Part shown: one piece after another, positions 1 through 32,000 of the stretch | Layout of the letters: each line of letters opens with the position of its first letter | Position numbering within the stretch: the stretch's first letter is position 1 | DNA from: Candidatus Aenigmatarchaeota archaeon | GTDB lineage: Archaea; Aenigmatarchaeota; Aenigmatarchaeia; JACPZZ01 | DNA length: 32,000 nucleotides | NCBI GenBank assembly: GCA_016202815.1 | Contig: JACQNZ010000002.1 | Coordinates: forward strand, 48,228 to 80,227 | Direction of reading: 5' to 3' | The notes under the pieces: model-generated | What the model was told of the DNA's origin: nothing | Databases searched by the model: none | The model's input: only the letters and a program-made list of their open reading frames with translations | Made by a program: the position numbers and the translations under genes

Positions 1-289
1 GGAGGACAGTGTTTTGCTGAGGAGGATAGGCTCCAAGATGGGTGTTTCTTATGAATCGTTGATGGCTGACCTGCAGGAAAAGGAAAAGGTCCTGAGATGG
101 CTCTTTGAAAAGAAGCTGGGCAAGTTCGAAGACGTTGCGAACATGATCAACCTATATTACAAGGACAAAAAAACCCTTATGGAATGGGTCGGCAGCAAGA
201 TGGAACCTTACGCGACAATAAGCAAAGAGGACGTGAAAAACCTCAAGACCACGGCATCTGGGATGAGGGTGCTGGGCGAAAAAGTTTGA
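1..289 (+). CDS. C-terminal fragment of a type IV filament assembly ATPase (PilB/ArlI(FlaI)/GspE-like); the 5' part lies outside the window
   Basis: The frame is open from nt 2, with no stop before the TTG at 14. The tail LRRIGSKMGVSYESLMADLQEKEKVLRWLFEKKLGKFEDVANMINLYYKD resembles the helical C-terminal tail I recall from archaeal FlaI/PilB-type ATPases. A KaiC-like ATPase and two T2SS-F-type membrane proteins follow on the same strand. Confidence 0.5.
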   Translation, partial: EDSVLLRRIGSKMGVSYESLMADLQEKEKVLRWLFEKKLGKFEDVANMINLYYKDKKTLMEWVGSKMEPYATISKEDVKNLKTTASGMRVLGEKV

Positions 290-337
290 TCCGTTCACGT
301 TTAATTGTACAAAACTGCAATACAAAAAAGTGATTTG

Positions 338-1024
338 ATGGACCGCACAACAACAGGCATAACAGGCTTCGACGAGATGATAACCGGCGGTTTGCCAAAA
401 AATTCGCTTACCCTGCTGACAGGCACATGCGGCACCGGGAAAACCACATTTTGCGCACAATTCCTGTACAACGGCGCAACGAGGTTCGGTGAAAGGGGGG
501 TTTACATATCGTTCGAGGAAAGTCCCGAACTCGTAAAGATGGACATGAAACAGTTCGGCATGGATTTCGACGCGCTGGAAGCGGAAAGGAAGGTCGTGTT
601 CATCAAATACGACCCGTACCACATAGAAGACATTTTCGACATCATAGAATCAAACGTCCGGTTAACAGGCGCGACGCGCGTCTGCATAGACTCGATATCA
701 GCGCTGGGCCTGTACGTGCGCGATATCCCGGAACTGCGGCGGATGATTTTCAACCTGGGCATGACACTGCGAAAGCTGAACTGCACGTCGATAATCACGT
801 CGGAGATACCGCCGGGCTCCACCGGCATATCGCGCTTCGGTGTCGAGGAGTTTATCAGCGACAGCGTGATAGTGCTTTACTACTTCAAGTCGGAAACAAC
901 ATTCACGCGCGCCATAACCATCTGGAAGATGCGCGCGACCAACCACTCGAAAAAGATCCACCCGTATGAAATCAATGAAACGGGATTCGTGACATACCCG
1001 CAGGAAGAAGCCGTCATGAAGTAG
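338..1024 (+). CDS. KaiC/RecA-superfamily single-domain ATPase (ArlH/FlaH-like)
   Basis: TGITGFDEMITGGLPKNSLTLLTGTCGTGKTTF is a KaiC-type N-terminus with a Walker A motif, and RVCIDSIS is Walker B-like. I prefer the ATG at 338 (GTGAT Shine-Dalgarno-like motif 3 nt upstream) over the TTG at 305. Confidence 0.7.
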   Translation: MDRTTTGITGFDEMITGGLPKNSLTLLTGTCGTGKTTFCAQFLYNGATRFGERGVYISFEESPELVKMDMKQFGMDFDALEAERKVVFIKYDPYHIEDIFDIIESNVRLTGATRVCIDSISALGLYVRDIPELRRMIFNLGMTLRKLNCTSIITSEIPPGSTGISRFGVEEFISDSVIVLYYFKSETTFTRAITIWKMRATNHSKKIHPYEINETGFVTYPQEEAVMK

Positions 1025-1065
1025 CAATTTTAAGCAGCGGACGGCACTATATTATATAGATTCTA

Positions 1066-1941
1066 ATGCCGCAAAGACTGGTCTCTCTCGCAACAGGAGT
1101 TTTCGGATGGATACCGGAAAAATTTGGGAAAGAGCTGCAACCGGTGAAATTGGGCCTGGAAAAATCGGGCATGAAATACCTGCTAAAGACATGGGTGTCC
1201 ATATCCGCTGCGGCCGGCATCGGGGCCGCACTTTTCTCCATTCTGATAATCGGAGCCGTTTCTATAACCCTGGGCATGGAACCCGCGAACATCGTGATGC
1301 TGTCCCTGCTGCTTCCGCCGCTGTTCGGAACGCTGACATTCACCGGCATGGTGTTTTACCCGTACCAGAAAGCCATATCCAGGAAAAGGTCCATAGACAC
1401 GAACCTGCCGTTCGCGCTAAACCACATGGCCGCGATAGCCGCGTCCGGAGTTCCGACGTACGTCATGTTCAACCTTCTGGCAACGTTCAAGGAATACGGT
1501 GAAATTTCGGCTGAGGCAAAAAAAATAATCAGGAACGTGGACACTTTCGGGTTGAGCATAACCGTCTCGATACAACAGGTTGGCGAGCGCACGCCGTCAA
1601 AAAATTTCAAACAATTGTTGGAAGGAATAAGGTCCAGCATAGAGACCGGAGGCGACTTGAAAAAATACCTGAGTGACCAGGCCAAGAACGCGCTGTTCGA
1701 TTACAGGATAAAAAGGGAGAAGTATATGGAACTGTTGGCAACGTACGCGGACTTCTACACGGCCATGCTTATCGCAGCCCCGCTGTTCCTTGTTTCGATA
1801 TTGACTGTCATGAACATGATCGGTGGGGCATTGGGCGGCGCTTCCATAGAAAGCGTAATGGTACTCGGCATTTTTGTTGCGCTCCCGCTTGTTAACATAG
1901 CGTTCCTTTTGTTCGTTCATATAACTCAGCCAGAGGTTTAA
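1066..1941 (+). CDS. Type IV filament membrane platform protein, T2SS-F domain (TadB/TadC/ArlJ-like), half-size copy 1
   Basis: 291 aa with N- and C-terminal TM helices flanking a soluble helical domain (LPFALNHMAAIAASGVPTYVMF, GGDLKKYL), as in GspF/TadC/FlaJ repeats. It sits next to the ATPases. Confidence 0.65.
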   Translation: MPQRLVSLATGVFGWIPEKFGKELQPVKLGLEKSGMKYLLKTWVSISAAAGIGAALFSILIIGAVSITLGMEPANIVMLSLLLPPLFGTLTFTGMVFYPYQKAISRKRSIDTNLPFALNHMAAIAASGVPTYVMFNLLATFKEYGEISAEAKKIIRNVDTFGLSITVSIQQVGERTPSKNFKQLLEGIRSSIETGGDLKKYLSDQAKNALFDYRIKREKYMELLATYADFYTAMLIAAPLFLVSILTVMNMIGGALGGASIESVMVLGIFVALPLVNIAFLLFVHITQPEV

Positions 1942-1944
1942 AGC

Positions 1945-2814
1945 ATGGTATTGAAGAAAAAAGGCCTGGTGAACTGGATTCTTCGTAACAAGAAGAAGAC
2001 CGCAGTCATCGGAACATCGCTTGTAACCGCGATGATAATTACCGCAATAAACTTCCTCTATTTCACCCACGATGCCACGATTTTCCAGATCCTGGGATCG
2101 TTGGCAGTGTTGTTATCGCTGGGCCCGTCCCTGACAATAAGCTACTCAGAATATTCCAGGTCAAGGGAAATAGAAACCGTGTTTCCCATGTACATAACCG
2201 ATGTCGTTGACGGTGTCCGTGCAGGCATGACGCTGCCAATAGCGATGAAAGCCGCCGCAAAGCACGATTACGGCAAGCTTAACCCGTCGATCAGGCAGAT
2301 GGCCGCGCAAATGGACTGGGGCGTCCCGTTTGACGATGTTTTACGGGCATTCTCGGAAACTGTCGGCACGCCGCTGATAAGGCGTACCGTAGCAACGATA
2401 ATAGAAACCCACCGGTCCGGCGGGAATATAGTTGAAGTCCTGCAGGCCGTATCCGGTGCTGTTCTGGAGGTGAACAAAATAAAATCCGAACGCGCCTCGC
2501 ATATCTATGGCCAAATGATCACAGGTTACACCATATTTTTCGTGTTCTTGGCCGTCCTTATCGGACTGCAAAAATTCCTCCTGCCGTCCCTGTCCGGCTT
2601 GGGCGGAAGCCTTGAAGGCGGCATTTCGGGAAATGTCAGTTCAGGCCTGTACGACCTGATGTTCACTGCGATGATAATTATTCAGGGGACGTTTTCAGGC
2701 CTCGCAATAGGCAAGATGGCAGAAGGCTCAATATTCGGCGGGCTCAAGCACTCCGTTGCCCTAGTTTCAATCGGTTATGGGGCATGGGTCGCGGCCGGCG
2801 CGGTTGTTATTTAG
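1945..2814 (+). CDS. Type IV filament membrane platform protein, T2SS-F domain, half-size copy 2
   Basis: 289 aa with the same architecture (LPIAMKAAAKHDYGKLNPSIRQMAAQMDWGVPFDDVLRAF, ETHRSGGNIVEVL). It starts 3 nt after the stop of copy 1. Confidence 0.65.
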   Translation: MVLKKKGLVNWILRNKKKTAVIGTSLVTAMIITAINFLYFTHDATIFQILGSLAVLLSLGPSLTISYSEYSRSREIETVFPMYITDVVDGVRAGMTLPIAMKAAAKHDYGKLNPSIRQMAAQMDWGVPFDDVLRAFSETVGTPLIRRTVATIIETHRSGGNIVEVLQAVSGAVLEVNKIKSERASHIYGQMITGYTIFFVFLAVLIGLQKFLLPSLSGLGGSLEGGISGNVSSGLYDLMFTAMIIIQGTFSGLAIGKMAEGSIFGGLKHSVALVSIGYGAWVAAGAVVI

Positions 2815-2824
2815 GAAGGTTTTC

Positions 2825-3532
2825 ATGCCTGCTGAAAACGGTTTTGAAGCGATAAACCGGCGCGACAATGCCAGAAACCAAAGCGGTTACGGCAGCAAAA
2901 TCAAAGGGCGCGGCATAGACAAGCCCGCAATGGTGATGGAATACACCGAAAACGTGCGTGATGGGAATACCGATTACACCGTAACCGTCAAAAATTATGT
3001 CTGGCAAAAAGGCTTTCGCATCCCGGTGGGTCAGTACGCAAAACCCGACCATGAGGCAATGATATTCATAACAAACAATGCGACCGGCAGGACGCACGCG
3101 TTGACCTATTCGCACAATGAAAGGGTTTACTGGAAAAACGTAAAACCGGGCAAGGATGGCAAATACGAGGTCAGGATGCCTACATCGTGGCACACACCAA
3201 CCTTGGCCAAAGGCACCTACGAAAAGGTCTCATGGGACGGCAGCGAAAAGGGTATTAAAAAGTTTACATCTCACATAGATCCCAGGGAGGGCCGCGCCAC
3301 TTTATGGTATACAAAAGGCGCGCAGAAATTTGCTGAAATGACGCAAAAAATTTTAAGGCACGCCGGCCAGGAACTGCCGGAAACTGTTATGGCGGTTCCG
3401 ATAAATCCTGAAAAGCCGTCGGCTTTTTACAAGGGAAAAAATACACTGACCAGCGACGTCAGGACAGCCTTCACAAGGCCGTCGGAATTGTACCAAAGAA
3501 TGGAAAGTTCCGGAAGTAAAAGGAAAAAATAA
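2825..3532 (+). CDS. Hypothetical soluble protein co-oriented with the platform genes
   Basis: ATG at 2825 preceded by GGAAGG, 10 nt after the previous stop. 235 aa with no TM segment and a basic C-terminal tail (SGSKRKK). I recognise no family motif. Confidence 0.5.
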   Translation: MPAENGFEAINRRDNARNQSGYGSKIKGRGIDKPAMVMEYTENVRDGNTDYTVTVKNYVWQKGFRIPVGQYAKPDHEAMIFITNNATGRTHALTYSHNERVYWKNVKPGKDGKYEVRMPTSWHTPTLAKGTYEKVSWDGSEKGIKKFTSHIDPREGRATLWYTKGAQKFAEMTQKILRHAGQELPETVMAVPINPEKPSAFYKGKNTLTSDVRTAFTRPSELYQRMESSGSKRKK

Positions 3533-3544
3533 TTTATCGCGCCG

Positions 3545-4045
3545 CTACATAAACTTTATGTCGCTGGACTCTATCGTGGCTGTCGCTGCCGCGTTGGATC
3601 CGCTGCAGTTGTGCGGTATTCTAACGCGCGTTATTGCGTTGCTGTCAACGCTTGTGTTGCTCACGGAAACAGGCACGCCCGGCGCCAAACTAAGGTTGGC
3701 CGGTGAAATAATGTACTCCGAGCTTGTGCCGTTGTTGAAAAGCACTATCATCCTGAAATCGCCCAGTGGCACGTTGCCCTGGTTGATAACTTCCGTGGAA
3801 AACCTCTTTGTAGTTGAATTGTAAACCGGGGTTTCAAACGCCAACCACGCCGACGAGCACCCGACTTGCTTCGATCCTTTTTCGTTTAGTATCTGCGTCT
3901 GTGTGCGCGAATAATCCAGCACCCAGTTGCTTAATATAATTGCTACGGCCATAGTGAATGCGACAAGAAGGACTGTCGCTACCAGCGGAGACAGCCCCTT
4001 TTTACCATTCTCTTTTGATTGAACTTTTAGTAAAAGTTCATACAT
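3545..4045 (-). CDS. Archaeal type IV pilin-like protein (class III signal peptide), paralog 1
   Basis: N-terminus MYELLLKVQSKENGKKG/LSPLVATVLLVAFTMAVAIIL, i.e. a basic leader ending in KG followed by a hydrophobic helix. It has 2 Cys and 5 N-x-S/T sequons. TATA-like AATATTTATT lies about 28 nt upstream. Confidence 0.75.
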   Translation of the reverse strand: MYELLLKVQSKENGKKGLSPLVATVLLVAFTMAVAIILSNWVLDYSRTQTQILNEKGSKQVGCSSAWLAFETPVYNSTTKRFSTEVINQGNVPLGDFRMIVLFNNGTSSEYIISPANLSLAPGVPVSVSNTSVDSNAITRVRIPHNCSGSNAAATATIESSDIKFM

Positions 4046-4082
4046 GATCAGTATTCGCCGACCTTAGCAATAAATATTAGCC

Positions 4083-4562
4083 TTACTGGCCTGTGACCGT
4101 GCCGGCAACAACGTACCTGCTCTGGCACACAGCCGTCACGCGCACCTCTTTCCAGGCAACGCCCGAAGGTATCTGGCCTGTTAGCAGGTAATTGGTCAGT
4201 TTCACAGAAGAACCGACCCCCAGGTTCCTGACAACGCTGTCAGTGTTCGGCGACGTCGTATTAACATAAGTCACGCCGTTTGCGTCCCTTACTGTGAAAC
4301 CTGTGATGTTCAATATTTCAGAACCTGTTGAATACGTAACCGTAACATTTGTGATGTTGCTTATGACTGAAATATCGTCGCGGTCTATGGACAGCGTCGA
4401 ATACGCGCACAGCGTCTGCTGCTCGCCCCGCGCGCCGATGTTGGATGTCTGCTGCTGGGTAAAATCGGTTATCCATGTGACCACAACCAATGCCGTGGCC
4501 ATCGTGAACGCGACCAATAAAACCGCCGCTATCAGAGGTGAAACGCCTTTCAGATGTCTCAT
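4083..4562 (-). CDS. Archaeal type IV pilin-like protein, paralog 2
   Basis: MRHLKG/VSPLIAAVLLVAFTMA. I prefer the start at 4562 because it avoids overlap with the upstream paralog (stop at 4573). It has 2 Cys and 4 sequons and is closely similar to paralog 3. Confidence 0.75.
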   Translation of the reverse strand: MRHLKGVSPLIAAVLLVAFTMATALVVVTWITDFTQQQTSNIGARGEQQTLCAYSTLSIDRDDISVISNITNVTVTYSTGSEILNITGFTVRDANGVTYVNTTSPNTDSVVRNLGVGSSVKLTNYLLTGQIPSGVAWKEVRVTAVCQSRYVVAGTVTGQ

Positions 4563-4572
4563 AACAACCCTT

Positions 4573-5043
4573 CTAGAACTTGACCGTACCCGTAACAACG
4601 TACTGGCTCTGGCACAATCCGGTCACGCGGAACTCCGATAGACCTAAACCGCTTGGTATATTACCTGTAAGGTTATAATTCACAAATTTTCGGCTTTCGC
4701 CTACGCCCATATTTCTTGCTGTTGAGTCTGCATTGAGGTTCGTTACATTGACATACGTCATCCCATTTACATCCCTCAGTGTGAAGCCTGTTATGTTTAT
4801 GGTTTCGGTTCCACCCGAGTATGTGATGGTCGCATTCATGTAAGCACCGATAACATTTACATCGTCCTTGTCGACGCTAAGAACGGAATAGCTGCACAAG
4901 ACCTGCCGCTCGCCGCGCGTGCCGATATTAGACGTCTGCTGCTGGGTAAAGCCTGTTATCCATGTGACAATGATAGCCGCCACAGCCATAGTGAACGCGA
5001 CAAGAAGGACTGACGCAATAAGCGGTGATATTCCCTTTCTCAT
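4573..5043 (-). CDS. Archaeal type IV pilin-like protein, paralog 3
   Basis: MRKG/ISPLIASVLLVAFTMA. The ATG at 5043 has GGAG about 6 nt upstream. It has 2 Cys and 4 sequons. Confidence 0.75.
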   Translation of the reverse strand: MRKGISPLIASVLLVAFTMAVAAIIVTWITGFTQQQTSNIGTRGERQVLCSYSVLSVDKDDVNVIGAYMNATITYSGGTETINITGFTLRDVNGMTYVNVTNLNADSTARNMGVGESRKFVNYNLTGNIPSGLGLSEFRVTGLCQSQYVVTGTVKF

Positions 5044-5091
5044 ATTTTTCTCCTTTTGATAATATAGTCCCAAAATCATATATAAAGCTTG

Positions 5092-5553
5092 TCAGACGCT
5101 CTTGTCAACAAACGAATATTCGGGACAATTCGAAACAACCCGGAACCTGGTTATGTTCGAAACCCCATTAACTATGAACGACCGCGGCTCGCCGGGCGGT
5201 AATGTAGTGTTTTGCCTGCCCACAACGCTGACGTCTGTATCGAGCGAAATGCGACCGATCCCGCTGCCGTTGTAAAGGAACAGCGTAAAGTTCTGCAGGC
5301 CTATCCTGCCGTCGTTGTTTATTATGAGGATCAGCTGGTTGCCGGCCTTGTCGTACGTGTAGGTATCAAGGTTCATGCGCGCGTAAACGCAGTTCGCTTC
5401 GTTGCCTTTTGTTGTTAACGTGGACGTTTGCTGCGTCATGTACTGCGTCGCCCATGTGGCCAGAATGGCCGCTATCGCCATGGTAAACGATATCAAAAGT
5501 ACCGAAGCGACCAGAGGTGAGACTCCCTTACCAAGAGGCGCCTTATCAACCAT
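5092..5553 (-). CDS. Archaeal type IV pilin-like protein, paralog 4
   Basis: MVDKAPLGKG/VSPLVASVLLISFTMAIAAIL. It has 2 Cys and 4 sequons. An AT-rich TATA-like stretch lies about 35 nt upstream. Confidence 0.75.
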   Translation of the reverse strand: MVDKAPLGKGVSPLVASVLLISFTMAIAAILATWATQYMTQQTSTLTTKGNEANCVYARMNLDTYTYDKAGNQLILIINNDGRIGLQNFTLFLYNGSGIGRISLDTDVSVVGRQNTTLPPGEPRSFIVNGVSNITRFRVVSNCPEYSFVDKSV

Positions 5554-5597
5554 GATATAATTTTTGTGTTTGTCTCTTATTAAATATAGTTTTAGAA

Positions 5598-5921
5598 TCA
5601 GGCTGTGTATTTCTTGGTTATCTCTATGATCTTCGCTGTGTCGCCGTCTGAAAGGTCTATGATATCCTTCTGGAACAAGACCTTTACCTCTTCCGCTGTT
5701 TTGGGCAGGTTGTTTATGATTTTTACGACCAGGTCCTCGCGCAGCTTTTCCACGGAGCGCAACTCCTCGGCTATCTTTTCATCGTCTTCCAGTTTCGAAA
5801 ATTTGCGAAGATGTTCCATGCTGGATTTCTGCTCGTAACTTAACGTGCCTTCCTTCTCCCTGTCCTCCAGCATTTTTTTTGCTTTCGGGTATGATATGAA
5901 CTTTTCCTCTATGGTTTTCAT
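5598..5921 (-). CDS. rpoF: DNA-directed RNA polymerase subunit Rpo4 (RpoF)
   Basis: 107 aa with the pattern YPKAKKMLEDREKEG...EQKSSMEHLRKFSKL...KIINNLP...VKVLFQK typical of archaeal RpoF. It shows the conserved rpl21e-rpoF adjacency with an ATGA overlap. Confidence 0.75.
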   Translation of the reverse strand: MKTIEEKFISYPKAKKMLEDREKEGTLSYEQKSSMEHLRKFSKLEDDEKIAEELRSVEKLREDLVVKIINNLPKTAEEVKVLFQKDIIDLSDGDTAKIIEITKKYTA

Positions 5922-6202
5922 TTTTCCAGCCTCTTGATGTGTTGCGGCTTCACGGCCAGAGTCTTCATTTTGTTGCCGTCCATTACGCTGACAACGTAGG
6001 CGTCGCCGCGCCTGCCTTTGACTTTTCCTGCCATCCCCTTGAACCTGGGAAACGGCATGCCTTGCGGGGACGCGGAATCGGGCAATATTACAACTGTGTC
6101 GCCCTCCTCAAAGGCCTGAAGATACCTAGTAATGGGCGTTTTGGAATGTTTCCTAAGCTTTTTCTTTGTTCCCCAGCGCACACCGTGCGATCTTGTTACC
6201 AT
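5918..6202 (-). CDS. rpl21e: 50S ribosomal protein L21e
   Basis: The sequence MVTRSHGVRWGTKKKLRKHSK...GDTVVILPDSA...FPRFKGMAGKVKGRRGDAYVV is a classic L21e sequence. Confidence 0.9.
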   Translation of the reverse strand: MVTRSHGVRWGTKKKLRKHSKTPITRYLQAFEEGDTVVILPDSASPQGMPFPRFKGMAGKVKGRRGDAYVVSVMDGNKMKTLAVKPQHIKRLEK

Positions 6203-6218
6203 TTTCTCACCGTTTAGA

Positions 6219-6253
6219 CTGAAGCGTGTCTATGCTACACTGACACGCTTCTG
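6219..6253. repeat. Diverged member of the same hairpin family, between pus10 and rpl21e
   Basis: CTGAAGCGTGTC-TATGCTACACT-GACACGCTTCTG has a 10-bp perfect stem, the same GAAGC/GCTTC base, and the same TATGCT loop start as copy 3. Confidence 0.5.
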
Positions 6254-6274
6254 TTTACTTAGCCTATAAATGTA

Positions 6275-7555
6275 TTAAACCTTGATATTCTCTATCTTCA
6301 CAACATCCAAAGCCTTTACCTTGGCCTTGTTGCCCAGAATTCCGGTAAATGACGGCTCTGTGCGGCCGTCGTCGCCTGTCACAAGCTCCTTTACATACAT
6401 GCCGGCCTCGGTCTTTATCAGAAACTCGGCCCGCCTCTTGGACAATATGCTGCCGGTCAACCCGAGTATCCGCCTTTCGCGGACCAGGTCAGCCCTGCGG
6501 TGCGCAACCCTGCTCGGCGTGCGCTGCTTTACCAAGCTCTTTATCTTGATTATCTTCCTCAAATCCTCCCTGTTGACAGGCTTTTCAAAATCAACTATTA
6601 TCCTGTATGTCTTTGTCAGCCTGGCCGCCTTTATTTTTCTTGCCGTATCCTTGTCGCAGAACTTAACCAGCCGCACCTTGACGCGCCTGTCTTTGTTTAC
6701 CTGCTTTTCCATTTTTTTCAGGTCGATATTTCGCAGTATTGGCTTTTCCAATTCCATCACAAACGGCCGCCAACCTAGGCAGCGCGCGTCTATGTCCTCG
6801 CGTCCAGCGCCGTGCATGCTGCTGCCAGACGCTTTAGCGGCCTTTAACATAGGTTTCGCTATTATTTCCTCCACGGATGTCGCATACATCCTGCCTTTGT
6901 TTTTGCATTGTTTGCAGCCGGCGCCGCCGCAATGCCTGCACGGCCACTTTGTCTGCGGTATGCCGCGTACCAGCTTCTGGTACAGGCCGTAAACCCATAC
7001 CTGCGAGGGCTTTATCTCAACGTCGCCTTTGCCCATGTCAAAAAGGACCGTAATGTCGGGATTTTCAAAATTCGCTTTTTTGCCTGTCTGCTTTTCCAGC
7101 AATTTTCCAAGTTCCCTGTTTATTTCAGCCTTTATCGGTTCGCAATGTTCTGTGCCTATTTCTTCCCACAACGCCTCTTCGTTCGTGACGACGCTGCCGG
7201 CGACTTTTGTGCCAACGACAAAACTCCGATACTCAAATCCGGAAAGTTTTTTTACAGCTTTTTTGGAAATCGTGTCCAGGTTGTCGAAAAAATTGGAACA
7301 GATCCTGCATGATTTTTTTTGCTTTTCTTTCTTCATTTTCGAATTTCGGAAAACGTAGCCGGCCAGATTTGACTTGTCTATCGGGGTTTCCTCGCCGGCA
7401 TCCTCTGCAAATGCGAAAATGTCCCTGATCGCCTTTCCTCTGGAATCATTAGTCGTTCCTTTGGTCAGCTGGCCAAACTGCCGCCCGAGGCAATGGTCGC
7501 ATATGTAACCGTTCTTCAGTATCGTCTCGGCCCTTTCCAAAACTTTTGTTGTCAT
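6275..7555 (-). CDS. pus10: tRNA pseudouridine synthase Pus10
   Basis: 426 aa with N-terminal CxxC zinc motifs (CDHC, CRIC, CRHC..CKQC), a THUMP-like middle region and a C-terminal PUS core (RTPSRVAHRRADLVRER...GMYVKELVTGDDGRT). Confidence 0.8.
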   Translation of the reverse strand: MTTKVLERAETILKNGYICDHCLGRQFGQLTKGTTNDSRGKAIRDIFAFAEDAGEETPIDKSNLAGYVFRNSKMKKEKQKKSCRICSNFFDNLDTISKKAVKKLSGFEYRSFVVGTKVAGSVVTNEEALWEEIGTEHCEPIKAEINRELGKLLEKQTGKKANFENPDITVLFDMGKGDVEIKPSQVWVYGLYQKLVRGIPQTKWPCRHCGGAGCKQCKNKGRMYATSVEEIIAKPMLKAAKASGSSMHGAGREDIDARCLGWRPFVMELEKPILRNIDLKKMEKQVNKDRRVKVRLVKFCDKDTARKIKAARLTKTYRIIVDFEKPVNREDLRKIIKIKSLVKQRTPSRVAHRRADLVRERRILGLTGSILSKRRAEFLIKTEAGMYVKELVTGDDGRTEPSFTGILGNKAKVKALDVVKIENIKV

Positions 7556-8025
7556 ACTTTCCTCACTGTTGCATTATCCTTGTCTATCTCGATCACCGCG
7601 CAATGCGGTTTTTCGTTCCCGCAACCTGTCGCGGAGCCCGGGTTGACGAATATTATCCCGTCCCTCTCCCACGTTTCCTGTGTGTGCGTGTGCCCGTAAA
7701 TTAGGATGTCGCAGCCATATCTTTTCGCTATTGCGAATAGCTGGTCTTTGTCGCCTCTCGGCAATATTTCATCACTATGCGTAATAACTATCTTTTTTCC
7801 TTCTATATCAATGCTCTCCATTTTAGGCAGATCCAAATGGTCCATGTTTCCCCTTACGATTTTATGCGGTTTGCCGGATTTTTTAACAAAGTCTATGATT
7901 TCCTCTCCTGTCAGGTCACCGGTGCAAACAATAAAATCACAGGCATAAAGTTCTTCGCGTATTTCATCGGGTATTTCGCTGGCACGATCCGGAACGTGCG
8001 AATCCCCGAATACGCCGATTTTCAT
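7552..8025 (-). CDS. MJ0936/YfcE-type metallophosphoesterase
   Basis: Motifs GDSH, CTGDL, RGNMD, THSD and YGHTH appear in the canonical order. 157 aa. Confidence 0.8.
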   Translation of the reverse strand: MKIGVFGDSHVPDRASEIPDEIREELYACDFIVCTGDLTGEEIIDFVKKSGKPHKIVRGNMDHLDLPKMESIDIEGKKIVITHSDEILPRGDKDQLFAIAKRYGCDILIYGHTHTQETWERDGIIFVNPGSATGCGNEKPHCAVIEIDKDNATVRKV

Positions 8026-8028
8026 GCG

Positions 8029-9351
8029 TCACACCTTCATCCCAAACTGTTTTGCCAGCTGGGCAAAGTTGCCGCGCTTCAAATTCCTGCCGCCCACCAT
8101 CCTCATCATCTTTTTCGTGCGGTCATAATGTTTTATCAGTTCCTTGACATCGTCATCTTTCAATCCGCTGCCCGCCGCAATGCGCTTAATCCTGGAAGCG
8201 TCTATTATTTCCGGGTTCAATTTTTCTTTCGCAGTCATCGAATCCATTGCAACTTTCCACTTCGCCATCTGCTTCTCCTGAACTTCAAGTATTCCGTCAG
8301 GCATTTTCAGTCCCGGTATCATTTGCATGACCTGCTTCAGCGGGCCCATTTTTTTCACGGACTCGATCTGCTCGTAAAAATCCTGGAGCGAGTATTTTCC
8401 GCTCATCATGTTTTCAGCGGATTTCATCAGCTCAGGCGATTTTATCTCCTCCGCCTTTTCCACGAGGCCCTGCAGATCCCCGTAGCCTATTAGCCGCGAA
8501 ACGAATCTCTTGGGGTCGTATTGCTCAAAATCGTCGGCCTTTTCCCCAACACCGATGAATTTGATCGGCGCATTAACGACCGAACACGAGCTTAGCGCCG
8601 CACCGCCTTTGGCAGTGCCGTCCATTTTCGTTACGATGACGCCTGTTATGCCGACGAGTTTCGCAAATTCTTCCGACTGTTTTCCGGCCGCCTGTCCTAT
8701 GTCTGCCGGAATGACCAAAAAAACTTCGTCCGGTTTTATCGCATCCTTTAACCGTGTCAACTCGCCGGCCAGTTCCTTGTCCAGCGCGTTGCGTCCTGCA
8801 GAATCGAATATGACAACATCACGATCGGAAAACATTTTAGCAGCCTCTTCCGCCGCCTTTGCGGCGTCGCTGCCCTTCGCGTAAGACGGAACTCCAACCT
8901 GGTTCCCGAGTTGCATTATCTGCTCCTGCGCGGCCGGACGAAAAGTATCGCAGCCGACGAGCGCGGGCCGCAGGCCTTTGCGCAGGAAGAATTTCGCAAG
9001 TTTTGCAGCGCTTGTCGTTTTACCGGACCCGTACAGTCCCACAAGCAGTATTTTTTGCTTTTTCAATTCGATTGTGCCTGTCTCACGTCCAAGGAAAGTC
9101 ACGAGCTCGTCGTAAACCGTTTTTACCATGTGCTCCTTGGCTGTCAATCCTGTCGCAGGCTTCTCATTAAGAACTTTATCGCGTATGTTGTTCGAAAGCC
9201 CGTAAACCAGCTTAACGTCAACATCAGCCTGCAGCAAAGCCCGTTGCAAATCGCGTATAAACTCGTCTACAACAGCCTTGTCCACAAAACCTCTTCCCGC
9301 GACTTTGCGCAAGGCGTTTGAAATCGATTCGCCCAGTTTATCCAGTACCAT
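8029..9351 (-). CDS. srp54: Signal recognition particle protein SRP54
   Basis: MVLDKLGESISNALRKV..., GLYGSGKTT, DTFRPAA, DSAGR, TKMDG and a Met-rich M domain. I prefer the ATG at 9351 over the longer ORF start at 9450. Confidence 0.9.
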   Translation of the reverse strand: MVLDKLGESISNALRKVAGRGFVDKAVVDEFIRDLQRALLQADVDVKLVYGLSNNIRDKVLNEKPATGLTAKEHMVKTVYDELVTFLGRETGTIELKKQKILLVGLYGSGKTTSAAKLAKFFLRKGLRPALVGCDTFRPAAQEQIMQLGNQVGVPSYAKGSDAAKAAEEAAKMFSDRDVVIFDSAGRNALDKELAGELTRLKDAIKPDEVFLVIPADIGQAAGKQSEEFAKLVGITGVIVTKMDGTAKGGAALSSCSVVNAPIKFIGVGEKADDFEQYDPKRFVSRLIGYGDLQGLVEKAEEIKSPELMKSAENMMSGKYSLQDFYEQIESVKKMGPLKQVMQMIPGLKMPDGILEVQEKQMAKWKVAMDSMTAKEKLNPEIIDASRIKRIAAGSGLKDDDVKELIKHYDRTKKMMRMVGGRNLKRGNFAQLAKQFGMKV

Positions 9352-9509
9352 AGCAAACACTATTATATTTGACAATATTAAACAGGTCTTGGGCAAAGAA
9401 TAATACGTCAAATGACGATTACCAAACCTATTTATTGTCACTACTTGCAAGTGAGATTTTATATGTCGAGTTTAATTTGGTTAGCAACGCGTATGGAACG
9501 TGATTTTTA

Positions 9510-10229
9510 ATGACAAGGCCAAAAATCTACGGTCTTGGTGAGAAGCATCCTGCAGGTACACTCTCATTGGCCGCTCGCGAGATCGGCCAGCTCTTGGAAG
9601 ACTTCGGAGACACCATGCGAATTGTGCCTCAGCTAAAGGACGCGGTCCGGCGCTATAAGGGTGCAGAAAATAAAATATTCAGGCTTCGGCCGTATCCAGG
9701 CTTGTACAGTTGCGGCGAGGATGACGCATGGGCAGGATTCACATCCGCAATAATCGGCTTGCCCATGCCGGACGATATGAAAAAAAGGAGCCTCGAACGC
9801 GTCGAAAACGCAAGGACGGCTCTGCTGGCGGAGAAACAGGCCGTGAATAATTTGGCGCCCGAAATTCTCTACGTGGAAGGCGTCAAGAGGGCATATTTCG
9901 GCATAGTCGGTTCGGCTGTGCACGCAGCCGAGGAACGTGGCACAAAACTGGTCTATCTTGACGAACGTTCCGAATCGTATCGTGTGTTGATCAACGAATC
10001 TGGGAATCGCGGCCGTGAATTCGAAGAATCCACAAAATTCAAGGAATTGCAGAAAAAACGGGAAGACAAATGGAAAATACGCGTGAAAAGAAATCTCCCG
10101 TCAGGGACAACCCTGATGATTGCCGGGCGCAGCCATCTTACCAGAGACAACCCCGATTACCCGTTCATCGGCAGGGTTCCGGAAATGATGGAAGAACTGG
10201 GGTTGGGCTTCGAACTGCTGGCTAACTAA
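9510..10229 (+). CDS. Hypothetical protein, possibly of the Tiki/ChaN/TraB-like superfamily
   Basis: 239 aa and soluble. An N-terminal GLGEKH and a C-terminal IAGRSH resemble the paired GxxH motifs of the ChaN/TraB/Tiki fold. This is recall only and is weak. Confidence 0.45.
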   Translation: MTRPKIYGLGEKHPAGTLSLAAREIGQLLEDFGDTMRIVPQLKDAVRRYKGAENKIFRLRPYPGLYSCGEDDAWAGFTSAIIGLPMPDDMKKRSLERVENARTALLAEKQAVNNLAPEILYVEGVKRAYFGIVGSAVHAAEERGTKLVYLDERSESYRVLINESGNRGREFEESTKFKELQKKREDKWKIRVKRNLPSGTTLMIAGRSHLTRDNPDYPFIGRVPEMMEELGLGFELLAN

Positions 10230-11502
10230 ACAGCCTATCAACAATCTTGTTCGCGTCAAACTCTTCCAAATCGCCATAGTCCTGTCCGACGCCCAAAAAC
10301 AGGATGGGCTTTTTCACCGTGTGCGTTGCGGAAAGTATTGCGCCGCCTTTTTCATACACGTCAGCTTTCGTGAATACAAGAGCGTCGACTCCAACGGCCT
10401 CGCCGAATTTCTTCGCCTGTTCGACTATGTCATTGCCCGTTAAACTGTCAAGGACGAGTATCTTCATTGCCGGCCTGTTGACGCGGCACACCTTCTTAAG
10501 TTCGTCCATCAAATTGGCGTTGACGTGCGTGCGGCCTGCCGTGTCCGCCAAAACGACATCAATGTTATGCGCTGTTGCGTACTTCATAGAATCGAATATA
10601 ACGGCGGCCGAGTCTGCCCCGTAGTTGTGTTTTATGACCTTTACCCCGAGCCTGTCCCCGTGGAACTGTATCTGTTCTATGCTCGCAGCTCTGAAAGAGT
10701 CGCCTGCGGCAAAAAGGCAGCTGACGCCCCTGTTTTTTAAATAATTGCCTATTCTGGCAAGCGTCGTTGTCTTTCCTGCGCCGTTAAACCCTATGAAAAG
10801 TATAAGCACCGGCTTGTCGTGGTTTTTTACAAATTCAACCATGTTTATTTTTTCCTGGCCAAGTATTTCAGCTATGCTGTTCCTCAACGAGTTTTTTACC
10901 GTCTCTTCGACCCTGGATCGCTTGACGCTCTTGCCGGCCAGGTTTTTCTCCATGGAGCCGCATATATTTTCCGCGACCTCAAGAGCGACATCGTTTTCCA
11001 TAAGGCTCATCTTCATGTCGTCAACAACGGTTTCGATGTCCTCTTCCCTGATTGTTACTTCGGTTATCTTTTTGGTGAATTTCTCCGCTATCCTGCCGAA
11101 TAATCCGGGCTTCGGTTTTTCCGGTTCGGTTTTTGTTTCCTCTGTGTGCTCGGGGTGTTGTGGGGTTTCGGCCCCCTGTGTTTCCGTCATTTTCGCGGAT
11201 AAAAGTTCTTCCGCTGCCTGATGTTGCGCCGCCAGCTCCGCGCCAGTTCTTCCGATTTCCGTCTCTTCCTGGGTCTCTGGTCCGGCGCCGATTTCTTCCA
11301 TATCTTGCTTTTCTTCAACGGCAATCTCTGTTGCTTCAGCACGCGGCTGCTCTACATTCGTCGCTTCTTCAACTTCAATTATTTCATCAGGTTTTTCCGG
11401 AATTTTTTCCTCTTTCGAATACTCCTCGGCGGGTTTTTTACTCACAGCTTTGGCTATACCATCAATCGATTCCTTGATTTTCTTTTTCAGAAACCCAAAC
11501 AT
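10222..11502 (-). CDS. ftsY: SRP receptor FtsY with a long acidic N-terminal extension
   Basis: The C-terminal NG domain has GFNGAGKTTT, GDSFRAA, DTAGR and TKADV. The N-terminal ~130 aa are E/T/Q/P-rich. Confidence 0.9.
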   Translation of the reverse strand: MFGFLKKKIKESIDGIAKAVSKKPAEEYSKEEKIPEKPDEIIEVEEATNVEQPRAEATEIAVEEKQDMEEIGAGPETQEETEIGRTGAELAAQHQAAEELLSAKMTETQGAETPQHPEHTEETKTEPEKPKPGLFGRIAEKFTKKITEVTIREEDIETVVDDMKMSLMENDVALEVAENICGSMEKNLAGKSVKRSRVEETVKNSLRNSIAEILGQEKINMVEFVKNHDKPVLILFIGFNGAGKTTTLARIGNYLKNRGVSCLFAAGDSFRAASIEQIQFHGDRLGVKVIKHNYGADSAAVIFDSMKYATAHNIDVVLADTAGRTHVNANLMDELKKVCRVNRPAMKILVLDSLTGNDIVEQAKKFGEAVGVDALVFTKADVYEKGGAILSATHTVKKPILFLGVGQDYGDLEEFDANKIVDRLFS

Positions 11503-11528
11503 GGTATCACGCCGCGTGTCTCTGCGGA

Positions 11529-11963
11529 TTACTTGCTCTTTCCAGAATAGTTCATCTCGCCGGCAAGATTTTCAATTTCAGGCAATATGCCCTGTATCTG
11601 CGCGGTTATGCTGCCCATGTCCTTTAAAATTTTAGTGTAAGAGCCTTCCATGTCCTTAAGTCTTTGCCCGAGCATGTCACCGGCTTTCTCCCTGCTTTCT
11701 TTGACAACGATGTCCGCGCCGATCGCTATCATTATTTTATCAGTATCATCGACTTTCCCATGCACAAAGGTTCCGGCGCCCAGGGGTATCAATGCGCCAT
11801 GGTTGCCGCCCTTGTTCATCTCATCCAGCGCGTTTATCGTCGCCTGCGTTTCTAGGATGGCCGCTTGCATCGCCTCCGCCTGTCTGCTCATGTTGTCCAG
11901 CTGTTCCTTCAGGAATTGGTACAGGAAATATTTCTGCTCAAGTTCCTTTTTCTTGTCTTCCAC
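11529..11963 (-). CDS. pfdA: Prefoldin alpha subunit
   Basis: 144 aa coiled coil - beta hairpins (ALIPLGAGTFVHGKV...IMIAIGADIVVE) - coiled coil. GTG start with GGAG 7 nt upstream. The conserved pfdA-ftsY neighbourhood is present. Confidence 0.8.
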   Translation of the reverse strand: MEDKKKELEQKYFLYQFLKEQLDNMSRQAEAMQAAILETQATINALDEMNKGGNHGALIPLGAGTFVHGKVDDTDKIMIAIGADIVVKESREKAGDMLGQRLKDMEGSYTKILKDMGSITAQIQGILPEIENLAGEMNYSGKSK

Positions 11964-11983
11964 GCCAATCTCCTGAACATTAA

Positions 11984-13423
11984 TCAGACATAACGCTTAT
12001 ATAACTTGGTGCCGTTTTCCTCTTTCAAAAGCTGAAAATCCGGCGGTTTGAGGTCAAATTCGGTCACAACGTAGCTTACATTCCACTTGTCCAGCAGGTC
12101 GGAATCCAAATCCATTTCGCCGATTAATTTTTGCCTGTCAGAAACCATTTCCCGGTATTTGTCCGTGAAAACCTCCAGTTCGGAAACGCGCGGGTTCATC
12201 GGATATTTGTTCGCAATTACCGCAAACCAAACCTCGTACTTGCCGTCCGCGACCAGGACCGAGGGCGCTTTATCGGTGTTTTCCAGCCACATTGCCAGCC
12301 TCGCCTCGTCGTTTGAAGGTGCATCGTCGGAAACGCAGCAATTCCTCAAATTGGTGGCATTGGTGTACGGATTGATGAAAAGAAACGCGAATAAAATTCC
12401 TGCCATGATAAACCTGGCAAACTTTTGAACCCGCCTGGTCTGTTTCATAGCAATGACCGTGCCGAAAGCCGCAAGAGGCGGCACGGCGACCGCCAGCATA
12501 TCAGGAAATTTATACTGCGTGCCTGGTATGTGGAATATCGTGAAGGCTGCCGTGAATAAAAAAACCCACAATTGGTACCGTCTTTGCTTGTGCGCGTAAG
12601 CAGCACCAACAACAGAAAAGAAAAACATCATCAGCCCTATTCTGGCGCCGGGCATGAGGCTGAAAAACCAGTTGTTGATGCTGTCAATACCGACAAATCC
12701 GGCCTTGTAATACCATATGGTGTTCTCCCACCTGCGGTTTATCGCATTGTCCGCTATCTGCAGGTACTTGGGCACCCAGATAAGCGACACCAACAAAGCT
12801 ATGGAAAGGAACGTAAGAACGCTTTTTATTTCTGTGCGCTTTCCGTTCCGCCGTATGGATAAAAAGAAATGAATGGTAATCAAAACCGCCGCGTACAAGG
12901 CTGTGAATGTATGGGATAGCAAAACAAGCCCCGAGAAAACCGCGGCAACCGGGTAATTTTCCTTGCGAAGGAAATACAACATGACGACCAGGAGGTTCAT
13001 CGAAAGCAGCTGCGGATATTCGCCGGCGGCAAACACCTCAATTAAACTTGCCTGCACAGCGCCAAAAAAAGAAAACAGGACCGCTTCTTTTCTGCCAAAC
13101 GCGCTCCCATAGATGTAAAAAGCTACGGGGAAGAAGGCGTATGAAAAAAGGCCCAACAAAATCACTGATCTGTAAGTTTCAATGCCGGTGTAAGAAATTG
13201 CATACGACATCCAGTGAAACAGTGGCGGGTACGTGAACATGACGTCTGCGAATGGTGCCCATGTGGAAGGTATCAACGAATGTCGCATCACGCCGCCCGC
13301 TATTTCGGAATGAAGCGCAGGGTCATATGTAAGTGGGAACGGATCAATAATTTTGTAGCCGGAAATCAGCAGATAAAAAAACATCGCAAAAGGGACGACA
13401 ATACCGTATCTCCCCGCGTTCAT
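11984..13423 (-). CDS. Polytopic membrane protein, GT-C (ArnT/PMT-like) glycosyltransferase-like
   Basis: 479 aa with about 11 predicted TM helices followed by a ~110-aa soluble C-terminal domain. There is no WWDYG AglB motif. The family call is tentative. Confidence 0.4.
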   Translation of the reverse strand: MNAGRYGIVVPFAMFFYLLISGYKIIDPFPLTYDPALHSEIAGGVMRHSLIPSTWAPFADVMFTYPPLFHWMSYAISYTGIETYRSVILLGLFSYAFFPVAFYIYGSAFGRKEAVLFSFFGAVQASLIEVFAAGEYPQLLSMNLLVVMLYFLRKENYPVAAVFSGLVLLSHTFTALYAAVLITIHFFLSIRRNGKRTEIKSVLTFLSIALLVSLIWVPKYLQIADNAINRRWENTIWYYKAGFVGIDSINNWFFSLMPGARIGLMMFFFSVVGAAYAHKQRRYQLWVFLFTAAFTIFHIPGTQYKFPDMLAVAVPPLAAFGTVIAMKQTRRVQKFARFIMAGILFAFLFINPYTNATNLRNCCVSDDAPSNDEARLAMWLENTDKAPSVLVADGKYEVWFAVIANKYPMNPRVSELEVFTDKYREMVSDRQKLIGEMDLDSDLLDKWNVSYVVTEFDLKPPDFQLLKEENGTKLYKRYV

Positions 13424-13830
13424 TTCGTTACCCTCTGACTCATGTAATCCCTGATGATTTTATCGTGGTCGAACGCCAGCCTGGTCTCCGGCAGTTCTGA
13501 TATAGGTATCAGCATAACCGCAGCCGCGTCGTCGCCGCTGCTCAATCTTCCTCCTGTTTTTTTGGCCGCAAAAGCCACCGCAACCCTGTGCTCTTTGTCA
13601 GGATTCCTCTTTGGATCCGAATAAACTCCCACTAATTTTGTTAATTTTATTTTGAGTCCTGTTTCTTCGAACGCTTCACGCACCGCGGCGTGTTCTACAG
13701 TTTCCCTGTAATTCACGTGGCCTCCCGGGATCGCCCACATGCCTCTGAACGGGTTAGCACCGCGTCTTATCAGCACTATTTTTCCATCGATCTCGATTAT
13801 CGCATCAACAGTTAGCGTAACGCGTTTCAT
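13420..13830 (-). CDS. NUDIX hydrolase
   Basis: Nudix box GGHVNYRETVEHAAVREAFEETGL. ATGA overlap with the downstream membrane protein gene. Confidence 0.8.
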   Translation of the reverse strand: MKRVTLTVDAIIEIDGKIVLIRRGANPFRGMWAIPGGHVNYRETVEHAAVREAFEETGLKIKLTKLVGVYSDPKRNPDKEHRVAVAFAAKKTGGRLSSGDDAAAVMLIPISELPETRLAFDHDKIIRDYMSQRVTK

Positions 13831-13838
13831 TTTCCGAC

Positions 13839-14177
13839 CTACAGAAGTTTCGTATTGCCTGTGATTCTGTCTATCTTCTCGTCATTAGCAGGCCCTATGC
13901 CCAGCGCAGTTATCGTCCCGGGGGGAAGCTCTGTCAAGCCGGCATCCGAAACCAAAAAACAGGGCAACCTCATCTTCTTTGCCTGGTCGTATAATTCAAG
14001 TATCAATTTCTCGCCAGACGCCCGCAAAGCTATTTTTTTCGATCCCGTATCGTTCCATACGTCCAACGTTTTCTTGTCGGAATTTAAAACAGCGCCCACG
14101 GAGGCGTGGCAGGCCTGCGCCACCTTTTTGCCGGCGGACATTTTTATGTCGGTACGTATCAGAATTACCTGCTTCAT
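13839..14177 (-). CDS. pth2: Peptidyl-tRNA hydrolase, archaeal type (Pth2)
   Basis: MKQVILIRTDIKMSAGKKVAQACHASVGA...TALGIGP. The start at 14177 forms an ATGA overlap with the upstream gene. Confidence 0.85.
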   Translation of the reverse strand: MKQVILIRTDIKMSAGKKVAQACHASVGAVLNSDKKTLDVWNDTGSKKIALRASGEKLILELYDQAKKMRLPCFLVSDAGLTELPPGTITALGIGPANDEKIDRITGNTKLL

Positions 14178-14794
14178 CGGCATGCCTCCCTGACTGAATA
14201 CAGTATTCTCTGCGCAACTGTTACAAACGAAAGTACTATTAATAGAATAACCGTGTACGATATCACGGCGGGCCCGTAATAAAACGACAATGCCATTGCT
14301 GCCAACAAAATCGAAATGCGTTCAAACCTTTCCAGCAGGCCGCCCATCTCCCTGAGTTTGCGCTCATTTGTGACTATTTTCCTGTGGTCGGCGTATGCCC
14401 TGGAATAAGAAGTCATCGTACCGAGGAAAAGCAGGACCGCAAGCGATATCTTTGGATCGACAAAAACGCTTGGCAGGCTGTAGAACATGAGGCCTGTCAG
14501 GATAAACGCCTCGACAAACCTGTCTGAAATGCCGTCGATATATGCGCCGGCCTTTGTTATATTTCCTGTATAACGGGCGACCGCACCATCCACATAATCA
14601 AGCAAAAATGCTGCAAAAAACAGTGTCAAAGACAGGCCGAATCCCCTGTGCGTGGCCGATGTCGCAAGCCCGGCAGCCCCGAAAGCAAGGGACATGAAGG
14701 TCCACTGGTTGGGCGTAACCGGGATTGAAGAAAACACGCCTCCCACAACGCGTTCTATGGACGAAAACGGTTTTCGCCTGCCTGACTTGATCAT
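14174..14794 (-). CDS. CDP-alcohol phosphatidyltransferase (archaetidyl-serine/inositol-phosphate synthase-like)
   Basis: Signature DYVDGAVAR-x8-GAYIDGISD matches Dx2DGx2ARx8Gx3Dx3D. It is a multi-TM protein. Confidence 0.8.
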   Translation of the reverse strand: MIKSGRRKPFSSIERVVGGVFSSIPVTPNQWTFMSLAFGAAGLATSATHRGFGLSLTLFFAAFLLDYVDGAVARYTGNITKAGAYIDGISDRFVEAFILTGLMFYSLPSVFVDPKISLAVLLFLGTMTSYSRAYADHRKIVTNERKLREMGGLLERFERISILLAAMALSFYYGPAVISYTVILLIVLSFVTVAQRILYSVREACR

Positions 14795-14795
14795 A

Positions 14796-15302
14796 CTACC
14801 ATGGCTCCTTCTTTACCCCGATCCTGTGCCCTATCAAGTTGGCCGCAAGATGTATTACAGGTGTTATTATCATTATGATCATGACCGCATCAATTCCAAT
14901 CCTGTAAACCAGAGACGCGAACAATATGGCGCCCGCCACAAAATCCAGCTGGTCCAACAACGGCACGGGCGTGCCGCGCTTTAAACCCAAACGACGCTTT
15001 GCAAAACTTCCGGCCAAGTCGCCAAAAAGGGCCCCGGCGGCTATCAGTGCGCCGGAAAATGCGCTCATCTGCAAATGAACGGGGTAAAAGTTCTGCGCTG
15101 CGCCCTGCAGAAATCCTGTCACAGTTCCCAGAAAAATGCCGAGAAAAAAACCTTCGAAAGTTTTGCCTGCCCCGAAAACCGGCCTGCCGTCAAAAAAATT
15201 TCTAGAAAAATCCATTCTCATCTTGCCGCGCGCAAGCGTCGCACCGCTGTTGGCGAAATAGGCGGGCAATATCAGCCAAACTGCAGCTGCGGCATCAGGC
15301 AT
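14796..15302 (-). CDS. carS: CDP-archaeol synthase (CarS, DUF46)
   Basis: WLILPAYFANSGA, GKTFEGFFLG, DLAGSFAKRRLGLKRG and LDQLDF match the CarS pattern I recall. I prefer the ATG at 15302 to the ATG at 15335. Confidence 0.7.
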   Translation of the reverse strand: MPDAAAAVWLILPAYFANSGATLARGKMRMDFSRNFFDGRPVFGAGKTFEGFFLGIFLGTVTGFLQGAAQNFYPVHLQMSAFSGALIAAGALFGDLAGSFAKRRLGLKRGTPVPLLDQLDFVAGAILFASLVYRIGIDAVMIIMIITPVIHLAANLIGHRIGVKKEPW

Positions 15303-15344
15303 ACAACTAATAAAAACTAACCGGAATATATACAATAGACCCGC

Positions 15345-15830
15345 ATGGACTTTTCCGCGTTTTCAAACCTGATAGTGAGCCAGTGGGGCTACCTTGGTAT
15401 ATTGGCCGTGCAGATAGTCAGCTCGTCAACCGTTTTCCTGCCGCTGCCCGGGCTGGCCGTCATATTCCTTTACGGAGCAATATTAAACCCGTACCTTGTG
15501 GGTGTGGTAGCAGGCCTCGGCGCCGCAATCGGTGAGTTGACCGGCTACGCAATCGGCCACGGCGGCCACGGCCTGATAACCAGGAAAAACAAAAAATTTG
15601 CCGTGAAGGTGCGTTCGTTGCTGAATAAGTACAACCCGTTTTTTGTCATAATATTTTTCGCCGCTGTTCCGTTTCCGTTTGACATAGTCGGCGTCATGTG
15701 CGGGCTTTCCAGGTACGACGTAAAAAAATTCTTCCTCGCAACTTTCATAGGAAACTCGATAAAGCTTTCCATCGTTGCGTTGGCCGGTTTTTACGGCCTG
15801 CCGTGGGTGCTCCGGGTTTTCGGCGAATGA
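15345..15830 (+). CDS. DedA/YqaA-type (VTT/SNARE-associated) membrane protein
   Basis: 161 aa with 4-5 TM helices. FLPLPGLAVIFLYG and GAAIGELTGYAIG resemble DedA/YqaA family motifs. Confidence 0.6.
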   Translation: MDFSAFSNLIVSQWGYLGILAVQIVSSSTVFLPLPGLAVIFLYGAILNPYLVGVVAGLGAAIGELTGYAIGHGGHGLITRKNKKFAVKVRSLLNKYNPFFVIIFFAAVPFPFDIVGVMCGLSRYDVKKFFLATFIGNSIKLSIVALAGFYGLPWVLRVFGE

Positions 15831-15840
15831 CGGGTAACCC

Positions 15841-15861
15841 GAATCAGGCATAACCTGATTC
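15841..15861. terminator. Perfect 8-bp hairpin between convergent 3' ends (DedA-like gene and tRNA)
   Basis: GAATCAGG-CATAA-CCTGATTC. Any function as a terminator or processing signal is inferred only. Confidence 0.3.
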
Positions 15862-15872
15862 AGTCTGTCGAA

Positions 15873-16099
15873 TGCTCCCGCCGCGATTTGAACGCGGGTT
15901 TAGAGGTATCTGCCAAGCATTTTCTTTTCTGTCTGCTTTCGTTTGGTTGAGCTTTGCCATTTAATTTATCTTGGTTGGTTTTTGCTCTTCAATTTCTTTT
16001 GGTTTGGCTTTGCTCTTTAATTTCTTTTGGTTGAGCTTTTCTTTTGAAAGAAAAGGTCATCCGCAACCTCTTGTCTTGTCCAGGCTGGACCACGGGAGC
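15873..16099 (-). tRNA. tRNA-Arg (anticodon GCG) with an intron of about 153 nt at the canonical 37/38 position
   Basis: The minus-strand exons give a 74-nt cloverleaf.
- Acceptor stem: GCUCCCG pairs perfectly with CGGGAGC, followed by discriminator A.
- D arm: GUCC-AGCCUGGACA-AGAC.
- Anticodon arm: AGAGG-UUGCGGA-CCUCU.
- Variable loop: AAAC.
- T arm: CCGCG-UUCAAAU-CGCGG.
No CCA is encoded. A TATA-like TTTATTTTTAAA lies about 25-30 nt upstream. Confidence 0.75.
15908..16060 (-). other. tRNA intron, A-rich on the RNA strand, containing about three degenerate ~29-nt tandem repeats
   Basis: The plus-strand repeats TTTGCTCTTCAATTTCTTTTGGTTTGGC (15981-16008) and TTTGCTCTTTAATTTCTTTTGGTTGAGC (16010-16037) are about 25/28 identical. 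TTGGTTGAGCTTT recurs at 15944 and 16028. At the RNA level a hairpin CUUUUC-UUUCAAAA-GAAAAG sits at the intron 5' end. Confidence 0.6.
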
Positions 16100-16168
16100 T
16101 TTCTTTGATTAAGCTTTCTTTAAAAATAAAGGTTTAAATACATCACCCCGAATAAGTAATACGATACC
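16100..16168. promoter_or_regulatory. AT-rich divergent promoter region for the tRNA-Arg (minus) and the Zn-ribbon gene (plus)
   Basis: CTTTAAAAATAAAGG and GTTTAAATAC are TATA-like boxes. The second is about 30 nt upstream of the ATG at 16169, consistent with a leaderless mRNA. Confidence 0.35.
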
Positions 16169-16363
16169 ATGGAACAACAGGTGGAAATTACTAAAACTGA
16201 CAAAAAATTGTGCACTACCTGCGGGTCTGTTGTTGCCTACGTAGGCACGTTCGTGGAGTTCATGTGCCCAAACTGCGGCTCAGATTTGATACGCCGCTGC
16301 GAAAAATGCAAGAACTTCAGCAACAAATACAAATGCTCCAAATGCGGTTTCGAAGGGCCGTGA
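16169..16363 (+). CDS. Small Zn-ribbon protein of the type conserved upstream of aEF-1beta (COG2888-like)
   Basis: 64 aa with CTTC...CPNC...CEKC...CSKC. It has the conserved position upstream of aEF-1beta in archaea. Confidence 0.6.
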   Translation: MEQQVEITKTDKKLCTTCGSVVAYVGTFVEFMCPNCGSDLIRRCEKCKNFSNKYKCSKCGFEGP

Positions 16364-16492
16364 AGAATTAGAAGCGGTCGAAAAAATGAAACATACCGTA
16401 ACAGCTAGAAGCATATCGTATTAACTAGAAGCATGCCGATACAATATACGGCATGCTTCAGGCAACTGTGTTTCCAGCAACTCATGCTTCAG
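16362..16492. repeat. Intergenic array of GAARCAT units forming a long imperfect palindrome with a perfect 11-bp core hairpin (copy 1)
   Basis: The core is GAAGCATGCCG-ATACAATATA-CGGCATGCTTC (16428-16459). Direct units start at 16388, 16408 and 16428 (20-nt period), and inverted units end at 16459, 16474 and 16490. Confidence 0.7.
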
Positions 16493-16503
16493 ACGGTGAT
16501 CGA

Positions 16504-16761
16504 ATGGGAAATGTGATGGTAACTTTTCGCGTAATGCCTGAATCGACTGAAACAGACCTGGAAAAGATCAAGGCGTCGCTTCTCAAAATAGGCGCAAAAA
16601 AATTAAGCGTCGAACCGCTGGCTTTTGGGCTGAACGCTGTCATGGCGTATTTCATCGTGCCTGATGCGGAGGGCGGAGCCGAAGAGCTCGAAAAAGCCGT
16701 CAAAAAGGTAGAAGGCGTGTCGGAAGCGGAAATAACAGAGGTCAACAGGACATTGTTCTAG
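16504..16761 (+). CDS. ef1b: Translation elongation factor aEF-1 beta
   Basis: MGNVMVTFRVMPESTETDLEKIK...PLAFGLNAV...VPDAEGGAEELE...VEGVSEAEI. The ATG at 16504 has GGTGAT 4 nt upstream. The track's longer start at 16453 lies inside a hairpin repeat. Confidence 0.85.
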   Translation: MGNVMVTFRVMPESTETDLEKIKASLLKIGAKKLSVEPLAFGLNAVMAYFIVPDAEGGAEELEKAVKKVEGVSEAEITEVNRTLF

Positions 16762-16931
16762 AAACCTCTGGCAGGACTCATGCCAGCGGGCGCCTTTGAT
16801 TTTCTCCCGTCCATGCACAATTTGCAGCCCTGGTTGAAAACGCAGCCGCTGCACACCAGGGCGTAACAATTGTTGCAGCTGGCTAATTTCGCGACATTGC
16901 CGCAACTCTGGCATAAGGATATTTTTTCCAT
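16758..16931 (-). CDS. Small 4xCxxC zinc-finger protein (57 aa), below the 60-aa cutoff of the ORF track
   Basis: Hand translation gives MEKISLCQSCGNVAKLASCNNCYALVCSGCVFNQGCKLCMDGRKSKAPAGMSPARGF*. GGAGTGA lies 7 nt upstream of the ATG and TATTATAA is further upstream. Seven of the 8 Cys codons are TGC, as in neighbouring genes. Its stop overlaps the ef1b stop. Confidence 0.45.
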   Translation of the reverse strand: MEKISLCQSCGNVAKLASCNNCYALVCSGCVFNQGCKLCMDGRKSKAPAGMSPARGF

Positions 16932-17007
16932 AAACCCGTCACTCCATAATTATAATATCTACGTTATCTGGAATAAGACGGACAATTGCGGGTTTATTGG
17001 TCGTTGC

Positions 17008-17817
17008 CTAATCCTGTGGTTTAAACTTCTTCCTGCTGACAAGGTCGTGCGTTTCGACTTCCTCGAGCTCCAGAACCTCTTTGGCCAGCTGTAACCCGCC
17101 AACAATCTCAGGCAAAACAACTATTTCAGCGCCGGCCCTGTGCAATCGCCTTATCGCAGCCTCGGAATCGGCGCGCGCCCCGATGAGTATGTTCGGATTT
17201 ATGTCATTGGCCGTTAACACCAATGATGTGTTGTCCGAGTCCGTATTCAAAACAGCTATCAGGCCCTTCGCACGCTTTATGCCCGCCCTTTCCAGAACGC
17301 GCGGGTCAAGGGCGTTTCCCTCCACAGTCAGCCCGCCCAGTTCATTCAATTCTTTGACAGTTTCCGGATCCATGTCAACAACCACAAAAGAAACCCCGTT
17401 TGAGCGCATGACGCTTGATATCTTTTCCCCCACGCGGCCATAGCCGCATATGATGAAATGGTCCTTAAGTTCCTCGAGTTTCTTTTTCAACGTATTCCCC
17501 CTCAAATCCACCCGGCTTAACCTGTCCACTATGTTAGCGGACAAGAATGATATTATTATTATAAATGCGATCCCATTTATAACTGAAAATATCCTGACCA
17601 CCGGAAGCTCGTAAAATTCCTGGCTAACAAAACAGTTGGCGCTTGTTATTGAGCAAAGTGTCCAGTACAACGCGTCATCTACTTTTGTCTTGTCCAGGCT
17701 CGAAACAAGGAACGTAGAAAGGAATGTTATGAGCAGGACGCTTGCGAGAAGGATCATGTTCAACGACGGCGCGCGGATCCTGTCGTAGGACTTTTTTTTG
17801 GCTGACGGCTTGGCCAT
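17008..17817 (-). CDS. MthK-like 2TM channel with a cytoplasmic RCK/TrkA-N domain and a non-canonical pore
   Basis: TM1, a pore-helix-like ALYWTLCSITSANCF, TM2, then the Rossmann motif FIICGYGRVGE and a TrkA-N-like domain. TVGYG is absent. Confidence 0.65.
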   Translation of the reverse strand: MAKPSAKKKSYDRIRAPSLNMILLASVLLITFLSTFLVSSLDKTKVDDALYWTLCSITSANCFVSQEFYELPVVRIFSVINGIAFIIIISFLSANIVDRLSRVDLRGNTLKKKLEELKDHFIICGYGRVGEKISSVMRSNGVSFVVVDMDPETVKELNELGGLTVEGNALDPRVLERAGIKRAKGLIAVLNTDSDNTSLVLTANDINPNILIGARADSEAAIRRLHRAGAEIVVLPEIVGGLQLAKEVLELEEVETHDLVSRKKFKPQD

Positions 17818-17866
17818 AATATAACATGTCCCAGCTTTTTAATATCTGTTAATCAGGATTAAAGTC

Positions 17867-18895
17867 ATGGGCGTGCAGATATCGGACATAATCGAAAAGG
17901 ATCCGGTTGAAATGGACAGCTTATCAGCCAAGGTTGTCGCCATCGACGCGTATAACACCCTTTACCAGTTCCTGTCAAGCATACGCCAGCCCGATGGCAC
18001 TCCTCTAATGGACACGGCAGGCCGGGTGACATCCCACCTTTCAGGCCTTCTGTACAGGACGTCAAGATTTATCGAAGCCGGCATGCTGCCGGTGTTTGTT
18101 TTCGACGGCAAGCCTCCCGCATTCAAGAATGTCACGCTCGAGAAGCGCGCACTGGTAAAGGCCGAGGCCGAAAAAAAATTGGAAGAGGCGTTGGCGAAAG
18201 GCGACATGGAGCAGGCCCGCAAGGCTGCGCAGGCCGCATCACGCCTGACAAAGGACATGGTCGCAGAAGCTAAAAACCTTCTAAACCTCATGGGCATCCC
18301 TGTGGTGCAGGCTCCAAGCGAAGCAGAAGCGCAGGCCGCGCACATGACAAAACGCGGCAGCGCCTTCGCAACGGCCTCACAAGATTATGATTCGCTCCTG
18401 TTTGGGTCGCCGCGCCTGGTTAGGAATCTAACAATAACCGGAAAGAAAAAACTGCCGAACAAGGAAACGTACATTGAGGTAAGGCCCGAAATGGTGGAAC
18501 TAAAAAGAAACCTTGGCATGCTCGGCATCACGCAGGAAAAATTGATAGTTTTGGGCATTCTTGTCGGAACCGATTTCAATGTCGGCGGTATAAAAGGAAT
18601 AGGCCCAAAAAAGGCGCTTCACATCGTACAGACAAGAAGTGTGGATGAAATATTCACGGAAATGGATTTCAGCCCGTATGACCCGCAAATGATACTGAAT
18701 TTCTTCACAAACCCTCCCGTAGAAGACAATTACGAAATATCATGGAAAAAACCTGACGAGGAGGGGATAAAAAAAATGATGGTAGACGGGCATTCATTTT
18801 CGGAGGAACGTGTTGCAAAAGTTTTGGGGACCATGAAGAAGAAATCCCCGCACAGCCAGAAAAACCTAGGGTCATGGCTGAATCAAGCCGGCTGA
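17867..18895 (+). CDS. fen: Flap endonuclease 1 (FEN1)
   Basis: MGVQISDII..., VAIDAYNTLYQFLS, VFVFDGKPP, APSEAEAQAA, SQDYDSLLFG and GTDFN are the classic XPG-N/I and H3TH motifs. Confidence 0.9.
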   Translation: MGVQISDIIEKDPVEMDSLSAKVVAIDAYNTLYQFLSSIRQPDGTPLMDTAGRVTSHLSGLLYRTSRFIEAGMLPVFVFDGKPPAFKNVTLEKRALVKAEAEKKLEEALAKGDMEQARKAAQAASRLTKDMVAEAKNLLNLMGIPVVQAPSEAEAQAAHMTKRGSAFATASQDYDSLLFGSPRLVRNLTITGKKKLPNKETYIEVRPEMVELKRNLGMLGITQEKLIVLGILVGTDFNVGGIKGIGPKKALHIVQTRSVDEIFTEMDFSPYDPQMILNFFTNPPVEDNYEISWKKPDEEGIKKMMVDGHSFSEERVAKVLGTMKKKSPHSQKNLGSWLNQAG

Positions 18896-18941
18896 AGCAT
18901 GGATTGCTAGAAACATACCGATACAGTATACGGTATGTTTC
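18892..18941. repeat. GAARCAT hairpin element, copy 2
   Basis: CTGAAGCAT at 18892 contains the fen stop codon. The core is GAAACATACCG-ATACAGTATA-CGGTATGTTTC (18910-18941), a perfect 11-bp stem. Confidence 0.7.
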
Positions 18942-18980
18942 AGTTTTGTCATGACTCTGTCTGCAAAACGCCCGTGCCAA

Positions 18981-19607
18981 TTACCTCAACGGCACGAATG
19001 CGACGCCTCCAACGCTCTTTTTTTCGATCCGATTGCCGTTCTTTTCTACCACAAATAAGTTTTGGAAATATTCGCCGACAGGTATTATCATCCTGCCGCG
19101 ATTTTTCAACAGCCTGGTCAATTCATCGGGAATGGTTTTTACCGCCGCGCTCACGGCTATTTTGTCGAATTTTCCCATACGCGCGCCGCATTTTATCACA
19201 TCTTCGTTTAGGAGGGTCAGGTCTTCATAACCGGCTTTTTCCAGATTGGCTTTCCCAAACTCGTAAGTTTCTTTTTTTATTTCCGCTCCAACGATTTTGC
19301 CGTTTTTTACAATTTCGCCCATGTAAGCAAGCAGTATGCCCGAACCAAAGCCTATTTCCAGCACATCATCGTTGTTTTTAAGGTCTAGCAATTCGAGAAC
19401 AATAGCATGCATGTGCGGCGCGGACATGGTCACACCGCCCGGTATAGGCAATGGACAATCGGCATAGGCAATTTTGCAGTGCTCCTCCAAAACGAAATTC
19501 TTCCTGTCAACCCTCTCAAACGCCCCGATAACGCCCGTGCTTTTCAGGTAGCCTTCGTCCGTTAACGATTTCAACAGCTTTTGCCGCGCCTCTTCCACGT
19601 CGCTCAT
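18981..19607 (-). CDS. pcm: Protein-L-isoaspartate O-methyltransferase
   Basis: SAPHMHA, SAM motif VLEIGFGSGILLAYM, and C-terminal VAFVPL. 208 aa. Confidence 0.85.
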   Translation of the reverse strand: MSDVEEARQKLLKSLTDEGYLKSTGVIGAFERVDRKNFVLEEHCKIAYADCPLPIPGGVTMSAPHMHAIVLELLDLKNNDDVLEIGFGSGILLAYMGEIVKNGKIVGAEIKKETYEFGKANLEKAGYEDLTLLNEDVIKCGARMGKFDKIAVSAAVKTIPDELTRLLKNRGRMIIPVGEYFQNLFVVEKNGNRIEKKSVGGVAFVPLR

Positions 19608-19641
19608 AAATAGCTTTATCAGATGTCACCCAATTAATAAT

Positions 19642-20529
19642 ATGGAAGCGGCTGTTCTGGTCAGGAAAATAAAAAACCTGGAAATACAGGGCGCGAAAGC
19701 CGTTGCGCTCGCTGGTCTGGACGCGCTCAACCTGTGCGCATCTGAAATAAAATCAAATGGCAGGAACGGTTTTTTACGGACCCTGGAATCGAAATCAAAG
19801 CTGATCAAAGAAGCACGCCCCACCGAGCCGGCGCTGAAGAATGCATTAAGTTTTGTGATGGGCAGGCTTCCGAAAGCCGGAACCATCGAAGATGCCCAAA
19901 AAGCGGTTGCGCTCGAAGTCAGAAATTTCTCAAAAAACATCGAATCCTCGATAAAAAAAATAGGGGAAATAGGCGCGCGAAGAATACCAAATAAGGCCGT
20001 AGTGTTCACACACTGTCATTCGAACACTGTGATGGAAATATTCCGTTGCGCAAAAAAAGACGGCAAAAAATTCGAAGTAATCTGCACAGAAACGCGCCCG
20101 ATGAATCAGGGTTTATTGACAGCAAAACAGGTCGCTGGCATGCAAATACCGGTGACGCTTATCGTGGACTCGGCTGCGCGCACCTTTGTAAAAAAATGCG
20201 ACTTGGTGATCATAGGCGCTGACGCGATAACATCTACAGGCGATGTTGTGAATAAGGTCGGATCTTCGACAATCGCACTGATAGCGGAGGAACAAAAAAA
20301 GCCTCTTTATGTTGCCGCGGGCACGCACAAAATAGACCCCGAAACTGCCAAAGGTTTTTTGGAGCCGATAGAAGAGAGGCCAGCGAAGGAAATTACGGCA
20401 AAAAAACTAAAGGGTGTGAAAATAAGGAATCCGGCGTTCGACGTCGTCGCCGCGAACAGGATAAGCGGAATAATCACAGAACTTGGCATGGTAGCGCCGC
20501 AAAGCGTTAGCAGGTGGGCAAAAAATTAA
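19642..20529 (+). CDS. e2b2: eIF-2B alpha/beta/delta-family protein, likely ribose-1,5-bisphosphate isomerase
   Basis: FTHCHSNTV, CTETRP, IIGADAI and NPAFDVVAANRISGIITELG are eIF-2B-family motifs. The isomerase call rests on its position directly upstream of the AMP phosphorylase. Confidence 0.65.
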   Translation: MEAAVLVRKIKNLEIQGAKAVALAGLDALNLCASEIKSNGRNGFLRTLESKSKLIKEARPTEPALKNALSFVMGRLPKAGTIEDAQKAVALEVRNFSKNIESSIKKIGEIGARRIPNKAVVFTHCHSNTVMEIFRCAKKDGKKFEVICTETRPMNQGLLTAKQVAGMQIPVTLIVDSAARTFVKKCDLVIIGADAITSTGDVVNKVGSSTIALIAEEQKKPLYVAAGTHKIDPETAKGFLEPIEERPAKEITAKKLKGVKIRNPAFDVVAANRISGIITELGMVAPQSVSRWAKN

Positions 20530-20547
20530 TATCCTCTTGGTGTTTGT

Positions 20548-22098
20548 ATGAATCTTAAATCAAAACTGGCCGGCATAGAATCGGGCGGCGTTTTCGTTGT
20601 AATATTGAACCCGAAGGATGCCGCGGACATAGGCGTACATTCAACTGACCGGGTGAAAGTTTCCCGCAACGGCCGCGAAGCCGTATGCATCGTCGACGTT
20701 TCTAAAAGCTGGATATCCAAAGGCTCGCTCGGCATATACAGGGAGGTTGAAAAGGCGCTTTCCATAAAAGCCGGCGATGTTGTCGATGTGGCGGCGGCCG
20801 ACGCGCCTCGCTCCATGGAATTCATAACAAAAAAAATGAACGGTGCGCGCCTCAACAAGCAGGAAATGTTCGCTATAGTAAAGGACACCGTGGAACGTAA
20901 ATTGTCCGATGTTGAATTGACGGCATTCGTTTCCTCCCTTCATTTCAACGGCATGTCCATGGACGAGACCGTGGCACTGTCGACTTCGATGGCCGAAACG
21001 GGCAAGACGCTCGGGATAAAGGAAAAAATTATACTGGACAAGCATAATATAGGCGGCGTTCCGGGCGATAAGACGTCAATGCTGGTAGTCCCGATAATCG
21101 CTGCGGCCGGTTACAAGATCCCCAAGACAAGTTCGCGCGCAATAACATCCCCAGCCGGAACCTCGGACAGGGTGGAGTGCCTATGCCCTGTGGATTTGAG
21201 TGTTGAAGAAATTTTAAACACGGTTGAAAAAACAAACGGCTGCTTGGCATGGGGCGGCGCCGTTGATCTCGCTCCGGCAGATGACATGTTCATCCAGGTA
21301 GAATATCCATTGGCGATCGACCCGTTGTTATTGCCGTCAGTCATGTCAAAGAAAAAGGCCGTTGGTGCAACCCACGTTGTGATAGACATGCCAACTGGCC
21401 GCGGATCGAAACTAAAAACCATCGGCGCGGCGCACGCGCTGGCAAAGGATTTCATCGAACTCGGCAAAAACATGGGGATAATTGTCAATTGTGTTATAAC
21501 ATTCGGGGAGCAGCCGATCGGGTACGGCGTCGGCCCTGCCCTCGAGGCGCGCGAGGCGCTGGACGCGATATCAAACGTCTCATCGCCGCCCGACCTTGTT
21601 GAAAAGGCCGTAGACCTCGCAGGCGCGCTCCTTGAACTGGCCGGCGAAAGAAACGGCAAGGAGCTGGCATACAAACTCCTGAAATCGGGCAGCGCAGAGC
21701 GCAAGCTGCGCCAGATAATCGGGTCGCAGGGCGGTGACCCGAAAATAAAAACCAACGACATAGAAGTGGGGTCGCACATCGCAGAAATACGCAGCAAGAC
21801 GGACGGCATGATCTGGTGGATCGCAAACCATGACATTGTAAAAATTGCACGCGAAGCCGGGGCACCGAAGGACAAAGGCGCTGGCATATTATTCAGGAAA
21901 AAAATAGGCGATGCCGTAAAGAAAGGCGACGTTGTCATGGAGGTATACGCAGAGAACGAAAGGAAGCTGCACAACGCAATCGCGCTTGCAGAATCGCTCA
22001 ACCCAGTCGGCGTTTACGCGCGCCCGCAGGATCGCACGTTGATAGAAAAGGTGCCTGACGGGGAGGACCATAAAAAATTATTCATTCTGGAAAGGTAG
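20548..22098 (+). CDS. deoA: AMP phosphorylase (thymidine phosphorylase family with an N-terminal extension)
   Basis: 516 aa. The N-terminal ~85-aa extra domain (LAGIESGGVFVVILNPKDAADIGVHSTDRVKV) is typical of archaeal AMPpase. The core carries DKHNIGGVPGDKTS, SSRAITSPAGTSD and GGAVDLAPADD. Confidence 0.75.
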   Translation: MNLKSKLAGIESGGVFVVILNPKDAADIGVHSTDRVKVSRNGREAVCIVDVSKSWISKGSLGIYREVEKALSIKAGDVVDVAAADAPRSMEFITKKMNGARLNKQEMFAIVKDTVERKLSDVELTAFVSSLHFNGMSMDETVALSTSMAETGKTLGIKEKIILDKHNIGGVPGDKTSMLVVPIIAAAGYKIPKTSSRAITSPAGTSDRVECLCPVDLSVEEILNTVEKTNGCLAWGGAVDLAPADDMFIQVEYPLAIDPLLLPSVMSKKKAVGATHVVIDMPTGRGSKLKTIGAAHALAKDFIELGKNMGIIVNCVITFGEQPIGYGVGPALEAREALDAISNVSSPPDLVEKAVDLAGALLELAGERNGKELAYKLLKSGSAERKLRQIIGSQGGDPKIKTNDIEVGSHIAEIRSKTDGMIWWIANHDIVKIAREAGAPKDKGAGILFRKKIGDAVKKGDVVMEVYAENERKLHNAIALAESLNPVGVYARPQDRTLIEKVPDGEDHKKLFILER

Positions 22099-22099
22099 G

Positions 22100-23400
22100 A
22101 TAAAGTAGGATATGTGACATACTCCCACCTAAAAGGTGTAGGCTTCTTGCTTCCCTGACGGAACTGTCGCCCCATCTCCACAAGCGTTACTTCCCGCCTG
22201 CCCGGCGGTAGCTCTGATGAGTATATTCTTTGCAGCGTTCAAATCTCTGTCTATCACAAGACCGCAGAAAGGACAGTCATGTATCCTGTCTGAAAGTTCC
22301 TTCTTAACAATCTCGTGACAGTTGCTGCATCCTTGTGTAGTGTTTTTCGGGTCTACGAATACGATCTTGCAACCAGCTTCTTCCGCTTTGTAGCTGATCA
22401 TATTCGCAAACACATTCCATCCGGCATCGTTGATCGACTTGCCTAAGTTTTGTTTTGACATTTCTTTTGAGGCAAGTTTTTCAAGCGCTATGAAGGAATA
22501 ATCATTGACGATTCTTGTTGATGTCTTATGAAGGAAATCTGCTCTTGTGTTTGATACTTTTTCGTGAAGTCTTGCAACCTTGAGCTTTGCCTTCTTCCTG
22601 TTATTGCTTACTTTCTTTTTATTGGATAATTCCCTTTGCAGTTTGGCAAGGTTCTCTTCGTGCCGTTCCAGATGTCTTGGATTTTGTATGACTTCTCCGT
22701 TTGAAATGGTGGCAAAGGTTTTCAAACCCAAATCTATTCCTATTTGTTCTCCGTTATTTATCCTCGGTTCTTTTCTCTCCTGTCCAACACAGAACGTGGC
22801 GAACCATTTGCCTGAAGATTCCCTTTTCAATGTCAGGGTTTTTACTTCGCCTTCTATCTCACGATGTTTCTTGATGTTTATTTCTCCAAAAGGGGTTACT
22901 TTGAGTTTTTTATTGAGTGAAAAACCACTCTGCGGATAATTTAGGCTCTTTATTCTATCAATATTCTTGAAGCGAGGATAACCGCATTCCTTGCCCTGCT
23001 TTCTCATTTTGACCATGCGCCACAAAGCCCTTTGAAGCCTGTGCGATAATGTCTGCGCTACTTGAGAATACAAACCGCTGTTCTTTACCATTATTTGCAT
23101 TTCACTTTTTGTAAGGAATTTCCCTGTTTCATCATATTTTTTCTTGTTAGATTCAAGAAGCGTGTTCCACAGGTTCTTCTCTATCCAGAGATGTTCTTTC
23201 ATCTGAGTTTCCTGTTTCTTTGACGGGTAGATTCTGAATTTGTAGGTTCTCATGCTGCTTCGCCCTCACAACATCCTGTACATGTTCCAAATGCTTTTTA
23301 TGTTTTCGGTTGTGGTGTGCCGATATGGTTCGCTTCCATCCCGCCCCCGAAGAGCGTGGAATTTCCCGCTCACTCTGTTAAAATATTTAAGCGCGGACAG
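22100..23400 (-). mobile_element. TnpB-only IS200/IS605-type element (no tnpA); the boundaries are approximate
   Basis: The tnpB gene is flanked by a hairpin right after its stop (22105-22128) and by imperfect palindromes upstream (about 23325-23385). It appears more AT-rich than its neighbours. The exact ends cannot be set from one copy. Confidence 0.4.
22129..23253 (-). CDS. tnpB: TnpB (IS200/IS605-family OrfB, RuvC-like RNA-guided nuclease)
   Basis: MRTYKFRIYPSKKQ (OrfB N-terminus), RuvC-I IGIDLG, RuvC-II FIALEKL, Zn finger CSNC..CPFC, and RuvC-III DRDLNAAKNI. 374 aa and apparently intact. Confidence 0.85.
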   Translation of the reverse strand: MRTYKFRIYPSKKQETQMKEHLWIEKNLWNTLLESNKKKYDETGKFLTKSEMQIMVKNSGLYSQVAQTLSHRLQRALWRMVKMRKQGKECGYPRFKNIDRIKSLNYPQSGFSLNKKLKVTPFGEINIKKHREIEGEVKTLTLKRESSGKWFATFCVGQERKEPRINNGEQIGIDLGLKTFATISNGEVIQNPRHLERHEENLAKLQRELSNKKKVSNNRKKAKLKVARLHEKVSNTRADFLHKTSTRIVNDYSFIALEKLASKEMSKQNLGKSINDAGWNVFANMISYKAEEAGCKIVFVDPKNTTQGCSNCHEIVKKELSDRIHDCPFCGLVIDRDLNAAKNILIRATAGQAGSNACGDGATVPSGKQEAYTF

Positions 23401-23444
23401 CGTAATAATCAACCGTGACATTCGAAACGCTAGATTATTACGTT

Positions 23445-24269
23445 ATGAAAACTCTCGATGATCTGGAAAGTTGGGAATATCCTTCCCTCCCTTTAAAGCG
23501 CGACGGCAAAAACCTGTTCATCGGGAGCGGCAACGCCTCCAGCGTGGCCGGCATATTCGCAAAAAAATTCGGCGGTAACGCCGTAAGCATAGCGAATTAC
23601 AGGGAATATTTGTCGTCACAAAGCGGATCGGACTTCGCTTCGATAAACATAATCAACGCTTCGGGCGGCAAGGACGGCGTGAACATGGCTTCGTTCCTTA
23701 AACAAAACGGATTTAATTTCAACCTGCTGACATGCAATCCGCAACCGCCGGCCGGCGAATTCCTGCCGAAAGAAAACATATTCATTTTTCCTTCGTTCGT
23801 CGAACCGCCGACTTACAACGTGAGCACGTACGCGTCCATGATATACGCGATAATGAAAGAACGTGTGGCTGACATAAAAGAAAAAATAAGGACTATGGAA
23901 ATACCTGATCTCAGGAAATACAAATTTATTTTTTTTGTCGCAGAAGACAAATACGAACTGCCCGCAATAATGTCGGCGAGAAAAGTCGGCGAATCGTTGG
24001 CTGGTTTAGGTTCGGCCGGAGAAGGCATATCTTCAGCGCAGCATGGGATGATTGTGCATGAGAATGATAACCGCCTGGATTTCTGCATGAACTGCGAAAC
24101 AGGCACAAAAAACGTTTACAAGCTCGAAATACAATCGTACCTTGGGCTCGTGATGTCCGCCTATTACATCATAGGAAAGAACCAGACAGAATCGGATATG
24201 GGAAACATAATGAAAAATTACCAGTCAACGGCGCAAAAGCTCGGCTGGAAATTCAACAAGGTGTGGTAG
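23445..24269 (+). CDS. Hypothetical protein with weak SIS/sugar-isomerase-like motifs
   Basis: I prefer the ATG at 23445 to the GTG at 23415. FIGSGNASSVAG and INASGGKDGVNMASFLKQNG loosely resemble SIS-domain loops. The functional call is low confidence. Confidence 0.45.
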   Translation: MKTLDDLESWEYPSLPLKRDGKNLFIGSGNASSVAGIFAKKFGGNAVSIANYREYLSSQSGSDFASINIINASGGKDGVNMASFLKQNGFNFNLLTCNPQPPAGEFLPKENIFIFPSFVEPPTYNVSTYASMIYAIMKERVADIKEKIRTMEIPDLRKYKFIFFVAEDKYELPAIMSARKVGESLAGLGSAGEGISSAQHGMIVHENDNRLDFCMNCETGTKNVYKLEIQSYLGLVMSAYYIIGKNQTESDMGNIMKNYQSTAQKLGWKFNKVW

Positions 24270-24276
24270 TCGTAAC

Positions 24277-24354
24277 TGGAAACACACGCATCGTAAACTG
24301 AAGCATACCGTATGCTGTATCGGTATGCTTCTAGTTGTTATGCGTATGTTTCAG
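24277..24354. repeat. GAARCAT hairpin element, copy 3 (inverted orientation), a symmetric two-unit palindrome
   Basis: The core is GAAGCATACCG-TATGCTGTAT-CGGTATGCTTC (24300-24331). Outer units at 24279 and 24352 are symmetric about the same centre (21-nt spacing). Confidence 0.7.
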
Positions 24355-24366
24355 TCTGCTCCGACC

Positions 24367-24398
24367 AAAACCGATGCATACTATATTGCATCGGTTTT
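24367..24398. terminator. Perfect 12-bp hairpin flanked by T/A runs, overlapping the ogg stop codon
   Basis: AAAACCGATGCA-TACTATAT-TGCATCGGTTTT is followed by T on the plus strand. On the minus strand the hairpin ends in UUUU. This would be bidirectional terminator-like geometry. Confidence 0.4.
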
Positions 24399-25151
24399 TA
24401 GTTGTCTCGCATGGCAAAACAAATACTGGTTTGCATAGCCGGCGTATTTGCCCCACCTGTCAAAAGCAAAATCCGTTATTTTCGCGTCGCTTGTTTTTTT
24501 CCCGCCAAAATAATTTTCAGTCATTGTCTTCCGTATCCATGTATCTGTCGGAAACGACTCCAAAAAACCGTAGCCGAACAATAAAATACAATTTGCAACC
24601 TTATTCCCTATTCCGTGCAGCTTTGTTAAATGCCCAACCGCTTCCTCGTACTTCATTTTATTTATTTCGCTCATCGAATGCCCGCCGATAATCATCTCTG
24701 CGGTCTTTTTCAAAAATTTCTGGCGGAATCCCAGTCGCGCAAAATTTATGTCCGTGTTTAATATTTCTTCGGGCGTCATGACCCTGCCGCCGGCCATCAG
24801 CGACTGTACGTTTTTGCGGATCCGTTTTATGTTGTTGTTTATCGAGCAGACGAACGCCAGCGTCGTCTCCCACGGTTCGCTCTTCGTTATACGCAGCCCG
24901 CGGTATTTTTTAATCGCTTCATCCATTACGTCGTCCGTGTTTATTTTTTTGTATATCTTCTCCAGGTCGTCGTCCTCCCTGAGAAGCTCGTTGGCATAAT
25001 CCATAAAACCGTCTGTAAACCGCAACTCACCGTCGTGCCACAGCTCGCAAAGCCTCCCGCCGACCAGGCGCGAGAACCTTCCGTCTGAATCGTCCCAGAC
25101 AAACTCGGGCGTCTGCCCGCTTTTCATTGTTAATCGCAGATCAAGCAACAT
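24381..25151 (-). CDS. ogg: 8-oxoguanine DNA glycosylase/AP lyase (Ogg1-type, HhH-GPD)
   Basis: LRLTMKSGQTPEFVW, EPWETTLAFVCSINNNIKRI, and the HhH motif LHGIGNKVANCILLFG with the catalytic Lys, followed by FPTDTWI with the Asp. Confidence 0.8.
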   Translation of the reverse strand: MLLDLRLTMKSGQTPEFVWDDSDGRFSRLVGGRLCELWHDGELRFTDGFMDYANELLREDDDLEKIYKKINTDDVMDEAIKKYRGLRITKSEPWETTLAFVCSINNNIKRIRKNVQSLMAGGRVMTPEEILNTDINFARLGFRQKFLKKTAEMIIGGHSMSEINKMKYEEAVGHLTKLHGIGNKVANCILLFGYGFLESFPTDTWIRKTMTENYFGGKKTSDAKITDFAFDRWGKYAGYANQYLFCHARQLKTDAI

Positions 25152-25220
25152 CAAGCTATTATTCGGCCCTCGGCTTTAATAACGCTTATCTTTTTGATTG
25201 ACCTTTTATTAAAAGGTCAT

Positions 25221-26396
25221 ATGAAAACCCTTCTCATAATATGCGACGGCATGCCGGACGGGCCCGACGGACGCGGCGAGACGCCGCTATCGACGGCATA
25301 CCACCCGGGCTTGGATTTTCTGTCAAAGAACGGTTTAATCGGATTATTGGACCTGGAATACGAAAAAACCGCGGACACGGACGAAGGCACGCTGAAAATA
25401 CTGGGTTGTTACGACGGGTCATATCCGGGGCGCGGTTACATTGAAGCTTTGGCCACGGATGTGGAAACGCAAAAGGGCGACGTGTGTTTCCGCGCGAATT
25501 TCGCCACGCTGGACGATGAAAAGATTCTGGTCGATCGGCGTGCGGGACGCGATGAAACAGGCCTTGCCGAATTGGTCGAAGCTGTCAACAACATGGAAAT
25601 TGACGGCGTCCAGTTCATCGCAAAGCACGCATTAGGCCATCGCCTGATCATAGTGATGCGACGCATAGACGGCAAACCGCTTTCATGGAACATCGGATCG
25701 AACGACCCGAAAAAGACAAACGTGCCTGTAAAGGAGATAGCCGCAAAAACGCCCAACGCAAAGGTCACGGCAGGCGCGTTAAATAAATTTTTACGCAAAG
25801 CTAATAAAATCCTCTCGGAACATCCGATAAACAAAAAAAGGAAAGTCCCGGCAAACGCAATACTTGTCAGGAATGTCGGGCATCCCACGAAAACGAAAGG
25901 CTTTGAACAGCGTTACGGCAAAAAAGCCTGCATAATCGGCGCACACAGCACTATCGCAGGCGTCGCAAAATTCCTTGGCATGGATTTCATCAGGCCCGCT
26001 GGCGCGACAAGCCTGGAAGACACCGACCTTAACGAAAAAACAAACGAAGCGCTCGCTGCTCTGCAAAAATACGATTTTGTTTTGCTGCACGTGAATGCGT
26101 TTGACACGCTGTCGCATGACAGGAAGCGCGGCGAGAAAACCGCATTCATAGAGCGTTTCGACCAGGTCGTTGTGCGCAGGATTTTGGACAGGATCGACCT
26201 GAACAGGACGATAATCGCGGTCACAAGCGACCATTTTTCAAACTCGCTGTCAAAAGGCTACGAACATTCCGTCGAGCCGGTTCCGTTCGTAATTTGCGGC
26301 AACGGGATAAAAGCAACGAACACGGAAAAATACACGGAAAAAACCGCGGCTGGGTCAGGCATTGTGCGCAAAAGTATCATGGACATGATAGTTTAG
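25221..26396 (+). CDS. apgM: Cofactor-independent phosphoglycerate mutase, archaeal type (ApgM)
   Basis: MKTLLIICDGMPD...TPL, FRANFAT, VDRRAGR, HVNAFDTLSHD and AVTSDH. I prefer the ATG at 25221 to the TTG at 25194. Confidence 0.85.
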   Translation: MKTLLIICDGMPDGPDGRGETPLSTAYHPGLDFLSKNGLIGLLDLEYEKTADTDEGTLKILGCYDGSYPGRGYIEALATDVETQKGDVCFRANFATLDDEKILVDRRAGRDETGLAELVEAVNNMEIDGVQFIAKHALGHRLIIVMRRIDGKPLSWNIGSNDPKKTNVPVKEIAAKTPNAKVTAGALNKFLRKANKILSEHPINKKRKVPANAILVRNVGHPTKTKGFEQRYGKKACIIGAHSTIAGVAKFLGMDFIRPAGATSLEDTDLNEKTNEALAALQKYDFVLLHVNAFDTLSHDRKRGEKTAFIERFDQVVVRRILDRIDLNRTIIAVTSDHFSNSLSKGYEHSVEPVPFVICGNGIKATNTEKYTEKTAAGSGIVRKSIMDMIV

Positions 26397-26462
26397 CATG
26401 ACGAAAGCCAGCGGCACAGACAAACAGAATTATCCAAATTTATTTTTCCCGCTTCACAAAAT

Positions 26463-27584
26463 TTAATCGACGTCGCCGTCCGATGAAGGTTTCTTGACGA
26501 TCTCAATAACCGCCACACCTTTGTCAGCATAACCGGAATAATTGTAGTTCTTTAACCCGATGTAATAACGCGCCTGGGCAACAGCCTCAAACGAACACGA
26601 GTCTATCGCTGTCCCGGATTTCGAAGACGAGCATTTCACAGCGCCGCACTCGCCGCCGTGCGCGCCCGCGCTGCCGGAGTCATAAACGTAAAGGTCCACA
26701 TCACTGTTGGTCTCTGCTGCCACAGCTACGCTCACAGCCCCTGAAAAGGTCGTGTTGAACACGTAAAAGGTTTCGCTGCCCATCGGCATCTCGCACGTTT
26801 TCGCAGACCCCGATGACGACAAGCCTGCTACGGCGCTTCCGATCCAATCCGCGTCACTGCACAATGTGCGGCATGGTTTGACTGGTGCAAGCGTCGTAGT
26901 TGTGCTGGTTGTTGTCGTAGTGGTTGCCGCAGAACCCGTCTTCACAACCGCCCCGTCCTGGAATTGTATCGTGCATCCTGCGGTTGCGTAAACATAATAA
27001 CCTGCACGCCCGTCGAGACTATCAACCTTCGGCGCTGACGCATCGCCGGATTTTGAGTTCTGCCATTTCTGAGCCGAGCCGTTAAAGTGCCACACCGGCA
27101 CGTTGTTCAGATTAACGCCGCTCCCGCAAACATCGGCTATGTCTTTTGGAACGAACAGACCCGAGGTGGGGTTGGATATCATGTTCCAGCCTTTGTAAAG
27201 CGTTACGCTCGCAGAGCTCGGCTTCGGCGGACCCGCAACACTGACAATGCATTTTTTGGATTCGTTGTTTCCCAGATAAACCCAATAACCTTTGTCGGAA
27301 GCCAGCCACGTTATCGCGGGCAAGCCGTCGTACACGCCTTTCGAATATTGCCACTTCTGCACCGAAGCGTTCAGATGCCACACAATCTGCGTTTGCGGAC
27401 AGGAGGCGTTTATAGTTCTCACATCCAGCACAGCGCCGACAGGCGACGATATCATGTTCCATCCGTTGGAATAAAGTGTTAAAACATTCGGCGTCGATGC
27501 ATCAGGTGCGGATGGGGGCGCTTGCGCAAAAACAAAAGACGCCAGCATGAGAAATCCAAAAATGAAGGCAATTTTATTTTTCAT
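26463..27584 (-). CDS. Secreted protein: Sec signal peptide, two ~85-aa repeats, poly-Thr linker, and a PPC-like C-terminal domain
   Basis: Signal peptide MKNKIAFIFGFLMLASFVFA/QAPP. Repeats at aa 33-117 and 126-210 share TLY-x-GWNMIS-xP...VWH-x-N-x-S-x-QKWQ-xSK...GY-x-VY. The TTTTTTSTTTT linker is followed by a C-terminal part (TNSDVDLYVYD) reminiscent of the pre-peptidase C-terminal domain. Confidence 0.6.
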   Translation of the reverse strand: MKNKIAFIFGFLMLASFVFAQAPPSAPDASTPNVLTLYSNGWNMISSPVGAVLDVRTINASCPQTQIVWHLNASVQKWQYSKGVYDGLPAITWLASDKGYWVYLGNNESKKCIVSVAGPPKPSSASVTLYKGWNMISNPTSGLFVPKDIADVCGSGVNLNNVPVWHFNGSAQKWQNSKSGDASAPKVDSLDGRAGYYVYATAGCTIQFQDGAVVKTGSAATTTTTTSTTTTLAPVKPCRTLCSDADWIGSAVAGLSSSGSAKTCEMPMGSETFYVFNTTFSGAVSVAVAAETNSDVDLYVYDSGSAGAHGGECGAVKCSSSKSGTAIDSCSFEAVAQARYYIGLKNYNYSGYADKGVAVIEIVKKPSSDGDVD

Positions 27585-27594
27585 GCTTTCACAA

Positions 27595-27951
27595 TCAAGG
27601 TGCCGGTGGTGTCGGTGGCACTCCGCCTGCCGCAGCTGTCGTTGTCACTACAACGCCCGGGCAGCCGCATCCGACTTTGACTGCAAGCTTGTCCGCGTCA
27701 GTGTCGCATGTCGCTTTGTTTAAAACAATCCCATTAGCGGCTGCGCACAATGATGTTGACGGGTCTCCGGCGCAGCCAGTATTCACTAAAACCTGGCATT
27801 CCTTGTTGAAATTCGCCCTTGACTGCTGGTTTGTGGCAAACGGACTCCAAACGCCCATGAATACCGCCACAATCGCGATTAGAATGATGACCGCTATGGC
27901 AAGGATAACAAGCATGTCAATGGGGAGTGAAACGCCCTTTCTTTTAGCCAT
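27595..27951 (-). CDS. Small Cys-rich pilin-like protein (class III signal peptide-like N-terminus)
   Basis: MAKRKG/VSLPIDMLVILAIAVIILIAIVAVFMG, then 6 Cys in about 50 aa, ending in a Thr/Ala/Pro-rich tail. 118 aa. Confidence 0.6.
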   Translation of the reverse strand: MAKRKGVSLPIDMLVILAIAVIILIAIVAVFMGVWSPFATNQQSRANFNKECQVLVNTGCAGDPSTSLCAAANGIVLNKATCDTDADKLAVKVGCGCPGVVVTTTAAAGGVPPTPPAP

Positions 27952-27982
27952 CTTGATCTTATTATCTATTTCTTTTCAATGG

Positions 27983-27990
27983 TTTAAATA
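27983..27990 (-). promoter_or_regulatory. TATA-like box (TATTTAAA on the minus strand) upstream of the small pilin-like gene
   Basis: It lies about 35 nt upstream of the ATG at 27951, in the only sizeable (53 nt) gap of the operon. No Shine-Dalgarno motif is present. Confidence 0.3.
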
Positions 27991-28004
27991 GTTAGTTCCT
28001 GGCA

Positions 28005-29393
28005 TCACACAGGAACAAGCACTGTCGGCGCGCAGGCAGAATTATCCGCGAGAAGTTCCGTGACAGTCGCGTAACCGCTTTTCATTGTTGTGCAGCTGTG
28101 TGTCATGAAATTGAATTTCAATGTTTCGTAAGGCAGCAGTTTGGCAACAGCCAACACAACGTTAAGCGTTTTCGACGGCACAAAACCGTTTGGATCCTCG
28201 GAAGAGTATTTTTCGTAGGCATCCGCAACAAATGTGAATTTTATTTTCTTGGTTATCGTGTCAGCAAAGCATGTTTTCGTTTTGCTTTCAACAACGCTCA
28301 CGCACTCGCAGGCTCCGCACGCTGGCGCAGCTCCGCACACCGGCTTAACGCACGCCCCGCTGTCGTAAACGCAGCCGTTATCGCACGTGTCGCCGGGCAG
28401 GGGCGCGCCGCACGTTTTTTTGAATTCGCATTTCCCGCAGGCGTTTTCAACCTTGTAGCCGCAGTCGAAAGAACAGGCTCCTGTTGACAGCAACGCGCCC
28501 GCGTCGTCGTAATTTGCCGACAAAGAGTGTTTCTCAAACTTCGCCTTGAACGACGTGAAAGGCTCGCCTGCCGGCGTGTTTGATATGGTGATAGCCGGCA
28601 GCTTCGGATAATCCGTTGTTGCCAAAACGTCCGCAGCCGTTGGTTCGACAGCGCTGGAAACAGGACACGCGTTGCTGTACTCGTCCGCAGGATCGCACTT
28701 CGCAACAGGCAACGCGCACTTCGCCGCCTCGTTGGTCGTTTCGCCTTCCGTTTTCACAGAAGCGAACGCCTCATTTACTGTTTTTTCAATTTCGCCGCTC
28801 CCCAAAAACTGCTTCGCAGCATCGTACAGCGCGAAATATTTTAATTTTATCTCGTTATCGATGTAGCCTTTCAGCGACGTCTTTATTTTTAAGCCCTGCG
28901 TATCAAGACCCTTAGAGACTTCGACGCCCTTGCTTCCCTTTACGTAAAATTTCTCCGATTTTGGAAAATCGCCGTTGTCCGGTATTACCTCCACTTCCGT
29001 GCTGCCATAGCTTATGGTTATGAACTTGCCGGCGATCGGATGGGATTGCACGTTTGCGATCTCGTCAACAATGTAACGCTTTAAGGTGTCTTTGATCGTC
29101 GCTTCGCCGGGCGCTGTTTTCCATATTGCTACGCCGTCCTTTTGCGGCACTGTGTTGTCCAACCCGCCCATTGCGCCTGCCCTTGACGCGCCTGTTTGCG
29201 CGTATGTTGGCACAGCCTCTTCCAGCGTCTTGCGCGACAGCTCCAGGTAATTGAGCGTCGAAAAGCTTTCCTTGTGCCGCTCGGAAACTATGAAGACTTC
29301 CGATGTGACAACGGACTTGAACCACCATATTATGAGCACTCCAAAAACTATGAAAACCGTGGTGCTCATGAAACGTACGATGCTTCCTTTCAT
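28005..29393 (-). CDS. N-terminally anchored, Cys-rich surface protein (462 aa), unknown family
   Basis: N-terminus MKGSIVRFMSTTVFIVFGVLIIWWF (helix). 18 Cys in total, 13 of them within aa 307-375. It starts 4 nt after the upstream stop. Confidence 0.55.
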   Translation of the reverse strand: MKGSIVRFMSTTVFIVFGVLIIWWFKSVVTSEVFIVSERHKESFSTLNYLELSRKTLEEAVPTYAQTGASRAGAMGGLDNTVPQKDGVAIWKTAPGEATIKDTLKRYIVDEIANVQSHPIAGKFITISYGSTEVEVIPDNGDFPKSEKFYVKGSKGVEVSKGLDTQGLKIKTSLKGYIDNEIKLKYFALYDAAKQFLGSGEIEKTVNEAFASVKTEGETTNEAAKCALPVAKCDPADEYSNACPVSSAVEPTAADVLATTDYPKLPAITISNTPAGEPFTSFKAKFEKHSLSANYDDAGALLSTGACSFDCGYKVENACGKCEFKKTCGAPLPGDTCDNGCVYDSGACVKPVCGAAPACGACECVSVVESKTKTCFADTITKKIKFTFVADAYEKYSSEDPNGFVPSKTLNVVLAVAKLLPYETLKFNFMTHSCTTMKSGYATVTELLADNSACAPTVLVPV

Positions 29394-29397
29394 ACAA

Positions 29398-29964
29398 TCA
29401 CTTTATCGTCGAATACAGCCGGTAAACCGCGGCCTTGCTGCAGGCGCCGCACGCGGGTTGCGGCAAATAAAATTCCATTTCCGCAACCTCGGCGTCAGAT
29501 ACAATTTTTTCTTTGTTCTTGGATGCTACGATAGTCCGTTTAGTTGCCGTCGACGCGCCGTTGCTGAATTCTTTTCTCAATTCGAATATGTACGGCCCCT
29601 GAACAAGGCTGTCGAATACCCCCTGCGAAAGCGCGCGGGCATCGTAAAGCTTGCCGTCGGCGTATGCGCTGCCGTCCCAGCCCAGGTCGCCGTCCCACTG
29701 GAACGCTGCCGCGGACAGGACGCTTTTCAGCGGGGCGTCCGACGCACTGGATTTTATTTCCAGCGCGGACAGCAACGAGTTCTCGTTGTTGAGGGAAAAT
29801 TCGAGGAACGTCGCGTGCACTGTCACCTTAATGAAATTTCCCACTATTATTTTTGCTATGCTCATTGAAAACATCAGGACCAGCGACGTAAAAAAAAGTA
29901 TGATGAGGAAAAAGAAGTCTGACATGAACGTTATGTCGCCCTTCATCCTGCTCTTGCGCGCCAT
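29398..29964 (-). CDS. Pilin-like N-terminally anchored protein, unknown family
   Basis: MARKSRMKG/DITFMSDFFFLIILFFTSLVLMF. The ATG at 29964 lies 1 nt after the upstream stop; alternative starts are at 29973 and 29946. Confidence 0.5.
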   Translation of the reverse strand: MARKSRMKGDITFMSDFFFLIILFFTSLVLMFSMSIAKIIVGNFIKVTVHATFLEFSLNNENSLLSALEIKSSASDAPLKSVLSAAAFQWDGDLGWDGSAYADGKLYDARALSQGVFDSLVQGPYIFELRKEFSNGASTATKRTIVASKNKEKIVSDAEVAEMEFYLPQPACGACSKAAVYRLYSTIK

Positions 29965-29965
29965 G

Positions 29966-30409
29966 CTAATCATACCTCGGGACGTAAACGCTCATCTTGC
30001 CGGCCAATACAGCATCGCTCACATTTACCGCAACAGGATATTCCCACAGCTTGTAATTTTCTTTGCGTATTGACACGTCTCCGAACTCCCATGTCCTGCT
30101 GTTGTCTGTAAGGTTTATCTGCAAATAATATTTCTTTATCTGGAAATCGAACTGCTGCCCGAATGTGGTTGCGTCAAGCTTGTCCAGCTTGTCCGCATCA
30201 AGCACCCCCTTCCTGTAGTCGGGTTCGCTCTGCGTCAAAAATGGCGCGCCCGCAAGGTATTGGCCGAACATCAAATTCAGCCTGTCAATCTGGTTCCCAT
30301 GGGCCTGGAGTGAAAAGTCCTGGAACTGCACTATCGAGCCTAACAATGCCACGATAGTTAGGACAAGAGACGCTATTTTTAGGAAATTTTCTGAAATGAA
30401 TGACGACAT
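29966..30409 (-). CDS. N-terminally anchored small protein, unknown family
   Basis: MSSFISENFLKIASLVLTIVALLGSIVQF is followed by a soluble ~115-aa domain. It starts 3 nt after the upstream stop. Confidence 0.5.
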   Translation of the reverse strand: MSSFISENFLKIASLVLTIVALLGSIVQFQDFSLQAHGNQIDRLNLMFGQYLAGAPFLTQSEPDYRKGVLDADKLDKLDATTFGQQFDFQIKKYYLQINLTDNSRTWEFGDVSIRKENYKLWEYPVAVNVSDAVLAGKMSVYVPRYD

Positions 30410-30412
30410 GCT

Positions 30413-30907
30413 TCACTTTCCTCCTATCGGGCTTGCGTAAACGCTTGTCTCCTTGCCGGTTTTTTTGACCGTGATTAACCAGCTTGTTGATTCGCTCATC
30501 TTGCCGCCTGCCGGTGCGGCCGCCTCGCTGTCCAGGGGTTTCACGCTATTCCCGCTGGCTGTGATAAGGTACAGCTTCTGCTTGGGCTGTATCTTCACTG
30601 TGGCGCCTTCCTGCACGCGGAATTTTTCCCTCGTGGAATCCATTGATATGAAATTGCTGTTTCCGTCCTTGTCTATGGAAATCTTGTACGGGTTGGGCTG
30701 CATCATAAAGCTCGCCTCAAAGCCCGGCGCCATGTCGGCCGCGGCCGCCAGGCCGAAAACGGTTTCTGCGGCAAGCCGCGAGTCAAAGCTGAAAACCAAA
30801 TCCCCCATGCTCGCGCCCGCAGTGATAATGAAATAAAGGCTTAACAAAAGAACTGCCAGTTCAGAAAGGAACACCATGAAATCCCGTACAATGATTATGC
30901 CTTTCAT
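30413..30907 (-). CDS. Pilin-like N-terminally anchored protein, unknown family
   Basis: MKG/IIIVRDFMVFLSELAVLLLSLYFII. The ATG at 30907 forms an ATGA overlap with the upstream stop. The track's longer start (30988) would overlap the upstream gene by 85 nt. Confidence 0.5.
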   Translation of the reverse strand: MKGIIIVRDFMVFLSELAVLLLSLYFIITAGASMGDLVFSFDSRLAAETVFGLAAAADMAPGFEASFMMQPNPYKISIDKDGNSNFISMDSTREKFRVQEGATVKIQPKQKLYLITASGNSVKPLDSEAAAPAGGKMSESTSWLITVKKTGKETSVYASPIGGK

Positions 30908-32000
30908 CCGTTGCACCCGCACACATTCTTGTAATCCGACTCGGCGACCTTGGCCAGCTGTTCCAGCGTGCAGCTGTCGCTGCCGCATATCAGCCTGTTC
31001 TTTTCCGCGTAATCAACGCCCTGGCACACGAAGTCTCCGGTGCATTGCGCTATGCCGCAACAAGCCGTCATGGAAAGCTTGGCAGCCTCTTTCGGGTTTT
31101 TCTGTATGTTGCAATTCAATACGTTCATGTCCTTGTTACCAAGCGATTGGAAAGGCTGGAAAGGCCATGTTGTGTCATACTCTGTCTTAACCTGTATTCC
31201 CGAACACGCGGGTTGCAAAAGGAAACCCACTGCTACAAGCTTTCCGAAATCCGCTATGACTGAACAGGCCAATGAACCGTAAAACCCTGCCGCCATCTCG
31301 TTGAACTTGCCTTCGTCAAAGTAGCAATAATTTGAATGTCCGGGCGTCGGGCATTTGTCCACGTCGGCCATTACGAGCGGTCTTCCCGCCTTGTCGTCGC
31401 CGGCGTTATAAAAACTGATCTGCGCTAAGCACGGGGAAACAAGATGGAACCTTGGCTTGTCATCAAATTGGAACGCCCCTACGCCGCCGCCAAGCGGGGA
31501 TATAAAACCGTCCCTTTTAAGCCGCACCATGACATTGTTTTTCACAACATACACGTCTTCATAACTTTTGATCTGGCTCTCCGAAACACCCTCCTTTTTC
31601 TGCTCAACCGTTTTCATGTTAAGGCATACGGTGTTCGACTCGCAGCCCGCGTTCGGCGATTTCAGGTATGAATATTTCACGTCGTTCTCGCTTGGCAGGT
31701 ACGTGCCTATTGTGAACGCGGACAGGTCGGTCTTGAGGAATTTTACAGTCTCTTTCGGCTCCCATCCGCCCAGCTTGTCGACTGTGCCTGAAAGGATCGA
31801 ATCGTATTTGTCCTCTGCCATGAGCGCGAGCGTTTCAGGCTCGCGTTTCCATGATGCGGAAAGCATCGCGATCTCCATAGCCTCGTCCCTGTCTATCAGT
31901 GCGCTGGCCGGGTCTGACGGGTCGATCCTTATGTTTTTTGCGTTTTTCAGCTCATTCTGGAAATCGGCTACAAGCCGCCTGGAATATTGCGGCGTGGAAA
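30904..32000 (-). CDS. Large Cys-rich exported protein; the N-terminus lies outside the window
   Basis: The frame stays open upstream of the Met at 31878 all the way to nt 32000 (checked by hand: ...STPQYSRRLVADFQNELKNAKNIRIDPSDPASALIDRDEAMEIAML...). The C-terminal 130 aa carry about 14 Cys and end in VCGCNG. Confidence 0.55.
   Translation of the reverse strand, partial: STPQYSRRLVADFQNELKNAKNIRIDPSDPASALIDRDEAMEIAMLSASWKREPETLALMAEDKYDSILSGTVDKLGGWEPKETVKFLKTDLSAFTIGTYLPSENDVKYSYLKSPNAGCESNTVCLNMKTVEQKKEGVSESQIKSYEDVYVVKNNVMVRLKRDGFISPLGGGVGAFQFDDKPRFHLVSPCLAQISFYNAGDDKAGRPLVMADVDKCPTPGHSNYCYFDEGKFNEMAAGFYGSLACSVIADFGKLVAVGFLLQPACSGIQVKTEYDTTWPFQPFQSLGNKDMNVLNCNIQKNPKEAAKLSMTACCGIAQCTGDFVCQGVDYAEKNRLICGSDSCTLEQLAKVAESDYKNVCGCNG

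Follow-up and report, generated by a model that had tools for sequence, protein, structure and literature searches.

Protein-spliced tRNA introns of archaea and eukaryotes are described as shorter than 100 nt (PMC4033280), and their arrival has been stated to be unknown for both Thermoproteales (PMC4090602) and Asgard archaea (bioRxiv 10.64898/2026.10.13.758758). In the Thermoproteales, near-identical introns are found in tRNAs of different identity (PMC4090602, PMC4033280). The ARMAN/Micrarchaeota and other DPANN archaea carry many intron-bearing tRNA genes, with multiple or non-canonical introns that are missed by standard finders (PMC3239211, PMC5829648). Here we describe a tRNA-Arg(GCG) gene in an Aenigmatarchaeota genome whose intron is of the ordinary kind, with a bulge-helix-bulge (BHB) motif at the canonical position, in an unusual state: it is apparently young, 153 nt long and built from a tandemly amplified repeat cassette. 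The locus shares with canonical archaeal BHB introns at 37/38 the intron position, the 4-bp central helix, the two 3-nt bulges, the presence of genes for EndA and RtcB, and orthologues with the full hBHBh' motif; it differs from them in its length, in an interior made of tandem copies of a genomic repeat, and in a degraded outer helix.

The window, a stretch of 32,000 nt (G000:C1:48228-80227), lies on a contig of 158 kb in a MAG of a groundwater Aenigmatarchaeota archaeon (DPANN; here G000; 947 kb in 9 contigs, 49% G + C, 91% complete). It was compared with five congeners (G002-G006), with genomes from other families of the class (G031, G054 and G018 are named below) and with the metagenome contigs L037/L039, which represent the nearest metagenome relative of the genus. 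ARAGORN with intron search called a tRNA-Arg(gcg) at G000:C1 c[64100,64326], corresponding to window positions 15873-16099 on the minus strand, with exons of 39 and 35 nt that yield a mature tRNA of 74 nt and an intron after gene position 39, which is the canonical site between nt 37 and 38. The intron length of 153 nt agrees with the first-pass annotation, which had proposed an intron of about this size in a tRNA-Arg(GCG). The locus reads GCTCCCGTGGTCCAGCCTGGACAAGACAAGAGGTTGCGG, then 153 nt, then ACCTCTAAACCCGCGTTCAAATCGCGGCGGGAGCA (Table 1), and the spliced sequence by itself was again called tRNA-Arg(gcg). Without intron search, ARAGORN found no tRNA anywhere in the window, and Rfam gave no match anywhere in the window at the gathering threshold; because these tools are limited with long introns, their misses are not evidence against the gene.

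Table 1. Features of the tRNA-Arg(GCG) locus, in window coordinates (a slash marks a cleavage or ligation point)
Feature	Position	Strand	Description	Basis
Exon 1	16061..16099	-	nt 1-37: acceptor 5' strand, D arm, anticodon stem 5' strand, U32-G37	ARAGORN -i
Exon 2	15873..15907	-	nt 38-73, CCA not encoded	ARAGORN -i
Intron	15908..16060	-	153 nt, canonical position 37/38	ARAGORN -i
BHB central helix, 5' strand	16063..16066	-	U32 U33 G34 C35 (4 bp), then 5' bulge G36 G37/A (intron nt 1)	read from sequence
BHB central helix, 3' strand	15910..15913	-	GCAG, intron nt 148-151, then 3' bulge A U/A38	sequence and fold
Outer helix h', distal partner	15914..15918	-	GCUUG; pairs weakly with intron nt 2-6 (UGACC)	sequence and constrained fold
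Cassette hairpin	16032..16059	-	12 bp: stem UGA with UCA, C.C mismatch, pyrimidine arm CUUUUCUUU, loop CA, purine arm AAAGAAAAG	fold
Purine tract	16021..16029	-	CAAAAGAAA; mirrors the purine arm at 8/9 positions, 7 nt past the arm	per-copy comparison
Tandem array	15937..16039	-	consensus AAAGCCCAACCAAAAGAAATTAAAGAGC, period 28, 3.7 copies, 57% A	Tandem Repeats Finder
Degenerate second cassette copy	16100..16135	-	AAACCTTTATTTTTAAAGAAAGCTTAATCAAAGAAA, directly upstream of tRNA +1	overlaps the likely TATA region
Exon junction, predicted on splicing			GGUUGCGG/ACCUCU	
Junction of the circularised 153-nt intron, predicted			GGCAGAU/AUGACCUUUU	

Over its full 74 nt the spliced gene shares 88-89% identity with the uninterrupted genes of G006 and G002, which score 54.7 and 54.8 bits against the Rfam tRNA model (threshold 29; range of the intron-less orthologues, 54.7-59.7 bits), and exon 1 is 95-98% identical to the first exons of the congeners. 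In an alignment of 14 tRNA-Arg(GCG) sequences from the class, spliced where interrupted, 98% of the cloverleaf cells are paired and 12 of the 21 pairs show compensatory changes, values that were reached by none of 500 shuffles and that slid registers came nowhere near. The acceptor, anticodon and T stems are perfect in the G000 exons; the sole deviation from the cloverleaf is a C13.A22 mismatch, which is common to all six genus members aligned. The exon halves had been claimed to assemble into a clean 74-nt cloverleaf with a perfect acceptor stem, and this claim stands. The locus is a real tRNA-Arg(GCG) gene and the sole GCG decoder found in the 91%-complete genome: the search for a second intact copy that the first-pass annotation had asked for returned neither another GCG tRNA gene nor any ACG tRNA gene. 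The codons CGC and CGT together number 4,408, or 33% of the Arg codons in 813 long ORFs of G000.

The splice motif is present both in the sequence and in the constrained fold as it was drawn at first, with UUGC pairing with GCAG between the bulges GG/A and AU/A. The central helix contains one G.U pair, the two 3-nt bulges have canonical geometry, and helix h (the anticodon stem) is perfect. The outer helix, already regarded as weak, is indeed poor: its pairs are U.G, G.U, A-U, CxC and C-G (two Watson-Crick, two wobble, one mismatch), the constrained BHB fold lies 4.4 kcal/mol above the MFE, and h' does not form in the model, the unconstrained MFE retaining U33-A, G34-C and C35-G. G003, G004 and G005 have a strict hBHBh' motif with an h' of 5 bp, and their constrained folds lie 1.7-2.9 kcal/mol above the MFE. 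Across these three genomes h' covaries, with CAAGC facing GCUUG (perfectly paired) in G003, UAACC facing GGUUG in G004 and UAGCC facing GGUUA in G005 (one wobble each), and this covariation gives independent support to the BHB motif. GCAG is kept in G000, G003, G004 and L037/L039, and the fifth intron-bearing orthologous sequence, that of G005, has ACAG. By its modelled fold, the G000 splice motif is a relaxed BHB.

G000 encodes one EndA of 215 aa with both Pfam domains (PF01974, 94.4 bits, plus the N-terminal domain), which aligns end to end with the homotetrameric enzyme of M. jannaschii (1a79; E 1.5e-34), and an RtcB (549.5 bits) with 87-93% identity to its counterparts in 'Candidatus Aenigmatarchaeota archaeon NC_groundwater' MAGs. 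EndA of the alpha4 type is classically strict for the BHB motif (PMC5829648). The G000 enzyme has a lysine-bearing insert of six residues (RGPKEA) immediately before the catalytic His, and in other lineages loops that widen the specificity of EndA sit at the corresponding site (PMC5829648). Judging from this gene complement, the single, alpha4-like EndA would cut the pre-tRNA at the BHB and RtcB would join the halves; efficient splicing is assumed because the gene is single-copy. The ARMAN/DPANN studies (PMC3239211, PMC5829648) treat the epsilon2 endonuclease, its loops L2/L3 and relaxed motifs, whereas the genome studied here combines repeat-built introns with a single alpha-type EndA.

The orthologous tRNA-Arg genes of relatives, a comparison that had been proposed with the initial reading, proved to be syntenic, with conserved exons and introns of 0-100 nt. 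In G002-G006 the tRNA has the same neighbours on both sides (a 161-aa gene, a Zn-ribbon gene, aEF-1beta), part of this arrangement recurs in G031, and the loci are therefore orthologous; the 161-aa protein, used as a query for related loci, found no relatives. Against the 153 nt of G000, the intron at 37/38 measures 100 nt in G003, 82 nt in G004, 76 nt in L037/L039 and 74 nt in G005, and there is none in G002 and G006. Beyond the genus, tRNA-Arg(GCG) is uninterrupted in eight genomes of six other families, has only a D-arm intron in G054, and carries two introns in G031, one of them at 37/38 with a cassette of the same kind. A metagenome scan for variants in repeat number yielded the one further relative (L037/L039) and ten chance matches in unrelated coding DNA. 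Because the intron is absent from congeners and measures 74-100 nt in four relatives, it is most simply read as a young gain within the genus, with an independent gain in the G031 lineage, and the 153 nt of G000 as a species-specific expansion; this preference for gain over loss is one of parsimony on an unrooted sample of genomes. Given the G031 intron and its similar cassette, the intron may instead have an older origin followed by losses.

The first 45 nt of the intron form a cassette that consists of an outer stem, a hairpin, a linker and a purine tract. The 5' hairpin noticed in the first-pass annotation is real, with 12 bp interrupted by one C.C mismatch, and its purine arm is separated by a linker of 7-8 nt from a tract that is nearly its mirror image. 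The tandem array is real as well, although its figures had to be revised from about three copies of a unit of about 29 nt to 3.7 copies of 28 nt (77% matches, score 129, by Tandem Repeats Finder). The 28-nt unit is the cassette's own tail: linker, mirror tract and TTAAAG. The orthologous introns have no counterpart of the array, G003 possessing just two copies of an 18-19-nt unit.

Outside the hairpin the intron folds barely better than shuffled sequence (z = -1.94; 12 of 200 shuffles fold equally well). No RUGAUGA/CUGA box pair was seen in the intron when it was read by eye and Rfam gave no snoRNA family at E<=10, in agreement with the earlier remark that a C/D-box signature is lacking; nor was there an Rfam match to a group I or group II ribozyme core, and an A-rich, weakly structured intron of this length does not look like one. 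The matches with E<=10 that Rfam did return (XIST_intron, U7, Trp_leader, ROSE_3) were discarded, as they fell well short of the threshold and arose from the A/U hairpin. The tRNA-Trp intron of Haloferax volcanii, at 105 nt another long archaeal intron in or close to the anticodon loop, harbours a C/D box guide RNA; unlike it, the Arg intron is without C/D boxes and guide complementarity and is not conserved in congeners.

Fourteen cassette copies from introns and spacers of seven genomes were scored with a per-copy script, which replaced a MAFFT alignment that had put the arms out of register for pair counting. The hairpin is kept in 14/14 copies through different outer stems (UGA, CAAG, UAAC, UAGC, UGGC, UGAC, UAA, AUA and others), and in all 14 the mirror image matches the downstream tract no worse than a direct repeat does, counts that overstate independence because the copies are related by descent. 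The hairpin architecture is found with compensatory changes in all orthologous introns as well as in the other copies. Exact mirror matches occur where the arms are most distinctive: AAAGGAAAAA and AAAAAGGAAA in G004, AAAAAGAAAG and GAAAGAAAAA in G005, and AAAAAGAGAA and AAGAGAAAAA on contig C3 of G000. Of the 54 informative pyrimidine/purine hairpins in G000, 17 are followed within 30 nt by a mirror tract with no more than one mismatch, where permuted arms would give about 8, and none is preceded by one; this count, too, overstates independence. The mirror purine tract is suggestive of an intrastrand triplex, a structure that is biophysically more plausible for DNA than for RNA. A reading of the cassette linker (CTTAACC and similar) as a TATA box was rejected, since the linker covaries with the 5' flank and many copies have a GC-rich one (CCTTGAGG, GCTAGCG).

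When the gene was searched by BLAST against G000 and 40 relatives, the cassette turned up at several other sites, which answers the question, raised at the outset, of further genomic copies of the repeat. In G000 these matches fall in introns of tRNA-Pro(UGG), tRNA-Pro(CGG), tRNA-Ala(CGC) and a CAT tRNA and in spacers just upstream of protein genes (C8:1914-1985, C1:115085, C2:97365, C6:52913). Hairpins of this type occupy about 25 loci in G000, and about half of the 21 introns called by ARAGORN start with the cassette. Genomes of other families also carry it (e.g. G018, 95% over 40 nt). The closest copy of the G000 Arg intron is the genome's own intergenic C8:1914-1985 (88% over 69 nt, with 42 nt at 97.6%), as against 74-77% over 39-52 nt for the orthologous introns of G003, G004 and G005. 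The Arg(GCG) intron of G003 matches intron 2 of the G000 tRNA-Ala(CGC) (C7:44902-45106, two introns, mislabelled by ARAGORN) at 96% identity over 73 nt, and G001 has in its Ala(CGC) intron the variant of the G000 Arg(GCG) intron (88% over 43 nt). These matches across loci exceed the orthologous ones, so that cassette type and locus are uncoupled. The sharing is confined to the 5' part; the last 25 nt or so, which complement the anticodon loop, are gene-specific. Intergenic copies at G000 C8 and G005 C6 have a duplicated tail as well; hence tandem growth belongs to the cassette and not to the Arg intron.

This pattern suggests that cassettes pass from site to site by copying or conversion, in line with the proposal for the introns of Thermoproteales (PMC4090602, PMC4033280), which the present locus resembles in the near-identity of introns in tRNAs of different identity and in the apparently recent gain of the Arg intron, present or absent among close relatives. 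It departs from the Thermoproteales type in belonging to a DPANN lineage, in sharing only the 5' cassette, with a 3' end specific to each tRNA, and in a cassette that also resides in intergenic spacers and amplifies in tandem. The distal h' strand of G000 (GCUUG) is identical to that of G003, an identity consistent with the 5' cassette having been replaced in the lineage of G000; drift is the alternative.

Spacer copies of the cassette often separate a stop codon from the start codon that follows. Throughout G000, upstream regions show a T-rich and then A-rich signal at -29..-24, and spacer cassettes therefore overlap terminator and promoter territory; the region of the degenerate copy upstream of the tRNA may have a promoter role, as judged from this genome-wide signal. 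By crude ORF calls, copies of the CC type are sense-oriented in 5/5 introns and co-oriented with the neighbouring genes in most spacers, and about 10 of 11 copies are co-oriented with local transcription. From this orientation bias and the conserved structure, the cassette could have a function of its own and not be junk; such a function is not needed to explain the present finding, because congeners lack the intron entirely. Compared by description, bacterial REP/BIME/REPIN elements and BoxC/PIT triplex repeats are likewise short multi-copy hairpins in non-coding gaps that are prone to cluster; like REP/REPIN sequences the cassette comes and goes between relatives, and like BoxC/PIT it has a mirror purine tract compatible with an intrastrand triplex. 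Unlike REP/REPIN, it is archaeal, lies also in spliced introns and has a strong orientation bias. G000 encodes one Y1_Tnp protein (102.8 bits) as well as TnpB proteins; no link between the cassette and a RAYT-type protein or IS200/IS605 elements was made, the 3' hairpin of the Y1 transposase gene being GC-rich and of a different type.

We consider it highly probable that the locus is a single functional tRNA-Arg(GCG) gene with a BHB intron at 37/38 that was lengthened by a cassette of a repeat family and by tandem amplification of its tail, and that the length of 153 nt is without a function of its own. The repeats had been suggested to be either remnants of a mobile insertion or part of a stable ncRNA; the former is favoured, the 5' 45 nt being a copy of the genome-wide cassette and the repeats its tail. 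The intron would have been gained inside the genus, with an interior derived from the 45-nt cassette of a repeat family that populates spacers and tRNA introns across the lineage. In the G000 species alone, the 28-nt tail would then have been amplified in tandem to 3.7 copies, probably via slippage between similar purine tracts, taking the intron from about 75-100 nt to 153 nt. Cassette variants would be exchanged among loci at the DNA level, by gene conversion or insertion, and such an exchange may explain the degraded outer helix, with splicing then resting on the relaxed motif.

The other option, a stable ncRNA, found no support. A reading in which the excised and probably circular intron is a functional RNA whose repeat number is under selection (it might act as an A-rich sponge for proteins, as a stable circle or by forming a triplex) is unlikely. 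It would account for the structural conservation of hairpin and mirror tract through compensatory changes and for the nearly constant sense orientation of the cassette copies, and circles of excised tRNA introns are known to persist in archaea (PMC3326292). Against this, the intron is missing in two congeners and, at 37/38, in nine genomes of other families, its interior is merely 74-77% conserved in orthologues, with cassette variants swapped, and the tandem array is confined to G000; moreover, the fold beyond the hairpin is near random (z = -1.94; 12/200 shuffles), and neither C/D boxes (by eye) nor an Rfam family were found. Even less can be said for the idea that the intron is a spacer between separately transcribed halves of a cis split tRNA that are later trans-spliced, the U-tract of the hairpin terminating the 5' half and BRE/TATA-like units (AAAGAAATTAAAG) promoting the 3' half. 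The occurrence of the cassette between stop and start codons in spacers and the resemblance of the upstream T-rich/A-rich signal to the ATTAAA of the repeat units speak for such an arrangement, which we regard as very improbable: the orthologous introns of G004 and G005 do not conserve TTAAA, the last TATA-like unit is some 55 nt ahead of exon 2 instead of some 25 nt, and the orthologues have either short canonical cis introns with a perfect h' or contiguous genes. The halves are also adjacent, in order and on one strand, not at separate loci, by which a split tRNA of the Nanoarchaeum type was rejected too.

As regards decay of the gene, the degradation of h' in G000 only, together with an EndA that resembles the strict alpha4 type, could be taken to mean that a cassette swap broke the outer BHB helix, leaving a pre-tRNA that is poorly spliced or not spliced at all and CGU/CGC codons to be read by another tRNA. 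The intact exons, with perfect acceptor, anticodon and T stems, leave this little room, as do the intact central helix and both bulges and the lysine-bearing insert beside the catalytic His of EndA, where specificity-widening loops sit elsewhere (PMC5829648); no other GCG or ACG tRNA was found in G000, in which a third of the Arg codons need this tRNA. There is scarcely a chance that the array or the junction is a product of mis-assembly, to which a metagenome bin such as G000 is in principle exposed, given the 158-kb contig with gene order conserved on both sides in five congeners, repeat copies that are only 77% alike and hence not easily collapsed or expanded by an assembler, and independent assemblies of relatives with matching intron site and intron ends.

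Beyond the lengthening of a functional gene by a cassette and its tail, we tentatively consider a broader possibility that goes well past what the locus itself requires and that we hold to be less probable than not: the cassette may be a mobile or recombining module at the DNA level that seeds and remodels the BHB introns of Aenigmatarchaeota, perhaps folded, on the non-template strand, into an intrastrand purine-motif triplex. It would land in, or convert, sites where its outer stem serves as h', its 3' end would then be tailored to each anticodon loop, and it would amplify in tandem.

A literature search found no paper describing repeat-cassette tRNA introns in DPANN archaea. The tRNA-Arg(GCG) locus provides a natural series within one genus and at one syntenic gene, from an empty site through short canonical introns to a repeat-expanded intron with a degraded helix, and the shared 5' cassette ties the gain and growth of the intron to a structurally constrained repeat family, so that the question of intron arrival becomes testable. 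Because default tRNA finders and Rfam overlook this gene entirely, the tRNA complements of DPANN MAGs are under-called. The locus is not a new kind of element and illustrates how archaeal tRNA introns are gained and remodelled; if the cassette is a mobile module, it would supply a specific path to the gain of archaeal tRNA introns, which has long lacked an explanation.

The tRNA-Arg(GCG) gene carries a cassette, the 45-nt module found at the 5' end of its intron, at a second position: a degenerate copy, CTTTATTT..AAAGAAAG-CTTAATC-AAAGAAA, lies immediately 5' of the first base of the tRNA. The gene is therefore preceded by one cassette and has another just behind the 5' splice site. The degenerate copy lies in a divergent 69-nt spacer, common to tRNA-Arg(GCG) and a Zn-ribbon gene. 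On the other side, a 42-nt gap separates the tRNA from the next gene and contains an 8-bp hairpin (GAATCAGG-TTATG-CCTGATTC), which lies 12 nt past the tRNA 3' end (see table). In the D stem, a C13.A22 mismatch was common to the six genus members aligned (6/6; G000-G006), and other families have U13.G22 at this position.

A second hairpin family is found upstream of at least 12 tRNA genes on contigs C2, C7, C8 and C9 of the source genome (G000) and adjoins position +1 of many tRNA genes, with the layout ...CTGAAACATATGC-ATACCAAAA-GCATATGTTTC-TAGTTAAAAC|GGGCC... and compensatory variation between its arms. Further copies were found within the introns of tRNA-Trp, tRNA-Ser(GCT) and tRNA-Pro(GGG), and likewise in 3' trailers.

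Coordinates of the features described in this part
Feature	Location	Strand	Remark
Degenerate cassette copy	window 16100-16135	-	sequence
8-bp hairpin	window 15841-15861	-	sequence
TnpB/Cas12f-like zinc-ribbon domain	window 22222-22419	-	PF07282, 82.6 bits
Second hairpin family, examples	C2:102005-102050; C7:44860-44901		upstream of tRNA genes
tRNA-Ala(CGC)	G000:C7:44902-45106	+	two introns; ARAGORN label 'Leu(taa) i111'
CAT tRNA	G000:C5 ~1340-1520		two introns
EndA	G000:C2:68405-69052 (locus L015 1474-2121)	-	single splicing endonuclease
Y1 (IS200/IS605-type) transposase gene	G000:C5:95275-95760 (locus L029 1418-1902)		sole Y1 gene of G000

Multi-intron tRNA genes were mislabelled by ARAGORN in the source genome and in G031, a genome of another family. 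The tRNA-Ala(CGC) gene is interrupted twice, by 49 nt in the D loop and by 83 nt at 37/38, the 'Gln(ttg) i154' of G031 (locus L007, contig C41) is a tRNA-Arg(GCG) with two introns, and ARAGORN made no call for the CAT tRNA. The EndA of the source genome is similar to the homotetrameric (alpha4) type of M. jannaschii and bears a six-residue insert, RGPKEA, which includes a lysine and directly precedes the catalytic His; this is the same region in which the specificity-widening loops of crenarchaeal and ARMAN EndA are located (PMC5829648).

Among the transposon-related genes, the Y1 transposase gene appears to be broken close to the 5' end, where a pair of small hairpins (GAGAAAAC-TGAT-GTTTTCTC and TAGAAAACC-TTT-GGTTTTCTA) introduces an in-frame TGA; its 3' end carries a GC-rich hairpin (CCCCGCAC-TTTA-GTGCGGGG). 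The TnpB/Cas12f-like zinc-ribbon domain of the window sits within a 378-aa open frame, and a second copy is present on contig 2.

Upstream of the ATG of 813 long ORFs of the source genome, T was enriched at -29..-27 and A at -26..-24 and -35..-33, together with a weak purine-rich signal at -11..-6. The T and A enrichment is what would be expected if many mRNAs of this archaeon were leaderless.

Follow-up and report, generated by a model that had tools for sequence, protein, structure and literature searches.

Palindromes of the REP type have been investigated extensively in bacteria, and organelle genomes are also known to contain hairpin elements. REP sequences are imperfect palindromes of 20-40 nt that are extragenic and present in multiple copies, lie between cistrons or after stop codons, and are often clustered (PMC2817692, PMC3733652, PMC3116915). 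A conserved tetranucleotide, GTAG or CGTC, forms the REP head at one end (PMC3733652), and the gene for the associated Y1 transposase, the RAYT, is flanked by two inverted REPs (PMC2817692). Among the archaeal Y1 transposases only the ordinary IS200 subclass has been observed, the REP-associated subclasses being bacterial (PMC6006769). The repetitive hairpin elements (RHEs) of sponge mitochondria, the double-hairpin elements of Allomyces and the GC clusters of yeast mitochondria are small, mobile, intergenic hairpins that occur in single, double and triple forms, with conserved stems and variable loops; one of the sponge elements lies in a large rRNA gene, and the mechanism of movement is either unknown or disputed between a DNA and an RNA route (PMC2800124). 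In archaea, related bulge-helix-bulge (BHB) introns occupy several tRNA positions, a process described as 'intron transposition' (PMC4090602).

Here we analyse a 32,000-nt stretch of DNA from a Candidatus Aenigmatarchaeota archaeon (hereafter the window), which contains several copies of a hairpin that looks, by analogy, like an archaeal counterpart of the bacterial REP repeats. The searchable literature yielded no comparable small palindrome family for archaea, and none for DPANN archaea. We lean, with modest confidence, towards the view that the hairpin represents a REP- or MITE-like mobile palindrome family that is new for archaea. Loci from related genomes are designated by number (L009, L011 and so on).

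The spacer between the Zn-ribbon and aEF-1beta genes

The spacer separates two genes on the + strand, a Zn-ribbon ORF (16169-16363, stop codon TGA at 16361-16363; an HVO_2753-type zinc finger in Pfam) and aEF-1beta (16504-16761; EF1_GNE in Pfam), whose ATG at 16504 is preceded by GGTGAT. A preliminary description of this DNA had proposed an insertion between normally adjacent genes, and this is upheld by nine other archaeal contigs in which the stop of the first gene and the start of the second overlap or are no more than 14 nt apart.

The element at 16364-16503 is a nested composite, the right side of which is now decaying (Table 1). Its left units start at 16388, 16408 and 16428, in steps of exactly 20 nt, and Tandem Repeats Finder reports a repeat of period 20 with 2.5 copies and 77% matches. 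The core is formed by GAAGCATGCCG (16428-16438) and CGGCATGCTTC (16449-16459), which are 100% complementary over 11 bp and enclose a 10-nt loop, and inverted units follow on the right at 16467-16474 (TGTGTTTC) and 16483-16492 (CATGCTTCAG). All of these components, including the perfect core hairpin, were found where the preliminary description had placed them. The arm, collar and CTA build of the outer left units is also found in composites of other genomes, and the junction type of the right arms, TTTC-YAG-CAACY-CRTGMTTC-AG, recurs in L052 and L071. The segment at 16368-16381 looks like a 5' foot and the start of an arm fused directly to the usual 3' flank GG-TCGA, and may thus be what is left of a collapsed copy. 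The sequence GTGTTTCCAG at 16468-16477 is present as its reverse complement at 24277-24286, confirming that the right flank is common to the spacer element and copy 3. The whole spacer folds, as had been predicted, into one long imperfect hairpin, both as RNA (-39 kcal/mol, z = -3.85, a stability that none of 200 shuffled sequences matched) and as DNA (-20.7 kcal/mol, z = -3.2).

Table 1. Positions of the hairpin elements and their components in the window
Feature	Positions	Strand	Description
Composite element	16364-16503	+	Fills all 140 nt between the Zn-ribbon and aEF-1beta genes; one core with three arms on either side
Core hairpin with feet	16425-16461	+	CTA GAAGCATGCCG ATACAATATA CGGCATGCTTC AG; covariance model R1, 59.5 bits, E = 6.6e-15
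Two outer left arms with collars	16388-16427	+	GAAACATACCG-TAACAG-CTA and GAAGCATATCG-TATTAA-CTA, the 20-nt units
Degenerate outer right arms	16462-16492	+	GCAACTG-TGTTTC-CAG-CAACT-CATGCTTC-AG; CGG/CGA ends lost
Putative collapsed copy	16368-16381	+	TTAGAAGC/GGTCGA; compared with the flank consensus
Copy 2	18892-18943	+	Orphan outer left arm CTGAAGCATGG; core CTA GAAACATACCG ATACAGTATA CGGTATGTTTC AG at 18907-18943; R1, 63.1 bits
Copy 3, two-module composite in reverse orientation	24277-24354	-	Outer helix GAAACATACGC/GCGTGTGTTTC; core 24298-24334; R1, 62.7 bits on the minus strand
Diverged copy	6219-6254	-	GAAGCGTGTC-11 nt-GACACGCTTC; between Pus10 (6275-7555) and L21e (5918-6202); R1, 24 bits, E = 1e-4
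Small hairpin	15838-15863		GAATCAGG-CATAA-CCTGATTC; beside the 3' end of tRNA-Arg; R1, 10 bits, E = 1.4, not significant

A repeat family in the window and in related genomes

The spacer element is not a one-off but a member of a repeat family. The pattern GAARCRTRYCG-N10-CGRYAYGYTTC has three matches in the window, where 0.02 are expected, and the covariance model R1, which was built from 42 copies of other genomes and none from the window, finds the three window cores at 59-63 bits (E about 1e-15). The related copies reported at 18892-18941, 24277-24354 and 6219-6253 are all recovered by this model, and the last of them, scoring 24 bits at E = 1e-4 over 6219-6254, is therefore a diverged relative. 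The small hairpin at 15838-15863 is possibly a weak relative of the family; its site holds a full two-module element in L014 and nothing in L098. Variation is also seen at the other window sites, the orthologue of copy 2 in L083 having a G-C version of the stem together with a flipped loop, and the orthologue of copy 3 in L071 having four or more arms.

All four copies in the window are intergenic and abut stop codons, and at copy 2 the outer left arm overlaps the FEN1 stop codon (18893-18895), the CTGAAGC of the arm itself supplying the stop. The preliminary statement that copies lie always at gene ends therefore holds for the window, but it does not extend to the family, which has members in tRNA genes and in a 23S rRNA gene.

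A genome-wide pattern search had been suggested, and it did reveal further copies. Scanning 185,579 species genomes with the pattern given above returned 95 DNA stretches, 54 of which come from archaea; the seven MAGs concerned carry the label Candidatus Aenigmatarchaeota in five cases and 'uncultured archaeon' in the other two. They contain 57 strict copies, all with the loop ATACAGTATA, close variants of it, or its reverse complement; the remaining 41 stretches are single matches in unrelated bacteria with unrelated loops, and their number is about that expected by chance. Among the species genomes scanned, the hairpin family is confined to Candidatus Aenigmatarchaeota, tiny DPANN archaea of groundwater. 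The window is syntenic with several of the related loci at 65-82% nucleotide identity, and therefore belongs to the same clade. Contigs assembled from short reads or belonging to MAGs are often broken precisely at the cores, and the copy numbers are underestimates because the contigs of these fragmentary MAGs often end in the repeat. The comparisons below draw on about 450 kb of these genomes, chosen because the element is present, and the gene calls in the related loci are crude ORF calls.

Several other assignments were considered and rejected. A viral origin was set aside after a scan of IMG/VR gave five matches, none with the family loop or flanks. Rfam has nothing at the gathering threshold in the window (the best sub-threshold match in 16200-16650 has E = 1.4), and only tRNA and LSU rRNA were matched in the 54 related loci; a known RNA family is excluded at these gathering or E-value thresholds, and the earlier failure to match the element to anything known is borne out. 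On reading, the spacer sequence shows no C, D or ACA boxes in register, and a C/D or H/ACA guide RNA was rejected on this basis; a CRISPR array is excluded by arms that are inverted across the centre rather than direct, the apparent 'spacers' being conserved collars of 6-10 nt.

Architecture and variation of the hairpin unit

The core has the form CTA-GAAGCATACCG-(ATACAGTATA or reverse complement)-CGGTATGCTTC-AG, a unit that folds as a 37-nt imperfect hairpin with an 11-bp stem, GAAGCATACCG/CGGTATGCTTC, and a foot, CT(A)/AG, with one bulged base. Alignment of the cores, CTA-GAAGCATACCG-(T)ATA-C[A/T]G-TAT(A)-CGGTATGCTTC-AG, reveals that the '10-nt loop' is partly paired: an ATA/TAT extension of the stem closes a loop of only 3 nt, and a single base bulges out, on the 5' side in some copies and on the 3' side in others. 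The two bulge forms are exact reverse complements ('flip' and 'flop'), and relative to the asymmetric foot (CTA...AG versus CT...TAG) the two loop orientations are present in a ratio of 28:28. The orthologous pairs L011/L089 and L039/L085 differ by such a flip of the loop. The consensus of the flanks is (C/T)AG-CTA on the 5' side and AG-T(T/C)(T/G)AC on the 3' side.

Cores are often found inside one to three further helices of the type CT(A)GAAnCA.....TGnTTCAG. Across 13 composites of two modules, pairing in the outer helix amounts to 96.5%, compared with about 33% for slid controls; six of the 11 pairs of this helix change on both sides, the observed covariation is reached by no shuffle, and only three cells are G-U. 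Composite subfamilies, as defined by the inner stem type, the collar and the outer stem, recur at unrelated loci of different genomes. A covariance model and a search for compensatory changes had been proposed as a check, and the covariation is indeed real and the model does find copies, but the covariation is of the kind that DNA palindromes give. Template switching in quasi-palindromes copies one arm from the other and keeps DNA palindromes perfect, and because of such arm-copying processes covariation alone cannot decide between DNA and RNA. The strong covariation of the stems taken together with the near absence of G-U pairs, the loops flipped in half of the copies, and orientations that are tied neither to gene direction nor to transcription points to a DNA palindrome and not to a selected RNA fold, and speaks against the structured RNA that the preliminary description had offered as an alternative.

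The nested arrangement explains the 20-nt periodicity, since each period consists of one arm (11 nt), one half-loop collar (6 nt) and the foot CTA (3 nt). The collars, of the form ..CG-TAACAG / TTTACG-A.., resemble a split core loop with the top of its stem, CCG-ATACAG / TATACGG. In other composites the left arms are spaced at 19-21 nt and the right arms at 16-21 nt, and the suggestion that the spacing of about 20 nt reflects helical phasing for cooperative protein binding was not sustained.

A role for protein can also be considered in a more general form. Bacterial REP/BIME elements serve gyrase and IHF as binding sites, and the hairpins described here, as duplex, cruciform or single-stranded DNA hairpins, could be sites for a conserved host DNA-binding protein, with the arms of composites binding several copies of it. 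Such a function would be independent of loop flip and orientation, as the data are; the symmetry fits a dimer, the arm spacing is regular and close to 20 nt, and the sequence of the 11-bp stem and of the loop, and not only their pairing, is conserved across seven species. However, the halves of an outer module are 60-170 nt apart in the composites and would constitute a site only upon hairpin extrusion, and the spacing is in fact variable (15-33 nt) and accounted for by the nesting. Sites are also gained, lost and swapped between close species, some copies are inside tRNA and rRNA genes, and no candidate protein emerged. Overall, we consider it very improbable. The core is near-invariant between species that share only 65-88% identity in their coding DNA, and we count this against a mobile palindrome; the near-invariance can be explained by ongoing activity or conversion, but also by selection through a conserved binding partner.

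Insertion sites and turnover

None of the cores lies in a credible coding region. Copies are found in the loops of other hairpins, these being older copies of the element itself, a terminator-like hairpin, the variable and D regions of tRNAs, a tRNA-Trp intron, and a terminal loop of 23S rRNA. Filled and empty orthologous sites provide the most telling evidence, and two comparisons illustrate this. L052 contains the terminator-like hairpin GGGCGCA-AAC-TGCGCCC; in L061 this stem is retained and the element occupies its loop. In L076 the 23S rRNA contains the helix TGTA-GCAA-TACA, some 110-130 nt short of the 3' end that Rfam assigns to the LSU (1-1362 in L076), and in L095 the element, an insert of 50 nt, replaces the GCAA terminal loop, the rRNA position of this copy being taken from alignment to L076 (the Rfam LSU alignment on L095 gave no match). 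The insertion site is near helix 98, where insertions are known to be tolerated. Further pairs of filled and empty sites are L039/L085 and L069/L059, L014 and L098, and L088 and L011. A small family-type hairpin is present in the D-arm region of a tRNA in L011 and L089, and the same tRNA is without this insert in L009. No consistent target-site duplication and no target motif were found in the filled and empty pairs, a point that weighs against a mobile palindrome.

Sites are not only gained and lost. The core loop in L098/L099 holds a 49-nt double hairpin of another family, and at one orthologous site three different subfamilies are represented, by one composite each in L046, L064 and L086, such that sites must be re-used or overwritten. 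A similar range is seen at the Zn-ribbon/aEF-1beta spacer, which is occupied by a clean two-module composite in L032 and by a core with a foreign loop insert and an outer right arm in L098/L099, and which in L014 is reduced to TAA-ACAGCTAGAAG-TGATTAA-ATG. Because ACAGCTAGAAG is an 11-nt match to the 5' collar and foot of the element it is read as a deletion remnant, and its interpretation as a target site was set aside on the same grounds. On this reading the insertion into the spacer is older than the split of the four lineages (the window, L032, L098/L099 and L014), and it has since grown, decayed or been lost.

The position of the window copies raises the alternative that the hairpins are RNA stem-loops selected in transcripts, as 3'-end stabilisers against exonucleases, as inter-cistronic processing or insulation signals, or as terminators, and that copies persist because the ends of genes require a stable hairpin. 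Copies do abut stop codons, their RNA folds are very stable (the spacer has z = -3.85, and composites reach -40 to -55 kcal/mol), and their presence is kept at some orthologous sites despite a change of subfamily; in addition, the outermost module is always sense inside RNA genes, and the foot is often G-U on the 'sense' strand (four of 13 sequences at pair 23-59). Against this, there are sense copies inside tRNA and 23S rRNA genes, where a terminator or a cleavage site would do harm, and nine strict copies are located between divergent genes. Cores between co-directional genes are sense in six cases and antisense in 15, although this is a crude count of flank orientation, the automatic foot-orientation call being too ambiguous for use. 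The random orientation of the loops and the stems almost devoid of G-U pairs likewise argue against selection as RNA. The cores are not followed by any run of at least five T, their 3' flank usually being AGTTTA or AGTCGA, and copy 3 is adjoined by a terminator-like hairpin with T-runs that is separate from the element (24361-24400). An intrinsic terminator-like hairpin was rejected for lack of a T-run and for the copies in tRNA and rRNA genes and between divergent genes, and we regard selection of the stem-loop in transcripts as unlikely.

Twelve of 60 cores are within 150 nt of a T-arm motif. We do not claim a special association with tRNA genes, as the excess is at most two-fold and both the cores and the tRNA genes are confined to the non-coding DNA, which makes up roughly 10-15% of the genome.

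Copies inside tRNA and rRNA genes

The outermost modules of the copies that lie within RNA genes have the same orientation relative to the RNA in eight of eight cases as judged by eye, of which about six are independent (L009, L011/L089 at two sites, L059, L023, L024, L035 and L095). This uniformity hints at some RNA-level constraint, and is counted against the interpretation as a mobile palindrome.

A further alternative is that the hairpin is an intron-like element, mobile or tolerated at the level of RNA, which enters the loops of structured RNAs, is removed by the archaeal splicing endonuclease at BHB motifs, and seeds non-canonical tRNA introns. Elements are present in the variable arms of tRNA-Ser (L009, L011/L089 and L059), in a D-arm (L011/L089), in L023 and L024, and in a tRNA-Trp intron (L035), and all of those in tRNA genes are in the sense orientation. 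In L059 a relaxed BHB spans the element, one strand of its central helix being the family 3' flank TCGACG, and splicing in silico gives a tidy tRNA-Ser(GCU) with the variable arm TGGC-GTTAA-GCCA and a predicted junction of ...TTGGCGTTAA/GCCAGC.... The motif is defined as hBHBh', with two 3-nt bulges 4 bp apart. As a positive control, the BHB geometry used reproduces the intron of the window's tRNA-Arg exactly, to give an intron-less tRNA-Arg(GCG). However, of 529 alternative excisions close to this one in L059 ARAGORN accepts 395, and the clean spliced product therefore does not test the junction. Relaxed BHBs spanning the core are not enriched, with 28 of 52 in sense and 31 of 52 in antisense, and the pairing register of the collar varies between copies. 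The rRNA copy in L095 is without a BHB, most copies are intergenic, and no reverse transcriptase was seen. We think it very doubtful that the hairpin is at root an intron-like element, and a self-contained ('portable') BHB intron was rejected, as BHB-like motifs around the elements show neither enrichment nor strand bias. The tRNA copies themselves may plausibly be spliced. A loop-seeking mobile element might also create introns and expansion segments by entering single-stranded loops in the variable, D and anticodon regions of tRNAs and in rRNA helices, the TCGACG flank and the collar helping to form a BHB from which the endonuclease would excise it; this too we consider quite unlikely.

The search for a mobilising enzyme

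IS200-type Y1 transposases act on single-stranded DNA hairpins, and a Y1 (IS200-type) transposase of 156 aa is encoded 1.3 kb from the copy in L032. It was identified by phmmer with an IS608 TnpA query, and the match was confirmed by Pfam (Y1_Tnp, E = 1e-30). Its homologues are mostly found on one or two contigs each and are seemingly single-copy per contig; one is from the sample series of the window. At three Y1 loci (L032, L122/L123 and L124/L125), all in partial genomes, R1 finds no family core next to the transposase gene, and the hairpins that do flank the Y1 genes differ from it: CTGCGGGC-TTCA-GCCCGCAG, CCCCGCACT-AA-AGTGCGGGG and AGCCCTATCACTCA...TGAATGATAGGGCT. In L122/L123, where the Y1 gene comes from the same sample series as the window, an unrelated double hairpin disrupts the gene. 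A REP with a cognate RAYT was rejected, as no hairpin core flanks any of the three Y1 genes. No mobilising enzyme linked to the element was found at the loci examined, and this too weighs against the interpretation as a mobile palindrome.

Discussion

The Aenigmatarchaeota hairpin resembles REP, BIME and REPIN sequences as an extragenic, multi-copy palindrome of 37 nt with complementary changes and a consensus common to related species, often clustered and situated between cistrons or after stop codons, and it is within the size range of REPs and repeated, with three strong copies and one weak one in the 32-kb window and 57 strict copies in seven MAGs. It differs in having no GTAG or CGTC head, in that no RAYT-type gene flanked by the repeats was found, in its archaeal host, and in its copies inside tRNA and rRNA genes. 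Unlike the units of BIMEs, which are side by side in alternating orientation, the copies are nested in each other's loops, and assignment as a BIME was rejected since the arms of outer copies flank the inner ones and are not in tandem with fixed linkers. By head motif and RAYT the element is outside the REP family, and it is outside every Rfam family.

The organelle hairpins are likewise very small elements that fill intergenic spacers in single to triple form, with conserved stems, variable loops and an example in a large rRNA gene, but they have different hosts and sequences unrelated to that of the Aenigmatarchaeota hairpin. Nesting in its own loops and the flip/flop loop are documented for the latter and are not in the account of the organelle elements (PMC2800124). 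With archaeal MITEs and IS200/IS605 elements the hairpin has in common that it is short, non-autonomous and of inverted symmetry, and that the lineage encodes an IS200-type Y1 transposase. However, the 37-nt unit is far below the typical size of a MITE and is a single palindrome throughout, with no terminal inverted repeats around unrelated DNA; its flanks are often AG/CTA...AG/, the filled and empty pairs show no clear duplication, and no parent element was found. The end hairpins of the lineage's transposase likewise differ in sequence from the family hairpin. As with the tRNA introns, related sequences are found in several tRNA genes at non-canonical positions and their presence varies between related genomes, but the repeat is mainly extragenic, and a BHB formed by the element itself is conjectural.

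REP/MITE-like, the term used in the preliminary description, remains the best description of the family. A mobile palindrome is supported by its multi-copy and lineage-restricted occurrence, the gain and loss of sites, the turnover at orthologous positions, self-insertion, the signature of a DNA palindrome, the extragenic location, and a spacer that is itself an insertion. On this interpretation the element would behave like a REP or a miniature hairpin transposon, a selfish or neutral DNA palindrome that multiplies in scarce non-coding space and prefers hairpin loops. New copies land mostly in the single-stranded loops of existing hairpins, older copies included, and repeated nesting gives rise to 'Russian-doll' composites, whose arms recur about every 20 nt on the left and every 15-21 nt on the right. 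Insertion between cistrons, after stop codons, within tRNA genes (variable or D regions, or an intron) and into a 23S rRNA terminal loop would be tolerated because insertion into a loop only lengthens an existing helix. The arms probably stay complementary and the loops flip through processes at the level of DNA, likely template switching in quasi-palindromes and conversion between copies. The stable stem-loop in transcripts would then be a by-product, and not the cause of the hairpin's existence.

DPANN genomes are very small and gene-dense, and for this reason a proliferating non-coding element is unexpected in them. A rule of insertion into hairpin loops, the element's own included, would generate periodic and apparently designed arrays that have no function. 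In practice, assembly breaks at the copies matter for the binning of these archaea, and the hairpin provides a sequence tag for one clade of Aenigmatarchaeota. The copies in tRNA and rRNA genes offer a natural system for testing the origin of non-canonical tRNA introns and of rRNA expansion segments, and if the element does make introns it would be a living example of how the non-canonical tRNA introns of archaea arise.

Hairpins and mobile elements distinct from the GAAGCAT family

Three related viral contigs from IMG/VR (L119-L121) contain GAAGCATACCG-GTATTATTAC-CGGTATGCTTC (e.g. L119 3525-3556), in which the stem is identical to the GAAGCAT-family consensus; what differs is the loop, the flanking sequence and the GC-rich surroundings. 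The stem match is probably due to chance. A separate hairpin directly adjoins copy 3, the two-module composite of the GAAGCAT element in the window, and lies between the convergent genes at 23415-24269 (+) and 24381-25154 (-); its sequence, with T-runs on both strands, looks like that of a bidirectional terminator.

The clade encodes IS200-type Y1 transposases (L032; L122-L125) with no adjoining tnpB. Each of these genes is found on one or two contigs only, and the hairpins at their flanks are of their own kind, with no relation to the GAAGCAT family. One of them, that of L122/L123, is split by a member of a second small family of 'double hairpins', exemplified by TGAGAAAAYC-GATA-GATTTTCTCA together with a partner hairpin; other members are situated in intergenic spacers and in the core loop of the main GAAGCAT element itself.

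Coordinates of the features described
Feature	Locus	Position	Strand	Remark
Contig breaks in hairpin core	L001	12-48; 2505-2520		
Contig break in hairpin core	L002	1401-1424		
Contig breaks in hairpin core	L029, L034, L051, L075, L077, L078, L081, L090	contig ends		
Separate hairpin	window	24361-24400		AAAACCGATGCA-TACTATAT-TGCATCGGTTTT; T-runs on both strands
IS200-type Y1 transposase gene	L032	604-1074	minus	
Double hairpin	L098 / L099	1680-1740 (L098)		in core loop of GAAGCAT element
Double hairpins	L059	5540-5600; 6240-6290		intergenic spacers
Double hairpin	L122 / L123	1495-1545 / 115-165		within transposase coding sequence
tRNA-Arg(GCG) gene	window	15873-16099	minus	with intron
Tandem repeat in intron	window	15937-16039		28-nt unit, 3.7 copies
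ORF in 23S rRNA insertion	L095	1214-1669		

Insertions in RNA genes

A 153-nt intron with a perfect bulge-helix-bulge motif interrupts the tRNA-Arg(GCG) gene of the window and is made up largely of the tandem repeat. Its orthologues measure 100 nt in L014 and 74 nt in L032. A related intron, starting with CCTTTCTTTCAAAAGAAA, is seen in a different tRNA in L077 (74-200).

The 23S rRNA gene of MAG JACPZZ carries an 864-nt insertion relative to that of MAG JACPAF (L095 938-1802 versus L076 860-884), which probably represents an rRNA intron carrying a homing-endonuclease-like gene. In L095 the LSU was not reported by Rfam at the gathering threshold.

Gene context and assembly of the GAAGCAT family

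A tiny conserved ORF with a Cys/Gly-rich tail (...SGCCGCGCGC, then stop) is orthologous in L019 (7495-7577), L078, L096 and L018. A GAAGCAT-family hairpin begins immediately behind the stop codon in L019, L078 and L096, three of the four species; in the fourth, L018, it is found upstream of the ORF.

The hairpin core is also a frequent start or end point of short-read and MAG contigs. Because contigs so often begin or end within it, the GAAGCAT-family repeat fragments assemblies, and counts of its copies in MAGs are therefore too low.

Follow-up and report, generated by a model that had tools for sequence, protein, structure and literature searches.

A probable type IV pilus-like machine with cysteine-rich pilin-like proteins encoded by a conserved operon of Aenigmatarchaeota

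Seven tightly packed genes as part of a longer operon

Seven ORFs, all on the minus strand and separated by -4, +3, +1, +4, +53 and +10 nt, extend from position 26463 to beyond position 32000 of a 32,000-nucleotide stretch of DNA from Candidatus Aenigmatarchaeota archaeon (GCA_016202815.1 JACQNZ010000002.1:48228-80227; hereafter the window), raising the question of what these genes encode and whether their products serve a common apparatus. A preliminary description of this locus had reported the same arrangement, and its coordinates and spacings were reproduced here. The features, with genes named after the length of their products, are as follows:

30904..32000, minus strand: 3' part of g900 (partial, C-terminal 364 aa), candidate tip or adhesin pilin-like protein, Cys-rich
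30413..30907, minus strand: g164, 164 aa, candidate minor pilin or assembly component
29966..30409, minus strand: g147, 147 aa, bitopic accessory or atypical pilin-like protein
29398..29964, minus strand: g188, 188 aa, candidate minor pilin
28005..29393, minus strand: g462, 462 aa, large candidate minor pilin or part of the tip
27983..27990, minus strand: TATA-box-like element TATTTAAA, candidate internal promoter in the 53-nt gap before g118
27595..27951, minus strand: g118, 118 aa, leading candidate for the major subunit of the filament
26463..27584, minus strand: g373, 373 aa, secreted protein with a Sec signal, variable accessory gene

As proposed previously, a single N-terminal hydrophobic helix was seen in 6/6 complete products, and no family could be named for any of them, given that Pfam and NCBIfam yielded no significant match for the six; the strongest, to PPC in g373 (Pfam, E=0.002), lies below the cutoff. 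The window ORFs are nevertheless real genes, since orthologues with 33-92% identity occur in the same order in other genomes.

The locus continues on contig L019, which derives from the same strain (0 mismatches over 5600 nt) and holds the complete 900-aa gene (L019:5950-8652), nine further genes, a gene for a polytopic platform protein of 688 aa and, immediately upstream of the latter, the 3' end of an ATPase gene. The same strain yields only the last 33 residues of this ATPase, and the full gene was read in orthologous loci, where a 757-aa ORF at the operon head matches T2SSE of Pfam above cutoff (E=1e-18) and has A. fulgidus GspE2, CpaF and FlaI as closest solved relatives (PDB). The platform family (688-708 aa, 9 predicted TM helices) matches T2SSF of Pfam with E=0.019 for a single query and in 4/5 family members, with a best E of 7e-7; its N-terminal half also aligns to the window's own T2SSF proteins (hhalign, 77% probability, E=2e-5). 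At 757 aa (ATPase) and ~690 aa (platform), both proteins are longer than usual, and neither reaches any NCBIfam equivalog cutoff.

In this uncultivated archaeon of the Aenigmatarchaeota (DPANN), a single operon of ~17 genes, 16-17 kb in length, has the seven ORFs as its promoter-distal third. It opens with a PilB/FlaI/CpaF-family ATPase and a fused double-T2SSF platform; 13 conserved genes in invariable order come next, then g118 in one or two copies, and the final gene varies. Identical gene order is found in L001/L019, L005, L007/L014, L008/L010, L012, L013 and L015, and in L011 to its contig end, and is likewise kept in the divergent operons L021 and L022. Synteny including ATPase and platform thereby spans at least 8 genomes, although the proteins are only 26-60% identical, and the chromosomal neighbours of the operon (ApgM, OGG and AMP phosphorylase) are also conserved.

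This co-conservation, which had been put forward as a check on the locus, bears directly on the reading that no common apparatus exists, and that unrelated anchored or secreted proteins lie side by side or form the cargo of a mobile element or provirus. A TnpB/IS605 gene is located near the operon (22129-23253) and a similar element sits inside the operon of L005; both observations would suit such an origin, as would the lack of a family assignment for all seven proteins. However, the strict gene order with ATPase and platform at such low protein identity, the conserved neighbours, the common signal motifs and the absence of relatives from viral contigs speak against it. Since gene order is conserved in at least 8 genomes, lost synteny and a mere set of unrelated membrane anchors are ruled out, and the reading appears effectively refuted by synteny, leaving it extremely improbable.

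Taken together, we consider the operon most likely to encode a machine of the type IV filament kind that resembles a type IV pilus, and give this explanation in full a probability of about 80%. The earlier proposal of a filament apparatus, with a major subunit alongside minor pilins and large proteins of adhesin type, is thus supported by ATPase, platform and synteny. The expectation that ATPase, platform and peptidase genes would lie just beyond the window edge held for the first two, on L019 and in the orthologous loci, but not for the prepilin peptidase: its gene was not found in the window or in any flanking locus, with no Peptidase_A24 among the window proteins or the scanned proteins upstream of the ATPase. 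The archaeal prepilin peptidase gene is frequently unlinked (PMC4858521).

Pilin-like signals, cysteines and sequons of the operon products

A [KR]G motif followed by a hydrophobic helix is conserved across orthologues in 11/14 conserved downstream families, with acidic residues at +1 to +6 in most of the families bearing it. In the window, this class III-like motif is present in four of the six complete products (118, 462, 188 and 164 aa), precisely those for which it had been described before, and absent from the 147-aa product; the only other class III-like motifs of the window belong to four Pilin_N genes at 3545-5553 and to one borderline match. Cleavage is uncertain for g164 and g462, whose leaders consist of three residues only (MKG).

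Among the pilin-like genes, g118 stands out. Its N-terminus (MAKRKG followed by VSLPIDMLVILAIAVIILIAIVAVFMGVW) leads into a head of ~45 residues with six Cys and then a Thr/Pro/Gly-rich tail, and its identity between genomes reaches 72-92%, versus 26-62% for the other pilin-like genes, the N-terminal 40 residues and the six Cys being invariant. The family counts 34 members, frequently two per contig, as tandem duplicates, and g100 represents a full-length paralogue (hhalign, 94.6%). The TATA-like TATTTAAA lies within the one gap of notable size among the seven genes, its centre ~35 nt ahead of the g118 start codon, and TATTTAA[AG] recurs at the equal relative position in 6/6 orthologous g462-g118 spacers, marking a candidate internal promoter whose function is inferred. 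Given its top conservation, six invariant Cys, duplicates and own TATA-like box, g118 appears to be the best candidate for the major pilin. Its AlphaFold2 model (pLDDT 75) contains a helix at 11-57 (47 residues) and a small head that is predicted to be helical, unlike the usual pilin beta-sheet, and g118 matched no PDB entry by fold (Foldseek) or by sequence.

The two large proteins are candidates for the tip of the structure. The complete g900 begins with a class III-like N-terminus (MANSKG followed by ASQDTIFLILGLVIF) and has orthologues of 44-59% identity, 6 of which share 18/18 Cys, 16 of these falling within the window part; sequons for N-glycosylation number 0 observed versus 28.4 expected over 6 orthologues, and no match was obtained in Pfam or NCBIfam. 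We regard it as a candidate large, Cys-rich tip or adhesin pilin-like protein. The Cys-rich, pilin-like g462 (MKG followed by SIVRFMSTTVFIVFGVLIIWWF), possibly a large minor pilin or part of the tip, has 15 homologues, every named one from Aenigmarchaeota, and an exhaustive profile search recovered just 13 representatives among 1.84 billion proteins. Over 15 sequences, 13 Cys are invariant, together with 20 invariant residues at positions 18-60 of the N-terminal region. Its AlphaFold2 model is of low confidence (pLDDT 60.5), showing an N-terminal helix at 5-74 and then beta strands, and found no Foldseek match in the PDB; the pilin beta-sandwich fold suggested as a check on the products could thus be demonstrated with neither the g118 nor the g462 model. 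A third large class III protein of the operon, of 524 aa, accompanies g900 and g462.

In g164, whose gene overlaps g900 by 4 nt, the very short leader MKG is followed by IIIVRDFMVFLSELAVLLL, and both MKG and the hydrophobic segment are kept in 6 orthologues (53-56% identical); in g188, ..SRMKG is followed by DITFMSDFFFLIILFF, and [KR]G-D with the hydrophobic segment is kept in 7 orthologues (53-60% identical). Neither protein has a family or PDB match; g164 may be a minor pilin or assembly component and g188 a minor pilin. By comparison, g147 has an N-terminal membrane helix, but its [KR]G motif is missing in the window lineage and present in the divergent operon L021; it may be an accessory protein of bitopic type or else a pilin-like protein of atypical form. 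A weak match to DUF7285 (E=0.063) recurred in no orthologue.

Unusual Cys richness had been ascribed to the products as a whole, and this holds overall, with 52 Cys in 1816 aa (2.9%) versus 0.98% in the 21 other window proteins. At the level of single proteins it holds for 4/7, namely the g900 part (4.4%, C-terminal), g462 (3.9%), g118 (5.1%) and g373 (2.7%), but not for g188 (two Cys) or for g164 and g147 (zero Cys). In addition, the operon proteins contain 2 N-glycosylation sequons versus 15.8 expected, a depletion that recurs in every orthologous operon and is not seen in cytoplasmic proteins; g147 is the sole operon family without it (8 observed versus 4.2 expected), and the recognisable Pilin_N genes of the window are sequon-rich, in contrast to the pilin-like proteins of the operon. 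Both the invariant Cys positions and the sequon depletion are suggestive of export.

The last gene differs in character. Located 10 nt downstream of g118, g373 carries a Sec-type signal (..SFVFA followed by QAPP), as noted before. The protein comprises a tandem pair of ~90-aa repeats (GWNMIS..VWH.N..QKWQ..GYWVY), a linker rich in Thr and, at its C-terminus, a PPC-like domain. Homologues numbered only 3; in one of them (P0052), PPC is present at the corresponding position and exceeds the Pfam cutoff. The slot is occupied by an unrelated secreted protein of 379/396 aa in L005 and L007 and is empty in L008. Rather than a core part of the apparatus, g373 is a variable add-on with a PPC domain and not a pilin; because it varies and is absent in L008, the system does not exist for its sake.

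Relationship to known filament systems

Although ATPase and platform are recognisable, no pilin model, Pilin_N and UpsA included, is matched by any of the 14 conserved downstream families; for Pilin_N (PF07790), g118 gave only E=0.58 and the other six window products gave no match. The other pilins of the window, at 4083-5553, match Pilin_N with E=9e-5 to 5e-3, and 3545-4045 and 5092-5553, the two run against NCBIfam, score above the cutoff of arch_flag_Nterm.

Several known classes were considered and rejected. No match to ArlH (KaiC-like), ArlF/ArlG, ArlCDE, ArlX or archaellin was found among the operon proteins, which argues against an archaellum; KaiC/ArlH-like and ArlJ-like genes occur in a separate locus at 305-2814. 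For a Tad/Flp pilus, there was just a sub-threshold Flp1_like match of g80 (E=0.027) and no other Tad component such as TadV or TadZ/RcpA, the likeness of the ATPase to CpaF/TadA being at family level only. The bindosome (Bas) was rejected in the absence of a solute-binding domain from the operon proteins and with an ATPase score of 70 bits versus the BasE cutoff of 1000.

A related possibility is a bindosome- or pseudopilus-like display system, that is, a short membrane-proximal structure anchoring the 524-, 900- and 462-aa proteins in the envelope or pushing Sec cargo (g373) outward. The E value of the ATPase against BasE (2e-19, though far below cutoff), three large proteins with class III-like signals, a Sec-exported protein right behind the small pilin and a number of pilin-like genes unusually high for a simple pilus would all accord with such a structure. 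On the other hand, no operon protein has a substrate-binding or transporter domain, the Sec protein is variable and missing from L008, and g118, with its extreme N-terminal conservation, duplication and promoter-like box, looks like an abundant polymerising subunit; we therefore judge a display system improbable.

The adhesive type IV pili of archaea in the 2016 catalogue of Makarova, Koonin and Albers, comprising Aap and Ups of Sulfolobales, Epd of Methanococcus and PilA of Haloferax (PMC4858521), resemble the operon in that a VirB11/FlaI-family ATPase adjoins a TadC/FlaJ-like platform, followed by genes with class III signals, and in their fast-evolving pilins. The operon stands apart in its much larger set of 11 pilin-like genes, the presence of three large class III proteins, an unusually long ATPase and platform, downstream families that match no pilin model, and sequon avoidance. 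Thermoproteales subclade 4E offers a further parallel, as nearly all its components have multiple conserved cysteines, with disulfides expected, and its loci encode large signal-peptide proteins (proposed adhesins or minor pilins) and diverse small minor pilins (PMC4858521). The operon shares these traits, a likeness by description only, but stems from a presumably mesophilic DPANN archaeon of groundwater and not from hyperthermophilic Crenarchaeota, and both the number and the order of its genes are particular to Aenigmatarchaeota.

A further precedent is given by the DPANN 'dark matter' islands of Makarova, Wolf and Koonin (2019), in which signal-peptide genes that escape annotation and are read as diverse pilins surround recognisable ATPase and TadC genes (PMC6393860). 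As far as the accessible text of that study indicates, the logic and the conclusion are the same, and type IV pilus loci with unrecognisable pilins were thus already known from DPANN archaea; what is contributed here beyond that text is the conserved order of all 17 genes, a candidate for the major pilin, statistics on Cys and sequons and a very narrow distribution of the families.

Bacterial priming complexes (FimU-PilVWXE-PilY1 of T4aP; GspHIJK of T2SS) are encoded by a block of poorly conserved pilin-like genes, including large ones, co-transcribed with the machine, the major pilin having its own promoter. On general grounds, the operon is similar in its block of pilin-like genes with the machine and a major-pilin candidate with a putative promoter of its own; it differs in having no sequence or demonstrated fold similarity and no outer-membrane secretin or alignment subcomplex, the latter as expected in an archaeon.

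Overall, the operon is probably a lineage-specific form of archaeal type IV pili with an adhesive role. Most likely, its pilin-like products belong to no described family, while the machine itself is of a recognised kind, set apart by three unusual traits: its disulfide cysteines are conserved, N-glycosylation sequons are strongly avoided, and neither of two AlphaFold models has a fold match.

Proposed assembly and role

In the model we propose, where shaft, tip and adhesin roles are assigned by analogy, a PibD/FlaK-type prepilin peptidase encoded elsewhere would cut after Gly, and ATPase and platform would then pull the processed proteins out of the membrane and polymerise them via their N-terminal helices. 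The protein g118 is small and strongly conserved, is frequently duplicated and probably has a promoter of its own; it would make the filament shaft, possibly with its paralogue g100. The low-copy pilin-like subunits g164, g188, g462 and g900 may prime assembly and occupy the tip, where the large disulfide-rich subunits could supply binding surfaces. A membrane-anchored accessory function would fall to g147, and g373 would act as a partner, either secreted or at the cell surface, that varies between strains and is transcribed together with the pilin.

With respect to role, adhesion to surfaces or host cells seems most likely. A pilus for DNA exchange or uptake, like Ups of Sulfolobales or bacterial Com, would concern the role and not the machine, the machine type being the same. 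DPANN genomes are reduced and may rely on imported DNA or nucleotides, which would favour it; however, neither the operon nor its immediate neighbourhood contains genes for DNA-binding proteins, nucleases or translocases, and the operon proteins have no UpsA/B similarity, whereas the window's other pilin set weakly matches UpsA. We consider this role very unlikely.

For an adhesive role, a functional analogy is provided by Saccharibacteria (CPR), ultrasmall and host-dependent bacteria whose type IV pili, according to the accessible parts of two reports, mediate host binding and drive episymbiosis (PMC9894109, PMC11623550). Those pili are bacterial, have recognisable pilins and were tested experimentally, whereas the role of the operon is a proposed one. 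More tentatively, and with the odds rather against it, the adhesive pilus might be a DPANN-specific host-contact organelle: a non-glycosylated, disulfide-stapled type IV filament with a new small helical pilin head, a large tip complex holding the host and a last gene tuning specificity. If so, the tip would be formed by about ten pilin-like proteins, including the Cys-rich ones of 524, 900 and 462 aa, the last gene (g373 or its replacements) would adjust host specificity, and the strong and conserved avoidance of sequons would be explained if protein-protein recognition required bare surfaces.

Gene run at the window end and its upstream extension

The preliminary description had placed seven consecutive, tightly packed genes on the minus strand at the end of the window, an arrangement which a six-frame ORF list, together with frame-corrected translation at the window edge, bore out. 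These genes, named here by the length of their products in amino acids, are separated, in order, by -4, +3, +1, +4, +53 and +10 nt:

30904 to beyond 32000, minus: g900, 3' part (364 codons in the window)
30413-30907, minus: g164 (164 aa)
29966-30409, minus: g147 (147 aa)
29398-29964, minus: g188 (188 aa)
28005-29393, minus: g462 (462 aa)
27595-27951, minus: g118 (118 aa)
26463-27584, minus: g373 (373 aa)

As had been described, every complete product starts with a hydrophobic helix, and the seven proteins are devoid of significant Pfam or NCBIfam matches, the best score being that of a PPC domain in g373 (E=0.002, below cutoff). The Cys-richness also ascribed to them proved uneven: relative to a background of 0.98% in 21 other window proteins, it holds for the g900 fragment (4.4%), g462 (3.9%), g118 (5.1%) and g373 (2.7%), but not for g164 and g147 (0 each) or g188 (1.1%). 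Rfam and tRNA scans detected no RNA genes in the window.

An exact look-up retrieved a contig of the same strain (L019), which shows 0 mismatches to the window across the 5600 nt in common and reaches 7.5 kb past its edge. On this contig, the partial gene is complete and encodes a 900-aa protein (g900). Ahead of it, on the same strand, lie genes of 100, 110, 63, 108, 524, 68, 80 and 146 aa, then one for a 688-aa protein (9 predicted TM helices) and finally the last 33 residues of another gene (TGYMDPKEIFSRWDKWF..). These terminal residues correspond to the C-terminal end of a 757-aa ORF heading the operon in orthologous loci. This ORF encodes a secretion ATPase of the T2SSE type (Pfam E=1e-18), for which A. 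fulgidus GspE2, CpaF and FlaI are the nearest solved relatives. In one locus (L012:3230-9241), the operon ATPase ORF amounts to 2003 aa, its T2SSE domain being interrupted by two inteins that contain LAGLIDADG homing-endonuclease domains. Pfam and NCBIfam scans gave nothing significant for the ten upstream operon proteins.

The window also carries the type IV filament machinery previously assigned to 1-5553, which is real and consists of:

about 2-290: end of an upstream ORF
305-1024: KaiC/ArlH-like ATPase
1066-1941 and 1945-2814: two half-size T2SSF/ArlJ-like genes
2777-3532: 251-aa protein, no family
3545-5553, minus: four pilin genes with KG|[VIL]SPL(I/V)A N-termini, matching Pilin_N or NCBIfam arch_flag_Nterm, and weakly resembling UpsA

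Taken alone, the ~690-aa membrane protein of the operon gave a weak T2SSF match (E=0.019). Since four of five members of its family match T2SSF (best E=7e-7), and since its N-terminal half aligns with the T2SSF proteins of the window (profile-profile, 77% probability, E=2e-5), it is concluded to be a divergent, fused double-domain platform protein; a PDB profile search returned nothing below E=0.1 for this family. Of the machinery expected upstream, extension of the locus provided the ATPase and the platform protein but not the prepilin peptidase: no A24 peptidase was found among the window proteins or the scanned proteins upstream of the ATPase. In two loci, the region upstream of the ATPase (L010:1745-6122, L014:515-5379) holds an array of five to six paralogous same-strand membrane proteins (4-6 TM, 161-305 aa) with the motif GFY.F.LPWL and no Pfam family, preceded by a ~200-aa soluble protein.

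Conservation and chromosomal context

The operon order is ATPase - platform - g146 - g80 - g68 - g524 - g108 - g63 - g110 - g100 - g900 - g164 - g147 - g188 - g462 - g118. Co-conservation, which had been proposed as a check, was confirmed: the order is identical in L001/L019, L005, L007/L014, L008/L010, L012, L013 and L015, and in L011 to the contig end. Using the proteins of the window strain as reference (those of L010 for the ATPase), identities were 87-89% for the ATPase, 71-89% for the platform, 72-92% for g118 and 26-62% for the other operon genes. The g462 protein is on record as a 454-aa form, gene callers picking a later start, and was reached via a homologue search. An exhaustive profile search recovered only 13 representatives of its family among 1.84 billion proteins; L021 and L022, which are among its more distant members, show the same operon architecture behind a T2SSE ATPase. 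All homologues of g462, g118 and g373 that bear an organism name belong to Candidatus Aenigmarchaeota/Aenigmatarchaeota MAGs. Distant ATPase/platform pairs from another Aenigmatarchaeota (L016) and from Thermoplasmata (L017) lack the pilin gene set, are therefore uninformative on the seven genes, and were set aside.

The chromosomal neighbours ApgM, OGG and AMP phosphorylase are conserved as well. A viral origin was considered and ruled out, as viral contigs contain no relatives of the operon proteins. Given the conserved order and neighbours together with this absence, the operon is a system stably resident in the chromosome rather than a mobile element.

The remainder of the window encodes archaeal housekeeping functions (CDP-archaeol synthase, Pus10, PTH2, prefoldin, SRP54/FtsY, an aIF-2B-family protein, AMP phosphorylase, ApgM, OGG). 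Among these neighbours, a 479-aa protein (11984-13423, minus) has at least 8 predicted TM helices, a soluble C-terminal part and no Pfam match. The AMP phosphorylase and aIF-2B-family (ribose-1,5-bisphosphate isomerase-like) genes directly adjoin in the window (19642-22098), L005 and L007, and a form III-type RuBisCO large-subunit gene lies between them in L008:16937-20669, L009:6399-10119 and L022:17695-21311; the window lineage thus appears to be without RuBisCO at this position. A TnpB/IS605 OrfB-type gene (OrfB_IS605 plus Cas12f1-like TNB domain; 22129-23253, minus) lies 3 kb from the operon, and one of the same family is inserted within the operon of L005 (L005:3957-5105), between g110 and g100.

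Pilin-like products, predicted disulfides and sequon avoidance

In ortholog alignments, a class III-like signal, [KR]G immediately preceding the hydrophobic helix, is invariant or nearly so in g80, g68, g524, g108, g63, g100, g900, g164, g188, g462 and g118, usually with an acidic residue at most 6 positions downstream, as in RKG|VSLPID (g118), KKG|VSEY (g108) and KG|FGQD (g900). The same alignments revealed no such motif in g146, g110 and g147; the g147 equivalent of the divergent L021 operon begins MKG. A motif scan across all window genes flagged nothing beyond four genes of the run, the four recognised as Pilin_N and a borderline membrane protein. The KG|[VI]S junction also occurs in the organism's recognised pilins, so that a single peptidase could act on both systems.

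The best candidate for a shaft subunit is g118, the most conserved of all pilin-like genes. Its 40 N-terminal residues are invariant (31 sequences) and precede a head of ~45 residues with six invariant Cys and a variable Thr/Pro/Gly tail. Tandem duplicates occur in many genomes, and the spacer ahead of g118 is the sole sizeable one in the region, with TATTTAA[AG] located ~35 nt ahead of the ATG in 6/6 orthologous spacers examined (window box TATTTAAA). An AlphaFold2 model (31 sequences, pLDDT 75) predicts an N-terminal helix of 47 residues together with a small head that is also helical. In an all-against-all hhalign comparison of the operon families, full-length paralogy was confined to g100 and g118 (94.6%), all other matches covering hydrophobic N-termini only. 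It is the conservation, the invariant N-terminus and Cys, the duplicates, the spacer with its TATA-like box, the model and the g100 paralogy which together support the candidacy of g118.

In g462, the 60 N-terminal residues are extremely conserved and 13 Cys are invariant; its low-confidence model (pLDDT 60.5) comprises a helix (5-74) followed by beta strands. Foldseek searches of the g462 and g118 models against the PDB yielded no match (best E 0.016 and 4.6, TM-scores at most 0.25). Family profiles of g147, g164, g188 and g118 hit nothing below E=0.1 in the PDB, and no relatives of g164, g147 and g188 beyond the operon family were detectable in Pfam or PDB. A weak DUF7285 match of g147 (E=0.063) was dismissed as chance, because it did not recur in 24 orthologues of g146, g164, g147 and g188 scanned singly.

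Unlike the other genes of the run, g373 encodes a Sec signal, a Thr-rich linker and a PPC-like domain besides two tandem repeats; in one homologue, PPC scores above the Pfam cutoff at the corresponding position. Conservation does not extend to this gene, since L005 and L007 have an unrelated secreted protein in its place and L008 has nothing, and it is a candidate strain-variable partner.

N-glycosylation sequons (N-x-S/T) are almost absent from the exported proteins of the operon, a depletion escaped by g147 only.

Table. Sequons observed and expected from shuffles. Operon proteins are from window 27595-32000 and L019:2171-11961; comparison pilins from window 3545-5553.
Set: observed; expected
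Own-strain operon (L001 gene set): 2; 15.8 (Poisson 2e-5)
L005 operon: 4; 19.1
L007 operon: 5; 18.9
L008 operon: 3; 19.9
L013 operon: 4; 18.1
g900, six orthologues: 0; 28.4
g147, six orthologues: 8; 4.2
g373: 6; 3.5
Four window Pilin_N genes: 17; 8.8 (enriched)
Cytoplasmic window proteins: 14; 17.7

Cys residues are invariant in g900 (18/18) and g118 (6/6). Taken together, sequon depletion and invariant Cys argue that the operon proteins would meet the glycosylation machinery, that is, are exported, and indicate that selection may keep them unglycosylated, with stability presumably provided by disulfides instead. Such avoidance is unusual, since N-glycosylation is typical of pilins and archaellins in archaea. 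One genome holds two pilin sets, one recognisable and sequon-rich, the other sequon-free and predicted to be disulfide-rich, which offers a useful contrast for the study of archaeal filament biogenesis.

Nature and possible role of the system

Three defining features of type IV filament systems are present, namely an ATPase, a platform protein and class III-type substrates; searches for two further ones, the prepilin peptidase and the pilin fold, gave no match. Archaellum, bindosome and Tad/Flp pilus were each rejected on their specific markers in Pfam/NCBIfam scans of the operon proteins. The most likely mechanism would be standard T4P assembly, in which g118, perhaps with g100, would build the shaft, the remaining pilin-like proteins would act in priming and in a tip complex, and the large Cys-rich proteins would serve as binding modules.

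Archaeal T4P loci are highly diverse, and Thermoproteales examples are Cys-rich with large signal-peptide proteins (Makarova et al. 2016, PMC4858521). Makarova et al. 2019 (PMC6393860) explicitly noted DPANN T4P islands with predicted pilins matching nothing, and relatives of Aenigmatarchaeota combine conserved pilus scaffolds with variable pilins (2025 preprint, 10.1101/2025.08.05.668663). Because DPANN type IV pili with unrecognisable pilins are already published, the kind of system is known and the advance is one of detail. New are a defined, lineage-wide 17-gene architecture, a major-pilin candidate with a head modelled as atypical, the restricted occurrence of the g462 family (13 representatives among 1.84 billion proteins), and predicted disulfides with sequon avoidance as a joint signature.

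Considering the DPANN lifestyle, the most plausible role would be adhesion, whether to surfaces or to host cells. For Saccharibacteria pili, such a role has experimental support (PMC9894109); for the operon proteins it is proposed by analogy.

Aenigmatarchaeota are not known to have a cultivated member, and little has been established on the means by which DPANN archaea reach and retain their hosts. Owing to its lineage-wide conservation, its fixed chromosomal context, its downstream families without Pfam or NCBIfam hits and the restriction of g462 and g118, the two searched more widely, to Aenigmatarchaeota wherever the sequences are named, the operon represents a concrete, testable candidate for a DPANN contact apparatus, supplying a likely shaft subunit (g118), candidate adhesins (g900, g462) and a putative strain-variable partner (g373).

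Follow-up and report, generated by a model that had tools for sequence, protein, structure and literature searches.

Candidate minor pilins with very short predicted leaders form a conserved four-gene cassette in a DPANN-type archaeal pilus operon

Attachment to host cells is the presumed way of life of DPANN archaea. Pili are leading candidates for making that contact, yet the pilus genes themselves are mostly annotated as 'hypothetical'. In the 0.95 Mb genome of a tiny groundwater archaeon of Candidatus Aenigmarchaeota, one pilus operon raises the question of why three of its minus-strand genes, here called B, D and E, begin with the same residues, MKG, followed by a hydrophobic helix. A sequence-only reading of the window (the whole stretch of DNA that was analysed, 32,000 nucleotides) had picked out this shared start at the upstream stop codon, and the ORFs at 28005-30907 confirm it in all three operon members. 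We propose that the genes start in this way because their products are probably minor type IV pilus (T4P) subunits with an unusually short leader. Judged from sequence, the three genes and C, a leaderless gene lying between them, make up a conserved cassette of four that is likely to encode minor-pilin-like subunits of a DPANN-type archaeal type IV pilus.

The cassette is tightly packed at the 3' tail of a T4P operon of ~16 genes (Table 1). Only 0-4 nt separate the starts of B, D and E from the upstream stops: the ATG of B (N-terminus MKGIIIVRDFMVFLSELAVLLLSLYFII) overlaps the stop of the 900-aa gene A in an ATGA, the upstream ATG of D ((MARKSR)MKGDITFMSDFFFLIILFF) lies one nt past the stop of C, and that of E (MKGSIVRFMSTTVFIVFGVLIIWWF) four nt past the stop of D. 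The same tight gene string, on the same strand, encodes a T2SSE ATPase (757 aa, 70 bits), TadA/FlaI-like by its NCBIfam matches (E=1e-41), then a T2SSF-like membrane platform protein of 688 aa, and upstream in the operon at least six genes combine a canonical [KR]G junction with a hydrophobic helix. The flanks of the cassette are also recognizable elsewhere. Orthologs of gene A within the genus are 52-59% identical, and a protein of about 820-1000 aa occupies its position at most of the remote loci. Gene F has orthologs that are 70-92% identical and often duplicated; at remote loci, F-like genes (M/VKG↓[IVL]ELPIN..., the arrow marking the predicted cut) come after the cassette. Gene G gave a weak PPC domain match, and Sec-signal proteins similar to it lie downstream of the pilin in loci L024 and L030, the latter with the same ATPase/platform linkage as in this operon.

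Table 1. Cassette genes and their neighbours in the window (arrow, predicted cut)
Feature	Position	Strand	Length (aa)	N-terminus	Remarks
Gene A, 3' part	30904..32000	(-)	900 (whole protein)	MANSKG↓ASQDTIFLILGLVIF	Class III signal peptide; start at G000:C1:81833, beyond the window; L001 1132-3834
Gene B	30413..30907	(-)	164	MKG↓IIIVRDFMVFLSELAV	Cassette position 1; predicted 3-residue class III leader 30899-30907
Gene C	29966..30409	(-)	147	MSSFISENFLKIASLVLTIVALLG	Cassette position 2; leaderless type, without KG
Gene D	29398..29964	(-)	188 (ATG 29964) or 182 (ATG 29946)	MARKSRMKG↓DITFMSDFFF (ATG 29964) or MKG↓ (ATG 29946)	Cassette position 3; KG codons 29938-29943
Gene E	28005..29393	(-)	462	MKG↓SIVRFMSTTVFIVFGVLIIWWF	Cassette position 4; largest member; Cys-rich module; predicted 3-residue leader 29385-29393
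Gene F	27595..27951	(-)	118	MAKRKG↓VSLPIDMLVILAIAVIILI	Canonical class III signal peptide; candidate major pilin
Gene G	26463..27584	(-)	373	MKNKIAFIFGFLMLASFVFAQA	Sec-type signal peptide; secreted protein, last of the operon

Archaeal class III proteins are processed by PibD, FlaK or EppA and include EpdA-E of M. maripaludis, the Aap and Ups pilins of Sulfolobus and sugar-binding proteins. B, D and E each carry the class III signature, a basic residue at -2 and Gly/Ala at -1 with a hydrophobic segment of ~20 residues within the first ~30 residues, and C does not. The junctions read MKG↓IIIVRDFMVFLSELAVLLLSLYFII in B, ..RMKG↓DITFMSDFFFLIILFF in D and MKG↓SIVRFMSTTVFIVFGVLIIWWF in E. As in archaeal class III pilins, [KR]-G directly precedes the hydrophobic helix at the extreme N-terminus, the genes are linked to a VirB11-family ATPase and a TadC/FlaJ-like platform protein, and an A24 peptidase is present in the genome. 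Unlike in those pilins, the leaders of B and E are at the three-residue minimum, some homologs are leaderless, and the cassette families are absent from Pfam and NCBIfam. The shared start is also rare: M[KR]G stands at the longest-ORF start of only 9 of the genome's 1050 proxy genes, and M[KR][GA] with a hydrophobic segment at only 24 candidate starts genome-wide. From these genome counts we estimate that three out of four adjacent genes would carry the motif by chance ~0.006 times per genome.

The sequence-only reading had called for an alignment of orthologs to examine the conservation of KG, and in such alignments the junction is retained while the leader varies in both length and sequence. 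Among 14 B sequences, G3, R8, D9, F10 and E16 are invariant and position 2 is K/R in 14/14. Their leaders are MKG, MPGLKG or MPVMKG, and at least 11 residues in genome G001, where KG is retained and the leader is longer because the codon before KG is GTT, not a start codon. In D (11 sequences) the leader is K/R-rich and spans 4-18 residues, G9-D10 is invariant (11/11) and K8 is conserved. For E, of which 16 sequences were aligned, the wider family has a [KR][GA] junction in 38 of 45 members, the other seven being truncated or having miscalled starts. At 11 remote syntenic loci, [KR]G is present in every D at position 3 (10/10) and every E at position 4 (11/11), and in about half of the B and C genes. 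In these alignments the MKG/KG junction behaves like a class III (prepilin) cleavage site.

The suggestion that two of the proteins have leaders of just three residues has proved real as well. In-frame stops bar a longer leader at 6 of the 8 E loci. The E start is preceded, at 6-7 nt, by an SD-like GGTGA. Among the 38 E-family members with the junction, leaders of three residues are the commonest (20), followed by six (9), four (4), seven (3), five (1) and ten (1). We rejected the start at Met9 of E given by a public gene call (P0026, 454 aa) because Met9 is not conserved, being I or S in orthologs, and M1-[KR]-G is. A start of B further upstream, where the ORF is open to 30988 and overlaps A, is unlikely; locus L012 has no in-frame upstream start, and the ATGA overlap is conserved. 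Leaders this short are usual for the genome, with at least 10 further proteins having leaders of 3-4 residues, such as MKA↓[VI]TPVIALV, MKKG↓, MTKG↓ and MFKG↓.

Some subunits have no leader at all. Gene C begins MSSFISENF... without KG, and its homologs in other loci, often with KG, begin either MKG↓QSEL.. or MKG↓FLEL.. or straight at MSEL.. or MSEI.. At the remote loci, the B and C genes lacking [KR]G have ORFs that begin M-[ST]-E..., at most one residue from the predicted cut, with the start forced by upstream stops. Such natural leaderless variants would mark the predicted mature N-terminus. Their occurrence shows that the B and C positions do not require processing, and the predicted cleavage may therefore matter little.

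A prepilin peptidase, which the sequence-only reading had proposed to look for, is encoded in the genome as a single-copy A24 peptidase (G000:C6:103186-103533(-)). It scores 32.5 bits against PF01478 (cut-off 26.5), or 30.1 bits for the 288-aa ORF, and alignment to FlaK (3S0X) places Asp at both catalytic positions (D22 and D82/D84). Its closest likeness is to FlaK, though weak, and FlaK requires leaders of at least five residues (PMC4187195), which would count against cleavage of a shorter leader. Two reviews that cite Ng et al. 2009 (PMC4187195, PMC4307647) describe PibD as cleaving leaders of 3-4 residues, the three-residue case on engineered substrates. By those accounts, what PibD cleaves in engineered form is the commonest natural form in the system described here, where cleavage is predicted.

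Each of B, C, D and E is a single-copy family of its own, and their order is the same at 8 close loci and at 11 remote ones; the order- and family-level searches covered 8 genomes. Each family HMM matches its own gene alone in this genome and its own position alone in the remote loci: B only position-1 genes, C the position-2 genes (L030, L024, L026, L028, L044-L048 and others) and D the position-3 genes. Even at the deepest divergence in the sample, then, the four were separate families. The E profile matches 32 proteins, 30 of them remote, their common part being the N-terminal ~200 aa, and in a phylum-wide search it matched 14 of 371 genomes, a number limited by the sensitivity of the profile.

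Family and structure searches place none of these proteins in a known group. For none of the genes from A to G did Pfam or NCBIfam give a meaningful match, and B, D, E and F have no above-threshold match to known pilin families (Pfam Pilin_N PF07790 and others; NCBIfam). An assignment of C to Pfam DUF7285 was too weak to keep (2 of 12 members, best E=0.011), the Cys-rich module of E belongs to no recognizable family, and PDB profile searches with B, D and E came back empty. The AF2 model of B has helices at 2-38 and 43-59 and then eight beta strands, at low confidence (pLDDT 57.7); that of D has a helix at 7-67 and then an alpha/beta domain (pLDDT 72.5). The order seen in these models, first an extended N-terminal helix and then a beta-rich domain, would be a pilin-like topology. 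Foldseek with the models of B and D against the PDB found no pilin (best E=0.03-0.25, TM <=0.27), and its matches, among them ribosomal protein uS3/uS4-like chains and crystallin domains, are at chance level and do not identify the globular folds. The invariant charged residues R8, D9 and E16 of B fall within its supposed helix, a departure from archaeal class III pilins that counts against a pilin reading of this protein.

Three other explanations of the shared N-termini have to be weighed against minor subunits with short leaders. B, D and E could be uncleaved bitopic (signal-anchor) accessories of the platform or stator, in a role like that of PilN/PilO or ArlF/ArlG, with MKG reflecting a preference for Lys as second residue and coincidence. 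MK starts are indeed common (113 of 1050 proxy genes), B, D and E lack any pilin family or fold match, homologs at the B and C positions function without a cleavable leader, and the weakly FlaK-like peptidase may, like FlaK, leave leaders below five residues uncut (PMC4187195). Coincidence does not account for a Gly that is invariant and a Lys/Arg that is conserved even behind leaders of 6-18 residues or a preceding codon that is no start, nor for leaderless homologs whose first residues are those at the predicted cut site. Undoubted pilin-like genes of the same operons share the MKG start, and a cytoplasmic stub of three residues would be too short for PilN-style partner binding. We consider uncleaved anchors distinctly unlikely. 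Simple secretion of the proteins through ordinary signal peptides, of the Sec (class I) or lipoprotein type, is most improbable: each does have a hydrophobic segment, and neighbour G a clear Sec-type signal, but the n-region is just 1-2 residues, neither an A-x-A-type site nor a lipobox follows the hydrophobic stretch, the conserved position precedes that segment instead, and the segment lies within a predicted helix of 37-60 residues.

The sequence-only reading had also taken B, D and E for diverged paralogs, and a tandem duplication of one pilin gene, with an N-terminus that was inherited and not functionally convergent, is a rather doubtful alternative. The genes are adjacent and share MKG and the helix, B and D have broadly similar topologies in AF2 (long helix, then sheet), and the globular domains of pilins evolve very fast (PMC4858521). 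Against this, homology is undetectable by hhalign, with probabilities of 0.16% for B and D, 0.44% for B and E and 0.09% for D and E, and no HMM crosses between positions at the remote loci or in this genome. At the sequence level, nothing detectable marks B, D and E as copies of each other, and any common origin of the four families would predate the deepest sampled divergence and lie beyond detection.

Taking B, D and E as short-leader minor subunits, we propose a model where each protein would insert into the membrane, its N-terminus facing the cytoplasm, and the single A24 (PibD/FlaK-type) aspartyl peptidase would cut after the Gly of [KR]G. This would remove M-K-G alone from B and E, and probably M-A-R-K-S-R-M-K-G from D. 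The exposed N-terminal helices would then allow the TadA/FlaI-like ATPase and the platform protein to assemble the subunits into a filament with the small pilin F. A common processing and assembly route, as the sequence-only reading supposed, is consistent with the class III-like junction, the T4P operon and the A24 peptidase; for the filament base, which it named as destination, the support is no stronger than for a place at the tip or in priming. More speculatively, by analogy with GspH-I-J-K and FimU-PilV-W-X, the four proteins could form a priming or tip complex. On the same bacterial analogy, E might be the distal subunit, a place we propose because it is the largest, lacks an N-terminal acidic residue and has relatives with adhesin or enzyme modules.

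Several non-homologous 'minor pilin' genes per locus are also found in other archaeal systems (Makarova et al. 2016, PMC4858521). In bacteria, GspH-I-J-K of the T2SS, FimU-PilV-PilW-PilX (+PilY1) of T4aP and ComGD-G of the Com pilus are likewise sets of four neighbouring minor pilin genes that keep a fixed order and do not resemble each other, and the Sec-signal protein G is encoded nearby much as PilY1 is beside bacterial minor pilins. GspK and PilX lack Glu5 and are located at the tip (PMC7541494); similarly, the last and largest cassette member, E, lacks an N-terminal acidic residue: among the 38 E-family proteins with the junction, just 2 carry D/E at +1..+10. In most B, C, D and F-like proteins such a residue is present at +2..+7, and in B, C and D it is thus not strictly at +5 as it is in bacterial tip complexes. 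Further, the organism here is an archaeon with one membrane. Pfam, NCBIfam, PDB profiles and Foldseek gave no sequence or structure match to GspH/I/J/K or FimU/PilV/W/X, and the resemblance is a proposed functional analogy only.

A 2026 survey found an ordered type IV filament locus to be rare in DPANN genomes, with pilins apparently scattered (PMC13705601). In contrast, the locus described here is fully ordered, with ~16 genes in one string, and its pilin-like genes are missed by Pfam and NCBIfam models. If the reading of a four-subunit tip is true, 'unordered' DPANN type IV filament loci (PMC13705601) may be a detection artefact, because cassette pilins are invisible to current HMMs. Unannotated signal-peptide proteins beside a secretion ATPase and TadC have been read as diverse 'dark matter' pilins of DPANN (Makarova, Wolf, Koonin 2019, PMC6393860). 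Beyond this general idea, our analysis contributes a fixed order B-C-D-E, statistics on the junction, variants without a leader and an E family lacking the acidic residue, and it yields four testable gene families and a precise predicted cleavage site.

As a candidate family of tip subunits, E has variable modules at the C-terminus that could determine the adhesion target of the cell. In its relatives, VWA, dockerin or PKD-papain modules are grafted onto the conserved pilin-like N-terminal module, much as the modular type IV pilins of Streptococcus sanguinis carry a vWA module in PilB and a lectin module in PilC (PMC8179133, PMC9934059); the pilin module and the domain of life differ, and E itself is Cys-rich. 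It is tempting to speculate, by analogy, that a DPANN four-subunit module B-C-D-E primes and caps the pilus, with the acid-less E at the tip displaying interchangeable Cys-rich, VWA, dockerin or PKD-papain modules for host contact, on the shortest possible leader, M-K-G, or, in some lineages, with leaderless subunits whose start is the mature N-terminus. We offer this extended reading tentatively, as possible but on balance not the expected outcome. Other short-leader pilins of the genome carry pentaxin or ConA-like lectin modules.

Genes B, C, D and E lie among the seven consecutive minus-strand genes (A to G) that end a type IV pilus operon. Together they make up an ancient cassette, four distinct families whose order is fixed, since HMMs built from the close members of each family match, for B, C, D and E respectively, positions 1, 2, 3 and 4 of remote loci and never each other; in the window's own genome, each matches its own gene only. 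The remote loci are the contigs of six remote E homologs plus five loci from a phylum-wide genome search, and they originate from metagenomes without taxonomy. When intact, they encode an ATPase, a platform protein, small pilins and a protein of ~820-1000 aa, then three genes (small in most) ahead of the E homolog. After it come at least one F-like pilin (M/VKG followed, past the predicted cut, by [IVL]ELPIN...) and, in many cases, a Sec-signal protein and an Alba gene. In most remote loci the pilus operon is closely followed by Alba (PF01918), and one of these loci, L030, shares with the window a phosphomutase, AMP phosphorylase and eIF-2B-like neighbourhood, which there includes a RuBisCO gene.

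Window ORFs place A to G closely spaced in one string. The B start codon overlaps the stop of A as ATGA, a single nucleotide separates the stop of C from the ATG of D at 29964, and four separate the stop of D from the start of E. The N-termini of B, D and E, and their abutment on upstream stops, are exactly as the sequence-only reading described. Only 9 of 1050 proxy genes in this genome begin M[KR]G, and M[KR][GA] with a hydrophobic segment gives only 24 candidate starts genome-wide, making it unlikely that MKG plus helix arose in all three by chance. Pfam and NCBIfam scans of B to G matched no family.

Features discussed, located in the window, in L001 (the stretch running on beyond it), in remote cassette loci (L024 to L048) or in the window's genome (G000, contigs C1, C2 and so on); a slash marks a predicted class III cleavage site
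Feature	Location	Strand	Description
A	30904 to past window end	-	900 aa, MANSKG/ASQDTIFLIL, class III signal peptide
B	30413-30907	-	starts MKGIIIVRDFMVFLSELAV
C	29966-30409	-	starts MSSFISENF, leaderless type
D	29398-29964, alternative start 29946	-	reads MARKSRMKGDITFMSDFFFLIILFF
E	28005-29393	-	starts MKGSIVRFMSTTVFIVF
F	27595-27951	-	MAKRKG/VSLPIDMLVILAIAV, small, canonical pilin-like
G	26463-27584	-	Sec-type signal
Ordered filament locus	L001 1132-11954 (G000:C1:79131-89953) and window 26463-30907		~16 genes, one strand
Secretion ATPase	operon upstream of A		757 aa; PF00437 T2SSE, 70 bits; NCBIfam TadA/FlaI-like, E ~1e-41
Polytopic membrane protein	operon upstream of A		688 aa; weak T2SSF match
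Membrane protein	operon upstream of A		146 aa
Class III signal peptide protein	operon upstream of A		MKYRKG/IQTEMLVII
Class III signal peptide protein	operon upstream of A		524 aa, MVRKG/LSQNALTLIL
Class III signal peptide protein	operon upstream of A		MGKKG/VSEYNIAVF
Class III signal peptide protein	operon upstream of A		..FKG/QSDDALMVIL
Class III signal peptide protein	operon upstream of A		..SAKG/MLAIDTMILIL
A24 prepilin peptidase	G000:C6:103186-103533		288-aa ORF
Leaderless B/C members, remote	L028 6424-6933; L030 7940-8524; L045 6207-6698; L047 2801-3217
Sec-signal protein, remote	L024 10919-11923; L030 11009-12073
Alba gene	L024 11963-12271; L026 9669-9980; L028 11184-11486; L029 17836-18162; L030 12662-12814; also L044, L046, L048
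Shared metabolic neighbourhood	window 19642-26396; L030
MKA/[VI]TPVIALVMLLLIT proteins	G000:C2:52397-53380	+	3-residue leader
Similar MKA/ genes (at least 7)	C2:20782, C2:49124, C3:176131, C5:16470, C5:36595, C8:14148, C6:115094
Tandem pilin genes (four)	3545-5553	-	153-171 aa, paralogous, ..KG/VSPLIAAVLLVAFTMA..

In GTDB, the family and order of this archaeon comprise only 8 genomes. E was matched in all eight and B in seven, the exception (G006) being an incomplete genome; the other genes have orthologs wherever contigs extend far enough. Alignments show the [KR]G junction, read from the window as a prepilin-type signal, to be kept in the B, D and E families. Among 14 B sequences (42-77% identity), G3, R8-D9-F10 and E16 are invariant and position 2 is K or R, while leaders vary from MKG to MPGLKG or MPVMKG; in the B gene of genome G001 KG is retained behind a GTT, which is no start codon, and translation must therefore begin 8-12 codons upstream. 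The invariant charged residues of R8-D9-F10 and E16 fall inside the segment expected to form the hydrophobic N-terminal helix, and remote B homologs also keep Glu at about +13 (..FVGELF or ..FVMEVF). In 11 D sequences [KR]-G-D is invariant behind poorly conserved, K/R-rich leaders of 4 to ~18 residues; this leader range favours 29964 (MARKSRMKG) over 29946 as the start of window D, although the start is ambiguous. M-[KR]-G opens every one of 16 close E sequences except a truncated gene call. In 6/8 E loci an in-frame stop 0-3 codons upstream, or the lack of an intervening start codon, forces a 3-residue leader. The E start is preceded, at 6-7 nt, by an SD-like GGTGA. Met9, the start in one public gene call, was rejected, as it is not conserved.

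Among remote loci, a [KR][GA] junction is present in 10/10 genes at position D and 11/11 at E, and in 6/10 at B and 5/10 at C, where starts are ORF-based with upstream stops checked in some loci. All four cassette genes of L024 start MKG, and 10/13 operon genes of L029 start M/VKG. The junction-less B and C ORFs, to which type window C belongs, start M-[ST]-E... (MSELMKDF, MSEITKDF, MSELIPETL, MSEIMPETF). In the loci where stops were checked, the leaderless start is forced by an in-frame stop immediately upstream. These starts align at most 1 residue from the predicted cut of KG-bearing homologs (KG/QSELT.., KG/QEEIM..), and such variants are the strongest computational evidence at hand for where the mature N-terminus lies. 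To our knowledge, no pilin-like subunits have been reported whose translation start mimics a processed N-terminus.

B, D and E could also have their N-terminus in common as diverged paralogs, as the sequence-only reading suggested. This finds no support: hhalign probabilities between the families are 0.16% (B/D), 0.44% (B/E) and 0.09% (D/E), and the HMMs do not cross-match. A very old common pilin origin may still lie behind the three, but a processing and assembly route common to them explains the shared N-terminus better. AF2 models, built from shallow family alignments, predict for B (pLDDT 57.7) helices at 2-38 and 43-59 followed by eight strands, and for D (pLDDT 72.5) a helix at 7-67 followed by an alpha/beta domain. 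A long N-terminal helix with a globular domain would fit pilin topology; Foldseek searches of both models against the PDB returned chance-level matches only.

One long operon on a single strand ends with genes A to G; the window spans G000:C1:48228-80227 of a genome of 0.95 Mb on 9 contigs, which the public names of orthologs assign to Candidatus Aenigmarchaeota, a DPANN lineage. The prepilin peptidase on which such processing would depend, and whose absence would have refuted the sequence-only reading, is present as a single A24 gene, scoring 32.5 bits to PF01478 (cut-off 26.5). In an alignment to the solved FlaK structure 3S0X, both of its catalytic positions are Asp (D22, and D82/D84 within an A-D-G-D motif). 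We propose a model where this peptidase would cut after Gly, removing MKG from B and E and MARKSRMKG from D, and the ATPase and platform protein would assemble the freed hydrophobic helices together with F, probably the major subunit. It is tempting to speculate that B-C-D-E forms a complex that primes the filament or sits at its tip, by analogy with GspH-I-J-K and FimU-PilV-W-X, which it resembles in having four distinct adjacent genes. Bacterial GspK and PilX, the members without Glu5, are placed at the tip (PMC7541494); E, the largest cassette member, is likewise almost never acidic at +1..+10. The filament base, the location first suggested, is no better supported than the tip. The operon-end Sec-signal protein, which recurs after the pilin in the window, L024 and L030 and carries a GWNMI motif in the first two, recalls by position PilY1, which is exported by Sec and partners minor pilins in bacteria, although this is speculative.

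Archaeal type IV pilus loci are known to carry multiple non-homologous minor pilins (Makarova et al. 2016, PMC4858521), and unannotated DPANN signal-peptide proteins adjoining a secretion ATPase and TadC are probably pilins (Makarova et al. 2019, PMC6393860). B-C-D-E are therefore further pilin-like families of an already described type. A 2026 survey found ordered type IV filament loci rare in DPANN genomes, with pilins appearing scattered (PMC13705601), whereas the present locus and the related ones are ordered throughout; the discrepancy probably arises since these pilin-like genes match no current HMM. New, if confirmed, would be the fixed gene order of the cassette, how prevalent 3-residue leaders are, the existence of leaderless variants, and an E family that is both modular and acid-less.

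A search of 1.84 billion representative proteins with the E profile matched 32, of which 30 are remote and have the N-terminal ~200 residues in common. Their N-termini include MKG/, MKA/, MKKG/, MRKG/, MSNKKG/, MYNKKG/ and MLVNMKG/. Across close and remote members the junction is present in 38/45, the other seven being gene calls that begin within the hydrophobic segment; leaders in the 38 have 3 residues in 20, 4 in 4, 5 in 1, 6 in 9, 7 in 3 and 10 in 1. Asp or Glu at +1..+10 occurs in only 2/38, whereas it is usual at +2..+7 in B, C, D and F-like proteins. The C-terminal modules of E relatives vary (VWA, dockerin, or PKD with a papain-protease), so that the N-terminal module serves to carry surface modules of differing kinds.

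Short leaders are usual in this genome, where a FlaFind-like scan gave about 30 plausible class III proteins. Leaders of 3-4 residues (MKA/[VI]TPVIALVML, MKKG/, MTKG/, MFKG/) occur in at least 10, the first type in at least 8 copies. One MKA/ protein bears pentaxin/Laminin_G_3 (ConA-like lectin) modules (E=7e-26), and these proteins look like modular pilins comparable to PilC of S. sanguinis. According to two papers (PMC4187195, PMC4307647, citing Ng et al. 2009), PibD cut engineered 3- and 4-residue leaders and FlaK required 5. As the single such gene in the genome, the A24 peptidase would have to accept long and 3-residue leaders alike, as PibD does. The window also holds a second pilin or archaellin-like cluster of four tandem paralogs, one of which weakly matches Pfam Pilin_N (E=0.005).
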